This document shows, one piece after another, positions 1 to 64,000 of a stretch of DNA of 64,000 nucleotides. The stretch's first letter is position 1, and each line of letters begins with the position of its first letter. Under the pieces are notes generated by a model. The model searched no databases, had not been told where the DNA came from, and saw only the letters and a list, made by a program, of their open reading frames with translations. Made by a program: the position numbers and the translations under genes. The stretch is from positions 165,234 to 229,233 of the forward strand of contig JBAZSC010000002.1 of NCBI GenBank assembly GCA_041662665.1, in the 5' to 3' direction. The DNA is from Patescibacteria group bacterium (GTDB taxonomy: Bacteria; Patescibacteriota; JABMPQ01; JAQVVF01).

Positions 1-372
1 AAAACTTATGAAATTAGATTAGAAAACGACAAAGAAGTTGATAAAAAATTAGTCTCTGAAGAAAAAACTCTAGAGCCTCAAAACAAAATTATAGTTTATG
101 GTACAAAAAAACATCCACAAGGCAAGGTAATTACTGGCGGTCGAGCAACTTACTATTACGGTCCAACTATCGCAGCATGCAATCTTTTTCCCAAAGGAAC
201 CAAACTTCGCGTTACTAATGTAGATAATGGCCAGAGTATTGAAGTTATTGTTGACGATACCGGCGGTTTTGGCTGGCCGACAGTAATTGATCTTCGCCAA
301 GATTATTTTGAAAAAATCGGCGGTACAACAAATGCCGGCATTATTAATGTTACAATAGAAGAAATCCTTTAG
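1..372 (+). CDS. Partial (5'-truncated) cell-wall-binding protein with G5-like and 3D (RlpA/MltA-like double-psi beta-barrel) domains
   Basis: An open frame runs from nt 1 to the TAG at 370-372. The translation GGRATYYYGPTIAACNLFPKGTKLRVTNVDNGQSIEVIVDDTGGFGW... is typical of the 3D domain found in YabE/Rpf/MltA proteins. The listed minus-strand ORF 70..393 is its antisense shadow. Confidence 0.6.
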   Translation, partial: KTYEIRLENDKEVDKKLVSEEKTLEPQNKIIVYGTKKHPQGKVITGGRATYYYGPTIAACNLFPKGTKLRVTNVDNGQSIEVIVDDTGGFGWPTVIDLRQDYFEKIGGTTNAGIINVTIEEIL

Positions 373-567
373 AATGCCTAAATCTATTGCCAAATTGCTA
401 ATCCTATGCTAAAATCAAAGAACTAGAATAATTTTAAATAAAACAAACAGTGTTCAACAATTTAGCAATTGAACAATTAAAAATTTTGGAATACAAAATT
501 TTTAAGCAATTCAACATATTTAACCAATCTAACTAGTCTAACCAGTTTAACTCATTAATCAATACGT

Positions 568-783
568 ATGTCTAATATCTTAAGTATTATCCAAATTGTT
601 ATTTCTGTCTTTTTAATGATCACAATTTTAGTTCAAAATAAAGGCGTCGGATTATCTGCCACCTTTGGCGGTGAAGGCAATGTTTACCGTACCAAAAGAG
701 GTGCAGAAAGAGCCATTTTTATAACTACAATAGTTTTGGCTGTACTATTCTTAGTTACGGCTATGCTAAATCTGTTTTTCTAA
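568..783 (+). CDS. secG: Preprotein translocase subunit SecG
   Basis: The 71-aa product has two TM helices separated by a Gly-rich loop (LVQNKGVGLSATFGGEGNVY...VLAVLFLVTA). This closely matches the known SecG pattern LLQ..K..GLSGA..GG....VLAVLFF. Confidence 0.7.
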   Translation: MSNILSIIQIVISVFLMITILVQNKGVGLSATFGGEGNVYRTKRGAERAIFITTIVLAVLFLVTAMLNLFF

Positions 784-799
784 AACCAAACTAGCTTAA

Positions 800-2524
800 A
801 TGAACAAATTTAAAACGGAGGACAAAAAACAAAAATTTCCTCATTTTTCTCAGCTTAAATTTCTTCCAAAGACTCTAAACAAAAAAGAAAAAATTCAAAG
901 CTTAGTCCTAATTATAATTTTGATTTTTAGTTTAGGATTTTTAGGCTATCAAGAATATACAAAAAGAATTGAAGTAATTGCCAAAGATGGCGGAAGATAT
1001 ACTGAAGGCGTTGTTGGCACGCCAAAATTTGTTAATCCATTATATTCTCAAACTAGTGACGTAGATTCAGATCTTACAAAACTGATTTACAGAGGCTTAA
1101 TGAAATATAATGCCAATCAAGAATTAGTCCCTGATCTGGCTGAATCTTATGAAATTTCCAAAGATAAAAAAATCTATACTTTCAAACTAAAAAATAACGT
1201 CAAATGGCATAACAATGAATCGTTTAATGCTGATGATGTCATTTTTACAGTTCAAGCAATCAAAAACCCAGAGTATCAAAGTCCTTTACAAATCAATTTT
1301 GAAGGCGTCGAAGTCAGCAAGATTGACGATTTTACTGTCCAATTCACTTTGCAGAAAGAAAAATATTCTCCATTTCTTACCGAAAATACACTTTTTGGCA
1401 TCATTCCCAAAAAAGTTTGGGAAAGCATTCCACCAAAAAATGCGCCTTTTTCAGAACAAAATTTAGTTCCTGTAGGATCAGGACCTTTCAAATTCAAAGA
1501 ATATAAAAAAGATAAAACTTCTGGCCAAATTGTTTCTTATACTCTTGAAAAATTTCCTGATTATTATGGCAAAAAACCATATCTTTCAGAAATAATTTTC
1601 AAATTTTATAATGATTATCCTGATTTAGCAAAAGCTTACAACAAAAAACAAATTGACGCCATTAGCTATATTCCAATTGAAGAACAACAAAATATCAAAA
1701 AAGAAATAAATTCTTTCAATCTTAATTTACCTCAATATTACGCTATCTTTTTTAACACTGATCAAAATGATGCATTGAAATATAAACCAGTCCGTCAAGC
1801 TTTAAATTTTGCAATTGATCGCGATAAAATAGTTAGCGAAGCTTTAAACAAACAAGCAATTTTAATTGATTCTCCAATTCTGCCAAATTATCAAGAATAT
1901 AATCCAGATGCCAAAAAATATAATTTTGATTTGGAAAAAGCAAAAAAAACTTTAAAAAAAGGCGGTTGGACAAAACAAGGAGATTATTTAGCTTTTGAAG
2001 ACACGACGCTTGAAATAACTTTAACTATCATCAACCAACCAGAATTTCAAAAAATAGCTGAAATTATCAAATCAAATTGGGAAAGTTTAGGAGTCAAAGT
2101 CAATATTGAAGCCCTAGAGGCAACTGATCTTCAATCAAATTATATTCGACCAAGACAATATCAAGCTTTGCTTTATGGACAATTACTAGGCCATGATCCA
2201 GATCCATATCCATTCTGGCATTCTTCACAAGCTAAAGATCCAGGTTTGAATTTAACATCTTTACAAAGAGATAAAATTGATAAGTTATTAGAAACTGCCC
2301 GCCAACAAATCAATCCTGAAGAACGCAAAAAAACTTATCAAAAATTTCAAGAACTTTTAATCAATGAAGCTCCTGCAATATTTTTATACAGTCCAACTTA
2401 TTTGTATGGACAGAATAAAAAAGTTAAAGGCTTCAACCAAAAATTTACTTTTGTTCCATCAGACCGATTTTCAGATGTGGAAAATTGGTACGTCAAAACA
2501 AAATTAAAGATAAAAAATCCCTAA
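800..2524 (+). CDS. ABC transporter substrate-binding protein, family 5 (peptide/nickel-like), N-terminal membrane anchor
   Basis: The 574-aa product has an N-terminal TM segment, and its length and architecture fit the SBP_bac_5 family (OppA/DppA-like). No permease or ATPase genes are adjacent. Confidence 0.7.
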   Translation: MNKFKTEDKKQKFPHFSQLKFLPKTLNKKEKIQSLVLIIILIFSLGFLGYQEYTKRIEVIAKDGGRYTEGVVGTPKFVNPLYSQTSDVDSDLTKLIYRGLMKYNANQELVPDLAESYEISKDKKIYTFKLKNNVKWHNNESFNADDVIFTVQAIKNPEYQSPLQINFEGVEVSKIDDFTVQFTLQKEKYSPFLTENTLFGIIPKKVWESIPPKNAPFSEQNLVPVGSGPFKFKEYKKDKTSGQIVSYTLEKFPDYYGKKPYLSEIIFKFYNDYPDLAKAYNKKQIDAISYIPIEEQQNIKKEINSFNLNLPQYYAIFFNTDQNDALKYKPVRQALNFAIDRDKIVSEALNKQAILIDSPILPNYQEYNPDAKKYNFDLEKAKKTLKKGGWTKQGDYLAFEDTTLEITLTIINQPEFQKIAEIIKSNWESLGVKVNIEALEATDLQSNYIRPRQYQALLYGQLLGHDPDPYPFWHSSQAKDPGLNLTSLQRDKIDKLLETARQQINPEERKKTYQKFQELLINEAPAIFLYSPTYLYGQNKKVKGFNQKFTFVPSDRFSDVENWYVKTKLKIKNP

Positions 2525-2546
2525 TTAACTGATTGATTAGTTTAAT

Positions 2547-2629
2547 GCCGGAGTGGCGAAATGGCAGACGCGTAGCGTTCAGGACGCTATGTTCTTTTGG
2601 ACATGTGGGTTCGACTCCCACCTTCGGCA
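2547..2629 (+). tRNA. tRNA-Leu (anticodon CAG), type II with long variable arm
   Basis: A cloverleaf can be folded by eye. The acceptor stem is GCCGGAG/CTTCGGC, the D-arm is TGGCGAAATGGCAG, the anticodon stem-loop is TAGCG-TTCAGGA-CGCTA (anticodon CAG), the variable arm is long, and the T-arm GTGGGTTCGACTCCCAC is followed by discriminator A. Confidence 0.8.
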
Positions 2630-2645
2630 GTAACTTACAACTTCT

Positions 2646-3245
2646 ATGATAAAAACTATTATCTTTGATATTGATGGAATGATTATTAAGAGAGAAATGT
2701 ATTTTAGCCAATATTACTCACAAAAATTCAAAGTTCCTATAGAAAAAATGCTTCCATTTTATAATAATAAATTTCAACTTTGTTTAATTGGAAAAGCAGA
2801 TCTAAAAAAAGAAATTGCCAAATATCTAAATCAATGGAAATGGAAAAAATCAGTCGATGATTTTCTCTTACTTTGGTTCAAATACGAAAGCAATCTAGAT
2901 AATAAAGTTTTGGAAAGCATAAAAAAATTGAGAAAGAAAAAGATCAATTGTTATATTGGTACTGACAACGAAAAATATCGTGTCAACTATCTACTTAACA
3001 ATCTGAAATTAGCAAAATATTTTGATGGAATTTTTGCTTCATCCAAAATTGGTTACCAAAAATCACAACAAGAATTTTGGTCACAAGTCTACAAAAGTCT
3101 TAAGCAACCTAACAAATCAGAAATCCTATTTTGGGACGATGATCCAAAAAACGTAAAGTCAGCACAAGATTTTGGCTTCAACGCTAAAGTCTATACTAAC
3201 TTTTCAGATTACGAAAACAAAATAAAATTATTAATTAACATTTAA
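2646..3245 (+). CDS. HAD-superfamily hydrolase
   Basis: The N-terminal motif IIFDIDGMI is HAD motif I (DxDG), and a C-terminal motif WDDDPKNV is also present. Confidence 0.7.
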   Translation: MIKTIIFDIDGMIIKREMYFSQYYSQKFKVPIEKMLPFYNNKFQLCLIGKADLKKEIAKYLNQWKWKKSVDDFLLLWFKYESNLDNKVLESIKKLRKKKINCYIGTDNEKYRVNYLLNNLKLAKYFDGIFASSKIGYQKSQQEFWSQVYKSLKQPNKSEILFWDDDPKNVKSAQDFGFNAKVYTNFSDYENKIKLLINI

Positions 3246-3329
3246 CAACAAAAAACAAAAACATTTTAAAAGTAAATTTTTATTTACTAATTAACAAATA
3301 AAACTAATAAACTAATTAAACTAAATATT

Positions 3330-5021
3330 ATGAACAATAAATTTATTCCAAAATTAAAAATTATTCCGCTAGGCGGATTAGAAGAAATAGGTCGAAATAT
3401 GACCTTAATTGAATATGCAAGAGACATCATCATCATTGATATGGGCTTGCAATTCCCAGAAGAAAACATGCCTGGAATTGATTATATCATTCCAAACATC
3501 GCCTATTTGAAAGGCAAAGAAAATTATATTAGAGGCGTTATTATTACTCATGGTCATTTTGACCATATCGGCGCTATCCCTCACATCATGGATCGCATTG
3601 GCAACCCAACTATTTTTACTGCCAAATTAACAAGGGCAATGATTGAGAAACGCCAGGAAGAATTTGATAAAAAAGAAAAATTATCAATTTATACAATTTC
3701 AGAACAAGACCAAATTCAGCTTGGCCAATTTAAAGTTGAATTTTTTAAAGTCAATCACAACATTCCAGATGGCTATGGAGTAATCGTCCACTCGCCTGTC
3801 GGTACGATCATTCATACTGGCGATTTTAAATTTGATCCAACACCAGTTGGAGACATGCCAGCAAATAAAGAAAAATTAGCCAAAATTGGAAAACAAGGAG
3901 TTCTCGCATTAATGTCAGATAGCACTGGTGCTGAAAATTCAGGTCATTCCATTTCTGAAAAAACGATTATGGAAACATTAAACAAAATTATTTCTGAAGC
4001 AAAAGGCAGAATCATTTTAGCTACTTTTTCATCACTTATTACTCGTATTCAACAAGTTATTTTCATTGCTGAAAAATTAGGCAAAAAAGTTGCAATCGAA
4101 GGTTTTTCTATGAAAACAAATGTTGAAATCTGCAAAAAGCTAGGCTATTTAAAAACTGGCAAGAAAATTCTCGTCAGTACAAAACAAGCTTTGAAATTAC
4201 CAAAAGATAAAATAATTATTTTATGCACTGGTGCTCAAGGTGAAGAAGCAGCTGTTCTAATGCGTATTGCCAATCAAGATCACAAAGAAATAGAAATCGA
4301 AAAAGGAGATTCTGTTATTTTTTCATCATCAGTAATTCCAGGAAATGAAAGAAGTGTTCAAAGATTAAAAGATAATTTGACTAGATTAGGTGCTGATATT
4401 TTTCATTACAAAATGATGGATGTCCATTCCAGCGGTCATGGTTTTATTGATGATCTAACAGAAATGATTACCTTAACCAAACCAAAATATTTTATTCCAG
4501 TTCATGGAAATCATTTCTTATTAAAATTACATGGCGATATTGCAAGAAACACAAATATCGTCAAAGATCCAAATATCTTTGTTTGCGACAATGGCCAAAT
4601 CATGGAATATCAAAAACAAGGCGAAACAGTTGTCGGCGAATTAACAAAACGAAAAGTTCCAGCAGGACATGTTATGGTTGATGGACTTGGCGTCGGCGAT
4701 GTTTCAAATGTTGTTTTAAGAGATCGTCAAGCTATGGCAGAAGATGGCATGTTCGTGATAATCTTAACTATGGATGGAAATACTGGAAAATTAGTCAGCG
4801 ATCCAGATATCATCTCTCGTGGCTTTGTCTTTATGAAAGAATCAAAAAGATTAATTGGCCAGACCAAAGAAAGAATCAAAAAAATCTTAATTGATCATGA
4901 TCCAAAGACTTCATCAAATGATACTTATATCAGAAATAAAGTCCGCGATCAAATTGGTCAATTCTTATTTACCAGAACTCAAAGAAGACCAATGATTCTT
5001 CCAGTCATCATCGAAGTTTAA
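3330..5021 (+). CDS. rnj: Ribonuclease J (metallo-beta-lactamase/beta-CASP RNase)
   Basis: The product has the HxHxDH-type motif ITHGHFDHIGAIP, the N-terminal motif IIPLGGLEEIGRNM, and a 563-aa length typical of RNase J. Confidence 0.85.
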   Translation: MNNKFIPKLKIIPLGGLEEIGRNMTLIEYARDIIIIDMGLQFPEENMPGIDYIIPNIAYLKGKENYIRGVIITHGHFDHIGAIPHIMDRIGNPTIFTAKLTRAMIEKRQEEFDKKEKLSIYTISEQDQIQLGQFKVEFFKVNHNIPDGYGVIVHSPVGTIIHTGDFKFDPTPVGDMPANKEKLAKIGKQGVLALMSDSTGAENSGHSISEKTIMETLNKIISEAKGRIILATFSSLITRIQQVIFIAEKLGKKVAIEGFSMKTNVEICKKLGYLKTGKKILVSTKQALKLPKDKIIILCTGAQGEEAAVLMRIANQDHKEIEIEKGDSVIFSSSVIPGNERSVQRLKDNLTRLGADIFHYKMMDVHSSGHGFIDDLTEMITLTKPKYFIPVHGNHFLLKLHGDIARNTNIVKDPNIFVCDNGQIMEYQKQGETVVGELTKRKVPAGHVMVDGLGVGDVSNVVLRDRQAMAEDGMFVIILTMDGNTGKLVSDPDIISRGFVFMKESKRLIGQTKERIKKILIDHDPKTSSNDTYIRNKVRDQIGQFLFTRTQRRPMILPVIIEV

Positions 5022-5022
5022 A

Positions 5023-5067
5023 CCACAGATTTGCACAGATACTGAACAGATTTAACACAGATACTAA
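5023..5067. repeat. CACAGAT tandem array (reverse orientation of the ATCTGTG family)
   Basis: The sequence is ccacagatttgcacagatactgaacagatttaacacagatact. Confidence 0.7.
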
Positions 5068-5091
5068 AACAAATTAAACAAAAATAAAATT

Positions 5092-5520
5092 ATGTTTTTA
5101 CACAAAGAGTTAAGTTGGAAAATTATTGGTATTTGTATGAAAATTCAAAATGAATATGGTTCAAATCATAATGAAAGAATTTATCATTCATTACTAATAG
5201 AGCAATTTACTCTTCAAAAAATCAATTTTTTATCCAAACCCAAAATTCCAGTTTTATCTAAACAAACAGGCAAAAAAATTGGCCTATATGAACCTGATTT
5301 TCTCATCGAAAAATTAATAATCTTAGAAATCAAAGCCAAACCTTTTAATTTTAAAAAAGATGAAACTCAATTACAAGAATATCTGAATACAACGCCTTAT
5401 GAAATTGGTTATTTAGTAAATTTTGGTTTTCAAAATAAATTATATTTCAAAAGAATTATCTGTACCAATAATCTCAAAAATTTCCTAAGCCTTCCTAAAA
5501 AATTATATGCGTCTCAATAA
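5092..5520 (+). CDS. GxxExxY family protein (PD-(D/E)XK-like)
   Basis: The N-terminus GICMKIQNEYGSNHNERIYHSLL matches the GxxExxY signature. The gene is flanked by inverted arrays of the ATCTGTG repeat (5023-5067 and 5533-5582). Confidence 0.6.
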   Translation: MFLHKELSWKIIGICMKIQNEYGSNHNERIYHSLLIEQFTLQKINFLSKPKIPVLSKQTGKKIGLYEPDFLIEKLIILEIKAKPFNFKKDETQLQEYLNTTPYEIGYLVNFGFQNKLYFKRIICTNNLKNFLSLPKKLYASQ

Positions 5521-5532
5521 ATCAGTAGTAAA

Positions 5533-5582
5533 GTATCTGTGTCTCTGTGAACATCTGTCTCGTATCTGTGTAAGATCTGTGG
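5533..5582. repeat. ATCTGTG tandem array (period about 10-11 bp)
   Basis: The sequence is gtatctgtgtctctgtgaacatctgtctcgtatctgtgtaagatctgtgg. Confidence 0.7.
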
Positions 5583-5607
5583 TAAACTAATATCTAACAA
5601 TAAAAAT

Positions 5608-6597
5608 ATGTCTAAAGTTATTTTCTCAGGTATTCAACCAAGTGGAGAATTACACATTGGCAATTATTTCGGTGCAATTAAAAACTGGTTAGAATTACAA
5701 AAACAAGAAAGTCTTTGCTATTTCTGCGTTGTTGATTTACATGCCATTACTATCGATTATGATCCAAAACAATTTCAAGACAAAATTCTAGACACTATAG
5801 CAACTTATCTTGCGTGCGGAATTGATCCAGAAAAATCAATTATTTTTGTTCAATCAAAAGTCAAAGAACATGCTGAATTAGCCTGGCTTTTAAACACTAT
5901 TACTCCTATTTCCGAGCTTGAAAGAATGACTCAATACAAAGATAAGCGCGCCCAACATATCAAAAACGTTAATATTGGCCTTCTAGATTATCCAGTTTTA
6001 CAAGCCGCCGATATATTGCTTTATAATACAAACATCGTTCCAGTGGGCCAGGATCAAAAACAGCATATTGAATTAGCAAGAACTATTGCCAATAAATTCA
6101 ATACTAAATTTGGAAAGACTCTTACAATTCCAGAACATTTCATTCCAGAAGTTGGCGCTAAAATTATGTCGCTTCTTGAGCCAACCAAAAAAATGTCCAA
6201 ATCCCATAATCCAAAATCATATATTTCTTTATCTGATTCCAAAGAACATATTGAGAAAAAAATAATGTCAGCAGTTACTGATTCTGATAATAAAATATTT
6301 TTTGATCCAGAAAAAAAGCCAGCTATTTCAAATCTATTATCAATCTATCATTTAGCAACTGGCTGGACTTTGCAACAAATTCAAGATAAATATAAAGATT
6401 CAACTAGCTATGCCCAATTTAAAAAAGATTTGGCAGAAAATATAATAAAATTATTGCAACCGATTCAAGATAAAAAACAAGAATTATTAAAAGACGAAAC
6501 TAAGCTTTTAGAAATCTTAGATAATAGCACCAAAAAAGCTCAAACCGAAGCTACAAAAACAATGCTTATTGTTAAGAAAAAAATGGGTTTAATTTAA
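5608..6597 (+). CDS. trpS: Tryptophanyl-tRNA synthetase
   Basis: The class I HIGH motif (GELHIGNYFGA) and the KMSKS motif are present. The length is 329 aa. Confidence 0.9.
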   Translation: MSKVIFSGIQPSGELHIGNYFGAIKNWLELQKQESLCYFCVVDLHAITIDYDPKQFQDKILDTIATYLACGIDPEKSIIFVQSKVKEHAELAWLLNTITPISELERMTQYKDKRAQHIKNVNIGLLDYPVLQAADILLYNTNIVPVGQDQKQHIELARTIANKFNTKFGKTLTIPEHFIPEVGAKIMSLLEPTKKMSKSHNPKSYISLSDSKEHIEKKIMSAVTDSDNKIFFDPEKKPAISNLLSIYHLATGWTLQQIQDKYKDSTSYAQFKKDLAENIIKLLQPIQDKKQELLKDETKLLEILDNSTKKAQTEATKTMLIVKKKMGLI

Positions 6598-6632
6598 ACT
6601 ATTTTAAAGTTTAATAATTAAAATAAAAAAAT

Positions 6633-6770
6633 ATGCCAACATGCAAAGATTGCAAAAATTTCGCTCCAAATCCAACTGATCCAAACAAAGGTGAATGCTA
6701 TGGACACGAAGTTGATGCAAACATGGACTCAGAAAAATGCCCAGCAAAAAGCTTTCAAGCAAAAGAATAA
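6633..6770 (+). CDS. Small Cys-rich protein (45 aa, CxxC...C...C, zinc-ribbon-like), absent from the ORF track because it is under 60 aa
   Basis: The ATG at 6633 opens a frame encoding MPTCKDCKNFAPNPTDPNKGECYGHEVDANMDSEKCPAKSFQAKE. An intrinsic terminator follows directly. Confidence 0.4.
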   Translation: MPTCKDCKNFAPNPTDPNKGECYGHEVDANMDSEKCPAKSFQAKE

Positions 6771-6785
6771 TTGATTTTAAAGAAA

Positions 6786-6818
6786 CAAAAACGAGACCAT
6801 TTCAGCCTCGTTTTTTTA
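6786..6818 (+). terminator. Rho-independent terminator downstream of trpS/small ORF
   Basis: A hairpin AAAAACGAG-N11-CTCGTTTTT is followed by a T-run. Confidence 0.5.
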
Positions 6819-6821
6819 TTT

Positions 6822-6870
6822 ATCTGTGTCTCTGTGCTTTATCTGTAAAGTATCTGTATAAAATCTGTGG
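6822..6870. repeat. ATCTGTG tandem array
   Basis: The sequence is atctgtgtctctgtgctttatctgtaaagtatctgtataaaatctgtgg. Confidence 0.7.
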
Positions 6871-6871
6871 C

Positions 6872-8725
6872 CTAGCCTAATATTTCAAATCTCTCTCCAC
6901 CAATAGAAATTTTTTCTGCTCTCAAAACAAAATCTTCCAAAATTTCATGCACTAACTTATCACATTTCTCTTTTATCTCTTGATATTCTTCATCAGATTT
7001 ATTAATGCCAACTTCCATTCCACAAGCTGCATAAAATTTTATTTTGGGTTCAGTTCCAGATGGTCTAACAACTACTCTGATTGTCTTTTCTTTATTTAAA
7101 TAAAATATTAATGCATTATCTGGAAAACCAATATATTTTCCAACAACTTTATTAGTTTTTGGATCAATAAATTTTTTTTCTAATTGATCTAAAACAGTAA
7201 ACACTTCTAATCCAGAAACTTTAGTTGGCAATTTCGCTCTAAATTTATCCATTATTTTTTTCATTTTATCCATTCCATCCATACCCTTGTAAAAAACAGC
7301 TTGCAACAATTCGCGATAATAACCATATTTTTTCTTTATAATTTCTAATTGTTGATACAAAGTCTTCCCTTCTTTTTTTAACAAACCAGCATATTCACAA
7401 ATTAATAATGCTGCAATTGCACCATCTTTATCTCTCGCATAATCTCCATACAAATATCCATGGCTTTCTTCAGCCCCAAATAAAAATTTATTGCCTTTTA
7501 ATCTTGTATCAATTGCATTGCCAATATATTTAAAACCAACTGGCAAATCTGTTATAACTTTACAACCATTATCTTCGGCAATTTTTGTCAGCAAGTCAGT
7601 AGTTACAACAGTTTTAATCATCATTGTTTTTTTCAAATCTGTTTTTTTACTCAACATTCTTGTTATATAATCCAAAAGCAAAACTCCAATTTGATTGCCA
7701 TTCAAAAATATATATTTTTCTTTTTTTATTGTTTCTGGACTAACAACGCCAATTCTATCAGCATCAGGATCAGCAGCAACCAACACATCAACCTTATTTT
7801 TTTTAGCCTGTTTTGTCCCAAGATCTAAAGAAATTGGAACTTCAGGATTTGGAATTTGTTTTGCAACACTTTTAAAATCTGGATCAAAAGGCATTTGGCT
7901 TTTTACAGTTTCAACTTTTTTGAAACCAACATTTTTCAAAACTGGCAAAAAAGAAGTACTCGCACAACCATTCAAAGGCGTAAATAAAATATGAACGTCT
8001 CGATAATTACCTAATGACAATTTACTTACAGTATCAACAAAAGCTTGATCAATATCTTTACCTAAAATTTTAATCTTTCCAGATTCTTTTGCTTTATTAA
8101 AATCAATTGTTTTTATTTTTTTAACAGCCATGACTTTATTAATAATATTTTTGTCATGAGGAGGAACAATTTGACCGCCATTATCAAAATATACTTTAAT
8201 TCCATTATCAGAAGGAGGATTATGGCTTGCACTAATCATTGCTCCACCGACTGCTTTCATTTTCCTAATTGTAAAAGATATCTGCGGAGTTGATCTAACA
8301 CCCTCATAAAAATATACTTTAAAATTATTTCCAGCAAAAACTGAAGCTGCTGTCTTTGCAAACAATTCAGAATTATGACGAACATCATAAGTCACTACAA
8401 TTCCTTTTTTTAACGCTTTATTCCCAAAAAATTTAATTAGATAATCAGCAAAACCTTGTGCAGATTCAGAAATTGTTCGAACATTAATTCTATTTGATCC
8501 AACTCCCATCATTCCCCTTCTTCCTCCAGTTCCAAAAGGAATAACCTGAAAAAAAGCGTTATTCAAATCATCAACTTTTTCATTATTAATCATCTCAATA
8601 ATTTCATCCCAAAATTTTTCACATTCATCACTATTCAACCAAATTTTTATATTTTTAACAGCCGAATCCACCAAACCTTTTTTCTTTAAACTAAGGAGTT
8701 TAGCATTTATTTCATTTATTTTCAT
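6872..8725 (-). CDS. Phosphoglucomutase/phosphomannomutase (alpha-D-phosphohexomutase family)
   Basis: The active-site serine loop ISASHNPPSDNGIKV is present, and the 617-aa length is compatible with PgcA-type enzymes. Confidence 0.85.
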   Translation of the reverse strand: MKINEINAKLLSLKKKGLVDSAVKNIKIWLNSDECEKFWDEIIEMINNEKVDDLNNAFFQVIPFGTGGRRGMMGVGSNRINVRTISESAQGFADYLIKFFGNKALKKGIVVTYDVRHNSELFAKTAASVFAGNNFKVYFYEGVRSTPQISFTIRKMKAVGGAMISASHNPPSDNGIKVYFDNGGQIVPPHDKNIINKVMAVKKIKTIDFNKAKESGKIKILGKDIDQAFVDTVSKLSLGNYRDVHILFTPLNGCASTSFLPVLKNVGFKKVETVKSQMPFDPDFKSVAKQIPNPEVPISLDLGTKQAKKNKVDVLVAADPDADRIGVVSPETIKKEKYIFLNGNQIGVLLLDYITRMLSKKTDLKKTMMIKTVVTTDLLTKIAEDNGCKVITDLPVGFKYIGNAIDTRLKGNKFLFGAEESHGYLYGDYARDKDGAIAALLICEYAGLLKKEGKTLYQQLEIIKKKYGYYRELLQAVFYKGMDGMDKMKKIMDKFRAKLPTKVSGLEVFTVLDQLEKKFIDPKTNKVVGKYIGFPDNALIFYLNKEKTIRVVVRPSGTEPKIKFYAACGMEVGINKSDEEYQEIKEKCDKLVHEILEDFVLRAEKISIGGERFEILG

Positions 8726-8784
8726 ATTTATTTTTATTACTTTTTATAATAAAAAATGCCGAAGTTTCCTTCGACATTATATTG

Positions 8785-9000
8785 TTATCTTACAAAAGTA
8801 AGCAATCCCAATACCCTTGCTCTTTTAATTGCCTTAGCAACCATTCTTTGGTGTCTTGCGCAATTTCCAGTTCTTCTTGTTGAAGCAATCTTAGAATAAG
8901 GAGTCAAAAATCTTTTTAAAAAATTAATGTCTCGATAATTGATTGTTTCAATTTTTTCCGCGCATAGCATACACGGTTTTCTAAAAATAGTCTCCGCCAT
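8785..9000 (-). CDS. rpsR: 30S ribosomal protein S18
   Basis: The motifs RKPCMLCAEK..INYRDINFLKRFLT..KI..RRTGNCARHQR..AKAIKRAR fit S18. It is the last gene of the rpsF-ssb-rpsR operon. Confidence 0.85.
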   Translation of the reverse strand: MAETIFRKPCMLCAEKIETINYRDINFLKRFLTPYSKIASTRRTGNCARHQRMVAKAIKRARVLGLLTFVR

Positions 9001-9022
9001 AAAATATTATGAATTAAATAAT

Positions 9023-9634
9023 TTAAAATGGAATATCTTCAACTTTAATTTCTTCATCTTTATTAACTTCTGTTGCAACTGGACTTGGCATTGCTTGTGG
9101 CATTACATTTTCAGAAGGCTGTGCTTGCGCAACAGAATTAGCTGGCTCTTCTAATGATATTGATGGTAGATTTTCAGATACAGGTTTTGAAACTGCTCCA
9201 AAGCTTTCTGATTGATTAACTGGTCTTGCAAAAGACTGAGTTTGTGCTTGAGTTTGAACAGGATTTTGATTTGCAAAATTTCCTGAATTAACTGGCTGAC
9301 TTGCACCTCTTGAATCTAGCATAATCATATTTTCTGCAACTATTTCTGTTCTATATCTTTTAACACCATCTTGTCCTACCCAATCGCGAGTTTGAATTCT
9401 GCCTTCAAGATAAACCTTTTTGCCTTTTGATAAATATTGGCTACAAATATCAGCTAATTTTCTCCAAGTAACAATATTGTGATATTCAACTTTTTCTTGT
9501 CTTTGACCTGATGCATCTTTCCACATCAAATTAGTTGCTACACTGAAACTGCAAACATTAGATCCCGAAGGAATAGTTCTTGTTTCTGGATCACGAGTCA
9601 ATCTTCCGATAATCATTGCTTTGTTCAAATCCAT
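9023..9634 (-). CDS. ssb: Single-stranded DNA-binding protein
   Basis: The N-terminus MIIGRLTRDPETR is an OB-fold SSB signature, and the C-terminal acidic tail ends in DIPF. Confidence 0.9.
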   Translation of the reverse strand: MDLNKAMIIGRLTRDPETRTIPSGSNVCSFSVATNLMWKDASGQRQEKVEYHNIVTWRKLADICSQYLSKGKKVYLEGRIQTRDWVGQDGVKRYRTEIVAENMIMLDSRGASQPVNSGNFANQNPVQTQAQTQSFARPVNQSESFGAVSKPVSENLPSISLEEPANSVAQAQPSENVMPQAMPSPVATEVNKDEEIKVEDIPF

Positions 9635-9820
9635 AGTTTTCTAGAGCTCTACCCCTTATCCGCCAAAATCCCGAAAATTTCGGGAATCAAACGGAGTTTC
9701 CCAAATGCTTAAGCTATTTGTAAGCTATGGGCAAGGGCGAACTCGTATTTATTTATATAAAATTTTTGTTTAAAAAATTTTTTTTACCTATTTTTAATTT
9801 CATCAAAAATTTTTATTGAC

Positions 9821-9880
9821 TTCTGCGTTTTTCGCGTCAGCTTCCGCATATTCCGCGTCAGCTTCTGCGTAGGTCTGCGG
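9821..9880. repeat. CGCGTCAGCTTC(C/T)GC tandem repeat just downstream of rpsF
   Basis: The sequence is ttctgcgtttttcgcgtcagcttccgcatattccgcgtcagcttctgcgtaggtctgcgg. Confidence 0.55.
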
Positions 9881-9883
9881 TTA

Positions 9884-10543
9884 TTAGTCAATTATGTCTT
9901 CTTCTAAAATTTTATCTAATTTTTTATCCAAATCAATTTCTTTTGATTCTTTCTTTTTCAAAGCTGGTTTTTCTTCCTTGTCCGCCGAAGCTTTAGCGAA
10001 GGCGGATTCTTCCTCTTTAACGTCAACAGGTTTTTCTTCCTTTTCTTTTTCTTCACCTTCAATCTTTTCTTCCTTGTCCGCCGGTTTGTCCACTGAAACT
10101 TTAGTGGAGGTGGAAGCTTTAGCGAAGGCGGATTTCTTTTCAACTTTTTCAGTTTTTTCTTCTTTCACTTCTTCTTTTGTTTCACCTTCACCTTCAACTT
10201 TTTCCTTATGTTCCTTGACTGCCGAAGCTTCAGCGGAGGCAGTAGCTTCTAATTTAACGTCTTTTTCTTGCTTTGTTACTAATATTCTGACGACATCCAT
10301 TTCATCAGCAACTTGATATCTAATCTTTTTAATTTTAGATGGATCAGCTTCAATCTTTGCAATAAAATAATATCCTTGGCTAAAATGTTTAATTTCATAA
10401 GCCAAATCTTTCATTCCCAAAAAATTTGATTCCAAAATTTTTGCATCAAACTTTGCTAAAATCTTTTCTAATTCTTGAGCCTTTTTTTCTGCTTGTTCAT
10501 CAGTCATTTTAGGAGACAAGAACATTGATAATTCGTACTTCAT
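9884..10543 (-). CDS. rpsF: 30S ribosomal protein S6 with a long Lys/Glu-rich C-terminal extension
   Basis: The N-terminal roughly 95 aa (MKYELSMFLSP...LAYEIKH..GYY...VVRILV) fit S6. The extension of about 120 aa contains three in-frame copies of the palindromic element encoding SAFAKAS-type peptides. The plus-strand ORFs 9894..10316 and 9958..10143 are shadows of this gene. Confidence 0.8.
   Translation of the reverse strand: MKYELSMFLSPKMTDEQAEKKAQELEKILAKFDAKILESNFLGMKDLAYEIKHFSQGYYFIAKIEADPSKIKKIRYQVADEMDVVRILVTKQEKDVKLEATASAEASAVKEHKEKVEGEGETKEEVKEEKTEKVEKKSAFAKASTSTKVSVDKPADKEEKIEGEEKEKEEKPVDVKEEESAFAKASADKEEKPALKKKESKEIDLDKKLDKILEEDIID
9981..10006. repeat. Palindromic element copy (TCCGCC-GAAGCTTTAGCGAAG-GCGGA) in frame in rpsF
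   Basis: Exact 26-mer also at 38264-38289; variants at 10077-10132, 10218-10241, 19057-19082 and 40655-40684. Confidence 0.7.
10077..10132. repeat. Nested palindromic element: outer TCCGCC...GCGGA interrupted by inner TCCACTGAAACTTTAGTGGA
   Basis: The sequence is tccgccggtttgTCCACTgaaactttAGTGGAggtggaagctttagcgaaggcgga. Confidence 0.6.
10218..10241. repeat. Palindromic element variant CTGCC-GAAGCTTCAGCGGAG-GCAG
   Basis: It encodes TASAEASAV in the rpsF tail. Confidence 0.55.
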
Positions 10544-10671
10544 AATGTAGTAAATTAAATCCTCCTTCGTCCTGCTGGACTACGGCGGATGCTAAAATTT
10601 GTATTTCTTATCTTATCACAAAAATCTGAATAATGCAAGGAAATTCGGTATTTTTTATTTTAGCGATAATT

Positions 10672-10944
10672 TTATTCCTTAAAAATTTTTCGTAGTTCAT
10701 CTTTTGCCTTATTTAAAACATTTTTCTGCTGTCCAGATAAGTTCCTTCCTGCTCGATTAATATAAAAATTCAACATCGACATCGCTGACTGAAATTCAGT
10801 TCCTTTTCTACGATTGCTTTTTTCCGCCGATTTTTTTAAAGATTCAGCAATTTTTTTAGGATCATTAAATGTAAAAACACCATCTTCTAAATCCAAAGCA
10901 TTACTTTCTTTTGTTACTTTGCCGGACCAATATTTTTTTGTCAT
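10672..10944 (-). CDS. DUF3175-family protein
   Basis: The product contains SAMSMLNFYINRAG and DLEDGVFTFNDPKKIAESLKKSAEKS, which are motifs characteristic of DUF3175. Confidence 0.6.
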   Translation of the reverse strand: MTKKYWSGKVTKESNALDLEDGVFTFNDPKKIAESLKKSAEKSNRRKGTEFQSAMSMLNFYINRAGRNLSGQQKNVLNKAKDELRKIFKE

Positions 10945-11183
10945 ACTTTTTTATTTTACATCCATCACTAGTTTTATTAATTTTATCAATTTTACTTATT
11001 TTACTCATACCATTCCATCCTGTTTTTACAAAAAGTTTGCCAGAACCTCTAAAAAATCTTTAAAAAAATTTAGACAATATTATTATATCAAATTGTTTTT
11101 AATTAACAAAAATATAATCTTTAAAATTAGTTCTTCTCTTGCAAAAAACAAGGAAATAAGCTAAAATTCAGTTTGAATCTAAA

Positions 11184-11230
11184 TATCTGTGTTATCTGTC
11201 ATAATCTGTAATTAATCTGTGTTAAATTTG
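11184..11230. repeat. ATCTGTG tandem array immediately upstream of ychF
   Basis: The sequence is atctgtgttatctgtcataatctgtaattaatctgtgttaaatttgtag. Confidence 0.7.
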
Positions 11231-11236
11231 TAGCTT

Positions 11237-12295
11237 ATGAAAATCGGTATCGTTGGTCTTCCAAACGTTGGCAAGTCAACACTTTTCAACGCTCTGACCA
11301 AAAAACAAGTTGACGCTTCAAATTATCCTTTTTGTACAATCGACCCAAATGTCGGTATTGTTAGCGTACCTGATGAAAGAATAGATCAACTAGTAAAAAT
11401 TGATCATCCTGCAAAAATCGTACCTGCAGTTGTAGAATTTGTTGATATTGCTGGTCTTGTTCGAGGTGCTCATAAAGGTGAAGGTCTTGGCAACAAATTT
11501 TTAACTCACATTAAAGAAGTTGACGCTATTGTCCATGTTCTAAGAAATTTTTCTGACAAAAATGTTACTCATGTTCATGGAAAAATCGACCCCAAAGAAG
11601 ATGCCGATACAGTTGAATTAGAATTGATTTTAGCTGATCTTGATCTTGTTTCAAAATTATTTGAACAAGCAAATAGAAATTCCAAATCAGGCGATAAAGA
11701 AATGATTGCCAGAGCATCAGCATTAGAAAAAATTAAATTAGCATTAGAAAAAAATGAGCTTGCAAGAAAAGTCACTTTAGAAAAAGATGAAAAAGATTCA
11801 ATCAGAGATGTTCAACTTTTAACAACCAAACCAATTCTGTATGTTTTAAATATTGATGAAAATGAAATTGGCAAAGAAATTAATTGTCCAAAACAACCTT
11901 GTATTCCAATTGCCGCTAAAATTGAATCAGAATTAGTTCAGTTATCAGCCGAAGAAGTTAAAGAATATTTACAAGAATATAATCTAAAAGAAACAAGCTT
12001 GAATAAATTTATCAAAGCATCATATGATCTTTTAGGTTTAATCACTTTTTTCACTTCTGGCATTACCGAAACTCATGCCTGGACAATCAAAAATGGTAGC
12101 AATGCACAACAAGCTGCTGGCAGAATCCATACTGATTTTTATAATAAATTTATTCGAGCTGAAATTATTTCGTTTGACGATTATGTATCTTCAGGCGGAG
12201 AATCAAAAGCCAAAGAAAAAGGCAAAATGAGAGTTGAAGGCAAAGACTATATTATCAAGGATGGCGATGTCGCCTATTTCAGAATTGGTCAGTAA
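11237..12295 (+). CDS. ychF: Ribosome-binding ATPase YchF (Obg-family GTPase)
   Basis: The G1 motif GIVGLPNVGKSTLFNALT, a coiled insert and a C-terminal TGS-like domain are present. Confidence 0.9.
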   Translation: MKIGIVGLPNVGKSTLFNALTKKQVDASNYPFCTIDPNVGIVSVPDERIDQLVKIDHPAKIVPAVVEFVDIAGLVRGAHKGEGLGNKFLTHIKEVDAIVHVLRNFSDKNVTHVHGKIDPKEDADTVELELILADLDLVSKLFEQANRNSKSGDKEMIARASALEKIKLALEKNELARKVTLEKDEKDSIRDVQLLTTKPILYVLNIDENEIGKEINCPKQPCIPIAAKIESELVQLSAEEVKEYLQEYNLKETSLNKFIKASYDLLGLITFFTSGITETHAWTIKNGSNAQQAAGRIHTDFYNKFIRAEIISFDDYVSSGGESKAKEKGKMRVEGKDYIIKDGDVAYFRIGQ

Positions 12296-12300
12296 AACAG

Positions 12301-12420
12301 AAGAATCTTGAATTTAGAATCTAGAATCTTAAATAGAATATGGAATAAAGAATTTAGAATTCTCTATTCTCTATTCTAAATTCATTCTAAATTCAAGATT
12401 CCAGATTCTAAATTCTTATA
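12301..12420. repeat. AT-rich imperfect palindrome built from AATTTAGAAT/TCTAAATTC units (ychF-efp intergenic region)
   Basis: The left half gaatttagaatctagaatcttaaatagaat is the reverse complement of a right-half segment attctatt...tctaaattc. Confidence 0.6.
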
Positions 12421-12439
12421 AATATTTAATTCAAAATTT

Positions 12440-12997
12440 ATGTTAAGCATGAACGATCTAAAATCAGGAACAATTATTGATTACGAAGATCAACCTTACG
12501 AAGTTTTATCCAAAGACTTTGTTAAAAATGCTCAAAGACGTCCAGTAATGTTTACCAAATTAAAAAACTTAATTTCTGGAAAAATCATTGAACATTCTTT
12601 CCAACAAAGCGATCGCTTGAATGAATCTGACGTTACCAAAAAAGACGCTCAATATATGTATGAAGACAATGGCAATTATAATTTCATGGACAGCGAGACT
12701 TATGAACAATTCTCTTTAGCCAAAAATATTCTAGGCAACAAAACTGATTTTTTATTAGAAAATGGCACAGTAAAAATTGTTTATTATAACAATGATCCAA
12801 TTAACATTGAATTACCTATTAAAATGGAATTCAAAATTATTGAAACTGCTCCAGGCGTAAAAGGAAATTCTGCAACAAACGCCATGAAAGAAGCAACAAT
12901 AGAGACTGGCAAAAAAATTCAAGTTCCATTATTCGTCAAAGAAGGAGATTTGATCAGAATTGATTCTAGAACTGGTGAATATTTGGAAAGAGTTTAA
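12440..12997 (+). CDS. efp: Elongation factor P
   Basis: The 185-aa product has three OB/KOW-like domains, and the N-terminus NDLKSGTIIDYEDQPYEV is typical of EF-P. The true start may be the Met at 12449. Confidence 0.9.
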   Translation: MLSMNDLKSGTIIDYEDQPYEVLSKDFVKNAQRRPVMFTKLKNLISGKIIEHSFQQSDRLNESDVTKKDAQYMYEDNGNYNFMDSETYEQFSLAKNILGNKTDFLLENGTVKIVYYNNDPINIELPIKMEFKIIETAPGVKGNSATNAMKEATIETGKKIQVPLFVKEGDLIRIDSRTGEYLERV

Positions 12998-13016
12998 TAT
13001 TATAAAATAATCAAAA

Positions 13017-13046
13017 CAAAACCGAGCCTCAACACTCGGTTTTTTA
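13017..13046 (+). terminator. Rho-independent terminator after efp
   Basis: A hairpin AAACCGAG-CCTCAACA-CTCGGTTT is followed by a T-run. Confidence 0.6.
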
Positions 13047-13129
13047 ATATCCGTAATTTCCGAATATCCGAATATCTTAATTTCCGTCAGTACTTTATGG
13101 ACTTTAAAAACTTTATGAACTTTAGAAAC
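13041..13129. repeat. Composite tandem repeats: ATATCCGAAT family followed by AACTTTA(A/T)AA family (downstream of recA)
   Basis: atatccgtaatttccgaatatccgaatatcttaatttccgtc ... actttatggactttaaaaactttatgaactttagaaactt. ATATCCGAAT-family arrays also occur at 20911-20945, 25291-25330 and 44621-44650. Confidence 0.65.
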
Positions 13130-14188
13130 TTAGTCAACTTTCGCTGCTTTAATCAAGTCCCAAATTTTCTTTTCAATCATATTTGCAACTTTTGGATTAT
13201 CTCGCAAAAATTGTTTTGAAGCTTCTCTACCTTGACCCAATTGCGCTTTATCAAAAGTATACCAAGATCCAGACTTGCCCAAAACTTTGTAAACAACTCC
13301 AGTATCCAATAAATCACCAACTCTTGAGATTCCTTCATTATACATAATATCAAATTCTGTCGTCTGAAATGGCGGAGCAACTTTATTTTTAACAATTTTT
13401 ACTTTCACTCTATTTCCAATAATTTTATCATTCATTTTAATTTGAGCTGCTCTTCTTAATTCAATTCTCACTGAAGAATAAAATTTCAATGCTTTTCCAC
13501 CAGTTGTTTCTTCTGGATTGCCAAACATCACACCAATCTTCATTCTTATTTGATTCAAAAATATTACTGTTGTTTTTGAACTAGAAATTGCAGCTGTTAA
13601 TTTTCGAAGAGCTTGCGACATTAATCTTGCATGCAAACCCATATGAGAATCACCCATATCGCCTTCAATTTCTGCGCGCGGAGTCAAAGCTGCTACAGAA
13701 TCGATTACAATTACATCAACTGCGTTTGATCGAACAAGAGTTTCAACAATTTCCAAAGCTTGCTCGCCTGTTTCTGGCTGAGAAATTAGCATATCATTAA
13801 TATTAATGCCAATTTTTTTTGCATAATCAGGATCCAAAGCATGTTCAGCGTCAACAAATGCCGCTAATCCGCCTTTTTTCTGAATATTAGCAATGATATG
13901 TTGTGCCAAAGTCGTCTTGCCAGAACTTTCCATACCAAAGATCTCAATAATTCTTCCTCTTGGCACTCCGCCAATTCCCAAAGCAATATCCAAAGAAATT
14001 GATCCAGTAGTAATTGCATCAATTTGCATTGTCTTTACTTCTCCTAACTTCATTATCGCTCCTTCACCAAAACGATCCTTAATCTGATCAATCGCTGATT
14101 CCACAGCCTTTGCCTTTCCCTCCATCGCACTACTTTTTTTTGCATCTTTCGCCATAAAATTAAATTGTTTAATTACTAAATTGCTCAA
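13130..14188 (-). CDS. recA: Recombinase RecA
   Basis: The Walker A motif [13 protein letters not shown] is present, and RecA L1/L2-loop context is conserved throughout. Confidence 0.95.
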
Positions 14189-14224
14189 TTGTTAAATCGC
14201 TAAATTGTTAAAACAAACGAACAT

Positions 14225-14330
14225 CGCCAACAATTTAACAATTCAACAATTTAACATTTTTTAACTAGTCTAACTTATCTAACTCGTTTTTTACTTTACG
14301 AACTTTAAAAACTTTAAGAACTTTATAACT
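14225..14330. repeat. Composite repeat module: AATTGTTAAAT inverted units, then TAACTAGTCTAAC/TATCTAACTCG, then AACTTTAAAAACTTTAAGAACTTTATAACT (recA upstream region)
   Basis: The same three repeat families occur in combination at 48125-48215. AACTTTA units also occur at 13091-13129 and 32691-32740. TAACTAGTCTAAC units also occur at 521-560 and 44551-44590. Confidence 0.65.
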
Positions 14331-15375
14331 ATTTGATTTCTTTATCACGTACAACTTCACCTTCTTTTCCCAAAAATCCCAAATCTTTTCCATTCAAAAC
14401 AGCTTTTGTTTTATCTGCTTTTCCTGATGACACAAAAAACTTTTCTTTTGCTTTAAAAGTTTGCGAAGCATCAGGCAACATCATTCCAGAATAAATTAAT
14501 CTATCATCAGCCTTTATTTGTATCCAAGCTGCCTTGTCTACAACTGTAATTACTAATTCTGATTCTTGTTTTACAGGAGTTGTCGGTGTTTTATTTTTAT
14601 CTTTTGAATTAGGATCTTTTACAGGTTCTTCTTTTTTATATTCTCCTCTCAAAGCTAATTTTTCATTTTCTTTTTGTCTCTCCAAATCACCAGTCAATTC
14701 AACCATAATATTTCTCTTTACTTCCGTACTCTTACCGAATTTATTATTAGCAACGATTTTTAGAATATTCAATCCATCTTGCAAAGCAACAGTCTCTTTA
14801 AATTTTCCGCTTCCATCAACTTGAATCGGCTGATCATTTATTTTTACTTCTGCTTCCAAATCTGTTTCGCCAACCAAAACAATCACATCATCATTTACTG
14901 TTTTATCTTCAGATGGATCCAAAATTGTTAATACTGGCGGTTTTGACAATCCGCTTAATTGAAACCATATATACAAAAACATTACAAAAACAGCCAAACA
15001 GACTAAACAAATCTTTATCAATCTTGGCGTAATTACAAATGAATTAGACTTATATGATGACAATGGAGCGGGCTCTTTTGATTTCTTAATATTTTCCTGT
15101 ATTCCTCGCTCATTTTTATAAATATTTAATGCCGCTTGAAAATCAATTCCAACATAATTACAGTAGCTTCTCAAAAAACCTCTGACATAAACATCAGCCG
15201 GCAATTCACTGTATCTTCCTTCTTCCAAATATCTAATATATGTTTCTCGAACTCTAATACTTTGTGAAATTTCTTTTAACGTCAAATTAGCCTCTTCTCT
15301 TGCATTCTGCAATCTCTCGCCCAAAGTTTCGGCACTTTTCAGACGATGAGTAGTAAAACCTTCACCTAATTTCAT
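14329..15375 (-). CDS. rodZ: RodZ-like cytoskeleton protein (HTH-XRE, TM, extracellular domain)
   Basis: The N-terminal HTH is followed by the RodZ-type motif YVRGFLRSY, a single TM segment and a C-terminal DUF4115-like region. Confidence 0.65.
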   Translation of the reverse strand: MKLGEGFTTHRLKSAETLGERLQNAREEANLTLKEISQSIRVRETYIRYLEEGRYSELPADVYVRGFLRSYCNYVGIDFQAALNIYKNERGIQENIKKSKEPAPLSSYKSNSFVITPRLIKICLVCLAVFVMFLYIWFQLSGLSKPPVLTILDPSEDKTVNDDVIVLVGETDLEAEVKINDQPIQVDGSGKFKETVALQDGLNILKIVANNKFGKSTEVKRNIMVELTGDLERQKENEKLALRGEYKKEEPVKDPNSKDKNKTPTTPVKQESELVITVVDKAAWIQIKADDRLIYSGMMLPDASQTFKAKEKFFVSSGKADKTKAVLNGKDLGFLGKEGEVVRDKEIK

Positions 15376-15614
15376 AACAGATTATTATTACTTTCCTAAA
15401 CCAAAAAAATAAAAATGAAAAAAATATTTTTTTACGAACAAAGCTATTAACTTTTTTGATTAAAAAAGTTAATCAGCACCTTTTGGAAATATGACCCAAC
15501 AAAATTTAAAAATTAAGCTAATAAATTAATAAATAGTCACACTCATCATATCAAAACCTCAAAAGGTGCGGGCGAAATACTGCAGTGAGTAAAAAAATAA
15601 TTTTTTCATTAATT

Positions 15615-17903
15615 TCATAACTGATTGTTATTAAACTGTTTATTTGCTAATTCTTCTTTGCTTGGAAGTCCCATCGTATCACCTGGCGCAACTAAAATTT
15701 CTCTTGGCTTTGCACCATCAGCTTGTCCAACAATTCCTCTTTCTTCCAAAATATCTAAAAGTCGAGCAGCTCTCGCATAACCAACTCTCAATCTTCTTTG
15801 CAATAATGACGCTGAAGCCTTTCCTGACATTATAACAGTTTCTTTTGCTTCTTCATATAATTCGTCATCAACTTCACCCTCAACTGATATTCCTCCATTA
15901 GCCATCATTTTTTGTTGCTTTTGAACTATTGATTCATCATATTCTGGCTGTCCTTTATCTTTCAAATATTTAGTTACAGAATGGATATCTTTTTCAGTTA
16001 CAAATGACCCTTGAACTCTTCTTGGCTTACCAAGATCTGGAGAGATAAAAAGCATATCACCATTGCCTAATAATCTTTCCGCTCCACCAACATCAATAAT
16101 CGTCCTTGAATCAATTTGTGATGCTACTGCAAAAGCAATTCTCGCTGTAATATTAGCTTTAATTAAACCAGTAATAACATTAACTGACGGTCTTTGTGTT
16201 GCCAAAATCAAATGGATGCCAGTTGCACGAGCCATTTGCGATAATCTGACAATTGCTGCTTCAACCTCTTTAGATGCAACAGCCATCAAATCAGCCAACT
16301 CATCAATTACAACTACGATAAATGGCAATCGATCTTTTCCAGCCGAAGCATTATATGAATGAATATCTCTTTTTTTGCATTCTGCAAACAAAGTAAAACG
16401 TTTCTCCATTTCCGATACTGTCCAACGCAATGCATTAACAGTTTTATCAACTTCAGTAATTACTGGAGTTAATAAATGCGGAATATCTGCATAACTCGTC
16501 ATTTCTACTTTTTTTGGATCAACTAAAATCAATCTCAAATCATCAGGAGAATTTTGGTATAACAAACTCATAATAATCGTATTCAAACAGATTGACTTTC
16601 CAGAACCAGTTGCACCAGAAATCAAAAGATGAGGCATTTTATCAAGCTCGCAAACTGTTGGACTTCCTGCCACATTCCTACCCAAAACCATTGTTAAAGA
16701 AGATTTTGAACCAACAAATTCTTTGCTTTCTAAAACTTCTCTCAAACGAACAATCGCTACTTTCTGATTTGGCACTTCTACGCCAACCAATGATTTACCA
16801 GGAATTGGCGCTTCAAGTCTTATTGGATGTGCTGCAAGAGCCAATGCTAAATCATTATTCAAAGTAACAATTTGACTTAATTTTACTCCTTCGTCAGGCT
16901 TAAAAGTATATTGTGTAACTGTTGGACCGACATTAACTTCATGCATTTTTACATTAATATTGAAACTTTTCAAAGTCTGCTGAATTACTCTCGCATTATT
17001 CTTGACATCACCAGCCATTGGCGTAGTGCTTTGATTATTCAATAGATCAAGAGGATAAGGTTTCCAATCGCTCCATTTCTTTGAACGTATTATACTCTTT
17101 TTTGCTTTTCCATCTTCCATATTTTTCACTCGCAATTCTGAATTGCCTTCGCCTTCAACAGGTACAACAACTCTTTCGTTCATTCCTTTGATTGTTAATT
17201 CTCCTTCTATTGGCTGCTTATGTAATAATTTCAAAATAAATAATCTCAATTGCTTGAAACTTTCGATAACATCTTTCAAAGAAATATTAAAAGTCATTAT
17301 TGTTCCAATTGTAAAAATCGCCAGCAAAATCACTCCTGAAGCCCAAAATCCCATAAAAAGCTGCAATGGATAAGAAAAAACATAACCCAAATATCCTCCG
17401 CCAACTCCATCTTTTATTACGCCTAACGCTGCTTCTCCATTATATTTCACATGAAAAACTCCGCATAAACCAACTAACAACATTATTGATCCAATCAAAT
17501 TATATTTGCTGAAATTCGGCTCTTCCAACCTTTCTGATCTAAAAATTGCAATAGCTAAACCAATTAATAAAAATGGAAAAATATATGCTGGCCTGCCCAT
17601 TGCCTGCCTTAAGCCAATACTTAAAAAATGTCCCATTTTTCCAGCCATTCCAACTAATGCCAATAAACTTAAAATTCCAACAATAAAAAAGACAACCAGC
17701 ATAATGCCTCGAACGACTTCGGGCTGCATGCCAATATTAAACAAAAAACCCATTGAGCCTTTTCTTTTTCGCCCATGTATTTTTGGCGGTCTGCCTGGTT
17801 TTCTTTTTTGTTGCTTCAAAATTGAAGCTGGAATTATATTTTTCGCTTTTGGCGGACGTCCTCTTTGTGCCATTTTATTTTGTTTATTTTTATTTAATTT
17901 CAA
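15615..17903 (-). CDS. ftsK: DNA translocase FtsK/SpoIIIE
   Basis: N-terminal TM helices are followed by the motor-domain Walker A GATGSGKS and a C-terminal winged-helix gamma domain. Confidence 0.9.
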   Translation of the reverse strand: MKLNKNKQNKMAQRGRPPKAKNIIPASILKQQKRKPGRPPKIHGRKRKGSMGFLFNIGMQPEVVRGIMLVVFFIVGILSLLALVGMAGKMGHFLSIGLRQAMGRPAYIFPFLLIGLAIAIFRSERLEEPNFSKYNLIGSIMLLVGLCGVFHVKYNGEAALGVIKDGVGGGYLGYVFSYPLQLFMGFWASGVILLAIFTIGTIMTFNISLKDVIESFKQLRLFILKLLHKQPIEGELTIKGMNERVVVPVEGEGNSELRVKNMEDGKAKKSIIRSKKWSDWKPYPLDLLNNQSTTPMAGDVKNNARVIQQTLKSFNINVKMHEVNVGPTVTQYTFKPDEGVKLSQIVTLNNDLALALAAHPIRLEAPIPGKSLVGVEVPNQKVAIVRLREVLESKEFVGSKSSLTMVLGRNVAGSPTVCELDKMPHLLISGATGSGKSICLNTIIMSLLYQNSPDDLRLILVDPKKVEMTSYADIPHLLTPVITEVDKTVNALRWTVSEMEKRFTLFAECKKRDIHSYNASAGKDRLPFIVVVIDELADLMAVASKEVEAAIVRLSQMARATGIHLILATQRPSVNVITGLIKANITARIAFAVASQIDSRTIIDVGGAERLLGNGDMLFISPDLGKPRRVQGSFVTEKDIHSVTKYLKDKGQPEYDESIVQKQQKMMANGGISVEGEVDDELYEEAKETVIMSGKASASLLQRRLRVGYARAARLLDILEERGIVGQADGAKPREILVAPGDTMGLPSKEELANKQFNNNQL

Positions 17904-17982
17904 AAATCCTAAAAAATAGGGTTACCATTATTATACTATAATTAAACATTTACAACAATAAAAAATCGTAGATAAACTACGA

Positions 17983-19023
17983 TTAACCTCCATAAAAACA
18001 TAAAGGATCAGGACCTTGCAACATATTGCCATTATAAGCAGAAAATCTTTGTGCTAAACATCCTCCTTTACATGAATCCAACAAAACGCATTTTCTACAT
18101 TTACCTTTTAATCTTTTATAACCATAACTTTGGAATCTTCTAAATATATCAACCATTGGATGTTTTAGCCAAAAATATTCCAAATTATTTTCCAAAATAT
18201 TACCAAATGCCGGATATTTCATTGCCGAACAATATGTCACATCGCCATTTGCTCTAATCAAAATCTTTTCTTGACCAATATTACAACTTCTAATTGGAAA
18301 ACTTTCATCATAACTATATCGTCTATCAATGTTATGTCCTAATATCAAATCAAAACGTTGAGGTATCAAATAAGAGAAAAATCTTTGCGCGACTCTAAAT
18401 TGTTCTTGATTCAAAACTAATTCTGGATGATTTGCGCAACTGCCTTGAACAACCAATCTCAATAAGTGCCAGTTCTTTACTCCCAGATCTCTCAACAAAT
18501 CATACATCAAACCCAATTCAAGATAATTCACTGCCATTACAGTAGTATGCACTTCAACTTTTAATCCTCTTGCAACAGCTAAGGCAATACTTGCCATCAA
18601 CAAATCAAATGATCCTTCTAGTCCTGTCACTTTTTCATGCGTTTCTTTCATCCCATGCAAACTAAAAACTATTCTGTCATCTTTATGAGAATAACGTCTC
18701 CAAAAATCAAAGAAAGCTTCTTTCAAAGAAAACATTTTTCCTTTTTCATTTTTATAAATAGCGCTCGTCTGCAATCTTACAGAAAAACCAAATCGCCATG
18801 CATAAAGCATTAAATCAATACAATCTTTTCGCATCAAAAGCTCGCCTCCGCTAATCGTAAAAATACTTGCCCCAAGCCATTTTGCTTGTCTCAAAATATC
18901 CATTATTTCTGCCTGCGATAATTCTCTTTCAAAAGGCAAACCAGCATTTGAAGAACAATGAAGGCAACTTAAAGCACATTGATTTGTGATCTCAATTGAA
19001 ATTTCTTTCAATAGCCTTGGCAT
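17983..19023 (-). CDS. Radical SAM enzyme with C-terminal SPASM domain
   Basis: The CALSCLHCSS (Cx3Cx2C) motif is present. A C-terminal Cys cluster (CNIGQ...YCSAMKY...CRKCVLLDSCKGGCLA) is typical of SPASM auxiliary Fe-S domains. A strong RBS (AAAGGAGGGAGA) precedes the gene. Confidence 0.8.
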   Translation of the reverse strand: MPRLLKEISIEITNQCALSCLHCSSNAGLPFERELSQAEIMDILRQAKWLGASIFTISGGELLMRKDCIDLMLYAWRFGFSVRLQTSAIYKNEKGKMFSLKEAFFDFWRRYSHKDDRIVFSLHGMKETHEKVTGLEGSFDLLMASIALAVARGLKVEVHTTVMAVNYLELGLMYDLLRDLGVKNWHLLRLVVQGSCANHPELVLNQEQFRVAQRFFSYLIPQRFDLILGHNIDRRYSYDESFPIRSCNIGQEKILIRANGDVTYCSAMKYPAFGNILENNLEYFWLKHPMVDIFRRFQSYGYKRLKGKCRKCVLLDSCKGGCLAQRFSAYNGNMLQGPDPLCFYGG

Positions 19024-19056
19024 TTCTCTTCTCCCTCCTTTGTCCCATCAACTTTG

Positions 19057-19082
19057 TCCACCGAAGCTTTAGCGCAGGTGGA
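19057..19082. repeat. Palindromic element variant TCCACC-GAAGCTTTAGCGCAG-GTGGA (intergenic, in the 5' region of the rSAM gene)
   Basis: Its arms and loop are homologous to those of the rpsF copies. Confidence 0.6.
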
Positions 19083-19162
19083 AGCGTAAACGAAGATGGA
19101 CTTGTTTTCAAAGAACATTTTCAATCAACAATATCATATTAATTTGATACTTACAATAAAAA

Positions 19163-19192
19163 ATAGAGGCACAAAATCTTGTGCCCCTAGAT
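19163..19192 (-). terminator. Intrinsic terminator hairpin, identical copy of the one at 20881..20910
   Basis: On the minus strand, a GGGGCACAA-GATT-TTGTGCC hairpin is followed by CTCTATTTTTT. Confidence 0.6.
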
Positions 19193-19237
19193 TAGAGATA
19201 GCATTCGAGAATCGTATTCGAGCTCGCATTAGAGAAA

Positions 19238-20794
19238 TCATTTCACCCCAATTGCAAAATACTGCGTCTTCGTTGGATATTTAGTGAAATACTTTACAAT
19301 GAATTTTCTGTTTTTCTTTATTACTTTAGCATCAGTAAATACTGTAGATATATTCTGCCAAGAACCACCTTTTTTCTTGTATTTCAAATAAAGATTTGAT
19401 GCTGTTGCTGATTTATTTTTCTTTAAAAATTTCTTTAATGCTTTCTTAGTATATTTGAATGTTACTTTAATTTTATATTTCTGTGATAACTTTTTTGCTT
19501 TGTATTTATATAGATTAGTCTTTAATTTCCAATTGCTTAAGAATGTCTTATTTGGATATTTGCTTAATTTATTCCATTGCATCCAATAAGCGCTGTTCTT
19601 TGTTAATTTTGTTGGAAGCTTGGTGAAATTGATAACTAGATTTTGGCCTGAAATTGTTTGTTGATTTAGAGCTGGCATCAACGTAACTTTGTCACCATTA
19701 ATCAAATTGTTCTCCTCTAAAAGCCTATCGTATTCTTTTTGCTCTTCAGCGCTTAAAGTGTATTTCCAGACCTTTCCGACATAACTTTCATCAGAATTAC
19801 TATCACCTCCAGCATAAATTGAACCATCTGAGACTTGAATCAAAGAATAAACATCAGACCCAGCCATTATTCCAGTAAAATCTGACCAAGAACCATTCGA
19901 ATATTTAGAAACTTTAGCATAAACACCATTACCACCTGCATAAATCGAACCATCTAAAGCCTGAGATAGAGAATAAACATGGGTCATATCCAGCGTACCA
20001 GTGATATCTGTCCAAGAATTATTTGAATATCTATAGACTTTAGCATAATTAGTAGAATAAAAACCACCTGAATAGCCACCAGCATAAATTGAACCATCTA
20101 TCGCCTGAAACAAAGATCGAACGTTAGACATATTTAATGTTCCAGTAACATCTGACCAAGAACCATTTGAATATTTAAAAACTTTACCATAATCATCACT
20201 ACCATCATAATAATGTCCTCCAGCATAAATTGAACTATCTGAAGCTTGAATCAAAGAAGTTACAACAGACATATTTGAAATTTCAGAGATACTGATCCAA
20301 GAACCATTTGAATATTTAAAAATTCTATCATCATAATTAAAACCATTATAGACATATCCACCAGCATAAATCGAACCATCTGAGGCTTGAAGTAAAGTAG
20401 TAACAAAAGACATATCCGATAATCCAGAAACATCAGTCCAAGAACCATTCGAATATTTATAGACTTTAGCAAGATAATCGCTAGCTAAAACATATCCGCC
20501 AACATAAATCGAACCGTCTGAGGCTTGAAGTAGAGAAGCTACATTAGACATATTTAATGTTCCAGTAATATCTGACCAAGAACCATTTGAATATTTAGAA
20601 ACTCTACCATAAAAATGGCTACCATCATCATAATTCCCACCGGCATAAATCGAACCATCTGAAGCATAAACCAAAGAATAAACTGTAGATATACTCAATG
20701 TCCCAGTAATATCTCCCCATTCAGCACTAGCAATTCCGCCTAATCCAAACAATAACCCCACGCAAAACAAACTTGTTAATAAAAACTTTCTCAT
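19238..20794 (-). CDS. Secreted beta-propeller repeat protein with the shared Lys-rich C-terminal module
   Basis: A signal peptide is followed by about eight repeats of roughly 45 aa (YSNGSW.D.TG...SLLQASDGSIYAGG). The C-terminal segment of about 150 aa is homologous to the C-termini of four other secreted proteins in this window. Confidence 0.7.
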   Translation of the reverse strand: MRKFLLTSLFCVGLLFGLGGIASAEWGDITGTLSISTVYSLVYASDGSIYAGGNYDDGSHFYGRVSKYSNGSWSDITGTLNMSNVASLLQASDGSIYVGGYVLASDYLAKVYKYSNGSWTDVSGLSDMSFVTTLLQASDGSIYAGGYVYNGFNYDDRIFKYSNGSWISISEISNMSVVTSLIQASDSSIYAGGHYYDGSDDYGKVFKYSNGSWSDVTGTLNMSNVRSLFQAIDGSIYAGGYSGGFYSTNYAKVYRYSNNSWTDITGTLDMTHVYSLSQALDGSIYAGGNGVYAKVSKYSNGSWSDFTGIMAGSDVYSLIQVSDGSIYAGGDSNSDESYVGKVWKYTLSAEEQKEYDRLLEENNLINGDKVTLMPALNQQTISGQNLVINFTKLPTKLTKNSAYWMQWNKLSKYPNKTFLSNWKLKTNLYKYKAKKLSQKYKIKVTFKYTKKALKKFLKKNKSATASNLYLKYKKKGGSWQNISTVFTDAKVIKKNRKFIVKYFTKYPTKTQYFAIGVK

Positions 20795-20880
20795 AATTTT
20801 TTGATTTTATTTTTATATAATAAATTTAGTTAATAATATTATACCACAATCAAAGAAGAAGAAGAAGTTATCCACAAAAA

Positions 20881-20910
20881 AATAGAGGCACAAAATCTTG
20901 TGCCCCTAAT
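20881..20910 (-). terminator. Intrinsic terminator downstream of rpoC
   Basis: This is the same 30-nt hairpin plus T-run as at 19163..19192. Confidence 0.6.
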
Positions 20911-20945
20911 ATCCGTAATTTCCTAATTTCTTGATATCCGAATAT

Positions 20946-23900
20946 TTAGACCTTCTTCACGTATCCAGTACCAGCTGGAATTAACTTGCCAAGAATTACA
21001 TTTTCTTTCAAACCTTTCAATTCATCAACCTTGCCAGTGATTGAAGCATCAATCAATACTCTTGCAGTTTCTTGGAAAGAAGCAGCAGATAGGAAACTAT
21101 CAGTTGATAATGAAGATTTTGTAATACCTAATAATAATTCATCAGCCTCTGGTAATTCTTTTCCTTCTTTTCTTAATTTATCGCGAACAGCCAAGAATTT
21201 TACTCTATTCATTACATCGCCAGCAATCAAATCACTCTTGCCAGTTTTTCTAACTCTTACCCAATTCAACATTTGTCTGATAATCAATTCAACATGTTTA
21301 TCATCTACATCCTGACCTTGGCTTGAATAAATATATTGTACTTCTTTCAAAATATATTTTTGAATTGCTTCTCTTCCACAAGACTTGAATAGATTTTGCA
21401 AATCTAATGCGCCTTCTGATAATTGTTGGCCCTTGCTTACCAAATCCTTATTCTTTACCCACAAGACAGCATTGCTAGGCAAAATATATTCTTTTTCAAC
21501 ATCGCCTTCTTTGACAATAATTAAATTCTGTCCATCAATTTTCACAAAACCAGAAGCTTTTGCTTTAATTTCTTTGCCTTTTTCTGTTTTGATCAAAACA
21601 TCGCCTTTATTAACATCTGTTGCATCTTTAACAACAAGTTTGTCATTTGTTCCAAATTGATATAAATCTTTGCTGACATTTGAAGCAACGATTCTCAAAA
21701 TTTTTCTGTCTTTTTCTTCTTCAATTGAAGCAATACCATCTAATTCTGCAAAAATCGCTGGTTTTTTAATTCCTCGAGCTTCAAATAATTCTTCAACTCT
21801 AGGCAAACCTTGAGTAATATCGCCTTCGGAAGCTACACCACCAGTATGAAAAGTTCTCATTGTCAACTGTGTTCCTGGCTCACCAATTGATTGAGCAGCA
21901 ATAATACCAACTGCTTGTCCAATTGCTACTTTTTCATTTCTACCTAAATCCCAACCATAACATTTTTGACAAATTCCTCTTTCCATTTTACAAGTTGTTA
22001 CTGAGAAAATTCTAACACCATCCAAATCCAAACTATCAATCAATTTTCCATAAATTTTTGTAACAATTTCTCCTTTTTTAATAACAACCTTACCAGTTTT
22101 ATCTTTAATGTCTTGAGCCAAAGTTCTACCTAAAATTCTATCACCAATAGTTGTATTCATTTCTGTACTATCTTTTTTGGTTATTTCAAGACCTTTTGTA
22201 TCACTGCATTCGGGAGCTTGGACAATGATATCTTGAGAAACATCAATCAATCTTCTTGTTAAATAACCAGCATTAGCAGTTCTCAAAGCTGTATCAGTCA
22301 AACCTTTACGAGCACCGTGAGTAGAAATGAAATATTCCAATACGCCTAAGCCTTCTTTAAAACTATTCTTAACTGGCAACTCAATAGTCTTTCCAGATGG
22401 AGCAGCCATCAAGCCTCTCATACCCATCATCTGAACAATTTGTGGCCATGAACCTCTCGCACCTGATTCAACCATTGCATAAACTGGACCAAATTCTTCA
22501 ACTGTATTTCTAGTTACTTCTGTAATCTTCTCTTTTACATTTGCCCAAGTTTCAATAACTTTGACATAACGTTCATGATCAGTTAGAAGACCAGCTTTGT
22601 ATTGTTGTCTGATTTCTTCAATTTTCTTTGTTGCATCGGTCATCATTCCTGCTTTTTCTTTTGGCAATTTCAAATCATCCATACCCCAAGAAAGTCCAGC
22701 CTTAGTCAAATATTCAAAACCAATTTCTTTAATTGCATCAACTAATAATACAGTTTCATCACCGCCATGCTTATGCAAACATTCGCCAATTAATTCTCTT
22801 AATACTTTTTTATCAAAAACATTATTTCTAAAACCAAAATCTGCTGGCAAAACTCGATTAAAGATAATTCTACCAACGCAAGTTTCTACTATTTCTTCAT
22901 TTATTCTAACTTTGATTTTTGCTCTAATATCAACTAAATCATTTTCATAAGCTAAGATTGCTTCTTCAGCATCTGAAAAGATTTTACCTTCTCCCTTCAT
23001 TCCAACTCGCATATTAGAAATATAATAACAACCCAAAACAATATCTTGAGAAGGAGTAGTAATTGGAACACCAGTCGCAGGCTTTAATAAATTTTTTGTT
23101 GAAGCCATAATTTCTTTTGCTTCTTTTTGCGCTAAAACTGTTAACGGTACATGGACAGCCATCTGATCACCATCAAAATCAGCATTAAAAGCAGAACATA
23201 CCATTGGATGAATCTGCAATGCTTTGCCTTCAATCAAAATTGGCTTGAAAGCTTGAATACCTAGTCTATGCAAAGTCGGAGCACGATTTAACAACACATA
23301 TTTATCAGCAATAATTTCTTCCAATGCATCCCAAACTTCTGATCTGCCTTCTTCAATTAATTTTCCTGCTGATCTAACATTATGAGCATATTCATTCTTA
23401 ATCAAACTATTAATAACAAATGGTTTAAATAATTCCAAAGCCATTGTTTTTGGAATACCACACTCGCCTAATTTTAAGTGAGGTCCAATAACAATTACTG
23501 AACGACCAGAATAATCAACGCGCTTACCTAACAAATTTTGTCTGAAACGTCCTTGCTTGCCTTTCAACATATCAGCCAAAGATTTTAATAATCTTTTCTG
23601 TCCAGTTGAAGCAGCAGTTACTTTTCCAGATCTTGCTGAATTATCCAATAATGCATCAACAGCTTCTTGCAACATTCTTTTTTCATTTCTACAAATAACT
23701 TCTGGCGCATTTAATTCAATCAATCTTTTTAAACGATTATTGCGATTTATAACTCTTCTATACAAATCATTCAAATCAGAAGCTGCATATCTGCCACCAT
23801 CCAATTGAACCATTGGACGTAGATCAGGAGGAATAACAGGAAGAACAGTTAAAATTGTATATTCTGGTCTGATTCCAACTTTAATTAAATTTTTAACTAA

Positions 23901-24770
23901 TTTTAATCTTCTTTTAATTTTCTTTTTAATTTGGGCTGGTGCGTTGATTACTTCTTTTTCTAAATCAACTGCCATTTTTTCCAAATTAATTTCTGCTAAT
24001 ACTTTTCTAACGGCTTCAGCGCCAATCGATGCTTTAAAAACATGTCCATATTTCATGGACAAATTTCTGTATTTTAATTCAGAAATAACACTTAATTTTT
24101 TAATGTCTTTAACTTCTTCTTTTTCAAAATTAAAAACTTTATTCAACTTTTGTTGTTCTTTTTCTTTATCGGAATACAAAACTTTTAATCTTTTTTCAGC
24201 ATCTGCTGAATTTCCTTTTTCAGCTTTTTGTTTAACTCTTAGTTGTTTTAATTCGGAAGCTAAATTTTTGTACTTATCATCAATTCCTCTTTTCTTAGAT
24301 TTAAATTCGTCTTCTAATTCATTCAAAGTTTCTGTCTTTGCTTTTTCATCAACTGAAGTTATTAAATAGCTGGCAAAATATACAACTTTTTCCAAACTTT
24401 TTGCTGACAAATCTAAAATCAATCCAACTTTTGATGGAACACCACGTAAAAACCAGATATGAGAAACAGGAGCTGCTAATTCAATATGTCCCATTCTTTC
24501 ACGTCTGACAATTGATCTCGTAACTTCAACACCGCATTTGTCGCAGATTATTCCTTTGTATCTAATTCTTTTATATTTTCCGCAATAACATTCCCAATCT
24601 TTTGTTGGACCAAAAATTCTTTCCGAAAAAAGTCCATCTTTTTCCGGACGTTGGGTACGATAATTGATTGTCTCTGGTTTTTTTACTTCTCCATAAGACC
24701 AATCTAAAATTTCGTCTGGAGAAGCCAGTTTCAATCTTATCGCATTAAAATCAGTTGTAATATTTGCCAT
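20946..24770 (-). CDS. rpoC: DNA-directed RNA polymerase subunit beta'
   Basis: The 1274-aa product has the zinc-binding motif CYCGKYKRIRYKGIICDKCGVEV, the catalytic motif NADFDGDQM and a trigger-loop region. Confidence 0.95.
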   Translation of the reverse strand: MANITTDFNAIRLKLASPDEILDWSYGEVKKPETINYRTQRPEKDGLFSERIFGPTKDWECYCGKYKRIRYKGIICDKCGVEVTRSIVRRERMGHIELAAPVSHIWFLRGVPSKVGLILDLSAKSLEKVVYFASYLITSVDEKAKTETLNELEDEFKSKKRGIDDKYKNLASELKQLRVKQKAEKGNSADAEKRLKVLYSDKEKEQQKLNKVFNFEKEEVKDIKKLSVISELKYRNLSMKYGHVFKASIGAEAVRKVLAEINLEKMAVDLEKEVINAPAQIKKKIKRRLKLVKNLIKVGIRPEYTILTVLPVIPPDLRPMVQLDGGRYAASDLNDLYRRVINRNNRLKRLIELNAPEVICRNEKRMLQEAVDALLDNSARSGKVTAASTGQKRLLKSLADMLKGKQGRFRQNLLGKRVDYSGRSVIVIGPHLKLGECGIPKTMALELFKPFVINSLIKNEYAHNVRSAGKLIEEGRSEVWDALEEIIADKYVLLNRAPTLHRLGIQAFKPILIEGKALQIHPMVCSAFNADFDGDQMAVHVPLTVLAQKEAKEIMASTKNLLKPATGVPITTPSQDIVLGCYYISNMRVGMKGEGKIFSDAEEAILAYENDLVDIRAKIKVRINEEIVETCVGRIIFNRVLPADFGFRNNVFDKKVLRELIGECLHKHGGDETVLLVDAIKEIGFEYLTKAGLSWGMDDLKLPKEKAGMMTDATKKIEEIRQQYKAGLLTDHERYVKVIETWANVKEKITEVTRNTVEEFGPVYAMVESGARGSWPQIVQMMGMRGLMAAPSGKTIELPVKNSFKEGLGVLEYFISTHGARKGLTDTALRTANAGYLTRRLIDVSQDIIVQAPECSDTKGLEITKKDSTEMNTTIGDRILGRTLAQDIKDKTGKVVIKKGEIVTKIYGKLIDSLDLDGVRIFSVTTCKMERGICQKCYGWDLGRNEKVAIGQAVGIIAAQSIGEPGTQLTMRTFHTGGVASEGDITQGLPRVEELFEARGIKKPAIFAELDGIASIEEEKDRKILRIVASNVSKDLYQFGTNDKLVVKDATDVNKGDVLIKTEKGKEIKAKASGFVKIDGQNLIIVKEGDVEKEYILPSNAVLWVKNKDLVSKGQQLSEGALDLQNLFKSCGREAIQKYILKEVQYIYSSQGQDVDDKHVELIIRQMLNWVRVRKTGKSDLIAGDVMNRVKFLAVRDKLRKEGKELPEADELLLGITKSSLSTDSFLSAASFQETARVLIDASITGKVDELKGLKENVILGKLIPAGTGYVKKV

Positions 24771-24814
24771 AATATTTAGTTAATTAACCTTTTTAAATTA
24801 ATTTTTGTCAATTG

Positions 24815-25174
24815 CTAAAAATCAGTCCCATTTACATCATTTTCATTATAATCAATTGTTATTTCTTCGCCAAAATAAATATTTCTAACAGCAATAGTAT
24901 CTTTAAATTGTCCTAGACTTTTTGTATTTGGATTTTCTGAATGATTTATAAACCTTGCATTATCAGTATCCAAATAAACATAATCTTCACCATTATCAAC
25001 AGCGTATGTGTCAAAAAATTCTTCTGCATTTTTCGGTATATCTTTTTTGTTTACTTTTATATCAATGACAGAATTAAAAACCCAAACAGATTGACCTTTT
25101 TTAATTTCTTGATCAGCAATCAAACCAATCCCTTTCCCATTTATTTCTTTTAACCTTGTCTTAACTACTAACAT
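24815..25174 (-). CDS. Minimal SET-domain protein (putative protein-lysine methyltransferase)
   Basis: The 119-aa product has GKGIGL (GxG), RFINHSENPN (NHSxxPN) and GEEITIDY (GEELxxDY) in canonical order. It lies between rpoB and rpoC on the same strand. Confidence 0.75.
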   Translation of the reverse strand: MLVVKTRLKEINGKGIGLIADQEIKKGQSVWVFNSVIDIKVNKKDIPKNAEEFFDTYAVDNGEDYVYLDTDNARFINHSENPNTKSLGQFKDTIAVRNIYFGEEITIDYNENDVNGTDF

Positions 25175-25330
25175 ATATTTTTACAGTTTAACTAGATTAA
25201 TTTAAAATTATTTCGCTAATCATAACCGCATATACTTTTATTATGTAATATCACAAAGCGAATAATCAATTAATTTCACATAACTCGTCAATATCTAATA
25301 TCCGAATATCCGTAATTTCCGAATATCCGT

Positions 25331-28300
25331 CTATTTACGTTCGTACTTTTTTTCTTCAGTTTCAAGAATATTTCCATTTTTATCCAAAATTTCAACATTC
25401 AAAGCTAAGCTTTTTAATTCTTTAACTAAAACGCTGAATGATTCTGGAACATTTGGCTGTCTGATTGGTTCACCCTTAATAATCGCTTCATAAGTTTTTG
25501 AACGTCCAATAACATCATCTGATTTTATTGTTAACAATTCCTGTAACACATGAGAAGCGCCATAAGCCTCAATTGCCCAAACTTCCATTTCACCAAATCT
25601 TTGTCCACCAAATTGTGCTTTACCGCCTAATGGCTGTTGAGTAACTAATGAGTACGGCCCGATTGATCTTTGATGGATCTTATCTTCAACTAAGTGATAA
25701 AGTTTCAAGATATACATCACACCAACTGTTGTTTTTTCCGTAAATGCATTACCTGTTCTACCATCATAAAGTTGAACTTTGCCATTTTCTGGCCAGTTTG
25801 CTCTTTTTAATTCAGATTTAATTGTTTCTTCTTTTACACCATCCAAAACTGGAGTTGCAACTTTATAGCCTAATAATTTTGCCGCCATGCCTAAGTGAAC
25901 TTCCAAAATCTGACCTTGATTCATACGAGAAGGCACGCCTAATGGATTCAAAATAATATCAACTGTTCTTCCATCTGGCAAATATGGCATATCTTCCTGT
26001 GGAACAATCTTTGAGATAACACCTTTATTACCATGACGTCCAGCTAATTTATCGCCAACTTGAATTTTTCGAAGTTGTGCGACAGAAACTTGAATCGTCT
26101 TGATAACGCCAGTTGGCAATTTATCGCCTTTTTCTCTAGAAAATATTTTAACATCAACAACCTTACCATGTTCGCCATGTTGCAAATATAATGAAGTGTC
26201 TTTTACATCTCTAGCTTTTTCACCAAAGATCGCTCTTAATAATCGCTCTTCTGCTGTTAATTCAGTTTCACCTTTTGGTGTAATTTTACCTACCAAAATA
26301 TCACCTGAAGTAACTTGAGCTCCGACTCTAACAATTCCTTCTTCATCCAAATCTTTTAGTTTTTCTTCACCAACATTTGGAATATCGCGAGTAACTAATT
26401 CTGAACCTAATTTTGTATCACGAACATCAATCGAAAAATCCTCAATATGAATTGAGCTATAAACATCTTCGCGAACTAGTCTATCAGAAATCAACATCGC
26501 GTCTTCAAAATTTCCACCTTGCCATGCCATGAATGCAACTACAACATTTTTTCCTAAAGCTAATTCGCCTTTATCAGTTGAAGATCCATCAGCAATAATC
26601 TGACCCTTTTTTACTTTCTCACCAACTGAAACGATTGGTCTTTGATCAATACAAGTTGAAGTATTTGATCTTAAGAAATTTAATAATTTATATTCTCTAA
26701 TATTTTTATTAGCTTCCAATACTTTTATTCTTTTTCCAGATACTTCAATGATCTCTCCATCTTTTTTACAAACAATAACTACACCTGAATCTTTAGCAGC
26801 TCTCTCTTCACAACCAGTACCTACAATTGGTGAATCAGGATTAATACATGGCACAGCCTGACGTTGCATGTTTGAACCCATCAAAGCACGATTAGCATCA
26901 TCATGTTCCAAAAATGGAATCAAAGCTGTAGTAATAGATACAATTTGTTTTGGAGAAACATCCATATATTCGATTCTGCCTGTTGCTTCCATTGATGGCT
27001 CGCCTGCAACTCTAACTTCTGCTCTTTTATCAACAAAATAGCCTTTTTCATCAATTAAAATTGTTGCTGGAGCTGTCACATGTTTTTCTTCCTCAATTGC
27101 ATCTAGATATTCAATTTCATCAGTAACTCTTGATCTAATTTGAACTACTTTCAAACCAGCATTTTTAATTTTATTGATATCTTTTTTATCAAGAACTTTG
27201 TCAGCTGGAATAATCACTCTTCTTTTTTCATCTAGGATTCCAGATTTATAAGAAATCTCGCCGATTGCCTTTTCTGCTCTTTCAATTGGAATTTCTCTTA
27301 AAATCTTTCTATAAGGAGTTTCAATAAAACCATATTCATTAATTCTTGCATATGAAGAAAGATGGCCTACCAAACCAATGTTTGGACCTTCAGGAGTCGA
27401 AATAGGACAAATTCTGCCATAGTGAGTTCTGTGTACATCACGTACATCAAAACCAGCTCTTTCACGAGACAAACCTCCAGGACCCATTGCTGATAATCTT
27501 CTCTTATGTTCTAACTCGGATAATGGATTTGTTTGATCCATAAATTGAGAAAGTTGAGAAGACATGAAAAATTCTCGAATTGAAGAAATAACTGGTCTAG
27601 CATTAATCAATTGAGCTGGAGTAGAAGTATTAATATCCAAAGTACTCATTCTATCTCTAATGATTCTTTCCATTCTCATCAAACCAACTCTCATTTTATT
27701 TTGGACCAATTCACCAATCGCTCTAACTCTTCTATTTCCTAAATGATCAATATCATCAGGATTGCCTTGATTAATATTTAATTTAATTAATTCTTTTATA
27801 ACATTAACAAGATCTTCTTTTCTTAAAACTCTATTTTGCTTGTTAATAATAATTTTTTCACCTAATCTTTTGTTCATTTTGAAACGTCCAACTTTGCCAA
27901 AATCATATCTTTCAAAATTAAAAAACATTGCTTCAATCAATGATCTTGCATTATCCGCAGTTGCTAAATCTCCAGGTCTAATTCTTTTATATACTTCAAT
28001 AAAACCTTCAGCTTGATTTTTTGCAATATCTTTTTCTAATGTATTTTTGATAAATTTTCGATCAGGCAAAGTATCAACATCCTTGAATTGAGCCAAAATT
28101 TCAGAATCTGTGGAAAACCCAAAAGCCCTTAACAATGACGTTACAGGTACTTTTCTTTTGCGATCGATTTTTGCATAAATAACACTTTTTGAGTCAGTTT
28201 CAATTTCTATCCAAGCGCCTCTGTTTGGAATAATTTTTGCGCCAAATAATTTTTCGCCTTTTGTTAATTCAGCAGTAAAAAATACGCCAGGAGATCTAAT

Positions 28301-28696
28301 CAATTGAGAAACAACTACTCTTTCAACACCATTGATAATAAATGTGCCTCGATCAGTCATCAATGGAAATTCGCCTAAATATACTTCTTGTTCTTTTATT
28401 TCACCAGTTTGTTTATTAACTAATTGAACTTTGCAACGAACTGAAGCTTCATAAGTTGCATTTCTTGATTTTGCTGCAACTTCATCAACTTTTGGTTCAT
28501 CAATTACATAATCAACAAAACTTAATTCTAGATTTTTTTCAGTAAAATCTTTGATTGGAGAAATTTCATCAAACAATTCTCTCAAACCTTCTTTAAAAAA
28601 CCAATCATAAGAATCAGTTTGAACTCTGATTAAATCAGGAAGTTCAATAACATCATGCAATTTAGTAAAAAATTTTCTTTTTTGCTTTTGAGGCAT
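25331..28696 (-). CDS. rpoB: DNA-directed RNA polymerase subunit beta
   Basis: Conserved beta-subunit regions are present throughout. The ORF-track start at 28741 uses TTG and adds 15 hydrophobic residues. The ATG at 28696 ([10 protein letters not shown]...) is the more plausible start. Confidence 0.95.
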
Positions 28697-28744
28697 ACTA
28701 TAAAAAATTAATATATAATAACAAATACTAATCATTTGCAATTA

Positions 28745-28803
28745 AATCTGTATGCATCTGTGTCTCTGTATCAAATCCGTTATAAATCTGTGTAAAATTT
28801 GTG
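28745..28803. repeat. ATCTGTG tandem array in the rpoB upstream region
   Basis: The sequence is aatctgtatgcatctgtgtctctgtatcaaatccgttataaatctgtgtaaaatttgtg. Confidence 0.7.
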
Positions 28804-29023
28804 CGCTAAAGATAACAAAAAATGACCAAAAATTAACACTTTTGGCTTATTTAAAGTCTTTTATAAATATCACGCCCGAGGCTATTCACCTCTGCTTTGA
28901 ATATCATACTTCAAGTATAAGCGTTTTATTTAAAAAGTCAAGCTATTTTTAATTAAAAACAATATTTAGGCTTATCTAAAACAAAAATAAAGCTATCAAA
29001 TTTTCTTATCCACAACGACTTCT

Positions 29024-30253
29024 TTACATCAAAGCTGCAGTTAGAATATTTCTTAATTCCGTTAAACGACCCAGTTCTTCTTCATCTTTAGTCTTTCCAA
29101 TCTTCTTTTCTACCCCTTTTAATTCTTTTTTATATTTGCTTCTTACTCCTCTTTCTTTTTTGGATAATGTAAAAAAAGTTTTCAATTCTTTTCCTGTTCC
29201 CATCACTGAACCAGCAATTCCAGACAAACTAGTTTCTGCTAAATTTCTAGCACTTGCCAAAATTTTTGCCATATTAGCACTAGCTTTCTCCAATCCAGGC
29301 GTTTGTCTAAGCTGTTCAGCAGTATAACCCAATTCTCCAGCAATACTCCCAACATTATTAACAACCTTAACCAACCTGTTTTCAGCATCATGAGCTACCT
29401 GTTTTTCTTTCATAAATTGATCTCTTGACACATCATTAACTTTTTTTTCAAGTGATCCAGTATCTTCAGATGAGATTCTTTCATCTTCAACCATTTTAGC
29501 TAATTCCTCAAGTGTTGGTGGCTCTATATCATCATATTCTGCCTTCGGAACATTAGGTGCTGGCAATTTTGCCTCTTTTTTTGACACAGCTAAACCACCT
29601 TCAATCAATCCTTGTACGTCAACATACTCCTCTTCACCACGTATCTCTTTAGGTGTTGGTTCATCGATTTCAACCACACCTTCTCCTTCCTGCGAAGAAT
29701 CTGGCAATGTACGTTGTACATCAGCTCTGCGAGTAAATTCAGTTTCAGTAAAATTGCCGGTTTTTTCATCATATTCAGGCAGATCCGGTACTAAAACAAG
29801 CTCAGTCGGATCAAATTTTTCTAAGTCTGCTTCAGTTAATTCCATTTCATCTGTTTCTAAAGCAGGAGCTGCTTGAACTTTTTGTTCGCCATAAGCACCT
29901 TCCTTAACTGTTGGCACATCCTCAATATTTATTTCTTTTTGAGTCGGCGCTTCATAAATATCTTTCATTGCTTGATCAAGTTTATTGCTCCATTCAGCCC
30001 AGACTTTTTTTTCATCATCAGTTTCTGGCATTCTTGGCAAATCTTCTTTTTTAAATATTTCAACGCCTTGTAAACCAATTTGTTCAATTTGCGAATCCTC
30101 AACTTCTGGAATTACTTCTTCAGCTGTTACAGCTTCTTCAATTCCTGGTTTTATTTCTCTGCCTTTTTTGTCTATAGAAACTTTTTTAAATTCTGTTTCA
30201 CCAGCTGCTTTTCTTTGGACTTCTAACGCTTGCGCATTATCACCTTTTGCCAT
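29024..30253 (-). CDS. Acidic low-complexity protein of unknown function (paralog of 30739..31899)
   Basis: The 409-aa product is Glu/Asp-rich with no signal peptide. Its C-terminal block (GELGYTAEQL...GKELKTFFT) resembles that of 30739..31899 (ELGYGAVSAGENL...GKSLKSFFSG). Confidence 0.5.
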   Translation of the reverse strand: MAKGDNAQALEVQRKAAGETEFKKVSIDKKGREIKPGIEEAVTAEEVIPEVEDSQIEQIGLQGVEIFKKEDLPRMPETDDEKKVWAEWSNKLDQAMKDIYEAPTQKEINIEDVPTVKEGAYGEQKVQAAPALETDEMELTEADLEKFDPTELVLVPDLPEYDEKTGNFTETEFTRRADVQRTLPDSSQEGEGVVEIDEPTPKEIRGEEEYVDVQGLIEGGLAVSKKEAKLPAPNVPKAEYDDIEPPTLEELAKMVEDERISSEDTGSLEKKVNDVSRDQFMKEKQVAHDAENRLVKVVNNVGSIAGELGYTAEQLRQTPGLEKASANMAKILASARNLAETSLSGIAGSVMGTGKELKTFFTLSKKERGVRSKYKKELKGVEKKIGKTKDEEELGRLTELRNILTAALM

Positions 30254-30279
30254 ATTTTTAAAAAATTAATTTTTAATAA

Positions 30280-30669
30280 CTATTGGATTTGCTCTTTTAT
30301 TCTTTTTTTCTTGTCTTCTTCAACCAATTTTACTGCTTCTTGAAAAACATCATCTAGCCTTTTATCTAATTTCTCAATTCCTTTTTGATATTCGTCATTT
30401 GCATATTTCATCCTTTTCAACATTCTAAAATAAATCAAATCCAAAACTAATTTGTCTTGATGAATTTGAGTACCCAAACCTTCTTTAGTTTTTTCTTTGT
30501 CTTTAATTCCTTTTTGCACTTTTTTGATATGATTATCAATTGCTTTGATAATGCTATCTCGCACTTTTTTACTTAAACCTTCTGTTTCTATTTTTTTAAT
30601 CAAACTATTTTTCTCGCGAGTTGTTAAATCGGATTGCTTGATTAGTTCTATTGCTTTTTTTGTTTCCAT
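30280..30669 (-). CDS. Hypothetical coiled-coil protein
   Basis: The 129-aa product is Lys/Glu-rich and predicted helical. It lies between two paralogous acidic proteins on the same strand. Confidence 0.45.
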   Translation of the reverse strand: METKKAIELIKQSDLTTREKNSLIKKIETEGLSKKVRDSIIKAIDNHIKKVQKGIKDKEKTKEGLGTQIHQDKLVLDLIYFRMLKRMKYANDEYQKGIEKLDKRLDDVFQEAVKLVEEDKKKRIKEQIQ

Positions 30670-30738
30670 ATTTTTGTATTTAAAAGATTAAATAATTAAG
30701 CTTGTCCACCAGAGTCTCCCGCAGAAGACGCAGGTACA

Positions 30739-31899
30739 TTATTCACCAAATTTTGCTCTTAATTCTTTAAAACGAACTTCTTGCGCTTTTAATTTTTCAT
30801 ATTCTCTTCTTTCCATTTTTTCTTTTGCAGATCCTACTAATACTTTTGCTTGTTCCTTTTTAAATCTTTCCCATTCCGCTATTTTCCTTTTCGTTCTAGC
30901 AATTTCAATTGGAAAATCAGTTGCCATTTCTTTATATGCTTTAACAGCCTCTTCAGAAACCGTTCTTAATCCTGAATCCATTCTTTTCATTGCTATTTTT
31001 GGCAAATTTTCTCCAGCCGAAACAGCACCATATCCTAATTCAGTCATAGTTTTACCAAAAGAAGTTAAAGTATTTTTTACAGGACCGCTAAAAAAACTTT
31101 TTAATGATTTACCTGCCTTATCTAATCTATCTTTTGCAAATCTTGTTAAGCTCTCTACTCTTTGCCTGCCCAATTCAGTATCCCAAATTTGATCTTCTTC
31201 TGCTTTTTTTACTAAAGCTAATCTCTCTGTATCTCTAACAAGAGTATCGGTATTATATATAACAGTATCAACATCTTCGCCACTTGGATTAACCAATGCT
31301 AAATCCAAAGCTGTTTCAACTCTTTGCCAATCGCTATCAAATTGTGCGTCAAATTCAGGATCTAAAAATTGCTCATTATTTCCAGCATTTAAAATCTCTA
31401 AAACCTCAGCTGTAGCTACTTCTTGTCCAGTATCTTTTTTGAGCTCTCTGACCATTTGAGCTAAAACATCTTCTTCTGGAAGTCCTTCCTCGAGTGAAGA
31501 TTTTGGAGGCTCAACTTTTGGAAGCTCAATTGTCTGAGCGCTTTCGATTTGCTTATGTGCGGCAGCCCTTCTCAAAGAAGCTTTTTCTTCTTCTGTTGCT
31601 CCACCTTTTTCAGTTTGAGTAATTTTATGTTCTGCTTTTACACCAGTAGTTGTTATTGGTTGACCATTTTCATCAACTTCTTTAACATCTTTATCAGCTA
31701 CTTCAGTTCCTTGTGCTTCTGGCAACGTTGGTGCAGTTTCCTCTTTAATTGTTGGCGCACCAATCTCAGCAACTGTTGGCGCTTCTTCAATCACAACGCC
31801 CTTGCCACTTTTTCCTTTTTTTCTCGCAGATCTCGATTTTCCTTTATAAAAAGCTTCCTGTTCTTTTGGATTTGGCACATCAATACTTTTTCTTGCCAT
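30739..31899 (-). CDS. Acidic low-complexity protein of unknown function (paralog of 29024..30253)
   Basis: The 386-aa product has PT/E-rich repeats (APTVAEIGAPTIKEETAPTLPEAQ) and a C-terminal block shared with 29024..30253. Confidence 0.5.
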   Translation of the reverse strand: MARKSIDVPNPKEQEAFYKGKSRSARKKGKSGKGVVIEEAPTVAEIGAPTIKEETAPTLPEAQGTEVADKDVKEVDENGQPITTTGVKAEHKITQTEKGGATEEEKASLRRAAAHKQIESAQTIELPKVEPPKSSLEEGLPEEDVLAQMVRELKKDTGQEVATAEVLEILNAGNNEQFLDPEFDAQFDSDWQRVETALDLALVNPSGEDVDTVIYNTDTLVRDTERLALVKKAEEDQIWDTELGRQRVESLTRFAKDRLDKAGKSLKSFFSGPVKNTLTSFGKTMTELGYGAVSAGENLPKIAMKRMDSGLRTVSEEAVKAYKEMATDFPIEIARTKRKIAEWERFKKEQAKVLVGSAKEKMERREYEKLKAQEVRFKELRAKFGE

Positions 31900-31968
31900 A
31901 AATTTTAATTTTATTTTTTAACAAAAACTACCAATAATTAAGTATAGCACAAAATAACAAGTTTCGCA

Positions 31969-32649
31969 TTATTTTTTTGGTTTTGTAATATGCGGTTCTC
32001 TTAAATAATACGGCATAACAACTTCATTTTGTTCTTTATTATTTAATTTTTCTTCTCCAATTTTTAACAAATTTTCCAGAATATCTTGATCAAAATCATC
32101 TTTAATCTTTATATCTAGAACTTTATTTTTCAATTTTTCTCTAATTATTTTTTCTTTTTCTGAATTTATTTGTCCAATAAAATAAGTTGGCAAAGTTATT
32201 TTTTCACACAACTGCTCAACAGTGCAAACGTATCTTTCTGTTTTCTGTTTCCTGTTTCCTGTTAACAATAGTTCTACATAAATCAAATCACTAATATTTT
32301 CTAAAATTGTAACAACATTATTCAAAACTCCATCGTTCTGACGTTCTAACGCTCCGACGTTCTGACGCTCCATTACTTCAAATCTATCCACACCCACAAC
32401 CTTGCAATTAAAACCAAAAGCCAAAGCATTCGCAGTAGCAACACCAACGCGCAATCCAGTATAAGATCCAGGCCCAATCACTACAATAATTCCGTCAATT
32501 TTATTATTTCCAACTATTTTTTTAATAATTGGCAATAATTCTTCAGATTGCCGAAAATTTGCTTCCCAAATTTTCTTCCTTATAATCTTATTTTGGTCAG
32601 CCAATCCGACAAAAGAAATATAAGTAGCTGTATTTATTAATAATATCAT
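31969..32649 (-). CDS. tsaB: tRNA threonylcarbamoyladenosine biosynthesis protein TsaB (YeaZ-like) with in-frame repeat insertions
   Basis: The N-terminus LLINTATYISFVGL...IIVVIGPGSYTGLRVGVATANALAFG fits TsaB. Internal repeats tctgttttctgtttcctgtttcctgtt and cgttctgacgttctaacgctccgacgttctgacgctcc encode VMERQNVGALERQNDGV. Confidence 0.75.
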   Translation of the reverse strand: MILLINTATYISFVGLADQNKIIRKKIWEANFRQSEELLPIIKKIVGNNKIDGIIVVIGPGSYTGLRVGVATANALAFGFNCKVVGVDRFEVMERQNVGALERQNDGVLNNVVTILENISDLIYVELLLTGNRKQKTERYVCTVEQLCEKITLPTYFIGQINSEKEKIIREKLKNKVLDIKIKDDFDQDILENLLKIGEEKLNNKEQNEVVMPYYLREPHITKPKK

Positions 32650-32737
32650 TTTAAAAAAATAAATTTTATGCTATATTTTCTATATCTAAGTTCAATTTTA
32701 TGAACTTTAAAAACTTTATAACTTTATAACTAATAAC

Positions 32738-33193
32738 ATGCTTATCATCCCAAAAGTACTTATTATTGCACTTGCATCAGGCGTTGTTGTACAAATCATC
32801 AAAGCTTGCATCATGTCTTGGCAAAACAAAGAAATTTTTAATTTTCATTATCTCTCTCGTTATGGCGGCATGCCTTCAACTCATTCTGCATTTCTAGCAT
32901 CTTTATCATCTGCAGTCTTTCTTGAAGACGGCTTTGCATCTACCTCTTTTGCCATCTGCTTAATTTTTTCTATTATTATAATCAGAGATGCCTTTGGTTT
33001 TAGAATGCTTTTGGAAAATCAAGGTAAAACATTAAAGAAAATGATTGATAATAACGAGAAAGAATTCAAAGAAATTGAAAAATACGATCGATACAAAACT
33101 TTAGGCTTGCGTGTCGGCCACACTTTACCAGAAATTATTGTTGGAACAATGATTGGAATCCTTGTTACCTTGTCTTTATTCTTTATAATCTAG
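32738..33193 (+). CDS. Divergent PAP2-family membrane protein (PF02681-like)
   Basis: The GGMPSTHSA motif is present, with four TM helices in a 151-aa product. Confidence 0.7.
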   Translation: MLIIPKVLIIALASGVVVQIIKACIMSWQNKEIFNFHYLSRYGGMPSTHSAFLASLSSAVFLEDGFASTSFAICLIFSIIIIRDAFGFRMLLENQGKTLKKMIDNNEKEFKEIEKYDRYKTLGLRVGHTLPEIIVGTMIGILVTLSLFFII

Positions 33194-33194
33194 A

Positions 33195-33340
33195 CTCAAA
33201 ACTCTAAATCCTAAATTCTAAATCCTAAACAAACTCAAAACCCAAATATCCAAATTCCAAAAACTCCGAAGTGCACTTTTGAATTTTATATTTTAGTTAT
33301 TTAAATTTGTTTAGAATTTAGAATTTAGTGCTTAGAATTT
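33195..33340. repeat. AT-rich imperfect palindrome of CTAAATCCTAAATTC / GAATTTAGAATTTAG units between convergent genes
   Basis: ctaaatcctaaattctaaatcctaaac ... gtttagaatttagaatttagtgcttagaatttt. Confidence 0.6.
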
Positions 33341-34731
33341 TAACGACTTAGGATTTTTTCCAATTCTTCTCTCACAACTACCCTGTCATCCCACGCAATT
33401 CCTTTTCCACTTCCAACTGGTCCAGTCATTATCATTTGCTCGCAACCTTTTCCAGTTATCAAAACCACATCGCCCTTCTGGGCTTTTTTTATTGCCAAAG
33501 CAATGGCATCTCGTCGATTCAAAATTTTAAATAAATTCTCATTCAATCGTTTTGGTTTAGCATTCGAAAAAGTATTTGATTTATTCGAAAAAGAATTTGA
33601 GTGATTCAACACGCCTGCCACAACATCATCGATAATGGTCTTCGGGTCATCATCATAAGGATCTTCATTCGTCACAATCACAATGTCAGCATATTTTGCA
33701 GCTAGTGCTCCTAGCTTTGGTCTTCTTGCCACATCACGTCCTCCACCAGTTGATCCTAAAACAGAAATTATCCGTCCCCGAGTACCTAAAAAACTAAGTA
33801 ACTTAGTAACTGCTTGATAAACATTTTCTAAAGCATTTGGCTCAAATGCATAATCAACAATTACTTTAAAATCTTGTCCTTCTTCAATAAACTCCATTTT
33901 GCCTAAATGCAATTTTACTTTTTTCAAAATATTTGCGCAATCTTCAAGTTTCATTTTATATAATGAACAAACCGCAATTGCAGACAACGCATTATAAACA
34001 TTATACTCACCTAACATATTCAAACTAAAATCAATGTCATTATTTATATTCGAAACTTCACATTTTGAATTCATTTGACATTTCGGATTTAAAATTTGAA
34101 ACTTTACTTGCAATCCTTCTGTTTTAATATTAACTGCTCTAAAATTGCAATTTTCATTTTTAATTCCAAATGTTAATTTTTCTCTAACTAAAAAATCCAA
34201 AAATTCAGGCGCATATTTGCTATCTGCATTTGCGACAATTTTATTTTTTACAACTTTGAAAAATTTTAATTTTGCTTTTTTATAATTCTCAAATCCACCA
34301 TGCGCTTCAACATGTTCTGAAAATAAATTTGTAAAAACTCCGCAATCAAAATCAATGCCTTTATGACGATATTGTTCAATTCCTTGCGAAGTTACTTCAA
34401 TAATACAAAATTTACAGCCTTCTTTAACAGCTTCTTTCAAAAATTTTTGTGTTTTAAATCTGCCAAGCATTGTCTGTTTGTACTTGCTGATCCATTCTTT
34501 ATCGCCAATTGCAAAATTTGATGTTGACATCATCGCGCATTTTTTTCCAGATTTTTGTAAAATTTGATAAATTAAATTGCATGTTGTTGTCTTACCAGTT
34601 GTGCCAGTTACTCCAATTACTGTCAATTTTTTTGATGAATGACCATACAAAAAAGCAGCTAAACCAGCCAAAACAAAATGATAAGCTCTCAAAATCGGCT
34701 TTGGAATAATTTTTCTTAAAATATTCATCAT
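33340..34731 (-). CDS. Mur ligase family protein (MurE-like)
   Basis: The motif VIGVTGTTGKTTT is a Mur-ligase P-loop. The C-terminus TNEDPYDDDPKTIIDDV...DRRDAIALAIKKAQKGDVVLITGKGCEQ is MurE-like. An in-frame tandem repeat is inserted (HSNSFSNKSNTFSN). Confidence 0.7.
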   Translation of the reverse strand: MMNILRKIIPKPILRAYHFVLAGLAAFLYGHSSKKLTVIGVTGTTGKTTTCNLIYQILQKSGKKCAMMSTSNFAIGDKEWISKYKQTMLGRFKTQKFLKEAVKEGCKFCIIEVTSQGIEQYRHKGIDFDCGVFTNLFSEHVEAHGGFENYKKAKLKFFKVVKNKIVANADSKYAPEFLDFLVREKLTFGIKNENCNFRAVNIKTEGLQVKFQILNPKCQMNSKCEVSNINNDIDFSLNMLGEYNVYNALSAIAVCSLYKMKLEDCANILKKVKLHLGKMEFIEEGQDFKVIVDYAFEPNALENVYQAVTKLLSFLGTRGRIISVLGSTGGGRDVARRPKLGALAAKYADIVIVTNEDPYDDDPKTIIDDVVAGVLNHSNSFSNKSNTFSNAKPKRLNENLFKILNRRDAIALAIKKAQKGDVVLITGKGCEQMIMTGPVGSGKGIAWDDRVVVREELEKILSR

Positions 34732-34845
34732 ACATCTAAAATAACATAGAAAACGTCTTTTTTCAACTTAGCCAAAAAAAATACGGCTAAACATTTTAGC
34801 CGTATTAGAGATTTATTCGTCGTATTAGAGACTTTATTAGAGAAA

Positions 34846-36897
34846 TTACTTCACGCCAATCGTCAGCAATGTGTCTTTCTGTTTAAAATATCTGAAATCA
34901 GTTGCAAATGTATTTTTCTTAGTCTTCTGTTTTGTATTCGCTATCAATTTCAACTTGTTAGCATTGATCCAAGTCTTAGTTCCTTTGTCATAGATTTTTA
35001 ACCATAACTTCTTTTCAGCTTGTTTTTTCGTTAGCTTCTTTAAAACAGAATTCTTCAGTCTCAATTTATTCACCAATTTAGTAGTATAGTAAAACTTTAT
35101 TCTTACCTTAAACATTTTATTCTGATATTTTACTACCTTCTTTTTGTAAGTCTTCAATTTCGCACTACTACAACTCAAACTGTTATAGCAATCCGCATAA
35201 TTGCTTTCAGCATTTATCAATTTTTTTCTATAAGCTTTTCTATATGTATAAAGATTTGTTCTAACTTTCCAATATCTTTTAATCGTATTTGATTTGTATT
35301 TTGGATATTTTTTATTATATTTTTTGTATCTAAAAGTCTGCAACCAATACCTAGTTGGATCATTAGGAACTTCTTTCCAAGTATAAACTAAATCATAATT
35401 AACTATTTCTTGACCAATAATATCCTCTGTTACAGTTCGCCTTTCAGATTCACCAGTTTCCTCTTCGGCAGCTGATTCAGTTAAAGCAGTTGATATTGTA
35501 TTGCCTGCCCAATCTGACACTCTGAAATATATTGTTTTAACAGTTGAACTCGAAGCAGGATATATACGATCAGTAAAAGTTTCTGAAGTCAAAGCTGTTC
35601 CTATTCCAGCTGTCAAAGGATTGCAAGTATCATTTTCATCAATGCAATAATACTTTGCTCCACCCATTTTTGCATAATCAGATGCCGACATTTTATAACT
35701 AAATTCAGCTCCTGCCTTGCCAGTTAAAGCAACAGTTGCAGTTGGAATAACAGAATCAAGTAAAACTAAATTTTGATTATCATTACCAGTGGAATAATCT
35801 GATATAAAATAATTTTCATTACCATTTATCATTGATGTGTTTGTATTGCCCGCATCCATAGATTCTATTACTGTATCGCTAATTCCAGCAGAGCTATTTG
35901 TAGCATAATTTAAAAAATAGGCTGAAGTATAAGAAGAATGAGAAATATGAGAATAATTTTGACTATCTAATACAATCGATGGTGCTCCACCAATTCCAGT
36001 ACTATTGCAAGTATAAGATTCTGAAGTAAAACCGCTCACACTGCCAGCAGCAACTTTCAAACAAAACGTTGAGCCATTGTAATAAAAATAACCAATTCTT
36101 ACAACATTATCGCTTCCGATAGAAATACTATTATTTTTATACAAAAAATGACTTAGCGCAATAGTAGTAGCAACAGCAACATCCAGCGACCATGACCCAT
36201 TCGCATGCAATTGAATATATCTAATAGCTGCAGTACTTCCTCTATAATATGAAATATGAATATTATCAGATGAATCAACAACCGCCGATATATCCCATCC
36301 ATTATTTCCTGAAACAGCTGCATTTTCTGTAATCCAACTGTCACCACTTAAATATGCATGTTTTACATAACTAGTACCAGCATCAAAAACTTTTTGATAA
36401 AAAACATGGGGAGTACCATTTGAAGTTAAAACTATTGATGTATGATAACCTGTATCGCCATCAGCGTCAGCCGTCCAAACAGAAGACCACGAACCACCAG
36501 TATTTTTATAAACGTACAAATTTGAATCCGATTGAAAACTAATCCAAATATTATTATTAGACTTGTCTATCGCAATCGAACAATATTTTCCGAAATCAAC
36601 AAACAATGAACGCCCAACAACTTCAACTTGCCAAGCAGTTCCATCCCAATATGCATGTTTCAATCCATGATATGTCCCATCCTCATAATACGAACAAAGA
36701 TGAGGATAATCATTACTATCAAGAGCGATAAATCTATCACCAAAATAATCCTTGGCATCACCAACTACGTCTGCAAAAGTCACCTTTCCACTTTCATTCG
36801 TTTGCGTCACTGCCTTCGCTTGATTTGTATTAGCAATCATTCCAAATGCAAAGAAAATTGCTAAAAAACAAAGTAAAGACAATACTTTTTTCTTCAT
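34846..36897 (-). CDS. Secreted repeat protein with the shared Lys-rich C-terminal module
   Basis: A signal peptide is followed by W-containing beta-propeller-like repeats, a CHB_HEX_C-like segment (TVKTIYFRVSDWAGN), and a C-terminus homologous to the other four secreted proteins (RYWKVRTNLYTYRK...TIGVK). Confidence 0.65.
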   Translation of the reverse strand: MKKKVLSLLCFLAIFFAFGMIANTNQAKAVTQTNESGKVTFADVVGDAKDYFGDRFIALDSNDYPHLCSYYEDGTYHGLKHAYWDGTAWQVEVVGRSLFVDFGKYCSIAIDKSNNNIWISFQSDSNLYVYKNTGGSWSSVWTADADGDTGYHTSIVLTSNGTPHVFYQKVFDAGTSYVKHAYLSGDSWITENAAVSGNNGWDISAVVDSSDNIHISYYRGSTAAIRYIQLHANGSWSLDVAVATTIALSHFLYKNNSISIGSDNVVRIGYFYYNGSTFCLKVAAGSVSGFTSESYTCNSTGIGGAPSIVLDSQNYSHISHSSYTSAYFLNYATNSSAGISDTVIESMDAGNTNTSMINGNENYFISDYSTGNDNQNLVLLDSVIPTATVALTGKAGAEFSYKMSASDYAKMGGAKYYCIDENDTCNPLTAGIGTALTSETFTDRIYPASSSTVKTIYFRVSDWAGNTISTALTESAAEEETGESERRTVTEDIIGQEIVNYDLVYTWKEVPNDPTRYWLQTFRYKKYNKKYPKYKSNTIKRYWKVRTNLYTYRKAYRKKLINAESNYADCYNSLSCSSAKLKTYKKKVVKYQNKMFKVRIKFYYTTKLVNKLRLKNSVLKKLTKKQAEKKLWLKIYDKGTKTWINANKLKLIANTKQKTKKNTFATDFRYFKQKDTLLTIGVK

Positions 36898-36970
36898 TTT
36901 TTTGATTTTATTTTTATAAAAATTTTGTTAAGTATATTATAACACAAATAATAATAATAGATATCCCAAC

Positions 36971-38125
36971 TTAATTAAACTTCGCCACTACATTATAAAA
37001 AATCTGATAAACAATTCCTCCGCCAAAAATTATATACAAAATATAAATTAAAAATTTCGGCAATCTCAATGAATAAGCTGGCTTTAATTGTCCTATTTTT
37101 TTTGCCTTCAAAAACATTCTCAATATCATAATACCTTGCAAACCGCCAGTCACTGTTCCAACTATTTCAATAACCGCAATAAAACTCCTTGCACCTAAAA
37201 CAAAAATTATTAATGGTATTGTAACTGTAATAACCCACGCCCAAATATTTTTTATTTTATAATCAAATTGAAACATATCTTTCATTGTCATACCAAGACT
37301 AAAAAAAGAAGTTGCCACAGCTAAAATACCTAAGATCGCTCCAGCAACAACAATCTTCCTACCCAAAATTTTGCTAACACCAACAATTGCTTCCTCGCTT
37401 GTTTGATCGCCAGAAATTCCAACAATCACAAAACTAAAAAATAAATAAACTAAAAAAGCAATTATCATTCCAAATATAATCGCAATTTTTAATCTTCTCT
37501 TATTCTTCGCTAATAAATCAACCATGCCCGGAATAGTCGACGCACCTTCATAAGAAAATAGAATAACACCATAAGGCAAAAACAAAGATCCTATTCCTAA
37601 ACCAATAAAATTAGTTAAACTTATTTCACGAACTCCGATAATAATCACAAAACCAACAATTAATAAAAGCAGAAAAACCATTAAATTCTCGAGCTTTTCT
37701 ATTACTCTCATGCCGAATAATAAAGCAATACTCGCTAGAATATAAAAAATGAGCGAGTATAAAAAAGGCGTCCCACCAAAATAAGGCTTAAAAACTATCG
37801 CTAAAAAATTACCGATACCTATAGTATAAGCTAAAGTTGCACCAAAAACTCCAAAAATTAACGAAAATGCTACTGTTCTTTGTCCCCAAATTCCAGCATA
37901 TTTTTTTGCATAACCAGTCATCTGATGATGACCTTTTGTCCTCAAAATAATCTCGCCAAACGCCAAAGTTGTAATTGTTACCATAATTCCCAAAATCAAC
38001 AAATACAAAAAACCAACTCCAAAACCAACTTTGGAAATTACATAAGGAATACCAAACATACCAACACCAATCACAGTGCCAACCAACATCGCTACAGCGC
38101 TAAAAAAATTTGCTTTCAATTTCAT
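36971..38125 (-). CDS. Amino acid permease (APC/aromatic amino acid transporter-like), about 11 TM helices
   Basis: The product is hydrophobic throughout, and its N-terminus FSAVAMLVGTVIGVGMFGIPYV is typical of amino-acid permeases. Confidence 0.65.
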   Translation of the reverse strand: MKLKANFFSAVAMLVGTVIGVGMFGIPYVISKVGFGVGFLYLLILGIMVTITTLAFGEIILRTKGHHQMTGYAKKYAGIWGQRTVAFSLIFGVFGATLAYTIGIGNFLAIVFKPYFGGTPFLYSLIFYILASIALLFGMRVIEKLENLMVFLLLLIVGFVIIIGVREISLTNFIGLGIGSLFLPYGVILFSYEGASTIPGMVDLLAKNKRRLKIAIIFGMIIAFLVYLFFSFVIVGISGDQTSEEAIVGVSKILGRKIVVAGAILGILAVATSFFSLGMTMKDMFQFDYKIKNIWAWVITVTIPLIIFVLGARSFIAVIEIVGTVTGGLQGIMILRMFLKAKKIGQLKPAYSLRLPKFLIYILYIIFGGGIVYQIFYNVVAKFN

Positions 38126-38214
38126 AGATATAATACAAATATACGAATTTATACAAATGATACAAATATGCGAATTCGTATATTCGCAACATTTGCATTA
38201 TTTGTATATTCGTA

Positions 38215-38472
38215 TTATTTTTTCCAGAATTCCCACCATTTCTTTTGTATTTTTTCTTCTTTATCCGCCGAAGCTTTAGCGAAGGCGGACTCTCTCATCT
38301 TTTCTGCAACGTCTTCTTGTTCGTCTGGCCTTAGATTAAATTTGCTTTCTTCGTTCATTTCATTATGTTGCTTATCAATTGTTTTCTCTTGCATCTTGTT
38401 TGCATAACCAGAATCACGCGCATCTTCTCTCTTCTTTTCAACACGATCAAATGGATTTTGTTGGTCTACCAT
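38215..38472 (-). CDS. Small charged hypothetical protein carrying an in-frame palindromic element (SAFAKASADKEEK)
   Basis: The 85-aa ORF contains the 26-nt element at 38264-38289. Its coding status is uncertain. Confidence 0.35.
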   Translation of the reverse strand: MVDQQNPFDRVEKKREDARDSGYANKMQEKTIDKQHNEMNEESKFNLRPDEQEDVAEKMRESAFAKASADKEEKIQKKWWEFWKK

Positions 38473-38490
38473 AAATTTAAAATTATTTTA

Positions 38491-40329
38491 TTAAATAGTG
38501 CTGATCGCAAACTTATTCTTTTGCCATCTAAAATTATTAATCCAAATTCTAAACTTTTTTTCTTTTTTTAAATATACTGCTGGCATAGTCTGCCATTGAT
38601 TAGTATTATTATTATAAAATTTTAATTTCAAATCTTTTTTCTTTAACCCATGCAATAATCTATTTCTAAATTTAAAAACCATTTTAATTTTAAATTTTTT
38701 ATCACTTTTTATCTTGTTTAAATTTGATTCTATTTTCCAATAGCCTTTTAATGTTTTTGATTTATTCAAACCACTCGGTTTTTTTGCTATTCTCGCTATT
38801 TTAAACCAATAATCAGTCGGTTTGTTAGGTATTTTTTTAAACTTAAAATCCAATAATTTTCCTTCTAAAGCAATATTTTTCAATCCTTTTCTTAAATCAA
38901 ATTTCTTATCATTATAAACGATATTGTAATTTTCTGTCCTGACGATTTCTTGATTACCAAGACTATCAACTGAAAAAAATTTTAATGTTTTGTCATTAAA
39001 AATTCTAAACGCTGAAGAATATTTTGTTGAACTAATGGTCGGTGTTGAACCGTCAAGAGTATAATAAATTCCTGAAATGCCATTTGTATCTGTAGCAGTT
39101 AAAGTAATTTTTTTATATTTTTTATAATCTCCGCCTACAGGCACTGCTACAGTTTTCGGCTCCAAAAAATTTTCTGAAATTTTATTCCACAAATCAGCAT
39201 ATCCATTGTCATATCCCAAAGCCCAAATTCCAATACCTAACAAAGCATTATCATTCACCAAATCATATTTATATTGCAAGCTTTCTTCATCCTCATACCA
39301 AGTCTGCCTAAAACTTCCATATTTATAGTAAGGAGTTTTTGAATCATTATCCCAAATTCGTGAATAATTTAAAATTGCCAATCTATTTTCAGCATAAGTT
39401 TTTGCTTCACCAGTCCCAATCGTATTAGCTGGAACTGTATCAGCACTAACTTCCCAATCATAACCATAATAAGGCACACCTAAAATCAATTTTTGTCGAT
39501 TATTATTTGTTAAACTTAAATAAGTTTCTAATGTACTCACAACATTATAATTACCCCAAGTACTACTATCATCATATGGAGCAATTGGACCTGCAGTTGA
39601 TCCGCTTTGCCAATGGTAATCATAAGCCATAATCATCAATCCATCAGAATTTAAAGCTAGCGCATTTTCATCAAAAGCATCAGACCAATCAACAGCCGGC
39701 ACATCAATTGCAATATGATAAGAAGAATTGGAAATTTTAAAAGTATTATTCAAATCAGTGATAAAAGTCGTCAAATTTGTTTTCATCGCAGAATCGACAT
39801 TTTCAAAATCAATATTTATTCCGTCAGCAGATGTGCTTTTAACTTCATTCAATAAATTATTAATTAAGTTATTTCTATAAGTTGCGTTTGATAATAAAGT
39901 TGATAAATCAGATGAACTAAAATTTTGTGCTGTTAAAACAACTTTCACTCCATTTTGATGAGCCAAATTTAATAAAGTATTATTTGGCCAGCCATGTTTA
40001 TCTCCCAAACTCCCATCGCTATTAACTTCAATTGAAAAATATGCCAAATGCGTAATCAAATTCCATTGAAAATTTGCATAAGTATCACCCATCCAATAAG
40101 GAAAAAAACCATAAACAACTTTAGAAACATCTGGCGATAAACTAACATTGCCATTGCTGACAATTCCAATATTACTTTCTTTAATTCTATAATCCTTATA
40201 TTTTTCAAGTTCAGTTTGATGAATACTCTTATCATCCGACAAAACATTAAGTGAAGATAAATTAGCAAAAACAAAATTTCCAGAAAATAGAATTAAACAA
40301 ATAATTAAAATATAAAATATTTTTTTCAT
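38491..40329 (-). CDS. Secreted GH18-family (chitinase-like) protein with a CHB_HEX_C-like domain and the shared Lys-rich C-terminal module
   Basis: A signal peptide is followed by the GH18 core (VVYGFFPYW...DGINIDFEN, MAYDYHW), the segment YYTLDGSTPT, and the shared C-terminus (GYWKIESNLNK...). Confidence 0.7.
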   Translation of the reverse strand: MKKIFYILIICLILFSGNFVFANLSSLNVLSDDKSIHQTELEKYKDYRIKESNIGIVSNGNVSLSPDVSKVVYGFFPYWMGDTYANFQWNLITHLAYFSIEVNSDGSLGDKHGWPNNTLLNLAHQNGVKVVLTAQNFSSSDLSTLLSNATYRNNLINNLLNEVKSTSADGINIDFENVDSAMKTNLTTFITDLNNTFKISNSSYHIAIDVPAVDWSDAFDENALALNSDGLMIMAYDYHWQSGSTAGPIAPYDDSSTWGNYNVVSTLETYLSLTNNNRQKLILGVPYYGYDWEVSADTVPANTIGTGEAKTYAENRLAILNYSRIWDNDSKTPYYKYGSFRQTWYEDEESLQYKYDLVNDNALLGIGIWALGYDNGYADLWNKISENFLEPKTVAVPVGGDYKKYKKITLTATDTNGISGIYYTLDGSTPTISSTKYSSAFRIFNDKTLKFFSVDSLGNQEIVRTENYNIVYNDKKFDLRKGLKNIALEGKLLDFKFKKIPNKPTDYWFKIARIAKKPSGLNKSKTLKGYWKIESNLNKIKSDKKFKIKMVFKFRNRLLHGLKKKDLKLKFYNNNTNQWQTMPAVYLKKEKKFRIWINNFRWQKNKFAISTI

Positions 40330-40332
40330 TAA

Positions 40333-41307
40333 TTATTTTAGAGAATCCAAATAATATTTTAAAATTTTAGTCCAAATTTCTAATAATTTTTCTTTCTCTT
40401 CAAGAGGAATATCTGATCCGCCTATATCTGCCAAAATTGTCCCAACAGATCTTCCCAACATTCCTAAATCAAACCCTTTTTTATCAGTAAGTTCATTCTT
40501 AACAAAAATATTTTTCCAATCCAAACTTTCTTTCAATGCCAAATCATAATTTATAATCTTTCTTGCATCTTGAATTATTGACCAAACTATAAAAGGTCCT
40601 TCGGCAAATTCAGGTTGCCAACAACAATGAGCAAAATCAGTCAAATAATACTTGTCCGCCGAAGTCCCACAGGACGTAGGCGGATTTACCTTAAAAATTT
40701 CCTTTGGCTTAAAATGTCCATGTGTCCAGATAAATTTATATCCATTGCCATCTTTTTTCAAAACATCAATCGCTTTTTCACACAAATCATAACTCTCTTG
40801 TTTTAACCAACTTTTTTCTTTTGCCAATTTTTTCCATTTTGATATATTTCTCAACGCCCAATCGCCAACTGTCTTATCTTTAAAAATTTTTAATTCAGGA
40901 TTTTTGGGCCAGATCTTTTTATATTCGATAAAAACTTTAAAAAATTCTTCTCTGTTTTCAACTTTCGGCATGCCCTCAAAAATATGTTTGCTTGTATCAA
41001 TGTATTCTTCAATCAGCCAGCCGGAATGATCATCATACATTTTATAATTATATAATTTCGGAGCAGTTAAAATTTCACTTTTATTATTTTTTAAAAATTC
41101 TTTCAAATTCAAAGGTTCATACACTTCTCTTGGATCTTTCCACATTTTCAAAATCGCTTTTTTATTTTCAAAATTTCCTTTAAAAATAATATTTCTTGTT
41201 TTGCCTTTTCTATAATAGGTACTTGAATAAATTTCTTTTTCGGAAACAAAGCGAGCCTCTAAAATTATCCTTTTTATTTCCGCATCGCTTAAAAAATCAA
41301 ATTTCAT
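40333..41307 (-). CDS. Phosphotransferase (APH/choline-kinase-like kinase fold) with a palindromic element inserted near the catalytic loop
   Basis: The motifs HGHFKPKEIF and YYLTDFAH resemble the HGD.hp.N / DFE motifs. The element at 40655-40684 encodes NPPTSCGTSADK between them. Confidence 0.55.
   Translation of the reverse strand: MKFDFLSDAEIKRIILEARFVSEKEIYSSTYYRKGKTRNIIFKGNFENKKAILKMWKDPREVYEPLNLKEFLKNNKSEILTAPKLYNYKMYDDHSGWLIEEYIDTSKHIFEGMPKVENREEFFKVFIEYKKIWPKNPELKIFKDKTVGDWALRNISKWKKLAKEKSWLKQESYDLCEKAIDVLKKDGNGYKFIWTHGHFKPKEIFKVNPPTSCGTSADKYYLTDFAHCCWQPEFAEGPFIVWSIIQDARKIINYDLALKESLDWKNIFVKNELTDKKGFDLGMLGRSVGTILADIGGSDIPLEEKEKLLEIWTKILKYYLDSLK
40655..40684. repeat. Palindromic element variant TCCGCC-GAAGTCCCACAGGACGTAG-GCGGA in frame in the kinase-like gene
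   Basis: It has the same 6-bp arms and the GAAG...AG loop ends, but the loop core differs. Confidence 0.55.
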
Positions 41308-41316
41308 AACTCAAAA

Positions 41317-41394
41317 TATCTGTGTTATTTGTGTAAAATTCTTATTAATTTGTCATCAATCTGTGTAATTTGTGTTCATCTGTAATAAATCTGC
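41317..41394. repeat. ATCTGTG/ATTTGTG tandem array
   Basis: The sequence is atctgtgttatttgtgtaaaattcttattaatttgtcatcaatctgtgtaatttgtgttcatctgtaataaatctgcc. Confidence 0.7.
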
Positions 41395-41396
41395 CG

Positions 41397-43373
41397 TCAT
41401 TTGCGGGAAGCTAAAGTAAACCAGTTTTTCATTTTTGAAAAAAATCTGATATCTGTCGACAATAATTTTTGATTTTTTTTCAAAATAGTTTTGTTCCTTT
41501 TATTCCAAAAATTTATATAACTTTCTTCTTTCGAAAATAATTCCAAATTTTTTGCTTTTATCTTAGATTTTTTTATACTTTTTTTTGTATATGGAAAAGA
41601 AATTTTTACTCTAAACTTTCCAGAACTTTTTTTATACAAATTTGTCCTCAATTTCCAATAATATTTTAATGATTTTTCATTCTCCAAAAAATTAGGCTTT
41701 TTCTTTACTTTTTCAATTTGTATCCAAAATTTTTCTGGAGTTTCAGGCAAATTCAAAAACTTTATTCCAACTCCTGTTTTACTAGAAATATATTTTATAC
41801 CCAAAGAATCGTCATTAAATTTAATATATTTTTTAAAATATTTAATTGCAATTTTTGACAAAGATCCAATGCTCGCTTCAGGTTCGTCAGCTGTATATTT
41901 CCTATCGCCAAAAAGTTTTATCATCCAATCATTATCAGAATCACCAGTTGAAAAGCCAGCTAAAACGAAATCATCATTTTGATTAAAATCGATATCTAAA
42001 TATGCCTCGTCATTGCTTTCATCTTCTACAATTTCTTTCAACAAATTTCCATCACTATCATATTTCCTAACCAATAAATCATTGCCTGTTTCTGCTTTTG
42101 AATTTCCAACAACCATTATTTCATCAGCAATATTAACTTCCATTCCATACAAATAATCGTTTCCTAATTCGCTATCATACAACCTATCCCACAATAAATT
42201 TCCTTCAGAATCTAATTTTCGAAGCAACCAATTATTATCTGTTTCATTATAATATCCGCCTAAATAAATGTTATCATTTGAATCTACATTAACTGCTTTA
42301 AAATAATCAGCAGTTCCTTTTTCATAATTAGAATTCCAATCTTCAACTAAATTATTATCATATTTTATTGTATAAAATTCAAAGCTTGAAGCAGTCGCAC
42401 TGTTTCCAGTTGCAATAATATTATTTCCTGAATCAACCACTAAATCATACAAAATATCATCACCAAGTCCAGAATTATATTCTTGATCAGTTATGACATT
42501 ACCATTTGCGTCATATTTTCTAAGATACCAATTCTTATCAGAATTTATTTTTAATCCTCCAACAATAATATTATCATCAGAATCAGTTATTACCGCATTT
42601 GCTTCGTCGATATTTCCTGAATCATAAATTTTACTCCACAAAATATTGCCATCAGAATCATATTTTCTAAGATACCAATCTTTATCGCCTAATAATTCAT
42701 AATAACCAATAACAATAATGTTATCCGATTTATCAATTGCCAAATCTTTAACCTCGCCATTATCAAAATCAAAAGTATCTGACCAAATTTCCTCTCCATC
42801 GTTATTGTATTTTATTAATCGCCAATCATTGCCATCAGCTTCATTAATATAATTTCCAGCTATAACAAATTCACCAGTTGATAAAAATTTTACGCCTTTC
42901 GCTTGATCATTGCCATTTCCACTATCATAATTTTTAACAAAAAAATTGACTGGCTCTAGTTCCATTGTTTCATTATATGAACTTGCTAAAACAGCTTCTG
43001 AATTTCCAAAATAAAGATAAATTGTCTTATTGCTATTTGCCAAAAGTTCTGACACTTCCACCCAAATAATTGCCGAATTTTCTTCATAATCAAATTCTTT
43101 CAGCCAAAAATCAAGATCTGTTGAATCATCAGCATCAACTAATCTAATATCTGATCCATCACTTTTTATCCTTGCCCAAAAATCAACTTGTTCGTCTGTC
43201 AAAGTTATTTTTACTTGATAATTGCTCAGGTTTTCTGAATTTAAAGAATTTTCCAAAACAATTGGCATTCGATAATCATAATCATTACTATACCAAGCCG
43301 AAGCCGAATTAGAAATAACAAAATAACAAAATAACAAAATAACAAAAATCGCCCCAATTAAAATTCGTTTCAT
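41397..43373 (-). CDS. Secreted SBBP-type beta-propeller repeat protein with a DUF2341-like N-terminal domain and the shared C-terminal module
   Basis: A signal peptide/TM is followed by six or more repeats of the form KDWYLRKYDSDGNILWSKIYDSG...DNIIVGG, which fit the SBBP motif. The C-terminus KYYWKLRTNLYKK... matches the family. Confidence 0.7.
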   Translation of the reverse strand: MKRILIGAIFVILLFCYFVISNSASAWYSNDYDYRMPIVLENSLNSENLSNYQVKITLTDEQVDFWARIKSDGSDIRLVDADDSTDLDFWLKEFDYEENSAIIWVEVSELLANSNKTIYLYFGNSEAVLASSYNETMELEPVNFFVKNYDSGNGNDQAKGVKFLSTGEFVIAGNYINEADGNDWRLIKYNNDGEEIWSDTFDFDNGEVKDLAIDKSDNIIVIGYYELLGDKDWYLRKYDSDGNILWSKIYDSGNIDEANAVITDSDDNIIVGGLKINSDKNWYLRKYDANGNVITDQEYNSGLGDDILYDLVVDSGNNIIATGNSATASSFEFYTIKYDNNLVEDWNSNYEKGTADYFKAVNVDSNDNIYLGGYYNETDNNWLLRKLDSEGNLLWDRLYDSELGNDYLYGMEVNIADEIMVVGNSKAETGNDLLVRKYDSDGNLLKEIVEDESNDEAYLDIDFNQNDDFVLAGFSTGDSDNDWMIKLFGDRKYTADEPEASIGSLSKIAIKYFKKYIKFNDDSLGIKYISSKTGVGIKFLNLPETPEKFWIQIEKVKKKPNFLENEKSLKYYWKLRTNLYKKSSGKFRVKISFPYTKKSIKKSKIKAKNLELFSKEESYINFWNKRNKTILKKNQKLLSTDIRFFSKMKNWFTLASRK

Positions 43374-43400
43374 TTTAGTTTTTATTTTTAATCAAATTAC

Positions 43401-43440
43401 TAATTTTATTAGTCTTACCAATTTTATAGTTAATAAATCT
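43401..43440. repeat. ATTTTACCAATTTTACT-family tandem repeat
   Basis: Related arrays lie at 44585-44620 and 49281-49320 (both intergenic) and in frame in queH at 44990-45060. Confidence 0.55.
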
Positions 43441-43447
43441 AACTTAT

Positions 43448-43915
43448 TTAACTCGCCTTTAATACCTCGACAGCTTTATCAATAATAACTTGCATATTCT
43501 TATAGCTTTCAATCCTACTTAGTTCATCAACAGTGACCCATTTCAATTCTGCAATTCCTTCTGCATCTTGCAACTCAATATTAACATCTTCTGGTGCTTC
43601 CATCAAATACCAATATACCACTTTATGAATCAAATCTTTGCCTCCTGGCTTGCCTTTTGAATCAGCTTTAAACCAATAGTCCATTTCACCAAGTTTTTCG
43701 CTTAATTTAAGCCCATACATTCCTGTTTCTTCAGCTACTTCTCGCAAAGCTGCACGCTCCACTCTTTCACCTTCTTCAACATGTCCTTTTGCAAAAGTCC
43801 ATTTATGAAAAGGATCCAAAATCAAGGCGATTTTAACACCTGCTTTTGTTTTTTTGAATACTATACCACCTGCCGAAAATTCTAGTTTTGATGACATATA
43901 AAATATTATACACAA
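43448..43915 (-). CDS. NUDIX hydrolase
   Basis: The Nudix box GHVEEGERVERAALREVAEETG is present. Confidence 0.85.
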   Translation of the reverse strand: MCIIFYMSSKLEFSAGGIVFKKTKAGVKIALILDPFHKWTFAKGHVEEGERVERAALREVAEETGMYGLKLSEKLGEMDYWFKADSKGKPGGKDLIHKVVYWYLMEAPEDVNIELQDAEGIAELKWVTVDELSRIESYKNMQVIIDKAVEVLKAS

Positions 43916-43973
43916 AAATTTTGAATTAAAAAAGACTAAAATTAGTCTTTTTTTACTATTATCTTATAATTTT

Positions 43974-44528
43974 TTACTTTTGCCTTATTTTAACATCATA
44001 CAAAATTTCTTCCAGCCTCTTCAAATTTCTTTTAGCTTCATCGAATTTTACTCTCAATTTTCCAGTCAGATCAAATTTGATTAACTCGCCAATAATATCA
44101 TCAACAGCTTGCTTATAATCAGAAATTTTTTCAGCCTCGCCTTTTGTTACCAAAATTACAGCCATTCTTACCATCTCACCAGTCAAATCACAAATTCCAG
44201 AAATCATTGTTTCAAAACCAAATTTCAATTCTGATTTAAAATCAATATCACCACTATTTAAATATTCAAAAAACATTTTTGCTTCCACAAATTCTTCCGC
44301 AGCTTCATAATATGCACCAACTCCTGAAGAATTACCCAAAGCAATCAATTTCTTTTCAGCATCTGTCAAAACTTCTTCCGCTTTTTTCAAATCATCGCGA
44401 TGCATTAAAAAAATCGCTTGTTTTGACATTTTTAAAACAACTCTTGCCTCACCAATAATTTTTTCGCGCATCAAACTATGCTCTTGATTTTCGACTAATA
44501 ATCTTTCAAATAATTCTTTGTTCAGCAT
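43974..44528 (-). CDS. Hypothetical all-helical protein, possibly translin-family
   Basis: The motif ISGICDLTGEMVRMAVI resembles the translin/TRAX GxxDLTGELMR signature. The call is weak. Confidence 0.35.
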   Translation of the reverse strand: MLNKELFERLLVENQEHSLMREKIIGEARVVLKMSKQAIFLMHRDDLKKAEEVLTDAEKKLIALGNSSGVGAYYEAAEEFVEAKMFFEYLNSGDIDFKSELKFGFETMISGICDLTGEMVRMAVILVTKGEAEKISDYKQAVDDIIGELIKFDLTGKLRVKFDEAKRNLKRLEEILYDVKIRQK

Positions 44529-44632
44529 AAATATTTATTAATTAATTTAACTAATCTAACTGGTCAAACAAATTTAACTCGTCAATTTTACTAATTTTAC
44601 CAATTTTACTAAATAATCAATATCCGAATATC

Positions 44633-45220
44633 TTAATATCTCGAATATTCACATCCGCAGTAACGCTGTCTATAAATTCCATTTAATTTACACAACTCAA
44701 TACTTCTTTTATATAATCCGCTAAAATCTTGTTCCAAAAATTTCACTCCATATTTCTTTTCTAATTCAAGACCGATTCTATTTATCATCATTGTATTCTT
44801 GTATGGCGAAATAGACAAGGTCGTTCCAAACATTTCAAAGCCATTCAACATCGCAAATTCTGCTGTTTTTTCTAATCTGAATTTAATGCAAGCCTCGCAT
44901 CTTTTTCCGCCTTCCTTTTCTTTTTCTAAACCAACAACTTTTTTTTGCCAATTCTTAACATCATTTTTCGGAACAGCGAATTTTAGTTTATCAATTTTAG
45001 CATTATCAATTTTACTTATTTTACTAATTTTACTAACATTATTAATTTTACCAATTTTACTCGCAAGTTTATTCAAATTCTCTAATCTTAAATCATATTC
45101 GCTTTTTGGATAAATATTTGGATTATAAAAATAGCCAGTAATTTCATAATCTGGTTTTATTTTTTCTAAAACTGCACTCGCACATGGGCCGCAGCAAATA
45201 TGTAATAATAATCTTGTCAT
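44633..45220 (-). CDS. queH: Epoxyqueuosine reductase QueH (DUF208)
   Basis: The motifs LLLHICCGPCAS...YFYNPNIYPKSEY and the C-terminal CGCEYS are present. An in-frame tandem repeat encodes NNVSKISKISKIDNAKIDKL. Confidence 0.8.
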   Translation of the reverse strand: MTRLLLHICCGPCASAVLEKIKPDYEITGYFYNPNIYPKSEYDLRLENLNKLASKIGKINNVSKISKISKIDNAKIDKLKFAVPKNDVKNWQKKVVGLEKEKEGGKRCEACIKFRLEKTAEFAMLNGFEMFGTTLSISPYKNTMMINRIGLELEKKYGVKFLEQDFSGLYKRSIELCKLNGIYRQRYCGCEYSRY

Positions 45221-45349
45221 AATTACTGCATTATATTCTAAAAAATATAAATGTCAAAAAACACAATAAAAACATAGAGACGTTGCAATGCAACGTCTCT
45301 ACCATATTCGAAAATAATTAGAATTTAATTCGAAAATTAATTCGAATAA

Positions 45350-47713
45350 TTACTTCACAATCGGCGCATCCAACGCATTCTTCACCACATCATCCATTGT
45401 TTTTACAAAAACAATTTTCAAATCTTTCTGAATATTCTTTGGAATATCTGCCAAATTTGGCCTATTTTCTTCTGGCAACAAAACAATTTTTACACCAGCT
45501 TGTTTAGCAGCCAAAACTTTTTCCTTAACTCCGCCAATTGGCAAAACTTTTCCTCTCAAAGTTACTTCACCAGTCATTGCCACATCTTTATTTATTTTTC
45601 TGCCAGACAAAACCGAAACTAAAACTGTTGCCATTGCTGTACCTGCCGAAGGTCCATCTTTTGGAATTCCGCCAGCTGGAACGTGAATATGAATATCGTC
45701 ATTTTTGTAAAACTTTTCTTCAACACCTAATTTATCAGCAATTGTTCTAGCATAAGAATAAGCTGCTTCTGCTGATTCTTTCATTACTTTTCCTAATTGT
45801 CCGGTCAATCTTAATTCGCCTTTACCAGGCATGCGAGATGCTTCAATATGCAAAATATCGCCACCAGCTGGAGTCCAAGCAAGTCCGGTCACTACTCCAA
45901 CTTCATCTTTCTTTTCAGTTTTTTCTTGAGTAAATGTTGCTGGCCCTAAATATTTTTTCAAATCAGCAATTGTTACATTGTTATCGCCCTTGCCTCCAGA
46001 AGCAACTGATTTTGCCATTTTTCGGCAGATTGCTGCAATTTGTCTTTCCAAATTTCTAACACCAGCTTCTTTAACATAATCAGAAATAATATGACGCAAT
46101 GATGGATCGGAAAATAAACATTGCTCTTTTTTCAATCCATTCTCTTTTAATTGTCTTGGAATTAAATATTTTTTAGCAATATGAAATTTTTCTTCTTCTG
46201 TATATCCCAAGAATTCGATTATTTCCATTCTATCTCGCAAAGCTGGCGGAATTGTATCCAAGACATTTGCAGTTGTAATGAACATTACGTCAGACAAATC
46301 AAATGGCACTGATAAATAATTATCTACAAATTCTTTATTCTGAGCTGGATCTAATGCTTCAAGTAAAGCCGAAGACGGATCGCCTCGATAGTCATTACCA
46401 ACTTTATCAATCTCATCTAACATAAAAACTGGATTTCTAGATTTCACTGAATTTATTCCTTGAATAATTCTGCCTGGCATTGCTCCAACATAAGTTCTGC
46501 GATGTCCACGAATTTCTGCTTCGTCTCTAATTCCACCAAGACTCATTCTAAAAAATTCTCGACCTAAAGACTTTGCAATTGATTTTCCTATTGAAGTTTT
46601 TCCAACTCCTGGAGGTCCAAAGAAACAAAGAATTGGACCTTGAATTTGATTTGTTAATTTTCGCACTGATAAATATTCCAAAATTCTTTCTTTAACTTTT
46701 TCCAAACCATAATGATCATGATCCAAAATCTGTTTTGATTTTTTGACATCAACTTTGCATTCGCTTCTTTTATTCCATGGAAGTCCAACCATCCAATCAA
46801 TATATGTTCTGATATACGAAATTTCTGGTGAAAAAGATGGCATGCCTTTCATTCTGTTGAATTCTTTCATCACTTCTTCTTCTGTTTTCTTCGGCATTTT
46901 CACTGCCTTTATTTTTTTCTCCAAAGAAACAGTTTCATCTTCTCCTCCGCCTAATTCGCCCAATTCTTTTTGAATTGATTTCATCTTTTCTCGCAAATAC
47001 ATTTCTTTCTGCATTTTTTCTAATTCTTTTCCAGTGTTCTCTTCCAATTTTTGCGCCATTGCAAAAACTTTTGTCTGTTTGCCTAATAATTCATTCAAAT
47101 TTTTTAATTTTTCTTTAACATCATTTAATTCCAATAACTTTTGTTTTTCTGAAACTTTTAGATCTAAATTTGAAACAATTAAATCACATAATTGCCATGG
47201 ATCTTTCATATTCAAAATCACCATCATTACATCCAATGGCACATTCGCGCCCATTGAGACAACAGATTTGAATTGATTAATTACTGTATACATCAATGCT
47301 GTAACTTCTTCTGTTTTTTCAAATTTTTCTTCTCCCAAAGATTCAACATCAATTTTCAAATATGGATCTGTTTGTGCTAATTTTTGGAATTTTGCTCTGC
47401 CTAATCCTTCCACCAAAACAGTCATTGATCCGTCTTCAGTAACTTCCATATCTCTAATTCTGCCAATCGTTCCAATTTGATAAATCTCGTCTTCTTTTTT
47501 AATTTCTTCTAAATCTTCTTTTTTCTGCGCAACAAAAAATAGAACATTATCATTATGCTCTTTTGCAAATTCAATTGCTTTGATTGATTGCTTTCTTTTT
47601 ACAACCAATGGCACAGCTAATTTTGGAAAAATAACAGCATCTTTTAGCGCAACAGATGGCAATGTTTCTTTCTTTTTACCCAAAATAAGCTCTTTCAAGA
47701 AATTATCCTTCAT
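45350..47713 (-). CDS. lon: ATP-dependent Lon protease
   Basis: The Walker A motif GPPGVGKTS and the protease Ser-Lys dyad region PKDGPSAGTAM are present. The length is 787 aa. Confidence 0.95.
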   Translation of the reverse strand: MKDNFLKELILGKKKETLPSVALKDAVIFPKLAVPLVVKRKQSIKAIEFAKEHNDNVLFFVAQKKEDLEEIKKEDEIYQIGTIGRIRDMEVTEDGSMTVLVEGLGRAKFQKLAQTDPYLKIDVESLGEEKFEKTEEVTALMYTVINQFKSVVSMGANVPLDVMMVILNMKDPWQLCDLIVSNLDLKVSEKQKLLELNDVKEKLKNLNELLGKQTKVFAMAQKLEENTGKELEKMQKEMYLREKMKSIQKELGELGGGEDETVSLEKKIKAVKMPKKTEEEVMKEFNRMKGMPSFSPEISYIRTYIDWMVGLPWNKRSECKVDVKKSKQILDHDHYGLEKVKERILEYLSVRKLTNQIQGPILCFFGPPGVGKTSIGKSIAKSLGREFFRMSLGGIRDEAEIRGHRRTYVGAMPGRIIQGINSVKSRNPVFMLDEIDKVGNDYRGDPSSALLEALDPAQNKEFVDNYLSVPFDLSDVMFITTANVLDTIPPALRDRMEIIEFLGYTEEEKFHIAKKYLIPRQLKENGLKKEQCLFSDPSLRHIISDYVKEAGVRNLERQIAAICRKMAKSVASGGKGDNNVTIADLKKYLGPATFTQEKTEKKDEVGVVTGLAWTPAGGDILHIEASRMPGKGELRLTGQLGKVMKESAEAAYSYARTIADKLGVEEKFYKNDDIHIHVPAGGIPKDGPSAGTAMATVLVSVLSGRKINKDVAMTGEVTLRGKVLPIGGVKEKVLAAKQAGVKIVLLPEENRPNLADIPKNIQKDLKIVFVKTMDDVVKNALDAPIVK

Positions 47714-47802
47714 GTAATTTTTATTTTAAATTATTTGTAAATATAACTAAGTATAACAATTATTACACTTTTGACCAAGTGTATAACAAAAAACAATATC
47801 TT

Positions 47803-47849
47803 ATCTGTGTATCTGTGTAAATCCGTCTTAAATCTGTGTTAAATCTGTC
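47803..47849. repeat. ATCTGTG tandem array upstream of lon
   Basis: The sequence is atctgtgtatctgtgtaaatccgtcttaaatctgtgttaaatctgtc. Confidence 0.7.
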
Positions 47850-48124
47850 GCCTTCATCTCTTCCCATCCATTCTTTTCTTCACTAAAAATATAAGCTTTA
47901 ACATAATTAATCATTTCTGATTCCGAATCAGCATCATCAACATTAACATTTTTAAAGCCAGATTTTTTTTGTTTTTCTACCCATTCCAATCTCATCTTGC
48001 CTTGAGGATTTTCAAATTCAATCCATTCCATTTTTTCTCCATAACCTTCATCAATTCCTTTATCAGAAACTTCAAATTTTTTTTCAACATTTTCCAAAAT
48101 CAAATCCCATTTTTCTTTAGTCAT
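47828..48124 (-). CDS. Hypothetical small protein
   Basis: The 98-aa ORF has no recognisable motifs. A composite repeat module lies in its upstream region. Confidence 0.4.
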   Translation of the reverse strand: MTKEKWDLILENVEKKFEVSDKGIDEGYGEKMEWIEFENPQGKMRLEWVEKQKKSGFKNVNVDDADSESEMINYVKAYIFSEEKNGWEEMKATDLTQI

Positions 48125-48215
48125 ATATAAACATTTAACAATTAACTATTAACATTTAACTTTACAAACTTTAAGAACTTTATAACTAGTCTAATTTGTC
48201 TAACCTATCTAACTC
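48125..48215. repeat. Composite repeat module (ATTTAACAATT, AACTTTAAGAACTTTATAACT, AGTCTAATTTGTCTAACCTATCTAACTCG)
   Basis: This is a paralogous arrangement to 14225-14330. Confidence 0.65.
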
Positions 48216-49302
48216 GTATTTTTCCCGCTAAATTATAAAACCAATACCAAGCTTTTTTATACACTAGATCCCAAGCTCCCACATAATTTTTTTCAAATCC
48301 ACCAAACCCACGTTTAAATCTCGAAATTCCTTCCCATTCCTCAACTTTTGCTGTTGGCATAACTAATTTATTTGCAGGTGCTATTCCCCAAAAATCATAG
48401 TATTTACAACCTCTTGCTTTTGCTTCTTTAATCGCTTCCCATTGCAAAACATTAGGCGCCATGTATTTTCGATATTCATAATCTGATGCTCCATGCATGT
48501 ATACCGCAGTATCGCCCCAAAAAGAAACAATAATTCCAGCCACAACTTTTCCATTCAATTCTGCCAAAAATAAATTAATAAAATCTTTCTTGCCAAAATA
48601 TTCTAATTGCTTAATATAATAATCTTTTGGATGCAAAGCAAATTTATCTCTTGCAGCTGTCTTTTCCAAAATCTTCCAAAATTCTTCAAACTTAGTATCT
48701 TTAATTCCATCAACACTAGAATATCTATTTACTTTGATATCTTTTTTTTGCGCCAATCTAATATTGTATCTCGCCTTACTATGCATTGACGACATCAATT
48801 CATCTTCATTTTTACTTAAATCCAAAATCCAAGTATCTTTTGGCTGAACTTCTTTTTTTGCTTTTTTAAATCCTAAATCACTCAAAAATTTTACATTCAC
48901 TTCATCCATTTGCCAGTCAGGATCAATCCTTAAAAACATCGATTTTTCCTGTTTAGCAATTCGTCCAATCTCGTCCAAAAGGTTTGTAATTTGAGTTTTG
49001 TAATTTGTAATTTGTTTGGAATTTGGGATTTGGAATTTAGGATTTCCAATAATTGGTCCGCGACCACAATATAAATAATGCAAATTTTTCGTTAAATCCA
49101 TTTTTACAATTAAGCTACTTCCAATTAATTCATTATTTTCTTCCAATCCAATCCGCCAAATTTTTCTGCCTACCATTTTCTGAAATTCTCCCCAATCAAA
49201 ACTCTGCAACATTGATCCATTATTTTGCTTTAAAAAAATATTTAATTTTTCATGATCTTTTATTTCAACAACTTGCATTATCAATTTTATTAATTTTACC
49301 AA
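48205..49302 (-). CDS. FemAB-family peptidoglycan interpeptide-bridge aminoacyltransferase-like protein with an in-frame repeat insertion
   Basis: The overall FemX/FemA pattern is present (LQSFDWGEFQ...FLRIDP...MHSKARYNIR...YMAPNVLQWEAIKEAKARGCKYYDFWGI). The repeat caaattacaaattacaaa... encodes IGNPKFQIPNSKQITNYKTQITNL. Confidence 0.7.
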   Translation of the reverse strand: MVKLIKLIMQVVEIKDHEKLNIFLKQNNGSMLQSFDWGEFQKMVGRKIWRIGLEENNELIGSSLIVKMDLTKNLHYLYCGRGPIIGNPKFQIPNSKQITNYKTQITNLLDEIGRIAKQEKSMFLRIDPDWQMDEVNVKFLSDLGFKKAKKEVQPKDTWILDLSKNEDELMSSMHSKARYNIRLAQKKDIKVNRYSSVDGIKDTKFEEFWKILEKTAARDKFALHPKDYYIKQLEYFGKKDFINLFLAELNGKVVAGIIVSFWGDTAVYMHGASDYEYRKYMAPNVLQWEAIKEAKARGCKYYDFWGIAPANKLVMPTAKVEEWEGISRFKRGFGGFEKNYVGAWDLVYKKAWYWFYNLAGKIRVR

Positions 49303-49321
49303 TTTTACAAACGTTAGGTTT

Positions 49322-49882
49322 TTATCTTCCTAGATATTTTAACGCTTCTCTAATCTGCTCTTGCAACGCCAATTTAGAATCAACTTTTTTCAAAGCCTCG
49401 CTTAAATCATCACGTTTATATCCCAAACTTACCAAACTATCTGCTAAATCTTTATTCTCACAAAAATCAAAATTATCATCACAAGTTCCTAATTTATCTT
49501 TCAATCCAAAACAAATTTTTTCTGCCATTTTTTTGCCAATTCCAGGAACGCTTGTCAAAAAATCCAACTTTTTATTAATAATTGCCGATTTTACTTGATC
49601 AGCTGGACCAGTTGATAAAATTGCAATTGCCTTTTTTGGACCAACACCTGAAACAGAAATAATTTTTTCAAAAAAATTCAATTCATTGCAATTTTCAAAT
49701 CCAAATAGATCATTCATATTCTCGCCTAAATGCTGGAAAATAAAAAATTCTTGTTCTCTGTTAATTTCTGTTTTTAACAAGACTTTTGCTGACAAAAAAA
49801 TTTTATAACCAATATTATTTACATTAAGAATTATAAAATTATTTCCCTTAAATATAATTTTTCCAAATAAATAAGCAATCAT
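49322..49882 (-). CDS. ruvA: Holliday junction branch migration protein RuvA
   Basis: The N-terminus MIAYLFGKI...NNIGYKIFLS is OB-fold domain I, followed by HhH motifs. Confidence 0.85.
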   Translation of the reverse strand: MIAYLFGKIIFKGNNFIILNVNNIGYKIFLSAKVLLKTEINREQEFFIFQHLGENMNDLFGFENCNELNFFEKIISVSGVGPKKAIAILSTGPADQVKSAIINKKLDFLTSVPGIGKKMAEKICFGLKDKLGTCDDNFDFCENKDLADSLVSLGYKRDDLSEALKKVDSKLALQEQIREALKYLGR

Positions 49883-50030
49883 TATTTTAAAAAAATTAGA
49901 ACAAAAAACTGCTTCTTTATCTTAGCAGATTTTAAACACTTCTGCCAGAATTTATACAAAACAAAAACACCTCTAAATAGGTGTCAAAAAAATGAACGAA
50001 CTTCTTAAGATATTTTTCATCTTCAAAAAT

Positions 50031-50786
50031 TTAGGAACAAGCCTGCATATTCAAACTCAACTGAGTTCCAGAACTATTATCATTTTTATCATCATTATCA
50101 TCAACAGCGTCGTCGTCGTCATCGTTATCTTCTTCATCATCATTCACAACCTTCGGACGTTCAAGATTGATTTCTGCCAAAGAAATATCTCGTCCAAACT
50201 CATAAACAACATCAGCTTGTCTTCTCAATTCCTGATGCAAGAAGAAAGAATACATGCAAACAATTCGATAGACACTCTTACCTTTGTATTGATTAATCAA
50301 GCTAAAGGTAATTGCAAAATTCCGACTACCTGAAACCAAAACAAGATGAGTGATTTCACCATAAAAAGCATTTGCCAACATCAATGATGCAATTGCTGTA
50401 TCTGTACCATATACATCTTCTGTCTCCATTTGAAAACCCATGCCTATCTTTTCAAAATCAAAGTGAAGTGCACTCGCAAACGATGTTTCAGTCTTTTTTT
50501 CATTTACTACCAAAATAACTCTGCAATCTTTATATTCAAGGCACATCTTTTCACAAATCTTCTGAGCCAAAACTACCAAATCAATCCGGAATCTTCTTCT
50601 TGCACATGCATTTAAAATTGACCTTGCATCCATCACGATCAATGCTTTTCCTACGATTTTCCCACGCATCGGAACTCCTTCGTCAACCCTTCTTGCAATT
50701 GAGGGTTGACTAATCGATGGAAATATCTTAAAATTATAAAGATCAAGCGTACTCACTAATCTACCAGCTTTATCAAACACTGTCAA
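50031..50786 (-). CDS. NYN/LabA-like (PIN-related) domain protein with a poly-acidic C-terminal tail
   Basis: The segment ALIVMDARSILN...VILVVNEK...LVLVSGSRNF resembles NYN-domain cores. The tail is DDEEDNDDDDDAVDDNDD. Confidence 0.45.
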   Translation of the reverse strand: MTVFDKAGRLVSTLDLYNFKIFPSISQPSIARRVDEGVPMRGKIVGKALIVMDARSILNACARRRFRIDLVVLAQKICEKMCLEYKDCRVILVVNEKKTETSFASALHFDFEKIGMGFQMETEDVYGTDTAIASLMLANAFYGEITHLVLVSGSRNFAITFSLINQYKGKSVYRIVCMYSFFLHQELRRQADVVYEFGRDISLAEINLERPKVVNDDEEDNDDDDDAVDDNDDKNDNSSGTQLSLNMQACS

Positions 50787-50835
50787 GAGATTCGCCCAAA
50801 GTTATTATACAAAAAAATCAAGGATATTACTATAT

Positions 50836-52902
50836 ATGAAATTTAAATTAATCTCAAAATTCGAACCAAAAGGAGACCAGCCTCAAGCAATTGACAAGCT
50901 TTATAATAATCTTAAAAATAAACAAAAATTTCAAACTCTTCTTGGCGTAACAGGTTCAGGTAAAACCTTTACCATGGCCAAAGTGATCGAAAAAAATCAA
51001 AAACCAACTTTAGTTATTTGCCATAACAAAACATTAGCTGCTCAGCTCGCATCAGAATTCAAATCATTTTTTCCAGATAATGCTGTCCATTATTTTGTCA
51101 GTTTTTATGATTATTATCAGCCAGAATCTTACATGCCTGTTACTGATACTTATATTGCCAAAGATGCCAGTATTAATGAAGAAATTGAACGCCTCCGCCA
51201 TGCAGCCACAGAAAGCCTTTTAACTCGCAAAGATGTCATAATCGTAGCTTCAGTTTCTTGTATTTATGGTTTAGGCTCTCCAGCAGAATATCAAAAAGAA
51301 AGTATTAAATTAACCTTAAATGGAAAAATTGAATTACCAGATTTATTAAGACAGTTGACTTCAATCAATTACGAACGTGATCAATTCACTTTAAAACGCG
51401 GAACATTCCGAGTCCGTGGCGACATTGTTGATATTTTTCCTCCATATTCTATTAATGAAATTGTCAGAATTGAATTATTCGGCAATAAAATTGAAAAAAT
51501 TTCCAAAATAAACTACTTAACAGGAGAAATAATTAGAGATTCATTAGAGAAAAAGTATTCGAGCAACATTAGAGAAATAGTTATATTTCCAGCATCTCAT
51601 TACATCGCCCCACACGATAAATTTAACCAATCTCTAAAACAAATTTCACAAGACATGATTTTAGAAGTTGAAGAATTAAAAAAAAGAGGCAAAGAATTAG
51701 AAGCTCAAAGATTAAAACAAAGAACAGAATATGATTTAGAAATGCTAAAAGAAACAAGCTATTGTAATGGCATTGAAAATTATTCTCGCTATTTTGATGG
51801 AAGAAAACCAGGCCAGCCTCCATACACTTTAATGGATTTCTTTCCACAAGATTTTCTGATGTTTATTGATGAATCACATATGACAATTCCACAAATTGGC
51901 GGAATGTATTATGGTGATCGCGCCAGAAAAGAATCATTAGTTCAATATGGTTTTCGACTTCATTCAGCTTTTGATAATCGTCCATTAAAATTTAATGAAT
52001 TTGAAAAACATATTAATCAATGCATTTTTGTATCAGCTACTCCAGGACCATATGAATTTAGTCAAAGCAAAATTAAACAGAATTCGAGATCGCATTCGTC
52101 TAATTCGAGATTAAATTCGGGAATAGTTGAACAGATAATCAGACCAACAGGCTTAATCGACCCAAAGATTGATATTAAACCTACCAAAAATCAAATTGAT
52201 GATTTGTTAATCAGAATTCAAAACCGAATAAAAAATAAACAGCGAGTTTTAGTCACAACTTTAACCAAAAAATTGGCAGAAGAATTAACTGATTATCTAA
52301 AAGACCTAAATCTAAAAGTCGCCTATCTCCATTCTGACATTGCCACTTTAAAAAGATTAGAAATATTGCGAGATTTAAGACTTGGAAATTATAATGTTTT
52401 AGTTGGTATCAATCTATTGCGCGAAGGACTTGATTTGCCAGAAGTTAGCTTAGTTGCAATTCTGGATGCTGACAAAGAAGGCTTTTTGCGTTCTGAACAA
52501 GCCTTAATTCAGACAATGGGCAGAGCTGCTAGACACATTGATGGCCAAGTAATAATGTACGCTGATACAATTACTGGCTCCATGAAAAAAGCAATTTCTG
52601 AAACTAGCCGCCGTCGAAAAATTCAAGTTGAATACAATAAAAAACACCATATTACTCCAAAAACAATTGAAAAAGAAATCAAAGATGAAAGATTGGCTGG
52701 TCAAAAAAGCGAAGAAGAAATAGCTTCAAATGAAACAATAAAAATCGCTGCTGAAAAATCCGATCCTAAAAAAATAAAAATTTTAATTAAAGAATTGACT
52801 GACCAAATGAATTTATCAGCCAGAAATTTAGAATTTGAAGAAGCAGCAAAATTGAGAGATGAAATTAGAAATTTGCGAAAAGCCTTGCAAAAATTGCAAT
52901 AA
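50836..52902 (+). CDS. uvrB: Excinuclease ABC subunit B
   Basis: The motif GVTGSGKTFT is present, along with helicase motifs and a C-terminal UVR domain. An in-frame repeat is inserted (IKQNSRSHSSNSRLNSGIVEQ). Confidence 0.95.
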   Translation: MKFKLISKFEPKGDQPQAIDKLYNNLKNKQKFQTLLGVTGSGKTFTMAKVIEKNQKPTLVICHNKTLAAQLASEFKSFFPDNAVHYFVSFYDYYQPESYMPVTDTYIAKDASINEEIERLRHAATESLLTRKDVIIVASVSCIYGLGSPAEYQKESIKLTLNGKIELPDLLRQLTSINYERDQFTLKRGTFRVRGDIVDIFPPYSINEIVRIELFGNKIEKISKINYLTGEIIRDSLEKKYSSNIREIVIFPASHYIAPHDKFNQSLKQISQDMILEVEELKKRGKELEAQRLKQRTEYDLEMLKETSYCNGIENYSRYFDGRKPGQPPYTLMDFFPQDFLMFIDESHMTIPQIGGMYYGDRARKESLVQYGFRLHSAFDNRPLKFNEFEKHINQCIFVSATPGPYEFSQSKIKQNSRSHSSNSRLNSGIVEQIIRPTGLIDPKIDIKPTKNQIDDLLIRIQNRIKNKQRVLVTTLTKKLAEELTDYLKDLNLKVAYLHSDIATLKRLEILRDLRLGNYNVLVGINLLREGLDLPEVSLVAILDADKEGFLRSEQALIQTMGRAARHIDGQVIMYADTITGSMKKAISETSRRRKIQVEYNKKHHITPKTIEKEIKDERLAGQKSEEEIASNETIKIAAEKSDPKKIKILIKELTDQMNLSARNLEFEEAAKLRDEIRNLRKALQKLQ

Positions 52903-52942
52903 CGTGATAATCTAATGTTAATTATTAATTGTTAAATGTTAA

Positions 52943-53266
52943 TTGTTATATATGCCTATCAAACACGCAGCTAAAAAAGCTTTAAGAAAATCTAAGAGAC
53001 AACAAAAAGTAAACTTAGTCTGGAAAGACAAGATCAAAAAAATTACTAAAACTGTTCGAGAATTAGTCAGAGATAATAAAAAAGAAGAAGCTAAAAAAGA
53101 ATTAGCTACAGCTTACAAAATTTTTGACAAAGCTAGCAAAGCAAAAAAAATCAAGAAAAATACAGCTGACCGCAAAAAATCTAGATTAACAAAACTAGTA
53201 AATAAATCAGAAAAAGAAGTCAAAACAGAAGTTAAGAAAAAAGCAAAAAAAGTAGTAAAAAAATAA
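52943..53266 (+). CDS. rpsT: 30S ribosomal protein S20 with a Lys-rich extension
   Basis: The motif PIKHAAKKALRKSKRQQKVN is an S20 N-terminal pattern. The start is possibly at 52952. Confidence 0.7.
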   Translation: MLYMPIKHAAKKALRKSKRQQKVNLVWKDKIKKITKTVRELVRDNKKEEAKKELATAYKIFDKASKAKKIKKNTADRKKSRLTKLVNKSEKEVKTEVKKKAKKVVKK

Positions 53267-53280
53267 TTAAGATACAAAAA

Positions 53281-53308
53281 CAAGGCGTTAATTTCAGCCT
53301 TGTTTTTT
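53281..53308 (+). terminator. Rho-independent terminator after rpsT
   Basis: A hairpin CAAGGC-N10-GCCTTG is followed by TTTTTT. Confidence 0.6.
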
Positions 53309-53360
53309 AATTTTTGTAATTTGGAATTTGTAATTTGTTTGGGATTTGGAATTTGTAATT
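53301..53360. repeat. GTAATTTG/GGAATTTG tandem array (intergenic); the same family is inserted in frame in the femAB-like gene at 48961-49040
   Basis: The sequence is tttgtaatttggaatttgtaatttgtttgggatttggaatttgtaattt. Confidence 0.65.
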
Positions 53361-53363
53361 TTT

Positions 53364-54323
53364 TTATAGCTCAACAATGAATTTATCCATTTTCAACATA
53401 ATATCACCTTCACCATTTTTTAAATCTCGCTCAATTCTAAACAATTGATCATAAATATTTTTTAAATCAGCAATTTCAAAATTCTTAACAACATCTAAAG
53501 ATTTCAAAACTGCATATGGATGAATTTTTGCCATCTTTGCAATTTGATATTGATTAAAATTTTTGCTAGCCAGATCTTTAACTCTAATCATATTTCGAAA
53601 TTGAAAAACAATCATTGATAAAAAATAATTAAAATCACTATCAAAAACAAATTGCTCATGGAAAAGTTTTAAAGCATTTTTTTTATCTTTTCGACTTAGA
53701 CTTTCAGTAAAATTAAAAATATTTTCATCAATATTTGCACCTACTAACAAATCAATATCGGAAACAGAAATTTGTCTTTTTCCACCCTCGCCAACAACAG
53801 TATAAGCAATCAATTTATCAATTTCTTTATTTAATCTAAAAAGATCCGGACCAACAAAGCTCGCCAATTTATTTATCGCCATTTTATCTATTAATCCATT
53901 CCTCTTTTTTACTTCATTTTCTATCCATAAATTTACTTGAGAATAATTAAGCTGGTTAAAAACAAGAACCTGATCTGATTTTAATAATTTTTTAAATATT
54001 TTTTTTCGACTATCAATTTTTCCATTCTCAAAAAATATTACAATAAAATCTTTAGAAATATTTTTTTTATCAAGCAAATCAACAATTTTTTCCTGCAAAT
54101 CTTTTTTTGCTTTACTAATAATATTTTCAATGACAACCATTTTTTTATCGCTAAAAAAAGTGCTAGTTGAAACAGCTTGCTGTATTTTTAGCCAATCTAA
54201 ATTATTGTCAGAAAAATAAATAAAATTCAAACCTGATTTATCAGTCTTTATAAAATTATTTTTAATTTCATTCAATTTTTGGCGAGCTAAAAATTTATCC
54301 TCGCCATAAATAAATATTGTCAT
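53364..54323 (-). CDS. holA: DNA polymerase III subunit delta
   Basis: The size (319 aa) fits, and the N-terminus IFIYGEDKFLARQKLNEIK and overall helical C-terminus resemble HolA. Confidence 0.65.
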   Translation of the reverse strand: MTIFIYGEDKFLARQKLNEIKNNFIKTDKSGLNFIYFSDNNLDWLKIQQAVSTSTFFSDKKMVVIENIISKAKKDLQEKIVDLLDKKNISKDFIVIFFENGKIDSRKKIFKKLLKSDQVLVFNQLNYSQVNLWIENEVKKRNGLIDKMAINKLASFVGPDLFRLNKEIDKLIAYTVVGEGGKRQISVSDIDLLVGANIDENIFNFTESLSRKDKKNALKLFHEQFVFDSDFNYFLSMIVFQFRNMIRVKDLASKNFNQYQIAKMAKIHPYAVLKSLDVVKNFEIADLKNIYDQLFRIERDLKNGEGDIMLKMDKFIVEL

Positions 54324-54407
54324 ATCAGCCCATTTTATCTTTTTAAGTAAATTTTGTAAACAATAAAAAACTCCTCAGTTTTTACTAAGGAGCTTAATCA
54401 ACTTAAA

Positions 54408-54740
54408 TTATTTTTCTCTCCATTTTCCTTCTAAAACACTAGCTATATCATCCAATACATCAACAAGCTTTCTATTTGAATATTCAGGATGCCCCTCAAT
54501 TTCAGGAGTCATTATATCTAGTGACTTTCCATTAAACTTTAAATCACTATAATTAGCTTTTAATTTGTCCAAATCTTTAATAATCGTCTGCTTTTCGACC
54601 TCATCCTTATTTAACAGAACTTTATCAAGCGCTTTGACTGTATCTTTAAGTTCACCTTCCAACAGACCTATTTCACGTGCTTGATCTTTTTCATCTTTTA
54701 TTCCCAAATCTTCTGGGCTTGGTCCTTCATTTTCTACCAT
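54408..54740 (-). CDS. Hypothetical protein
   Basis: The 110-aa acidic ORF has no recognisable motif. Confidence 0.4.
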   Translation of the reverse strand: MVENEGPSPEDLGIKDEKDQAREIGLLEGELKDTVKALDKVLLNKDEVEKQTIIKDLDKLKANYSDLKFNGKSLDIMTPEIEGHPEYSNRKLVDVLDDIASVLEGKWREK

Positions 54741-54851
54741 AAATTTTTGTATTAATTAATAATAATTTTAAAAATTTTTTGTTATTTTTAATTTCTAATT
54801 TATCATTTACATTTTACCCCCCCCTATTATTTGTAAAGCCAGCACCTGTGG

Positions 54852-54879
54852 ATAAAAAAACGAACTACAAGAGTTCGTT
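54852..54879 (-). terminator. Intrinsic terminator downstream of small ORF 54897..55085
   Basis: On the minus strand, a perfect 8-bp stem AACGAACT-CTTGT-AGTTCGTT is followed by TTTTTTT. Confidence 0.6.
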
Positions 54880-54896
54880 ATAAACAAAGAACAAAA

Positions 54897-55085
54897 TTAC
54901 ACACCGTAAAAACCAGTTGACTCAGTAATAGGCTTCCTATTAGGATCACGTGTTGTGTCAACAAAAGTCACACAAATTCTCAAGTTATTTCTACCATCAA
55001 TCACCAATCCCTGCTTTTTTGCTTCCACATTTCGAGATTCATTTTCCAGCAAGTACGTAAGCAACAATCTTTTCAGTGCTCTCAT
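54897..55085 (-). CDS. Small hypothetical protein (62 aa) preceded by a conserved leader motif and terminator hairpin
   Basis: The ATG at 55085 is preceded by the RBS GAGGAGGGAAGGAAG, and the product is MRALKRLLLTYLL.... The ORF-track start at 55136 adds 17 aa that overlap the RBS and are unlikely. Confidence 0.45.
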   Translation of the reverse strand: MRALKRLLLTYLLENESRNVEAKKQGLVIDGRNNLRICVTFVDTTRDPNRKPITESTGFYGV

Positions 55086-55120
55086 CTTCCTTCCCTCCTC
55101 TTCTGGTCTGTGGCCAAGGT

Positions 55121-55214
55121 GCAAAATAAAGAACAAAAAACCACTGACTGCAGTGGATTGTTTCTTTGCTTTTTAATTTAGGCAATCAAACAATTCACCG
55201 CTGTCCGTGGCTAA
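55121..55214 (-). promoter_or_regulatory. Conserved leader element: motif TTAGCCACGGACAGCGGTG, spacer, GC hairpin CCACTGCAGTCAGTGG and T-run (candidate attenuator or small RNA); paralogous to 59826..59911
   Basis: The two copies are about 75% identical over some 45 nt, and each ends in a CCAC...GTGG hairpin followed by a T-run on the minus strand. Confidence 0.35.
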
Positions 55215-55370
55215 AAAAGAAAAAATATCTATTTGTTAGTATATTCTTTTTCATCAAATTAAATATAATCTAATAAAAATAATTAGTCAAGATTTTATTA
55301 TCAACCAAAAAAAATTAAAAAATATAAAAAACAGGCATTTTGTTTTTGCCTGTTTCATAATTTTTAATCT

Positions 55371-58300
55371 TTATTCAAAAAAGAAATCTTGACTATCCGA
55401 TGTTTCAGAATTTGTTAAATTAGATAAAGCATTTTTCTCAGCAATCACGAATTTAATCTTTTTCAATGTTCTAAAATAGAAAGATGGAGCAAATGGTCTG
55501 TTCTTTGTTTTAATATCTAGCGGATTTGGAATTGGATTCTTTGGAGGTTTTACTAGATAATTTCTAATTTTAAATTTCAGAGTATGAGTTGTTTTGTTTT
55601 GATATATTCTGTATGGTCCTCGCCAGATGTTGTCTCTGTCTTTGATGAATAATCTTAAATTCTTTTCTTTAATATTTGTCTTGTTTAATTTTGTCTTGGA
55701 ATATCTAACTGAAACTCTGAAATTAATATGTTTATTAACATTTTTTTGATAAGCTTTTTTGACTGTGCCGATATTTGATAATAGTTTTAAATAACCAGGA
55801 TAGCTGTTCTTCTTAGTAAATCCATTTAGATGTTTCTTCTTGTTTCTGATTAATTTAATGTAGAGATCTTTGATTACTTTTTGTTTTGGAAGAAGATAGA
55901 AAAGAAGATCTGCATTATCTGTAACGCTTTGATAGGTTTGATTTAGAATTACGTTTTCTAAATTAAGTTTTTCGGTAAAAAGAATGGCTGAAATGATAAC
56001 ATAGTTTTCTGTTTTGATACTTTCTGTATGGCCTAAAATGTCAACTGAAAAGAATTTAAGTGTTGCTGTTTCAGAAATTGTAATTGGCGTTGTGTATTGT
56101 GTTGATAACGTAGTTGGATCTATACCATCAAGTGTATAATATGTTATTGCTGTTTCATCTGTTGTTAAAGTTACAGCTTGAGCGTTATCGTATGTTCCAC
56201 CAGCTGGAGTAGCAGTTGTTACTGGTGCTTCTGTATCAATGATAACAGAACCAGTTGCTGACCAATCAGATATATTGTCAGCTATATCTACTGCATTGAC
56301 TCTAAAATACCAAGTACCATCAATCAAAGAAATTGTATGAGTAAAAGAGTTTGCTATTGCAGTTGAGATATTCAAATCACAACCAATAAAGCTTGAATTA
56401 TCGCACCATTGTACATTGTAAGCTGGATCACCTAGTCCTGAAGTTGTATCTGTTGATGCTGTCCATGTCCATTCTGGCTTGTTATTATTAGTTGGTGAGG
56501 TTGTTATAGGATCACCTGGAATTGAAGGAGGTGTTGTGTCAATTTGAACTAGATAACTGTTGTAATTGTTAGATGGATCATTATCAAGATTAACAGCGAT
56601 CGTATGAATATACCAAACTCCATCTGAAGGAACAGTTGCAGTAAATATGCCATCTGCATCAAAAGTACCAGCAAGTACTTCAACTTGAGTTGGTGTTGAA
56701 TTTTGAGAAACTAGATAATGATAATTTGTTGTAGAAGATCCATTGGATGATAATGACATATCAACTAATGCATCTGAATACCAAGTAACATGGGATGGAT
56801 GAGATGATGATGTAAATGTTGGATCTGGTGGTGTAACATATTCATACGCTCCCATATCATAATAGTCTACTGCACCTGCTCCTGTATTTACTACATCTGG
56901 ATCATCATATCTTTGCTTGCCAGCATAGTCAGTGGCAATATCTGTGTCGTAACCAGCATCGATGGCTGGAGAATCAGATTGAAGATGAAAGTCCGATCCA
57001 AAAGTTACAAATTTTGGATCAGTTATAATACTGCCTGTTCCACCTTCATTAGATGAATTATAGTAATCATTATATGAAATACTTTGTGTTCCAGCAGTAC
57101 TCGACAACACATCCGTAATGTTATAAAAAATATCATCTTTAAGATTAAGCGTTCCACCGCTCTGATTGATAAAAATACTTCCTGCAGAAGCTCTCCAAAA
57201 AACACTGTTATAAATATTAGCTGTCCCGCCAGCGAGTGTTATAAATGTTGTAGGAGCAATATTCATCACCTTTGATGCTATATTCAATGTTCCGTTGGTC
57301 ACAGTAAACGTGTTTGATGCGCCCATTGTTGGAGTATCAACAAGAGTGAGAGTTCCACCAGGAGCGTTAAGAGTTAAATTTTTTCCCCAAGTATTACCAT
57401 TTGTAGTCAGAGTATAAGATGATCGCCCTTCGAAAGTATACAATTGTGTCGATGCCGAAAACGTCCAGCTTGCAACAGGAGCAAGGGTCAGCGATCCAAA
57501 TATACTTGTAGCAGTACTTGTTGTGAAAGTCGGATTATTCGTAATGCCAGATTCTCCATTTAAACCTAAAAAAGTGGTAGTCGATATACGAGGCATATCC
57601 TGTATCAAAGTCATTCCTGTTGAACCAAAAGATGCCGAATCAAAAATAGCTGTGTCTTGACAAAGAGGCACGCGGCCAGCACCACCAATACCTCCAGAAG
57701 ATAGATACCAATTACCATCAGTACTCCAATTATTGCTAGCCCCGCTTAACTTGTACCAATATTGAGGAGTAGATGTTGTAAATAAAATACTGGAATTACC
57801 ACCACAATCCCCGCTTCTACCCGAAATATTACTCAGATCGTTCATAGATGCTAATTCCCATGTAACGGCAGAATAAATAGTATTAGCAATAGCTGCATAT
57901 CCAGCAGCAGACGGATGTAAATGATCACCATTATCATAAATTGGAAGAAGTTTATCCGGATCTGATGGATCTTCTAGAGCAGTATAAGTTTCAGCAACTA
58001 TATCCACGTCTGTAGCGCTATTTTGAATCCAATCATTGATCTGATCAGTTTTAATCTGTGCTGCTTCATACCACTCTGAATGTCCTTTCCATGGTGTTAT
58101 TTTTGCGGCAATTACAGTGAGACCTGCAGTTTTTAACGCGGTATACATGCTTTGCAGATTAGATTCAGTGCTCGCCACACTGTATCCGCTGCGTATGTCA
58201 TTCACTCCACCTAATACAATCGCATAACGAACATTCTGCAAGCTTGTGATAGAAGAAATTCTAGCAAGCATCGCATCGGTCTTTTGCCCATCGACACCAA

Positions 58301-59324
58301 AATTATATACACCGTATCCATATTCATTTGAATTTAGCTCTGTCGTCAAAAATTGAGGATAGGAACCATTATTTGCAGGTGTAGGATAACCTCTTGTAAT
58401 ACTGTCCCCAATAGCACCAATTGACTTAGTCGGCAAAGAAACATCGCGAAAATCTGTATTTGAGATAGAAATAGAAATAGCATTTATAATTCGTCGAAGG
58501 TTGATAGTGTCTGAGGCAACCAACATCCGGTTTGTCGAACTATTTCCGTTAATGGTTAAACTGTGTGTAACTGTAATATCTCCAGCAAGTGTAAATGTGT
58601 TGGTTTTACTGTTTGTGCCAGTTCTAGTCAGATCATAAAATGAGATATTTCCTGTGAGAGTATGAGCCGTTCCACTAAATGAAACTGCATGTGCATTAGG
58701 ATCAAAGTATCCAGAATTCAAAGCAAAAAGAACAGCTAAACCGAAATCCACATTGCTTGCTAGTTGTAATGTCCCAGTACCGGACATAATAAGAGAAGTC
58801 TTTATTTGAACACCGTTTGTGTTTAATGTTGTGGTAGTCCCAGTTGCTGGCGCAAAACGAGTGTATCCGCCACCATCTCCATAGGTCATACCTGATACCA
58901 GCACTGTTGATCCATATGAAAAAAGTGATACTCCTCCTGCAATAAATAATGTCGGATTTCCAGTGGCCGGATTAGCCCATGTAACATTATTACAATAGCC
59001 TGTGGCATTAACATTAACACTGTACGAATTAGCTGATGAATTGGAATCAAAAAAACAATTATCACTAGAGGTTGGCAGATTGCCTGCATCAGGACTGCCA
59101 CCAGACGTAGCTGCCCAATGAGTTGCAGCATCGCTCCAATTTCCTGAACCACCTACCCAATATCTTTCCGCTGCACTCGCCACCGCACCTCCAAAAAAAC
59201 AAACTCCCAAAACAAAAAAAAGACTCAAAAGAATCTTGTATTTTGAAATACCAAAAAATTTTACCTTTCCATTAAGCCCCCCCCCTCGTACTTTTTTGTT
59301 TATTTTTGTATTAAAAAAATACAT
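55371..59324 (-). CDS. Large secreted SGNH/GDSL-hydrolase-domain surface protein with beta-helix and Ig-like domains, a CHB_HEX_C-like domain and the shared Lys-rich C-terminal module
   Basis: A signal peptide precedes the GDSL motif IGAIGDSITRGYPT and a later DHLHPS. The protein also has YYTLDGIDPT and the shared C-terminus. A G9 tract lies at codons 13-15. Confidence 0.75.
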   Translation of the reverse strand: MYFFNTKINKKVRGGGLNGKVKFFGISKYKILLSLFFVLGVCFFGGAVASAAERYWVGGSGNWSDAATHWAATSGGSPDAGNLPTSSDNCFFDSNSSANSYSVNVNATGYCNNVTWANPATGNPTLFIAGGVSLFSYGSTVLVSGMTYGDGGGYTRFAPATGTTTTLNTNGVQIKTSLIMSGTGTLQLASNVDFGLAVLFALNSGYFDPNAHAVSFSGTAHTLTGNISFYDLTRTGTNSKTNTFTLAGDITVTHSLTINGNSSTNRMLVASDTINLRRIINAISISISNTDFRDVSLPTKSIGAIGDSITRGYPTPANNGSYPQFLTTELNSNEYGYGVYNFGVDGQKTDAMLARISSITSLQNVRYAIVLGGVNDIRSGYSVASTESNLQSMYTALKTAGLTVIAAKITPWKGHSEWYEAAQIKTDQINDWIQNSATDVDIVAETYTALEDPSDPDKLLPIYDNGDHLHPSAAGYAAIANTIYSAVTWELASMNDLSNISGRSGDCGGNSSILFTTSTPQYWYKLSGASNNWSTDGNWYLSSGGIGGAGRVPLCQDTAIFDSASFGSTGMTLIQDMPRISTTTFLGLNGESGITNNPTFTTSTATSIFGSLTLAPVASWTFSASTQLYTFEGRSSYTLTTNGNTWGKNLTLNAPGGTLTLVDTPTMGASNTFTVTNGTLNIASKVMNIAPTTFITLAGGTANIYNSVFWRASAGSIFINQSGGTLNLKDDIFYNITDVLSSTAGTQSISYNDYYNSSNEGGTGSIITDPKFVTFGSDFHLQSDSPAIDAGYDTDIATDYAGKQRYDDPDVVNTGAGAVDYYDMGAYEYVTPPDPTFTSSSHPSHVTWYSDALVDMSLSSNGSSTTNYHYLVSQNSTPTQVEVLAGTFDADGIFTATVPSDGVWYIHTIAVNLDNDPSNNYNSYLVQIDTTPPSIPGDPITTSPTNNNKPEWTWTASTDTTSGLGDPAYNVQWCDNSSFIGCDLNISTAIANSFTHTISLIDGTWYFRVNAVDIADNISDWSATGSVIIDTEAPVTTATPAGGTYDNAQAVTLTTDETAITYYTLDGIDPTTLSTQYTTPITISETATLKFFSVDILGHTESIKTENYVIISAILFTEKLNLENVILNQTYQSVTDNADLLFYLLPKQKVIKDLYIKLIRNKKKHLNGFTKKNSYPGYLKLLSNIGTVKKAYQKNVNKHINFRVSVRYSKTKLNKTNIKEKNLRLFIKDRDNIWRGPYRIYQNKTTHTLKFKIRNYLVKPPKNPIPNPLDIKTKNRPFAPSFYFRTLKKIKFVIAEKNALSNLTNSETSDSQDFFFE

Positions 59325-59436
59325 ATTTGTTTTTCTTATATAAATTTTGATAATCTAAGTATACCACATCTAAAAGAAAAAATTATCCACAAAAAAAGAG
59401 CGTCAAAACGCTCTACTCAAAAAAAGAACAAAAAGA

Positions 59437-59667
59437 TCAGCCGAGTTGTCCGAAATTGGAATGAATCAAAGGATTAAAACGCGAACCGTACTCACGTTCA
59501 AATTGCATTTCAACATCATTCAAATCCTTTCGATTTTTGCGATACACGTAAATGAGCTTTTCATGATCAGTCATCTCATCCCATGTCTTCGTCTTCATCT
59601 TCTCTCTTCCTCCTTTTCCGCAGGCACAGACACTACAAGGAGTCGTACAATTGCAGACCATACTCAT
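59437..59667 (-). CDS. Small Cys-rich hypothetical protein (N-terminal CNCTTPCSVCAC)
   Basis: The RBS AGGAGGGAGGA precedes the ATG. The ORF has higher GC than its surroundings and is preceded by the conserved leader motif/hairpin. Confidence 0.45.
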   Translation of the reverse strand: MSMVCNCTTPCSVCACGKGGREKMKTKTWDEMTDHEKLIYVYRKNRKDLNDVEMQFEREYGSRFNPLIHSNFGQLG

Positions 59668-59762
59668 TTTCCTCCCTCCTTTTCCTCTCCTCTCTCGCAG
59701 ACAAAATGAACTAATAATTATTAGCAGATTTGTGAATAATTATCAAGACATTTTGACAATCA

Positions 59763-59830
59763 GATGTCGGATGTCGGAAGTCGGAAGTCGGAACGTTCCG
59801 AAGTTCTGACGCTCCGACGTTCCGACGCTC
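59763..59830. repeat. GC-rich GTCGGAA / CGTTC(C/T)GACG repeat with dyad symmetry; the same family is in frame in tsaB (32330-32372)
   Basis: The sequence is gtcggatgtcggaagtcggaagtcggaacgttccgaagttctgacgctccgacgttccgacgctcc. Confidence 0.65.
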
Positions 59831-59911
59831 CAAAACAAAAGACCACCGGCATCGGTGGCTAGTTTATTTCAAAATATAGAAACTAAACATCACACCGCTG
59901 CCTGTGGCTAA
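59826..59911 (-). promoter_or_regulatory. Conserved leader element copy 2: TTAGCCACAGGCAGCGGTGTG, spacer, hairpin CCACCGATGCCGGTGG and T-run
   Basis: See 55121..55214. This copy lies about 170 nt upstream of ORF 59437..59667. Confidence 0.35.
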
Positions 59912-60053
59912 TAATAATGCTAATAATCAATTCAGTTTTAAGAACATTATTTTTCATCAATTTAATTTTAGCCTACAAAAAATTTCCAGTCAATAATTTT
60001 TATCAACAACTTGTTTTCTTGTTTCGTTGTTTCTTTGTTTTCGCCGTTTCCCC

Positions 60054-60083
60054 TTGACTTTTCTTTTTCATACAGTGTAATAT
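60054..60083 (+). promoter_or_regulatory. Near-consensus sigma-70 promoter (TTGACT-18 nt-TAATAT)
   Basis: The -35 element TTGACT is at 60054-60059 and the -10 element TAATAT at 60078-60083. About 55 nt downstream lies the RBS GGAGGA and the ATG at 60143. Confidence 0.5.
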
Positions 60084-60142
60084 ATTTAATAACAGTTTAC
60101 ACTCGCACCCTACAATCCCGAGGGAAACAAGGAGGAAGAGAA

Positions 60143-61300
60143 ATGCAATACTTGTTCCAAACACCACAGCAGAATCAACCGATTCATCAGCATCCATTTG
60201 TTTGGTGCAACGGCAGATTTTATAACATTCAAGATTTCGGTTTTCCAGTTTCTAAGCATGGTTTTCATTATGGCACAACAACGTTTGGCGGAACTGGCGT
60301 TCGCAAATGTATTGATGGAAAACATCGTATTTTCAGAGCAGAAGATCATGCCCAGCGATTTCTAGATCATGCCCAAGGCTTTGGACTTAAAGTTCCTTTC
60401 TCAGCTAAAGATATTCTTAATGCTTGCGTAGAAATCAGTCGGCGAAATATGCCAAGTTTAAAAACAGAAGATCTCTATTTACGCATGGCACTTGATCCAT
60501 TTGATCAATACCTTGGCGTTGGCTCTTCTGAACAAACAGATGTGGTCATTCTCGCTCAAGACTTAACCCAATACTTAAAGATTGCTGAAGGACGAACTGG
60601 CGCTTCATTGCTATTGCCAGGACAACAACTGTTTCGTAGAGGCGATGAAACTGTTGGGCTTCCTTTCTTCAAAAGTGCTATAAATTACGGACTTGGAAAT
60701 ATGTGGAAGCGTATTGCCCACCATTTTGGCGCAGTTGAAACTCTCGCTGCCGGACCAAGTTCAAACAGTTTGAGCGAAGCAACAGGAGCTTGCCTATTTG
60801 TTATCAAAAATGACGAAACGATTGCAACTCCTAGTCTTGATTACATGTGTCTAGATAGTATTACCAGACGAACAGTGCTTTGGATTCTTAGAACACTGAA
60901 TATTTTTGTTCATGAAACTCGCATCTCCGAAATTGATGTTCTATCTGCAAAATGCGTTTTTCTTGTCGGAACTTGGGCTGGACCAGTTTTCATTGAAGAA
61001 ATCCTTCATGATATCAGCACTCCAAGTATTCCAAAAGAAATTTTAACCGCTAACAATGGAAAAAATTTCTTTCAATATATTCTTGACAACCTGCATCCTA
61101 CATCGTATATGTTTCCAACATCAGGCGAGCATTATGATTTTTTCAGAAAAGTTGAAAGGATTTATTGGGACATTGTTCGTTGTAATTTCTCTGCCTTGCC
61201 ATCAGAATTTGTTATTCCAGAAAACTGGCACACATTGATTCCTCCTTCAGCTCCAAAAGAACCTGTAATCGATCCCGAAGATATTAAAGATTGGCCTTAA
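60143..61300 (+). CDS. Class IV (fold type IV) PLP-dependent aminotransferase family protein (BCAT/DAAT/ADC-lyase-like)
   Basis: The start is taken at the ATG at 60143, preceded by a strong RBS. The ORF-track N-terminal 44 aa lie upstream of the RBS and promoter and are unlikely. The motifs FVWCNGRFYN...FHYGTTTFGGTGV...RIFRAEDHAQRFLDHAQ match fold-IV transaminases. Confidence 0.6.
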   Translation: MQYLFQTPQQNQPIHQHPFVWCNGRFYNIQDFGFPVSKHGFHYGTTTFGGTGVRKCIDGKHRIFRAEDHAQRFLDHAQGFGLKVPFSAKDILNACVEISRRNMPSLKTEDLYLRMALDPFDQYLGVGSSEQTDVVILAQDLTQYLKIAEGRTGASLLLPGQQLFRRGDETVGLPFFKSAINYGLGNMWKRIAHHFGAVETLAAGPSSNSLSEATGACLFVIKNDETIATPSLDYMCLDSITRRTVLWILRTLNIFVHETRISEIDVLSAKCVFLVGTWAGPVFIEEILHDISTPSIPKEILTANNGKNFFQYILDNLHPTSYMFPTSGEHYDFFRKVERIYWDIVRCNFSALPSEFVIPENWHTLIPPSAPKEPVIDPEDIKDWP

Positions 61301-61326
61301 TCTTTATTTATTAGCTCCTTCATCAC

Positions 61327-61352
61327 AAAATCCACATTCCTGTGGATTTTTT
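61327..61352 (+). terminator. Rho-independent terminator after the aminotransferase gene
   Basis: A hairpin AAAATCCACA-TTCC-TGTGGATTTT is followed by TT. Confidence 0.65.
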
Positions 61353-61510
61353 AGTTGAGCAAGCATTTTTTCCGAACCGCAGTGAAGGAAAAACATGCTT
61401 GATCAAGTATCCCGCACCAAATGCCAAAATAAAAAAAGTATTATATAAAATTAAAATAATACTTTTTAAAATCCTAAAAACAAAGAATTCTATTTCATTT
61501 GGTGTGGGAT

Positions 61511-61858
61511 TTATTTCTTTTCTTTATATTGATTAATTGTCCAAAAAGGACTAGTTGGAATAATTGCTTCAAAATCACCTTCAACATAATACCACTTTTT
61601 CTTTTCAATCAAAATCATATCGCCAGATTTGAATTTGAATATTTTATTATCCAAAAAAAATTTTCCTTTTCCTTTTAAAATATAATACATTTCATCAACC
61701 TTTTCATTCATCGCTAAACCAAACTTTGGATATCTTTTTTTTATTTTCACAACACATAAACTCAAATTCCTATTTCCACCATATTCATAAATTACACAAT
61801 TTGGCTTTTTAATTTTTTCTGCCTTATTTTTAGAAACCAACATATTAGCGATTTGCAT
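61511..61858 (-). CDS. Cupin-domain protein
   Basis: The 115-aa product fits a small beta-barrel pattern (YEYGGNRNLSLCVV...YYILKGKGKF...GDMILI). Confidence 0.5.
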   Translation of the reverse strand: MQIANMLVSKNKAEKIKKPNCVIYEYGGNRNLSLCVVKIKKRYPKFGLAMNEKVDEMYYILKGKGKFFLDNKIFKFKSGDMILIEKKKWYYVEGDFEAIIPTSPFWTINQYKEKK

Positions 61859-61938
61859 ATTCGTATCATTTGCATTATTTGTATATTCGTATTATATTTC
61901 ACAAAGTTTTCAAAACTTAACGTGAAATATCAATTAGT

Positions 61939-64000
61939 CTATTCTTTTAAATCCCCCCAGTTTTTACCGATTCCAATATCAACAACCAAAGGCACTTCTA
62001 ACTTATAAATATTTTCCATTACATCTTTAACTTTTTTCAACACTTCATCAACTTTATTTTCTTTAACCTCAAAAACCAATTCATCATGCACTTGAAGTAT
62101 CATCCTAACATCATTTGCAGACATTAGAGATTTATTAGAGAAATCCGATTCGAGAAGGATTCGAGATATTTCTATCATAGCCATTTTAATAATATCAGCC
62201 GCAGTACCTTGTATTGGCATGTTAATCGCCATCCTCTCTCCCGCCATTTTAACCCTAAATGCAGATCCATCTTTTAATTCTGGCAAATATCTGCGTCTTC
62301 CAAATAATGTTTCCACATATCCATTTATTCTTGCAAAATCCAATGTCTGTTTCATATAAACAGCAATTGTTGGAAATTGCGCAAAATATTCGTTGATAAA
62401 TGTTTGCGCTTCTTCTCTTGGAATTCCTAATGACAATGACAGACCATGTGCTGACATTCCATACATAATTCCAAAATTAATTGTCTTAGCAACTCTTCTT
62501 TCTTTGTCCGAAATCTTATCCAAATCTTTTTTAAAAATTTTTGACGCAGTTGCAGTATGAATATCCTGTCCTTCTTCAAAAGCTTTGATCATATTCACAT
62601 CGCCTGAAACATGCGCCATTATTCTCAATTCAATTTGTGAATAATCAGCTGCCAATAATTTATAGCCTTTTTCAGCAATAAATGCTTTTCTTATTTGCTG
62701 ACCGACATCAGTTTTAATTGGAATATTTTGCAAATTCGGATCAGAAGAAGACAATCTGCCTGTTGCCGTAATTGTCTGGTTAAAACTCGTATGCACTCGA
62801 TCATCAGAATTTACTAATTCAGGTAAAGCATCCAAATAAGTGCTTTTTAATTTTGATAATTCTCGATGCTCTTCAATTAGACCAATAATTGGATGAACTT
62901 GTCTTAATTTTTCCAATTCTGATGCAGCTGTCGAAAATCCAGTTTTTATTTTTTTAATTTCTAAAGTCGATAATTTTAATTTATCAAATAACACTTCTTT
63001 CAATTGCAAAGTTGATCGCACATTAAAACGACAGCCTGCCATTTTATAAATTTCTGTTTCTAATCCTAATATTCTTTCGCCAAATTCTTTAGATAATTTT
63101 TTCAAAAAAGGAACATCAATTTTGATTCCATTATCTTCCATTTCTGACAACACAGGAACTAAAGGAATTTCAATTTTTTCTAAAACTTCAGTTAATTTTT
63201 TTTCATTTTTTAATTTTTCGCTAAATTTCTTAAACAACCTAAAAGTAAAATCAACATCTTCACAAGAATACCAAGCTAATTTTTTTGGATCAACTTCCAA
63301 AATATCTTTTTTTATTTTTTTCTTACTGCCATTTAAATCTTCAAAAAAAGCTGGACCAACTAATTCATCAAAACTCATCATTTCATAACCAAATTCTGAA
63401 AATGCCAAATCATCCAAGCTATGTTTTCTTGTTCCTGGATTCAAAACATATGATGCAAGCATTGTGTCAAAGCTAGCATTTTTTACTTTAATGCCAAAAT
63501 TTTCCATTACTAACAAATCATATTTTAAATTCTGGCAGATTTTTCTATATTTAGAATCTTCTAAAACTTTTTTTAATTCATCAAATTTTAATCTTGAATT
63601 AAACACTTGAATATAATAAGCAATTTTTTCTTGCCAACAAAGACTTATTCCAACTAATTCTGCTTCAAATGCTGCCTTGCTTGTTGTCTCAGTATCAAAA
63701 GCAAATTCTTTTTGCGATTTTAAATCATTAACTAATTTATCTAATTCTTGTTGTGTTTCAATTAATTTATAATCAACATTTTTATTCTTATTCCATTCTT
63801 CCATATAAAAATTTTCATTTTTTTTCAAATCAAATAATCCAACTTGTTTTTCTTCTTTTTTGCTTTCTGGTAATCTGTTTAATAAGCTTCTGAATCCTAA
63901 TTCTTGAAATAATTTAATTACTTTTTCTCGATCATAATCTTTCAAATCACATTTATTCAAATCAAAATCAAAATTAATGTCTGTAATTATTCTCGCCAAT
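61939..64000 (-). CDS. polA: DNA polymerase I, N-terminally truncated by the window edge (3'-5' exo-like and polymerase domains present)
   Basis: Motif B RVAKTINFGIMYGMSAHGL, motif C LQVHDELVFE, RRRYLPEL and the end of the H3TH region at the ORF start are present. An in-frame repeat is inserted (SDFSNKSLMSAND). Confidence 0.9.
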   Translation of the reverse strand, partial: LARIITDINFDFDLNKCDLKDYDREKVIKLFQELGFRSLLNRLPESKKEEKQVGLFDLKKNENFYMEEWNKNKNVDYKLIETQQELDKLVNDLKSQKEFAFDTETTSKAAFEAELVGISLCWQEKIAYYIQVFNSRLKFDELKKVLEDSKYRKICQNLKYDLLVMENFGIKVKNASFDTMLASYVLNPGTRKHSLDDLAFSEFGYEMMSFDELVGPAFFEDLNGSKKKIKKDILEVDPKKLAWYSCEDVDFTFRLFKKFSEKLKNEKKLTEVLEKIEIPLVPVLSEMEDNGIKIDVPFLKKLSKEFGERILGLETEIYKMAGCRFNVRSTLQLKEVLFDKLKLSTLEIKKIKTGFSTAASELEKLRQVHPIIGLIEEHRELSKLKSTYLDALPELVNSDDRVHTSFNQTITATGRLSSSDPNLQNIPIKTDVGQQIRKAFIAEKGYKLLAADYSQIELRIMAHVSGDVNMIKAFEEGQDIHTATASKIFKKDLDKISDKERRVAKTINFGIMYGMSAHGLSLSLGIPREEAQTFINEYFAQFPTIAVYMKQTLDFARINGYVETLFGRRRYLPELKDGSAFRVKMAGERMAINMPIQGTAADIIKMAMIEISRILLESDFSNKSLMSANDVRMILQVHDELVFEVKENKVDEVLKKVKDVMENIYKLEVPLVVDIGIGKNWGDLKE

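Follow-up and report, generated by a model that had tools for sequence, protein, structure and literature searches.

The minus-strand gene at 17983–19023 in a Patescibacteria MAG encodes a three-cluster radical-SAM/SPASM enzyme, a member of a very small, uncharacterized family that is confined to DPANN archaea and CPR bacteria. The explanation that we favour for the data as a whole, with moderate confidence, is a solo radical-SAM/SPASM enzyme, which has the protein DUF2284 as an auxiliary in archaea, acts on a substrate not encoded in its immediate vicinity, and is weakly linked to nucleotides. The gene lies among housekeeping genes, and was studied in the context of a 64-kb stretch of DNA from a 258-kb contig, which is hereafter called the window.

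Results

A radical-SAM/SPASM enzyme restricted to CPR bacteria and DPANN archaea

The ATG-started open reading frame codes for 346 amino acids, and its product (MFA6296530.1) displays the radical-SAM cluster motif CX3CX2C (C15-x3-C19-x2-C22) and the complete seven-Cys SPASM motif, with the spacing C247-x12-G260-x4-C265, C309-x2-C312-x5-C318-x3-C322 and C342. All these cysteines are invariant across the 19-sequence family alignment, where the GGE/D motif is also kept. The protein scores above the cutoffs of the Pfam models for Radical_SAM (PF04055, 55.4 bits vs 29.5) and SPASM (PF13186, 32.8 vs 21.5), and of the NCBIfam SPASM model TIGR04085 (46.5 vs 27), bearing out the radical-SAM/SPASM assignment of the original prediction, and its AF2 model (pLDDT 85) has the SPASM-radical-SAM fold. 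In the comparison with the closest relative used, the gene of locus L013 (84–85% amino acid identity), the dN/dS is 0.18, which indicates purifying selection. A Shine–Dalgarno sequence, AGGAGG (19034–19039, minus strand), is read in the sequence 10 nt 5′ of the ATG, and GGAGG is retained in its L013 counterpart. In view of the invariant cluster cysteines, the low dN/dS and the strong Shine–Dalgarno, we judge from the sequence that the gene is intact, constrained and functional.

The family comprises 19 clusters among 5.8 billion proteins. Single-sequence and profile searches retrieved the identical 19 clusters, with 471–580 bits, the next match having 283 bits, and searching 1.84 billion representatives exhaustively with HMMER gave only three sequences above 370 bits, followed by one at 285. 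The wider clade has roughly 1000 members at E-values below 1e-30. The window protein, itself included among the 19 sequences of the family profile and alignment (A1), scores 517 bits against this profile, within the family range, and presents the signature motifs GHN[IL]D[RK]R, HLLRLVxQG, GCxAQR and GPDPxC. The members are annotated as Patescibacteria, Paceibacterota, and Woesearchaeota or simply ‘archaeon’; two loci were added by a scan of GTDB genomes and eight by a scan of metagenomes. A literature search on COG5423 and on SPASM enzymes in Patescibacteria found nothing.

The gene forms its own transcription unit

The gene is located downstream of rpoC, and on its 3′ side are a terminator and then ftsK. 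The terminator scan detected an intrinsic terminator of the upstream gene at 19158–19189 (minus strand; 11-bp stem, 4-nt loop and T-run), which leaves the radical-SAM gene transcriptionally isolated, and a second one directly 3′ of its stop codon, at 17964–17984 (minus strand; 8-bp stem, 5-nt loop and TTTTATTGTT tail). The gene is thus a monocistronic unit between the two terminators. An exact second copy of the upstream terminator is present after rpoC (20877–20908), and in L013 the same hairpin is found 3′ of rpoC. The upstream gene codes for a beta-propeller repeat protein, which was considered as a substrate and rejected, since a terminator intervenes and the protein is absent in L013. Between the upstream terminator and the start codon there is a conserved non-coding block, TATGATATTGTTGATTGAAAATGTTCTTTGAAAACAAGTCCATCTT (19093–19138, minus strand), which is ~91% identical to L013, against a pS of 0.38 at synonymous sites of the radical-SAM gene. 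As the consensus promoter scan called no site in this block, we only infer that it probably contains the promoter and 5′-leader signals of the gene.

Peptide maturation in trans is unlikely

SPASM radical-SAM enzymes are frequently peptide maturases, and a RiPP maturase is the default expectation for the window enzyme. This expectation agrees with the best PDB matches in sequence and fold, which are the RiPP maturases SkfB (E-value 9e-18, Foldseek 2e-17), SuiB (TM 0.72) and PqqE. These enzymes, like those of the CteB type, share with the window protein a radical-SAM core followed by a seven-Cys SPASM domain with two auxiliary clusters. In addition, the GDL-peptide maturase and MftC models are among the top NCBIfam partial matches, and one distant radical-SAM fusion bears a PqqD domain. 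However, the window enzyme has only 18–21% identity to the SPASM RiPP maturases, and no N-terminal RRE or PqqD-like domain: its radical-SAM core begins at residue 8, leaving no RRE, Pfam recognizes two domains only, and no further N-terminal domain is present in the AF2 model. No separate PqqD-like gene was found among the window proteins scanned. The RiPP maturase models gave, in bits/cutoff, 99.4/591.75 (GDL), 92.6/265 (MftC), 81.4/725 (nif11-3), 81.6/381.35 (PqqE), 69/625 (StsB) and 41.8/300 (SkfB), the RiPP equivalog scores being about 4- to 9-fold under cutoff. The lack of an RRE and the fact that no RiPP model reached its cutoff weaken the expectation of a RiPP maturase.

The gene neighbourhoods point in the same direction. 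An all-against-all BLAST of 15 related loci revealed no conserved same-strand small ORF beside the radical-SAM gene, the small-ORF matches being only antisense shadows of coding regions; there is no precursor gene near the family enzyme in these loci, whereas the conserved neighbour is DUF2284, a folded 200-aa protein of Fe–S type. The window does contain real small Cys-containing genes, and a search for short Cys-rich ORFs, as proposed originally, yielded candidates within the window, but the 36 related loci contain no homolog of any of them, and they were rejected as substrates in trans. The window enzyme may still be an orphan acting in trans in its genome. That it does so as a RiPP or peptide maturase, on a precursor from another part of the genome, for which a small Cys-containing ORF such as the 45-aa, 4-Cys one at 6633–6770 would be a candidate, is in our view unlikely.

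DUF2284 is the conserved partner in archaea

In six archaeal loci (L001, L006, L007, L011, L020 and L021) a DUF2284 gene (PF10050) follows the radical-SAM gene with an overlap of 16–28 nt, and two more pairs, P0003/P0059 and P0015/P0146, can be inferred, since the contigs of the two partners have the same length. In P0265, a protein of the wider clade, the two are naturally fused (radical-SAM, residues 9–354; DUF2284, residues 420–569). The translationally coupled order, radical-SAM and then DUF2284, is the typical arrangement and probably also the ancestral one. The bacterial copies L004, L010 and L012, and the archaeal L009, have no adjoining DUF2284, and in CPR lineages, including the window organism, the radical-SAM gene stands alone between housekeeping genes. 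No DUF2284 was detected by tblastn in the 64 kb of the window, where every ORF of at least 90 aa among those scanned against Pfam proved to be housekeeping or unrelated, in line with the earlier statement that there is no partner or precursor gene nearby. Either DUF2284 or a precursor may be encoded unlinked, in the other ~194 kb of the contig or elsewhere in the MAG.

DUF2284 has ~200 aa and nine invariant cysteines, some of which form a ferredoxin-like CxxCxxC...CP motif, and its AF2 model has a pLDDT of 94. In a full-text literature search, just two papers mentioned DUF2284, and neither dealt with its function. A relationship of DUF2284 to the UDG found in the operon of the nearest out-family (see below) was rejected (hhalign probability 6%).

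SPASM enzymes that mature proteins are known, namely anSME and QhpD, and the tight translational coupling in the six archaeal loci, together with the Cys-rich nature of DUF2284 and its presence in CPR genomes, could indicate that the family modifies DUF2284 itself, by thioether formation or otherwise, and that the window enzyme does so with an unlinked DUF2284. We find this improbable. The DUF2284 subtype of the pairs comprises more than 300 clusters, against 19 of the radical-SAM family (over 15 times as common), and also occurs without the radical-SAM gene, on large contigs and in the CPR contig L026, showing that DUF2284 does not depend on the radical-SAM enzyme, or need it as a maturase. 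Moreover, subunits are commonly fused as in P0265, but an enzyme and a protein that it acts on rarely are, and the CxxCxxC...CP pattern resembles cluster ligands.

Nucleotide-related neighbourhoods

Several neighbourhoods weakly suggest that the substrate is a nucleoside, a nucleotide or nucleic-acid-linked, rather than a ribosomal peptide. In the Woesearchaeote locus L009, QueH is found directly upstream of the radical-SAM gene and QueA nearby, while a MazG-like gene downstream scores 17.1, below the Pfam cutoff of 22. Nuc_deoxyrib_tr is divergently upstream in L012, L018 and L022. The nearest out-family (~30% identity) occurs in an HTH/radical-SAM/UDG/HD-like operon adjoining DNA methyltransferases, radical-SAM–MazG fusions are found in the wider clade, and phage relatives adjoin PolA-UDG, gp32, RecA and an amino-acid:DNA transferase. 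These hints come from a handful of loci, in CPR, DPANN and phage genomes that are rich in such genes anyway, and several of the relatives that bear them are 24–31% identical to the window protein and by score no closer to it than heme-synthase-like radical-SAM proteins.

In the window, tblastn with UDG, HD-like, MazG, NDT, Q_salvage, HhH-GPD, QueA and Bro-N detected none of them, and only QueH was found, at 44633–45220, 26 kb from the radical-SAM gene. Neither QueK nor QueT was seen in the window, and no queuine-lyase model is among the best 25 of 54 NCBIfam matches of the enzyme. A more specific proposal can be formulated, in which the family (with DUF2284 in archaea) represents a novel radical enzyme for the metabolism of nucleosides or nucleic acids that CPR and DPANN have exchanged, for example in the salvage or tailoring of queuosine/7-deazapurine precursors, but we regard it as a long shot. 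It is suggested by the QueH and QueA genes of L009, by the tyrS–radical-SAM–pheST operon of L010, by the solitary DUF2284 gene of L026, which adjoins HhH-GPD glycosylases and a Q_salvage gene, by the QueH gene of the window, and by the UDG, HD, MazG or ADDT partners in the wider clade.

Assignment to curated subfamilies

The subfamily HMM classification proposed originally was carried out, and the window enzyme reached no equivalog cutoff of NCBIfam; Pfam, NCBIfam, PADLOC and PHROGs gave superfamily-level matches only. The highest-scoring curated models (109–88 bits) are those of AhbD, AhbC and NirJ together with the uncharacterized radical-SAM/SPASM family TIGR04053, which are of similar length and have a small-molecule-type architecture, with NirJ2, AhbD, NirJ and AhbC among the best partial matches (88–103 bits), and some distant relatives are labelled ‘heme b synthase’ by JGI. 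A tetrapyrrole or cofactor enzyme (of AhbC/AhbD/NirJ type, or PqqE, MftC or MoaA) is nevertheless very unlikely. The AhbD/AhbC/NirJ/NirJ1/NirJ2 set scored 103.5, 100, 90.2, 88.2 and 76.1 bits, far under the cutoffs of 500–650, and TIGR04053 gave 109.4 bits in two stretches against a cutoff of 395. The family motifs HCSS, LRLVxQGR, GCxAQR and GPDPxC differ from those of AhbD-like sequences, and neither the window nor any of the related loci was found to contain tetrapyrrole, PQQ or mycofactocin genes. Likewise, the pVip models of PADLOC matched the generic radical-SAM core only (39–40 bits), and there is no nucleotide kinase beside the window gene, as the pVip assignment would call for.

Membership of the anaerobic sulfatase-maturating enzymes (anSME), which the original prediction named as the outcome that would speak against a peptide maturase, is extremely unlikely: despite the same minimal architecture, stand-alone and of about 350–370 aa, with three [4Fe-4S] sites, no RRE and a target in trans, and a Foldseek TM of ~0.69 to anSMEcpe, the window enzyme (about 350 aa) scores 42.9 bits in TIGR03942 against a cutoff of 349, over residues 108–333 only, and no sulfatase was found among the window proteins scanned against Pfam or in any context of the family.

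The upstream small ORF and the palindrome are judged chance features

A small frame overlapping the start of the radical-SAM gene was raised as possibly encoding a substrate peptide. This minus-strand ORF (19008–19124) is indeed present, with 36 aa when started from the ATG at 19118 and 38 aa from the TTG at 19124; it has two cysteines and a stop at 19008, and overlaps the radical-SAM start by 16 nt. The end coordinate of 19100 given previously for the locus falls inside this ORF. The position on the radical-SAM strand, the overlap and the two cysteines are compatible with a substrate peptide made from the radical-SAM mRNA, but we give this reading almost no credence, as the peptide is not conserved even in the 84–85% identical L013. 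There, the ATG is replaced by ACG, the first Cys is lost to an 18-nt deletion, and a further deletion of 16 nt changes the frame, leaving an ORF that contains no Cys. Furthermore, no Shine–Dalgarno is found in the sequence upstream of its start, no gene caller has recorded it in a collection of 15 billion proteins, and none of the 36 related loci has a homolog. Conservation of the promoter/leader DNA accounts for the N-terminal similarity to L013, and we judge the ORF to be a non-coding chance feature.

The palindromic element described earlier, the inverted repeat TCCACC-N14-GGTGGA (6+14+6), is located exactly at 19057–19082, but inverted repeats of its size do not exceed chance expectation here, and L013 has lost the left arm by deletion and carries mutations in the right one. 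Perfect 6-bp inverted repeats with loops of 3–20 nt occur ~2.8 times per 214 bp across the window, and the intergenic region has three, a number reached by 15% of shuffled intergenic sequences. A repeat search restricted to lengths of at least 8 missed the element, and the 5′ leader of the radical-SAM gene folds no better than shuffled sequences (z = +0.57). In view of its background frequency, the fold z-score and the loss of the arms in L013, a regulatory role was rejected and the palindrome is judged a chance feature.

Discussion

We propose that the window protein functions as a solo radical-SAM/SPASM enzyme. The N-terminal [4Fe-4S] cluster would cleave SAM reductively, generating a 5′-deoxyadenosyl radical that would abstract hydrogen from a substrate not encoded beside the gene, and the two SPASM clusters would relay electrons. 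Where present, DUF2284 would be an Fe–S auxiliary or electron-transfer subunit and not the substrate; in the window genome, its role may be taken by a general reductant or by an unlinked DUF2284. Neither the upstream 36-aa ORF nor the palindrome would have a part in this mechanism.

Enzymes of the same fold that handle nucleotides, namely BlsE (cytosylglucuronate decarboxylase; E-value 5e-11, Foldseek 4.5e-13), MoaA and viperin, are also among the top matches of the window protein, which fits the nucleotide-metabolism neighbours of the wider clade, but their identity to it is only 14–17%. A precedent for radical-SAM enzymes acting on groups appended to DNA is provided by M6 gp53, the isomerase of phage thymidine hypermodification (PMC8989533). 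The phage relative in L028 (27% identity to the window protein) adjoins ADDT, a PolA-UDG fusion, gp32 and RecA. However, gp53 is SPL-like, lacks a SPASM domain and has its CX3CX2C motif at residue 125, and therefore is not homologous to the window enzyme beyond the superfamily; in addition, neither an ADDT nor a kinase gene adjoins the gene of the window.

CPR and DPANN genomes are minimal, and since they retain this three-cluster radical enzyme under selection, it probably does something that is needed. A partner that is a protein subunit instead of a peptide would shift the focus from RiPP mining to a radical enzyme of two components. Should a nucleobase or nucleoside, such as a queuosine precursor, prove to be the substrate, the enzyme would fill a gap in the salvage of modified bases by symbionts, and if the family does belong to nucleoside metabolism, purine-auxotrophic organisms could feed TGT, QueA and QueH through a non-orthologous salvage enzyme.

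A radical-SAM/SPASM enzyme outside the curated subfamilies

The radical-SAM (rSAM) gene (17983-19023, minus strand) has an ATG start, is preceded by the Shine-Dalgarno sequence AGGAGG (19039-19034) and encodes a protein of 346 amino acids. The original prediction of an rSAM/SPASM enzyme is borne out by matches over threshold to the Pfam models Radical_SAM (55.4 bits) and SPASM (32.8 bits) and to TIGR04085 (46.5 bits), together with complete cysteine motifs, namely the radical-SAM motif C15-x3-C19-x2-C22 and, in the C-terminal third, a full seven-Cys SPASM pattern (C247-x12-G-x4-C265; C309-x2-C312-x5-C318-x3-C322; C342), of which all seven cysteines are invariant in the family alignment. In the AlphaFold2 model (pLDDT 85) the protein adopts the SPASM-rSAM fold with no extra domain, and an identical database protein, from a 258-kb contig of a Patescibacteria group bacterium, is annotated as 'radical SAM protein'.

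No curated equivalog cutoff is reached by this protein. The scores are 109 bits for TIGR04053 (cutoff 395), 103 for NirJ2 (500), 100 for AhbD (500), 99 for the GDL-peptide maturase (592), 93 for MftC (265), 82 for PqqE (381), 69 for StsB (625) and 42 for SkfB (300); the anSME model is likewise not reached (43 bits, cutoff 349). PADLOC returned only generic viperin-level matches and PHROGs only 'radical SAM', and the closest solved structures (SkfB, SuiB, PqqE, BlsE, anSME, viperin and MoaA) share 13-21% identity with the enzyme. Most peptide maturases carry an N-terminal RRE, whereas the enzyme described here has none, since its core starts at residue 8.

Genomic setting

Intrinsic terminators found by a terminator scan bracket the gene on the minus strand, one after the upstream gene (19189-19164; 19158-19189 with its T-run) and the other directly after the rSAM stop codon (17984-17964), so that the gene forms a transcription unit of its own. 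Its neighbours, in a window of ~31% G+C, are housekeeping genes, in the order S6, SSB, YchF, EF-P, RecA, RodZ-like and FtsK, followed by the rSAM gene; on the other side lie a secreted beta-propeller repeat protein, RpoC, a SET-domain protein of 119 aa (24815-25174, minus strand) and an ORF (25331-28741) that, judged by size and position, is presumably RpoB.

The beta-propeller gene (19238-20794, minus strand) encodes 518 aa with a signal peptide and ~8 tandem repeats of ~45 aa each (KYSNGSWSDITGTLNMS.V.SL.QASDGSIYAGG); its matches, to Reg_prop and other models of beta-propellers, are mostly weak, and its exact sequence was not found in the protein collection. It is flanked by two copies of an exact 32-nt terminator hairpin and T-run (19158-19189 and 20877-20908). 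L013, the locus of the closest relative, lacks this gene, and its rSAM gene comes after rpoC and a single hairpin copy; by this comparison, the gene at the rpoC terminator looks like a cassette, either inserted or deleted.

The upstream small ORF and palindrome

A Cys-containing peptide and a palindrome upstream of the enzyme had been put forward, the former as a possible substrate. Both exist: a 36-aa ORF with two Cys, without a Shine-Dalgarno sequence, runs from ATG 19118 (or TTG 19124) to 19008 on the minus strand, overlapping the rSAM start, and the inverted repeat TCCACC-N14-GGTGGA lies at 19057-19082. Neither is a meaningful feature; they are chance features that are not kept in L013. 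Across the window, short-looped inverted repeats of six bases number ~2.8 per 214 bp, the observed count is reached in 15% of shuffles of the intergenic region, and shuffled sequences fold at least as well as the leader RNA (z = +0.57).

The decisive test against both is the comparison with L013, whose enzyme is 84-85% identical (dS 0.53, dN/dS 0.18). There the ATG of the small ORF is replaced by ACG, the first Cys and the palindrome's left arm are lost to an 18-nt deletion, and a second deletion, of 16 nt, alters the frame, leaving a TTG-started remnant of 27 aa with zero Cys. A 46-nt block (19138-19093) that covers the first codons of the small ORF is ~91% identical to L013, above the rSAM synonymous sites, and is probably promoter or leader DNA; a consensus scan called no promoter within it. 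The small ORF was not found in a collection of 15 billion proteins, and an all-against-all small-ORF comparison of 15 family loci revealed no conserved same-strand peptide, the only matches being antisense shadows of coding sequence.

Other Cys-containing small ORFs lie in the window. One (45 aa, four Cys, 6633-6770, plus strand; NCBI hypothetical WC663_04140) has its own terminator, weakly matches (E 0.007) the beta/gamma subunits of benzylsuccinate synthase, which are small Fe-S proteins, and has no homolog in the related loci. Another (76 aa, 59437-59667, minus strand; NCBI calls a 53-aa version) has a Shine-Dalgarno sequence and a Cys-rich N-terminus (MSMVCNCTTPCSVCACG), and sits at 56-60 kb, the one part of the window in which G+C is raised (0.38).

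A very small family shared by DPANN and CPR

Single-sequence searching retrieved 18 relatives at 42-49% identity besides the 85% one, with a second tier at ~30% identity below. The profile search gave the same 19 clusters (471-580 bits), followed by a gap down to 283 bits, and among 1.84 billion representatives searched exhaustively with HMMER only three sequences exceeded 370 bits, the next being at 285. By these searches the family is real and very small; none of its members is characterized. Named members belong to Patescibacteria, Paceibacterota, and Woesearchaeota or unclassified archaea. The neighbour-joining tree is star-like, with partner-less bacterial copies in at least three separate groups, which would be consistent with several inter-domain transfers.

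DUF2284 as the usual partner

The usual partner of the family is DUF2284 (PF10050), an Fe-S-type protein of ~200 aa, whose gene directly follows the rSAM gene in six distinct loci (L001, L006, L007, L011, L020 and L021) with an overlap of 16-28 nt; two further pairs (P0003/P0059 and P0015/P0146) are inferred from contigs of equal length. The six loci are archaeal wherever neighbours or names permit a call: L007 carries MCM, eIF and Topo VI genes, and L001 and L006 are labelled 'Woesearchaeota' or 'archaeon'. Nine cysteines of DUF2284 are invariant, among them those of C-x2-C-x2-C-x7-C-x2-P, and its structure model has pLDDT 94. A 779-aa protein of the wider clade, P0265, is a natural fusion of rSAM (9-354) and DUF2284 (420-569), in the same order as the gene pairs. 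DUF2284 of the same subtype is far commoner than the enzyme (>300 clusters), and also occurs in CPR, alone in contig L026. The DUF2284 protein could serve the enzyme as substrate, as subunit or as redox partner; taken together, the fusion, the gene coupling and the independent occurrence speak for a subunit or a redox partner rather than for a substrate.

The copies in bacteria (the window's own, L004, L010 and L012/L018/L022) have no adjacent DUF2284, nor has one Woesearchaeote copy (L009); this tally omits L013 and L016, whose sequences are too short. DUF2284 is not encoded anywhere within the 64-kb window, where the enzyme is an orphan, in agreement with the earlier report of no partner or precursor nearby.

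Gene contexts and possible substrates

The family and the wider clade have in common the motifs HCSS, LR[FL]VP[QH]GRG, GCLAQ[RK] and DPxC. In the ~30% tier we found a conserved operon that encodes an XRE regulator, the rSAM enzyme, a UDG-superfamily protein and an HD-like protein. It is adjoined by DNA methyltransferases, is not represented in PADLOC and may be a module for DNA modification or defence. In L024 (2823-6366) and L025 (4312-8221) the HTH gene is divergent, the HD-like protein has 460-516 aa and transposases also adjoin. Some wider-clade members are rSAM-MazG fusions; in P0225 and P0235-P0239 (563-588 aa) the MazG domain is C-terminal, the position held by DUF2284 in P0265, and tandem duplication of rSAM accounts for many of the other long relatives.

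Phage relatives are located in replication and nucleotide modules. In the IMG/VR phage contig L028 (2-7394), a replication module holds PolA-UDG, gp32, rSAM/SPASM, RecA and ADDT genes; the rSAM/SPASM relative (27% identity) lies between gp32 and RecA, beside the PolA-UDG fusion and the amino-acid:DNA transferase (ADDT), an enzyme class that begins thymidine hypermodification (PMC8989533). This arrangement suggests an undescribed rSAM step in that pathway. The published rSAM of thymidine hypermodification, M6 gp53, is SPL-like and related to the present clade at the superfamily level only.

Within the family, QueH lies on the same strand 55 bp upstream of the L009 copy; downstream of this copy is a MazG-like gene (Pfam E 0.007, under the cutoff), and QueA is nearby. 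In the wider region (Woesearchaeota contig PWVO01000196.1, 2872-8466) the family gene is surrounded by QueH and QueA of bacterial type, a B12-binding rSAM and a PP-loop ATPase. A Nuc_deoxyrib_tr gene is divergently upstream in L012, L018 and L022, the L010 order is tyrS-rSAM-pheS-pheT, and in L026 the DUF2284 gene adjoins two HhH-GPD glycosylases, a Q_salvage gene, Nuc_deoxyrib_tr and ITPase. Bro-N domain genes are close to the rSAM gene in L006, L009 and L011. The window itself encodes QueH (epoxyqueuosine reductase, 199.6 bits; 44633-45220, minus strand) 26 kb away from the rSAM gene; TGT and QueA were both searched for in the window and not found. This QueH has a translin-family protein and a NUDIX hydrolase as neighbours, with a neighbouring gene at 43974-44528 (minus strand).

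A nucleoside, nucleotide or nucleic-acid substrate is plausible from these contexts, which are circumstantial. Against their weight, such genes are common in CPR, DPANN and phage genomes, and heme-synthase-like rSAMs are at least as close to the window protein as several of the context-bearing relatives. The most fitting description of the gene is a stand-alone copy within a rare DPANN/CPR rSAM/SPASM family, and its enzyme probably performs standard radical-SAM chemistry on a substrate that is probably not a peptide.

Follow-up and report, generated by a model that had tools for sequence, protein, structure and literature searches.

Does a small SET-domain methyltransferase gene that lies between rpoB and rpoC in a Patescibacteria genome belong to the RNA polymerase operon, or is it an accessory gene inserted there in one lineage? 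We investigated this question in a 64,000-nucleotide stretch of DNA from an uncultured Patescibacteria group bacterium (GCA_041662665.1; the whole stretch is referred to here as the window). If the methyltransferase were a conserved part of the rpo operon, this would imply an unknown form of transcription regulation by lysine methylation; the evidence presented below is to the contrary. The stand-alone SET gene occupies positions 24815..25174 of the minus strand, including the stop codon, and encodes a protein of 119 aa with an ATG start and a TAG stop. It is separated by 156 nt from rpoB, encoding the RNA polymerase β subunit (25331..28741, minus strand), and by 44 nt from rpoC, encoding the β' subunit (20946..24770, minus strand), and all three genes share the same strand. 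This agrees exactly with the arrangement and coordinates given by the initial annotation, which had named a common strand for the three genes but had not said that it is the minus strand. The rpoB gene has a typical RpoB translation, and rpoB C-termini were matched in 77 related loci by tblastn; rpoC was identified from its translation of 1274 aa. The longest rpoB open reading frame starts from a TTG at 28741; translation probably begins at the ATG at 28699 (MPQKQKRK...). The same rpoB-SET-rpoC order with an identical protein is present in two other assemblies (L001 and L002), and the NCBI record of the exact protein, encoded on a 258-kb contig of a Patescibacteria-group MAG, reads 'SET domain-containing protein-lysine N-methyltransferase'. 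The window otherwise holds ordinary bacterial chromosomal genes, including those for FtsK, RodZ, a Mur ligase and a TsaD/TsaB-family (PF00814) protein.

We considered whether the open reading frame could be a decaying remnant, or spurious, within an enlarged intergenic region. Its GC content is very low (27%, in a window of ~31% GC), and there is no obvious Shine-Dalgarno sequence ahead of the ATG. However, the reading frame is full-length and spans the entire SET model with all catalytic motifs intact, and 119 aa is the commonest length among 72 full-length homologues. Pairwise dN/dS values with six homologues were 0.07-0.19, indicating strong purifying selection, and GC3 (0.14) is near the values for rpoB and rpoC (0.17-0.19). 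The chance that the gene is a remnant is negligible; a pseudogene or spurious ORF, the outcome that would have undone the initial annotation, was ruled out by the SET model coverage, the intact motifs and the dN/dS. A foreign base composition of the gene was likewise not evident, its GC3 being close to that of rpoB and rpoC.

The Pfam SET model PF00856 matched residues 15-110 over its full length (positions 1-105 of 105; E 1.6e-11, 45 bits against a cut-off of 22.4), and the NCBIfam, PADLOC and PHROG models gave no matches to the protein. The motifs from which the gene had originally been recognised (GxG, RFINHSENPN and GEEITIDY) were all found in the ORF: GKGIG at residues 13-17, RFINHSENPN at 74-83 and GEEITIDY at 102-109. 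In an alignment of 30 homologues, residues G15, N77, S79, E103, E104 and Y109 are invariant, G17 and H78 are each conserved in at least 90%, and in place of the Cys of the NHSC motif the family has Glu, Lys or Asp. A search of PDB sequences aligned RFINHSENPN to ARFCNHSCSPN of Set2 and RFMNHSCQPN of NSD2, and Y109 to the Tyr of the FDY/FNY motif in both proteins (GEEITFDYN in Set2). Since GEEITIDY aligns on the ELxFDY motif, Tyr109 is the counterpart of the catalytic tyrosine. The NHS motif is retained in 70-71 of 72 full-length members (RF.NHS in 70) and EE[IL]T..Y in 69, and a nearly invariant Asp-x5-Phe, formed by D113 and F119, stands at the end of the C-terminal tail. The HMM match and the conserved Tyr, both of which had been proposed as checks, thus came out in favour of the initial annotation. 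The 119-aa protein shows all those defining features of SET proteins that can be tested computationally, and the ORF is a genuine minimal SET-domain gene in which the catalytic Tyr is kept.

Comparisons with solved structures pointed in the same direction. The single protein matched the SET domains of Set2, NSD2 and MLL1 among PDB sequences, and with a family profile the MLL1, NSD2 and Set2 SET domains scored best (E ~3e-10), with LegAS4 detected at E 7.5e-5. An AlphaFold2 model built from the alignment of 30 homologues had a mean pLDDT of 86.6 and a pTM of 0.72. When this model was compared with the PDB using Foldseek, 309 matches were obtained at E <= 1e-3; all 50 of the matches listed are SET domains, and SET structures including MLL1, NSD2, SETD8 and vSET were matched at E 1e-6 to 1e-7. 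Together with the purifying selection, the sequence and the predicted fold indicate that the product is very probably an active SET-fold methyltransferase.

Bacterial SET proteins had been regarded in the initial annotation as rare and described mainly from pathogens, a view that our database searches contradict: the family comprises thousands of clusters, which occur in environmental bacteria, in archaea and in viral contigs. When the representatives of 1.84 billion clusters formed at 50% identity were searched exhaustively with a profile, 5,855 proteins reached E <= 1e-3, of which 1,776 reached E <= 1e-10. Among the 150 top-scoring of the 5,855, almost every protein stands alone, is 115-140 aa long and aligns from end to end; double-SET fusions of 276-334 aa form a minority among them. 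A word-indexed search returned 74 clusters at 90% identity, the majority of them 117-125 aa long and assigned to Patescibacteria or DPANN, and one peptide pattern located homologues in 59 species-representative genomes. The SET gene is a member of a large and widespread prokaryotic family with proteins of ~120 aa. A review has already recorded SET genes in methanogens as well as in bacteria from free-living and environmental settings (PMC3980110); our literature search for the SET domain together with Patescibacteria, CPR or DPANN found nothing specific. Minimal SET enzymes of vSET size make up a very large and uncharacterised family in prokaryotes.

The closest subfamily, with 58-82% identity to the window protein, is almost confined to Patescibacteria and DPANN records, the latter assignment being made from record taxonomy and from one contig with topoisomerase VI and RIO1 genes; neighbouring genes were not diagnostic in two of the loci (L005 and L007). 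Woesearchaeota and Nanoarchaeota homologues are 58-69% identical to the window protein, and Patescibacteria-labelled and DPANN-labelled records share 64-72% identity within the 119-aa subfamily. Its members conform very tightly to the pattern MLVVKT...GKGIGLIA...DNARFINHS...GEEITIDY...DF over 117-125 aa. Across Patescibacteria and DPANN archaea, one subfamily thus keeps almost the same length and 60-80% sequence identity, and being so compact and tightly conserved it is a good candidate for finding native substrates of prokaryotic lysine methylation. More distant homologues, at 33-42% identity, were found in records from Alphaproteobacteria, Bacteroidota, Thermodesulfobacteriota and Gemmatimonadota, and relatives at no more than 42% identity in 76 IMG/VR viral contigs and one 636-kb phage. 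The genome that carries the window also holds a second SET copy (P0027, locus L066), about 70-71% identical to the window protein. Recent duplication within the genome was rejected as its origin, as the two paralogues are 71% alike and each is nearer to foreign homologues (82% for the window copy, 77% for P0027).

The initial annotation had raised the question of whether relatives keep a SET gene between rpoB and rpoC. Neither rpoB nor rpoC lies within 8 kb of the SET gene at any of the 59 loci from species-representative genomes. Eleven close homologues (51-82% identity, including the paralogue in the same genome) all occupy different contexts, none of them beside rpoB or rpoC. The most similar, from Kerfeldbacteria (P0003, locus L062; 82%), forms a tandem pair with another SET gene (35% identical) and lies upstream of a gene for a 1,135-aa protein, with rpsT two genes downstream. 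P0002 (80%) has a Fic gene on one side and a DUF7387 gene, followed by rplI, on the other; P0006 (78%) lies ahead of a GNAT gene; P0004 (76%) precedes genes of the HD, NUDIX, His_Phos and CYTH families; P0007 (74%) is 33 nt 3' of rpsP; and P0018 (71%) is between genes for a HAD hydrolase and a peroxiredoxin. P0020 (71%) begins 6 nt after MetRS, on a contig that suggests an archaeon because it carries topoisomerase VI A/B and RIO1 kinase genes. The second copy P0027 (70%), P0037 from Woesearchaeota (69%) and P0070 (51%) are each in another context again. Across the 59 loci and the 11 homologue contexts, no conserved gene neighbourhood of any kind was found for the family.

We then approached the position from the side of the organism's relatives. 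An RpoC N-terminus query retrieved 80 related Patescibacteria metagenomic loci, and both gene ends could be placed in 77 of these. The rpoB-rpoC gap was at most 174 nt in 75 of the 77 junctions, and none of the 77 held a SET homologue in the spacer; the closest relatives sampled in this way were no more than 60% identical in the RpoC N-terminus, which places the age of the insertion, and its sharing by nearer relatives, beyond the reach of this comparison. Two junctions held other genes: a 203-aa YdjM-family membrane protein gene at L072 and a 123-aa 23S-rRNA-intervening-sequence (IVS) protein gene at L101. With the window counted, 3 of 78 Patescibacteria junctions had an added small gene in the spacer, a different one each time. 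Because of the YdjM and IVS-protein genes, the rpoB-rpoC spacer appears to take in unrelated small genes occasionally, and it may be viewed in Patescibacteria as an occasional site for foreign small genes. Because every examined homologue sits elsewhere, the position of the SET gene looks like a lineage-specific insertion. Conserved synteny of SET with rpoB/rpoC was sought in the 59 loci, the 11 homologue contexts and the rpoC-retrieved metagenomic loci, and rejected. In the genomes sampled, the SET gene is not a conserved component of the rpoBC operon; it looks like an accessory insertion in the rpoB-rpoC spacer of one lineage, and its position there does not point to a link with RNA polymerase.

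The spacer sequences were examined for elements that would bear on transcription of the gene. Within the 156-nt spacer between rpoB and SET (25175..25330, minus strand; 25% GC) are weak promoter-like sites and a hairpin. The hairpin is formed by two 17-nt repeats in tandem, TAATATCCGAATATCCG and TAATTTCCGAATATCCG (25296..25329, minus strand), which lie directly 3' of the rpoB stop codon and pair with each other in the minus-strand RNA; its stem has 10 bp, two of them G.U, its loop has 7 nt, and it is not followed by a U-tract. The fold of a 161-nt sequence covering the spacer had a free energy of -33.3 kcal/mol (z -2.75), equalled by 2 of 200 shuffles. The core motif of the hairpin also recurs at other gene ends within the window. 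The weak promoter-like sites, at 25291..25262 and 25269..25240 on the minus strand, have 9/12 matches each; there was no excess of such sites across the region (42, against 37.5 +/- 5.5 in shuffles). Known structured RNAs were not found in the spacers, a snoR28 match at E 0.33 being noise.

A consensus scan detected no canonical intrinsic terminator in either the 156-nt or the 44-nt gap. The first canonical terminator downstream of rpoB is a strong intrinsic-terminator-like hairpin at 20883..20908 (minus strand), 38 nt past the rpoC stop, with 11 pairs (5 G-C) followed by TTTTTTT. Since the three genes are on the same strand and the gaps contain no canonical terminator, co-transcription of rpoB, SET and rpoC is plausible, as had been supposed from the gene order. 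Transcription of the SET gene probably comes, at least in part, from polymerases reading through from rpoB; the 10-bp hairpin after rpoB could attenuate this read-through, and the AT-rich motifs that accompany the SET gene could include a promoter of its own. In this lineage the SET gene is probably expressed together with RNA polymerase. Such read-through would give the gene constitutive expression as a side effect of where it lies, and does not argue for a functional connection to RNA polymerase.

The sequences immediately flanking the SET gene recur at two other loci. The AT-rich motif AATTTTAAATTAAT (coding strand; 25196..25209, minus), located 21 nt upstream of the SET start, is also present upstream of the paralogue (L066) and of a homologue at L150. 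The 17-mer AAAAATTAATTTAAAAA (coding strand; 24790..24806, minus), located 8 nt past the SET stop in the 44-nt spacer to rpoC, is found in identical form 3 nt past the stop of the L150 homologue, and among 234 fetched loci the exact 17-mer is confined to the SET flanks of the window and L150. A palindromic core, AAATTAATTT, is present on both sides of the gene in the window, the paralogue and L150. These shared motifs suggest that, for some members of the subfamily, a few tens of flanking bases have moved along with the gene. At L150 the ORF is exactly bracketed by 30-nt arms that are 97% complementary, with the terminal repeat GATTGGRGAAATATTTTTAAATTAATTTTT; the inverted-repeat score was 27.5 compared with 7.3 +/- 1.1 in shuffles, and the RNA folds into a stem that encloses the ORF (z -3.78). 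In the window, AAAAATTAATTTAAAAA forms one arm of a weak inverted repeat (24791-24820 / 25178-25207) that brackets the ORF over 30 nt with 73% complementarity; this was equalled by 13 of 500 shuffles and was not significant once corrected for multiple tests. A long-range RNA stem around the window ORF was rejected, as the fold of the whole region is ordinary (z +0.38).

These flanks raise the possibility that a small mobile cassette with inverted repeats at its ends carries the SET gene as a passenger, which would explain the scattered positions of the gene, its multiple copies, its spread between Patescibacteria and DPANN archaea and its arrival between rpoB and rpoC. The L150 arms, far above shuffles, speak for this, together with the weaker bracket in the window, the AAATTAATTT core common to three loci, the restriction of AAAAATTAATTTAAAAA to SET flanks and the different context of every homologue. 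However, an inverted-repeat cassette as a general trait of the family was rejected, as a strong flanking repeat (z > 3) was found in only 1 of 107 loci, L150 itself; the window repeat does not survive correction and its region folds unremarkably; and AT-rich palindromes arise readily at 25-30% GC. No direct repeat that would represent a target-site duplication is visible outside the L150 arms, and no transposase, integrase or other mobility gene was seen among the neighbours of the examined SET loci. We therefore consider a cassette unlikely. A wider proposal would make the subfamily a horizontally mobile unit with AT-rich palindromic flanks, sometimes extended to a 30-bp inverted repeat, that passes between ultrasmall episymbiotic bacteria and archaea, settles in spacers within housekeeping operons of high expression (between rpoB and rpoC here; after rpsP or MetRS elsewhere) and uses their transcription, with a product that modifies a protein common to, or targeted by, the symbionts; we offer this as a speculation that is unlikely as a whole.

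Three further readings concern what the enzyme does. In one, the SET protein methylates RNA polymerase, an RNA polymerase-associated factor or a nucleoid protein, and its position in rpoBC has been selected because it ties the dosage of the enzyme to that of RNA polymerase. The common strand, the short gaps and the lack of a canonical terminator until after rpoC are all compatible with this, as are the stability of the arrangement in three independent assemblies of the same organism and the location of several homologues within two genes of rpsP, rplI, rpsT or MetRS. However, the position is unique among the 59 + 11 SET loci and the 77 related rpoBC junctions, the same spacer holds YdjM and IVS-protein genes in other lineages, and a second SET copy lies elsewhere in the genome. 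The proximity to translation or transcription genes, seen within two genes in about 5 of 11 contexts, is no clear excess over a rough and informal chance estimate of ~1/3. Such coupling is very unlikely. The initial annotation had argued from the operon location to an RNA polymerase-, nucleoid- or ribosome-associated target, and this argument is not supported, as the location is conserved neither in the sampled relatives of the gene nor in those of the organism.

A second reading turns the enzyme outward. Patescibacteria and DPANN archaea are typically episymbionts, and a minimal SET protein could methylate host proteins, as do chlamydial NUE, Legionella RomA/LegAS4 and vSET. The near restriction of the closest subfamily to these two groups would suit such an effector, as would the relatives in viral contigs and the 636-kb phage and the detectable similarity to LegAS4. 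Against this, the protein is a bare catalytic core that starts with MLVVKT and has no apparent secretion signal or targeting domain, no secretion genes adjoin the SET gene, and the members at 33-42% identity come from Alphaproteobacteria, Bacteroidota, Thermodesulfobacteriota and Gemmatimonadota, which we take to be free-living lineages. A role as a host-directed effector is unlikely on this evidence. Finally, the enzyme might methylate a small molecule instead of protein lysine, as does BurB, a SET enzyme from Burkholderia that converts methionine to S-methylmethionine (PMC7496086). The existence of this bacterial SET enzyme acting on a free amino acid (PMC7496086) gives the idea a precedent; the SET protein is also free of substrate-recognition domains, and several homologues lie beside genes for enzymes of small molecules (HAD, NUDIX, CYTH or GNAT). 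However, the best sequence and structure matches are protein-lysine methyltransferases and the Tyr of the lysine channel is kept, there is no biosynthetic cluster nearby, and family neighbourhoods show no consistent metabolic partner; this makes a small-molecule substrate quite unlikely.

The explanation we favour, and consider likely, is that the gene encodes a functional stand-alone minimal SET SAM-dependent methyltransferase, and that it is an accessory gene inserted in the rpoB-rpoC spacer of one lineage, where it is probably transcribed, at least in part, by read-through from rpoB. An insertion event into a normally short spacer would account for its position. In the enzyme, as judged from the SET fold and the conserved residues, the GxG and RFINHS motifs would bind SAM, and the C-terminal EEITIDY segment would pass through the loop of the NHS region to form the lysine channel. 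Tyr109 would act as the catalytic residue, aligning the substrate amine for methyl transfer, and the C-terminal tail with D113 and F119 may close the channel in a protein that has no post-SET domain. The expected default substrate would be a lysine of a small basic protein. A DNA- or RNA-binding protein of this kind is our default guess because Go1-SET of Methanosarcina mazei methylates the chromatin protein MC1-alpha in vitro (PMC3980110), and a protein-lysine substrate is not guaranteed, because BurB methylates a small molecule.

Among known systems, the closest in size is vSET (A612L of Paramecium bursaria chlorella virus 1, PDB 3kma), as the initial annotation had remarked. Like vSET, the SET protein consists of the catalytic core only, with ~119 aa, no pre-SET or post-SET domains and the same set of motifs. 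Its predicted fold superposes on that of vSET (3kma_A; Foldseek E 1.2e-6, TM 0.70 normalised to vSET), which is the best size-matched structure among the matches listed. A homodimeric working unit is plausible, and because both pre-SET and post-SET domains are absent, the SET protein probably works as a homodimer, by analogy with vSET; the active unit would then resemble the side-by-side homodimer ascribed to vSET in a preprint that cites the vSET structure (bioRxiv 10.1101/264291). The tandem SET genes at L062 and the double-SET fusions of 276-334 aa are hints of such pairing. Unlike the viral vSET gene, the SET gene is chromosomal in a Patescibacteria genome. Identity between the two proteins in the structural alignment is only 23%, and the best solved sequence relatives of the SET protein are MLL1, NSD2 and Set2. 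vSET was not among the 47 single-sequence PDB matches, nor among the best 60 of 75 profile matches, and judged by sequence comparison the SET protein appears to be not specifically closer to vSET than to MLL-, NSD- or Set2-type domains. vSET methylates host histone H3K27, and the bacterium studied here has no such substrate.

The secreted effectors NUE of Chlamydia and RomA/LegAS4 of Legionella share a homologous catalytic domain with the SET protein. Such effectors have several domains, including modules that target the host, carry secretion signals and act on eukaryotic histones; the source organism of the window is not known to infect eukaryotes. The SET protein, unlike the secreted effectors, is a single-domain protein in which Pfam and NCBIfam searches revealed no other domain, and its 119 aa compare with 483 aa in the solved LegAS4 chain (5czy_A). 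With regard to position, a parallel is provided by the 23S rRNA IVS-protein genes, which are likewise small dispensable genes in a short spacer of a core information-processing locus, at L101 in the very same spacer. Unlike these, the SET gene encodes an enzyme, and the likeness does not extend to a putative processing stem or to a mobility function.

Go1-SET is likewise a small chromosomal SET enzyme of a prokaryote that is not a pathogen, and in both cases an endogenous DNA-binding substrate is plausible and there is evidence of transfer between bacteria and archaea. Compared with Go1-SET by description only, the SET protein differs in belonging to a distinct subfamily centred on Patescibacteria and DPANN, with no characterised member. 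The location of the gene between rpoB and rpoC is a real curiosity that is specific to its lineage, and the protein that it encodes is an uncharacterised addition to the known class of minimal SET methyltransferases.

Small genes unrelated to SET occupy the rpoB-rpoC spacer in two further Patescibacteria lineages. One encodes a YdjM-family membrane protein (locus L072, 1704-2315; PF04307, E 7e-19) and the other a 23S-rRNA-intervening-sequence protein (locus L101, 3054-3425; PF05635, E 6e-17). At the other 75 of the 77 resolved rpoB-rpoC junctions the gap was 174 nt or less.

Directly ahead of rpoB in the window, rplJ and rplL are absent, and their place is taken by three ORFs of 409, 129 and 386 aa (29024-31899, minus strand), which are rich in acidic and lysine residues, have a low-complexity or coiled-coil appearance, and gave no match when compared with Pfam. 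Immediately 3' of rpoC lies the gene for a 518-aa protein, followed by that for a radical SAM/SPASM enzyme (together 17983-20794, minus strand). The 518-aa protein has a signal-peptide-like N-terminus and numerous Reg_prop propeller repeats of the form '(K)YSNGSW(S/T)D'; it may form a peptide-maturation pair with the radical SAM/SPASM enzyme.

DPANN archaeal records assigned to Woesearchaeota and Nanoarchaeota (the contig of homologue P0020, and loci L004, L005, L007 and L009) contain homologues with 58-72% identity to the Patescibacteria SET protein. The Nanoarchaeota records include a single-cell genome, and on the P0020 contig the SET homologue occurs together with topoisomerase VI A/B and RIO1 kinase. 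Since identity values gave no split between bacterial and archaeal copies, sequence comparison suggests inter-domain transfer of the SET gene. Some of the records may be mis-binned. The Nanoarchaeum homologue in L005 adjoins an Lhr-type helicase gene (8391-12434) in which there is an intein bearing a LAGLIDADG endonuclease domain.

SET domains also occur in pairs. A Kerfeldbacteria genome (L062) has a tandem pair of divergent SET genes (7418-7807 and 8001-8372) that are 35% identical to each other, and seven homologues of 276-334 aa (P0078, P0080, P0085, P0094-P0096 and P0101) contain two SET domains in one protein. Both arrangements are consistent with a dimeric working unit. At locus L150, the SET homologue (ORF 5001-5360) is exactly bracketed by a 30-nt inverted repeat with 97% complementary arms (4970-4999 and 5364-5393), also present in L151, and a predicted RNA stem encloses the entire ORF (z -3.78). 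This was the sole such case among the 107 family loci tested. By eye, the flanks surrounding this repeat-bounded unit seem GC-richer.

Elsewhere in the window, GC content rises to 0.38 at 56000-60000, vs ~0.30 in the remainder, in a segment overlapping a 1,317-aa ORF (55371-59324, minus strand). A long imperfect palindrome, TATACAAAT...GCGAATTCGTATATTCGC...ATTTGTATA (38150-38210), is intergenic, between an ORF end at 38125 and an ORF start at 38491. A short interspersed motif, TCCGAATATCCG, or in its longer form ATATCCGTAATTTCCGAATATCCG, is repeated in intergenic DNA, mostly immediately 3' of gene ends (13046-13078, 20904-20945, 25296-25329 and 44623-44634). Allowing up to two mismatches, seven matches were observed against 1.97 +/- 1.31 expected from shuffles. 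An intrinsic-terminator hairpin adjoins the motif at ~13020 and ~20883; 3' of rpoB (25296-25329) the motif has none adjoining. In minus-strand RNA, two copies can pair, using G.U wobbles, into a 10-bp hairpin. The motif resembles a REP-like gene-end element specific to this genome.

Follow-up and report, generated by a model that had tools for sequence, protein, structure and literature searches.

We tentatively propose that three adjacent genes upstream of rpoB in the window (the whole stretch of 64,000 nucleotides analyzed here) encode a clade-restricted cytoplasmic hub-and-arms assembly, in which a small and very slowly evolving helical protein would form the core and two long acidic proteins the arms. 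The cassette lies between tsaB (upstream) and rpoB/rpoC (downstream), with all of these genes on the minus strand:

31969-32649, minus strand: tsaB, upstream of the cassette (Pfam TsaD, E value of 1.1e-12)
30739..31899, minus strand: ORF386 (WC663_04230), the "A-type" long protein, 386 amino acids (ORF list)
30280..30669, minus strand: ORF129 (WC663_04225), a small basic all-helical protein, 129 amino acids (ORF list)
29024..30253, minus strand: ORF409 (WC663_04220), the "C-type" long protein, 409 amino acids (ORF list)

An earlier reading of this DNA, made from the sequence only, had placed two ORFs of about 400 amino acids at exactly the outer two of these positions and one of 129 amino acids between them, all co-directional with tsaB upstream and rpoB downstream, and both statements were correct. 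The cassette is syntenic in at least four related Patescibacteria assemblies, and dN/dS was <1 for all three ORFs; ORF386, ORF129, and ORF409 are real genes under purifying selection.

Searches of Pfam and NCBIfam with all three proteins returned no match, PHROGs gave a best E value of 0.0086 (to an unrelated family), and PADLOC gave no match. Nothing significant was found in Pfam for 16 members of the ORF129 family, and PDB profile searches with the ORF129 family, the A-type C-terminal domain, and the C-type family yielded chance coiled-coil matches (E values of ≥0.006). Phage or defense-system proteins were rejected as candidates, with no significant match in PHROGs, none in PADLOC, and no relative on IMG/VR viral contigs. 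The earlier statement that none of the proteins can be assigned to a known family was therefore borne out, and as far as sequence and profile comparison can tell, the cassette proteins have no detectable relationship to any described family and are lineage specific. The sequence-only reading was open to contradiction by a confident family assignment or by a lack of conservation in relatives; the first was not found and, given the synteny and the purifying selection, neither was the second. Taken as a whole, its observation is partly confirmed and its interpretation partly supported.

The middle gene stands out by its rate of evolution. ORF129 is 92% identical to its ortholog in related locus L001 (loci are given L numbers herein), compared with 35 to 47% for its cassette neighbors, and its dN/dS of 0.03 to 0.07 (about 0.05) is comparable to that of rpoB (0.03 to 0.05); it thus evolves as slowly as RNA polymerase, whereas the flanking long genes are the fastest evolving in the region. 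Its length is 129 amino acids in 7/7 close relatives, with zero indels in the family alignment. The protein (33 Lys plus Arg, 24 Asp plus Glu, pI of 9.56, net charge of +9) is indeed Lys/Glu rich and helical, as had been noted: AF2 predicted an all-helical fold (pLDDT of 84, with a low pTM of 0.43), with helices at residues 2 to 12, 17 to 30, and 34 to 128. A head of three helices (residues 1 to 45) carries the motif AIELIKxSDLxxxEKxxLIxxIExxGL, and the long amphipathic helix holds an invariant LDLIY core; because an LG pair is conserved around residues 65 and 66, this 95-residue helix may really be a hairpin. The family comprises 11 cluster representatives (clusters at 50% identity) among 1.84 billion proteins, and this small size limits the comparative power. 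Constraint like that of RNA polymerase in a handful of lineages marks ORF129 as a protein that is indispensable very locally.

The two flanking proteins are acidic (pI of 4.66 and 5.39, with 22% and 19% Asp plus Glu; net charge of −30 for ORF409, which has the pI of 4.66, and of −8 for ORF386), in agreement with the earlier description as Glu/Asp/Pro/Thr rich, of which the Pro and Thr part held only mildly (4 to 5% and 6 to 7%, respectively). The label "low complexity" did not hold, since both are charged proteins rich in Glu and Lys and not low-complexity sequences of the classic kind. Signal peptides are absent, as had been claimed, as are transmembrane segments; the N termini are charged, and the maximum Kyte-Doolittle value over 19 residues was ≤1.09; no hydrophobic anchor is present. 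Since they lack signal peptides and transmembrane helices, we take them to be cytoplasmic. ORF386 starts with a basic tag (MARKSIDVP...), followed by an acidic, indel-rich disordered region of ∼230 amino acids with EEAPTVAE/ETAPTLPE motifs and a net-basic, helical C-terminal domain of ∼150 amino acids that terminates in EYEKLKAQEVRFKELRAKFGE; in a poor AF2 model (pLDDT of 48.9), residues 1 to 180 were unstructured and residues 181 to 384 helical. Orthologs are present in L001, L007, L009, L011, L012, and L015, and dN/dS was 0.39 to 0.47 (against L001 and L007). ORF409 has an acidic disordered region of ∼270 amino acids with short conserved motifs (KKEDLPRMP, KVWAEW, EAPTQKEI/EDVPTVKE, YGEQKVQAAP, and VPKAEYDDxEPP) and a net-basic, helical C-terminal domain of ∼140 amino acids that terminates in LGRLTELRNILTAALM; its orthologs are P0002 (L006), those in L001, L007, and L011, and a 374-amino-acid protein in L020, with dN/dS of 0.32 to 0.65. 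Between genomes, the long proteins share 35 to 54% identity (dN/dS of 0.3 to 0.65 for both taken together), and indels cluster in their N-terminal parts, with the C-terminal parts nearly gap free.

ORF386 and ORF409 had been called paralogs with a shared C-terminal block. Pairwise comparison did not bear this out (best BLASTP E value of 0.24, a 9-residue match at chance level), but at the profile level, the relationship held for the C-terminal ∼95 to 100 residues: hhalign of the A-type and C-type families gave a probability of 95.1% and an E value of 3.2e-8 over 95 columns, aligning residues 250 to 349 of ORF386 with residues 271 to 366 of ORF409. The reversed control gave an E value of 0.21, the best of 30 column shuffles 0.13, and the best of 30 seven-column block shuffles 1.3e-3. 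An earlier hhalign comparison with small alignments (63.6% probability) is superseded by these better-populated families, in which the L020 protein is counted as C-type. The modules are located as follows:

30853..31152, minus strand: ORF386 C-terminal homology module (residues 250 to 349, holds SFGKTMTELGYG; hhalign with controls)
29156..29443, minus strand: ORF409 C-terminal homology module (residues 271 to 366, holds NVGSIAGELGYT; hhalign with controls)

Both modules are strongly amphipathic, with periodicity z scores of up to 6.5 (ORF386 residues 246 to 301) and up to 6.8 (ORF409 residues 281 to 364). Of the two motifs in the proposed block, ELGY is aligned within the module and GKxLKxFF is not: in ORF409, ELGY (residues 307 to 310) precedes GKELKTFF (residues 354 to 361), and in ORF386, GKSLKSFF (residues 263 to 270) precedes ELGY (residues 287 to 290). 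From this opposite order, it follows that the two motifs do not form one colinear block. An E-x-P-T-φ-x-E motif is common to nearly all members of both long types, and within the 64-kb window, it is confined to ORF386 and ORF409. These sequence comparisons support the view that over their C-terminal ∼100 residues, ORF386 and ORF409 are related as distant paralogs. The possibility that ORF129 is a stand-alone copy of this module was rejected (hhalign probability of <0.5%).

The three-gene cassette is present in the window and in relatives; the conserved core, though, is a pair and not the trio, namely, the gene for a long acidic protein immediately upstream of the gene for the 129-amino-acid ORF129-family protein. 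We defined the module as an ORF129-family gene (112 to 133 amino acids, AIELIKxSDL...G head, and a long helix) directly after a gene for a long protein whose N-terminal region is acidic and disordered and whose C-terminal domain is basic and helical. Wherever upstream DNA was present, the ORF129-family gene was directly preceded by a long gene in this same architecture, with spacers of 1 to 69 nt (69 in the window, 33 in L001, 34 in L007, 29 in L009, 9 in L011, 19 in L012, 30 in L015, 9 in L020, 9 and 1 in L017, 23 in L018, and 27 in L023). The module as defined was found in the window and in L001, L007, L009, L011, L012, L015, L020, L017, and L023; L018 agrees except that its long partner (246 amino acids, largely Gly/Ala/Lys-rich repeats) is without an acidic arm. 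The sole long gene is of the ORF386 type in L012 and L015, and in L020, an ORF409-type gene (C-type HMM E value of 2.5e-19) occupies the same slot before the small gene. L017, with two tandem long-small pairs, and L023, both more distant family members, do not adjoin rpoB. A scan of GTDB species representatives recovered only the two genomes already known, and no further relatives of the family were found in the JGI metagenomes and IMG/VR contigs that were scanned. Between ORF386 and ORF129, the spacer in the window has a GC-rich stretch; as it is not conserved in relatives, it was dropped as a candidate regulatory hairpin.

The constant pairing, the rate contrast, and the C-terminal module and motif shared by the long proteins all argue for the proposed assembly, as do the interchangeability of ORF386-type and ORF409-type proteins in the two-gene versions and the opposition of a basic ORF129 (+9) and basic C-terminal domains to strongly acidic arms. 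ORF129 would be the structurally constrained core, and its ∼95-residue amphipathic helix would most likely oligomerize as a coiled coil. ORF386 and ORF409 may then be diverged paralogous adaptor subunits that co-assemble with ORF129 and with each other, presumably by way of the C-terminal helical modules, which are homologous, net basic, and amphipathic. From each would project a polyanionic disordered arm of 230 to 280 residues, and the few conserved short linear motifs in the arms (E-x-P-T-φ-x-E as well as acidic motifs with Trp) would recruit partners, hold them sequestered, or repel them. Ancestrally, the smallest unit would have been a single long subunit with the small protein, the two probably made by coupled translation, and the lineage of the window would have kept both long paralogs. 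Candidate targets are the nucleoid or transcription machinery, on the one hand, and the membrane or division site, on the other. Points against the assembly are the charges of the terminal helices, which show no obvious complementarity along their length, the low pTM of the ORF129 model with its possible hairpin, and the poor ORF386 model; genes can also be neighbors and be conserved together without their products forming a complex.

Alternatively, the three ORFs could be functionally unrelated, lineage-specific "filler" genes that lie side by side without mechanistic significance. The weak constraint on the long proteins (dN/dS of up to 0.65) and the absence of functional annotation for all cassette genes fit this explanation, which we nevertheless consider unlikely: the long-small pairing is kept in every informative context, including clades where it has moved away from rpoB and where it has been tandemly duplicated as a pair (L017), ORF129 is under very strong purifying selection, and homology as well as a specific motif links the two long genes.

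The position next to rpoB raises the question of a function in transcription, on which the intergenic sequences bear:

31941..31949, minus strand: extended −10-like element TGcTATACT, candidate cassette promoter (pattern match only)
29006..29014, minus strand: perfect DnaA-box-like 9-mer, TGTGGATAA on the gene strand (sequence match)
28914..28941, minus strand: sigma-70-type promoter TTGACT-N16-TATACT upstream of rpoB (10/12 matches)
28816..28910, minus strand: conserved ∼95-nt structured RNA, a putative rpoB leader/attenuator or small RNA (RNAalifold, covariance model)

The candidate extended −10 element lies inside the 69-nt tsaB-ORF386 spacer, ∼45 nt before the ORF386 ATG, in a TGnTATAnT-like block conserved in the alignment of the window, L001, L007, L009, and L011. 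The DnaA-box-like 9-mer, 10 nt past the ORF409 stop codon, marks the downstream boundary of the cassette; it was present at the cassette/rpoB junction in 8/8 aligned loci (nearer the −35 element in L011) and confined to that junction in the fetched loci, and all four perfect copies in the 64-kb window are intergenic. TTGAC and TATAnT of the rpoB promoter are invariant across eight loci. The ∼95-nt RNA has a hairpin on its 5′ side, then an A-rich spacer, and then a GCCAAAA...TTTTGGC hairpin with a U-run after it; of the 23 pairs predicted by RNAalifold, 4 show compensatory changes, the covariance model found exactly one copy per rpoB-bearing locus (81 to 114 bits, including L006, which was not used in training), and no Rfam family matched. 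Together, the DnaA-box-like site, promoter, and RNA before rpoB suggest that read-through into rpoBC is regulated in this clade, and this by-product may equal the cassette in practical interest. The sequence-only reading had suggested a lineage-specific structural or regulatory system, partly from its housekeeping context; lineage specificity and the lack of a family stand, but the context argument is weaker than it looks, since a strongly conserved promoter and a terminator-bearing leader of rpoB's own lie between the cassette and rpoB, and the cassette has the candidate extended −10-like element to itself.

We assign a low probability to the cassette encoding lineage-specific RNA polymerase-associated proteins, with the acidic arms as nucleic acid mimics, like the C-terminal tail of Firmicute delta, and ORF129 docking on RNA polymerase or DNA via a sigma-region-4-like head. 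The cassette is immediately upstream of rpoB-rpoC in the recovered rpoB-bearing loci (the window, L001, L007, L011, L012, L015/L016, L019, L020 to L022, and, via the RNA element, L006), down to ∼40% ORF129 identity, and the long polyanionic disordered regions and the rpoB-like constraint on ORF129 agree with such a role. The ORF129 profile picked up P0016, a protein with a 7-fold Sigma70_r4 repeat (E value of 3.8e-57 against Pfam Sigma70_r4), with an E value of 1.4e-7, and hhalign against a region 4 alignment gave an E value of 1e-3 over 46 columns. This likeness is weak, however: the hhalign probability was 20%, the P0016 E value is inflated by seven near-identical repeats, and AF2 modeled residues 34 to 128 as one unbroken helix, with no helix-turn-helix turn. 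Identity of the head with sigma region 4 (PF04545 or PF08281) was rejected, with no Pfam match at an E value of ≤1 in 16 members, and no HARE-HTH or other delta-type domain was matched in Pfam or NCBIfam for the three proteins or in Pfam for the ORF129 relatives. Distant members (L017 and L023) lie away from rpoB, and rpoB has its own conserved promoter and terminator-bearing leader. Because the whole neighborhood from tsaB to ftsK is syntenic in these genomes, the adjacency may simply be inherited; the placement beside rpoB and rpoC has the look of gene order handed down by descent and does not prove a shared function. Still less probable is a Patescibacteria-specific transcription module analogous to delta, in which ORF129, as constrained as rpoB, would be a sigma-region-4-like coiled coil that docks on RNA polymerase or DNA and tethers one or two rapidly evolving polyanionic nucleic-acid-mimic arms, alongside control of rpoBC by the DnaA box, promoter, and 95-nt leader RNA.

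A similarly low probability attaches to amphipathic-helix proteins of the membrane or division site, resembling LEA, apolipoprotein, synuclein, or DivIVA-type proteins. The Gly/Ala/Ser-rich C-terminal modules would attach to the membrane or build a cytoskeletal lattice, and the acidic arms would serve as entropic bristles. The strong amphipathic periodicity and many small residues of the C-terminal modules (SFGKTMTELGYGAVSAG and SLSGIAGSVMGTG) are as expected for such proteins, the armless partner in L018 fits them, and among the neighboring genes are those for a Mur ligase and for a PAP2-like protein with DUF212; these envelope genes, however, belong to other transcription units or lie on the other strand. 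Sub-threshold matches were to apolipophorin-III (E values of 2.9 to 7), ATP synthase b, and DUF948 (7/16 ORF129 members, best E value of 0.022), none of them significant; DivIVA, PspA, phasin, and LEA Pfam domains are absent at E values of ≤1, and the proteins lack a hydrophobic anchor. Membership in the DivIVA, GpsB, or PopZ families was likewise rejected (no such Pfam domain at an E value of ≤1 in the three proteins and the ORF129 relatives). Finally, a divergent ribosomal stalk kept at the ancestral rplJ-rplL position, with L10-like long proteins and an L7/L12-like ORF129, is effectively refuted, despite the location directly upstream of rpoB, the absence of rplJ/rplL among the scanned window ORFs of ≥90 amino acids, and an ORF129 of L12-like length whose first two helices resemble the L12 N-terminal domain by eye (AIELIKQSDLTTREKNSLIKKIETEGL), as the PDB profile search with the ORF129 family returned no ribosomal protein and Ribosomal_L10, Ribosomal_L12_N, and Ribosomal_L12 matched no member at an E value of ≤1 in Pfam (the three proteins and 16 ORF129 relatives).

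Patescibacteria are symbionts of ultra-small size, most of them uncultured, and little is known of their cell biology. If the hub-and-arms proteins form a genuine complex, it would be an undescribed structural or regulatory assembly in this group, and the fast-evolving acidic partners would offer a natural system for the diversification of disordered arms around a fixed core. "New" here means without detectable relation to described families, with no new mechanism demonstrated. Lineage-specific genes whose function is not known are very common in Patescibacteria (54,343 clusters; PMC9132574), and as things stand, the cassette is a clearly defined subject for experiments rather than a surprise.

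Comparison with known systems begins with rplJ-rplL, whose usual position the cassette had been said to occupy; the placement is right, and no rplJ/rplL was seen among the scanned ORFs, but it carries no functional weight. Both sets of genes lie directly upstream of rpoB and include acidic proteins and a small protein of ∼125 to 130 amino acids; they share no homology. L7/L12 is acidic (pI of about 4.5 to 5), with an N-terminal dimerization/L10-binding domain and an Ala/Gly-rich flexible hinge, whereas ORF129 is basic, lacks such a hinge, and has a long helix in place of the L12 α/β C-terminal domain; its identity with L7/L12 was rejected (hhalign probability of 0.4%, against an informally assembled L12 alignment). 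L10 is a slowly evolving protein of ∼165 to 180 amino acids with a Ribosomal_L10 domain of ∼100 amino acids; ORF386 and ORF409 were rejected as L10, with no Pfam/NCBIfam match, lengths of 386 and 409 amino acids (2 to 2.5 times the size of L10), and fast evolution (dN/dS of 0.32 to 0.65 versus 0.03 to 0.05 for rpoB). Since L10 and L7/L12 are, to our knowledge, universal in bacteria, rplJ/rplL are expected elsewhere in the genome. With sigma-70 region 4 (PF04545), residues 8 to 53 of ORF129 align weakly, over the "S-x-L-T-x-R-E-K-x-x-L" helix and the next helix; the AF2 model differs in its continuous helix where the turn and recognition helix belong.

The delta subunit (RpoE) of Firmicutes, a protein of ∼170 amino acids whose HARE-HTH fold is N-terminal and whose acidic tail is C-terminal, resembles the long proteins in joining a polyanionic disordered region to a small folded or helical part. 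It is reported to act with HelD in RNA polymerase recycling (PMC7749165). Delta is associated with the transcription machinery, and for the cassette, gene neighborhood is what suggests such an association; the long proteins have the reverse polarity (acidic N terminus, helical C terminus) and ∼400 rather than ∼170 amino acids, and linkage of their genes to rpoB is not universal. In their domain logic, the long proteins follow PopZ-type polar hubs (Caulobacter PopZ and, functionally, HubP and DivIVA-like scaffolds): PopZ combines an N-terminal tag, short and conserved, with a long disordered acidic linker and a helical region for oligomerization at the C terminus. Both are cytoplasmic and have no enzymatic domain; the likeness is architectural, without sequence or profile similarity, and such an analogy says nothing about the biological process in which the cassette proteins act. 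PopZ differs in being an alphaproteobacterial protein of ∼177 amino acids that self-assembles without a dedicated small partner, whereas the long protein of the cassette is always accompanied by a separate, far more conserved protein of 129 amino acids.

The cassette comprises three ORFs named by length in amino acids (gene order ORF386, ORF129, and ORF409) and lies in a Patescibacteria (CPR) metagenome-assembled genome; the G+C content of the window is ~31%. The ORF listing returned all three on the minus strand with exactly the boundaries proposed by the sequence-only reading, together with the tsaB-type gene and rpoB that it had placed on either side:

31969-32649, minus strand (same strand, upstream of the cassette): TsaB-type gene (Pfam TsaD family, E = 1.1e-12)
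30739-31899, minus strand: ORF386, 386 aa (NCBI hypothetical protein WC663_04230)
30280-30669, minus strand: ORF129, 129 aa (NCBI hypothetical protein WC663_04225)
29024-30253, minus strand: ORF409, 409 aa (NCBI hypothetical protein WC663_04220)
25331-28741 as listed, downstream of the cassette: rpoB

Judged against relatives, the true start of rpoB is likely the ATG at 28696. Downstream of the cassette, rpoB is followed by a small SET-domain ORF (24815-25174, minus strand, 119 aa; Pfam SET, E = 1.6e-11) inserted before rpoC. In the related loci L001, L007, and L020, rpoC directly follows rpoB without the SET gene. Between rpoC and ftsK (17983-20794, minus strand) lie two genes, one for a Reg_prop-repeat protein of 518 aa and the other for a protein of the radical-SAM/SPASM type, which we interpret as an insertion in the window lineage because ftsK directly follows rpoC in the same three loci.

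The order tsaB, ORF386-like gene, 129-aa gene, ORF409-like gene, rpoB, rpoC was also found in GCA_028699085.1 (L001) and GCA_964574655.1 (L007, whose contig is 654 kb long), and two short read-assembly contigs (L009 and L011) likewise show the tsaB-cassette-rpoB-rpoC order. Identity between the window and L001 was 97% for rpoB, 95% for rpoC, 92% for ORF129, 84% for the DUF212 gene, 80% for the Mur ligase, 74% for tsaB, 47% for ORF386, and 35% for ORF409. Nei-Gojobori dN/dS was 0.03 to 0.07 for ORF129, the level of rpoB (0.03 to 0.05), 0.13 to 0.21 for tsaB, ~0.39 to 0.47 for ORF386 (three closest genomes compared), and 0.32 to 0.65 for ORF409. ORF129 was exactly 129 residues long, with zero indels, in all seven close relatives (7/7), whereas indels in the long genes concentrate in the N-terminal two-thirds and leave the C-terminal ~140 to 150 residues nearly free of gaps. 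Synteny, dN/dS, indel pattern, and the constant length of ORF129 together indicate that all three are protein-coding genes under purifying selection. The estimated constraint differs roughly 10-fold between ORF129 and the long genes, a contrast not visible to the sequence-only reading. A further fast-evolving orphan of the neighborhood (34846-36897, minus strand) encodes a secreted-looking 683-aa protein with an N-terminal hydrophobic signal, no Pfam domain, and a C-terminal region rich in Lys/Tyr; its ortholog at L001 5077-7059 is 53% identical.

The cassette recurs intact in these relatives, but it is not the basic unit. An ORF129-family profile matched 11 proteins among 1.84 billion cluster representatives, all but one of them 112 to 133 aa long, and the named sources are all Patescibacteria/Parcubacteria-group MAGs. 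The conserved core, as judged from the contexts of these genes, is a pair: the first gene encodes a long protein, acidic in its N-terminal region and basic and helical at its C terminus, and the second, 1 to 69 nt further on, encodes the small protein. Related loci carry the pair in several arrangements:

L012 and L015: tsaB(?), ORF386-type, small, rpoB; ORF409-type gene absent
L020: tsaB, ORF409-type, small, rpoB, rpoC, ftsK; ORF386-type gene absent
L017 (GCA_043826745.1), 975-4481: two tandem pairs, 419 + 116 aa and 451 + 133 aa, away from rpoB

The three-gene form of the window is therefore one in which both long paralogs have been kept, and L017 shows that the pair duplicates and relocates as a unit. 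The L017 tandem pairs adjoin a c-di-AMP receptor-like gene, opposite DciA. The pair is also present in L018 and L023, with a long partner too diverged for HMM recognition; it does not adjoin rpoB in L023, and no rpoB is seen on the short L018 contig. That the three genes are simply unrelated orphans is unlikely, as the persistent long-plus-small pairing speaks against it; the small protein itself has no homology to the long ones.

The long proteins are acidic, as the sequence-only reading had it (ORF386, pI 5.39, D+E 19%; ORF409, pI 4.66, D+E 22%), although their final ~130 residues are net basic and the supposed Pro/Thr richness is a mild enrichment only. ORF129 is basic (pI 9.56, net +9). 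A signal peptide, already discounted for both long proteins, and a transmembrane segment are absent from all three products (0/3), and their location is cytoplasmic. In a low-confidence model of ORF386 (pLDDT 48.9), residues 1 to 180 are unstructured and residues 181 to 384 helical.

The long proteins had been called paralogs with a conserved C-terminal block marked by ELGY and GKxLKxFF. Pairwise, this does not hold: the best BLASTP match between ORF386 and ORF409 covers 9 residues (E = 0.24), and the motif order is opposite (ELGY then GKELKTFF in ORF409, GKSLKSFF then ELGY in ORF386). Comparison of small family alignments with hhalign gave 63.6% probability. With the sole long protein of L020 placed as ORF409-type (HMM E = 2.5e-19), the final input of 7 ORF386-type versus 6 ORF409-type sequences gave a 95-column match (95.1% probability, E = 3.2e-8) that aligns ORF386 residues 250 to 349 with ORF409 residues 271 to 366. 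Controls were clean, reaching E = 0.21 for the reversed alignment and, at best, 0.13 for column shuffles (n = 30) and 1.3e-3 for 7-column block shuffles (n = 30). ELGY lies inside this module, but the GKxLKxFF strings are mutually unaligned. ORF386 and ORF409 are thus paralogs over part of the protein only, a relation visible with family alignments. Their amphipathic C-terminal modules show a 3.5-residue periodicity (z up to 6.5 to 6.8), and the acidic regions of both families share one to three copies of an E-x-P-T-φ-x-E motif (e.g., EEAPTVAE, EDVPTVKE, and EELPTHKE), which six-frame translation of the 64-kb window confined to the ORF386 and ORF409 genes.

With less than even confidence, we favor a cytoplasmic hub-and-arms assembly. 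ORF129 would form a constrained coiled-coil core, and ORF386 and ORF409 would be paralogous adaptors that dock via their homologous amphipathic basic C-terminal modules and display long polyanionic disordered arms with a few conserved linear motifs. The data establish that the genes are real and paired, and they support the contrast in rate, the architecture, the homologous module, the shared motif, and the cytoplasmic location; physical interaction, oligomerization, and a scaffold function are what we infer.

The neighborhood of rpoB was also considered. Alignment of eight loci showed that the cassette-rpoB spacer holds a strongly conserved noncoding block, whose elements are given in order ahead of DnaA-box copies from other parts of the window:

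29014-29006, minus strand: perfect DnaA-box-like TGTGGATAA, 10 nt past the ORF409 stop codon
28941-28914, minus strand: sigma-70-type promoter TTGACT-N16-TATACT (TTGAC and TATAnT invariant)
28910-28816, minus strand: ~95-nt structured RNA (predicted transcript, driven by this promoter), directly upstream of rpoB
20868-20876, 54847-54855, and 59383-59391 (outside this block): other perfect DnaA-box 9-mers of the window

The junction 9-mer, just upstream of the rpoB promoter, is kept in 8/8 aligned loci, and all perfect 9-mers of the window (TTATCCACA/TGTGGATAA) are intergenic (4/4). L001 has copies at 12839-12847 and 13052-13060, the second after the leader terminator. Since the cumulative GC skew shows no inflection, the 9-mer is probably a regulatory site, not oriC. 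The RNA folds into a 5' hairpin with four compensatory pairs and, beyond an A-rich spacer, an intrinsic terminator (GCCAAAA...TTTTGGC plus U-run). Besides the window, it lies at L001 12943-13037, L006 1527-1621, L007 7908-8002, L011 2955-3049, L012 2143-2237, L015 2030-2123, L019 600-694, and L020 2564-2657. Its covariance model found exactly one copy per rpoB-bearing locus (81 to 114 bits), including one locus left out of training. No Rfam family matches this candidate rpoBC leader/attenuator or small RNA. The first long gene is preceded, at a distance of ~45 nt, by a conserved TGnTATAnT that resembles an extended -10 element. It thus seems that the cassette is transcribed as a separate unit and that rpoBC has a promoter plus leader/attenuator (or small RNA gene) of its own, which weakens the housekeeping-operon argument for function. 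Linkage to rpoB is limited to one sub-clade with a syntenic tsaB...ftsK neighborhood and does not extend to the family as a whole.

That synteny, the acidic arms, and a weak likeness of ORF129 to sigma region 4 suggest an RNA polymerase- or nucleoid-related role, which we nonetheless consider quite unlikely. The ORF129 profile matched P0016, a library protein of seven Sigma70_r4 repeats, but direct profile comparison of the family with region 4 gave just 20% probability, so that this relation stays a weak lead. P0016 has an odd architecture of its own (589 aa; repeats near identical; Pfam E = 3.8e-57). The module would be of high interest only if a polymerase-associated reading, in our view improbable, were confirmed. 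Similarly doubtful is a membrane- or division-associated amphipathic-helix role, to which the Gly/Ala/Ser-rich amphipathic modules and a repeat-like long partner in L018 point. Divergent L10/L12 proteins are essentially excluded: by eye the head of ORF129 looks like the L7/L12 N-terminal domain, but hhalign rejected the likeness (0.4% probability), so the suggestion that the cassette occupies the rplJ-rplL position loses its substance.

Elsewhere in the window, a 184-aa protein (43974-44528, minus strand) has a Translin match (PF01997, E = 3.8e-16), a family that is mainly eukaryotic and archaeal and unusual in bacteria, and a 219-aa ribosomal protein S6 homolog (9884-10543, minus strand) has its S6 domain in residues 2 to 91 only, with a ~125-residue C-terminal extension.

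For the three cassette proteins, as anticipated, no known family could be assigned: Pfam and NCBIfam gave nothing significant for the three ORFs, nor did Pfam for all 16 ORF129 relatives, PHROGs and PADLOC for the cassette proteins, or searches of the PDB with sequence profiles of each of the three families; no relatives were found on viral contigs (IMG/VR). Because no described family proved related by any test applied, the module is formally new. Novelty of this kind is common in Patescibacteria, for which a catalogue lists 54,343 clusters that are lineage-specific and of unknown function (PMC9132574). Three features raise the module above this background: ORF129 is conserved at the level of RNA polymerase over a tiny phyletic range, it is obligatorily paired with hypervariable acidic partners, and two paralog types are used interchangeably.
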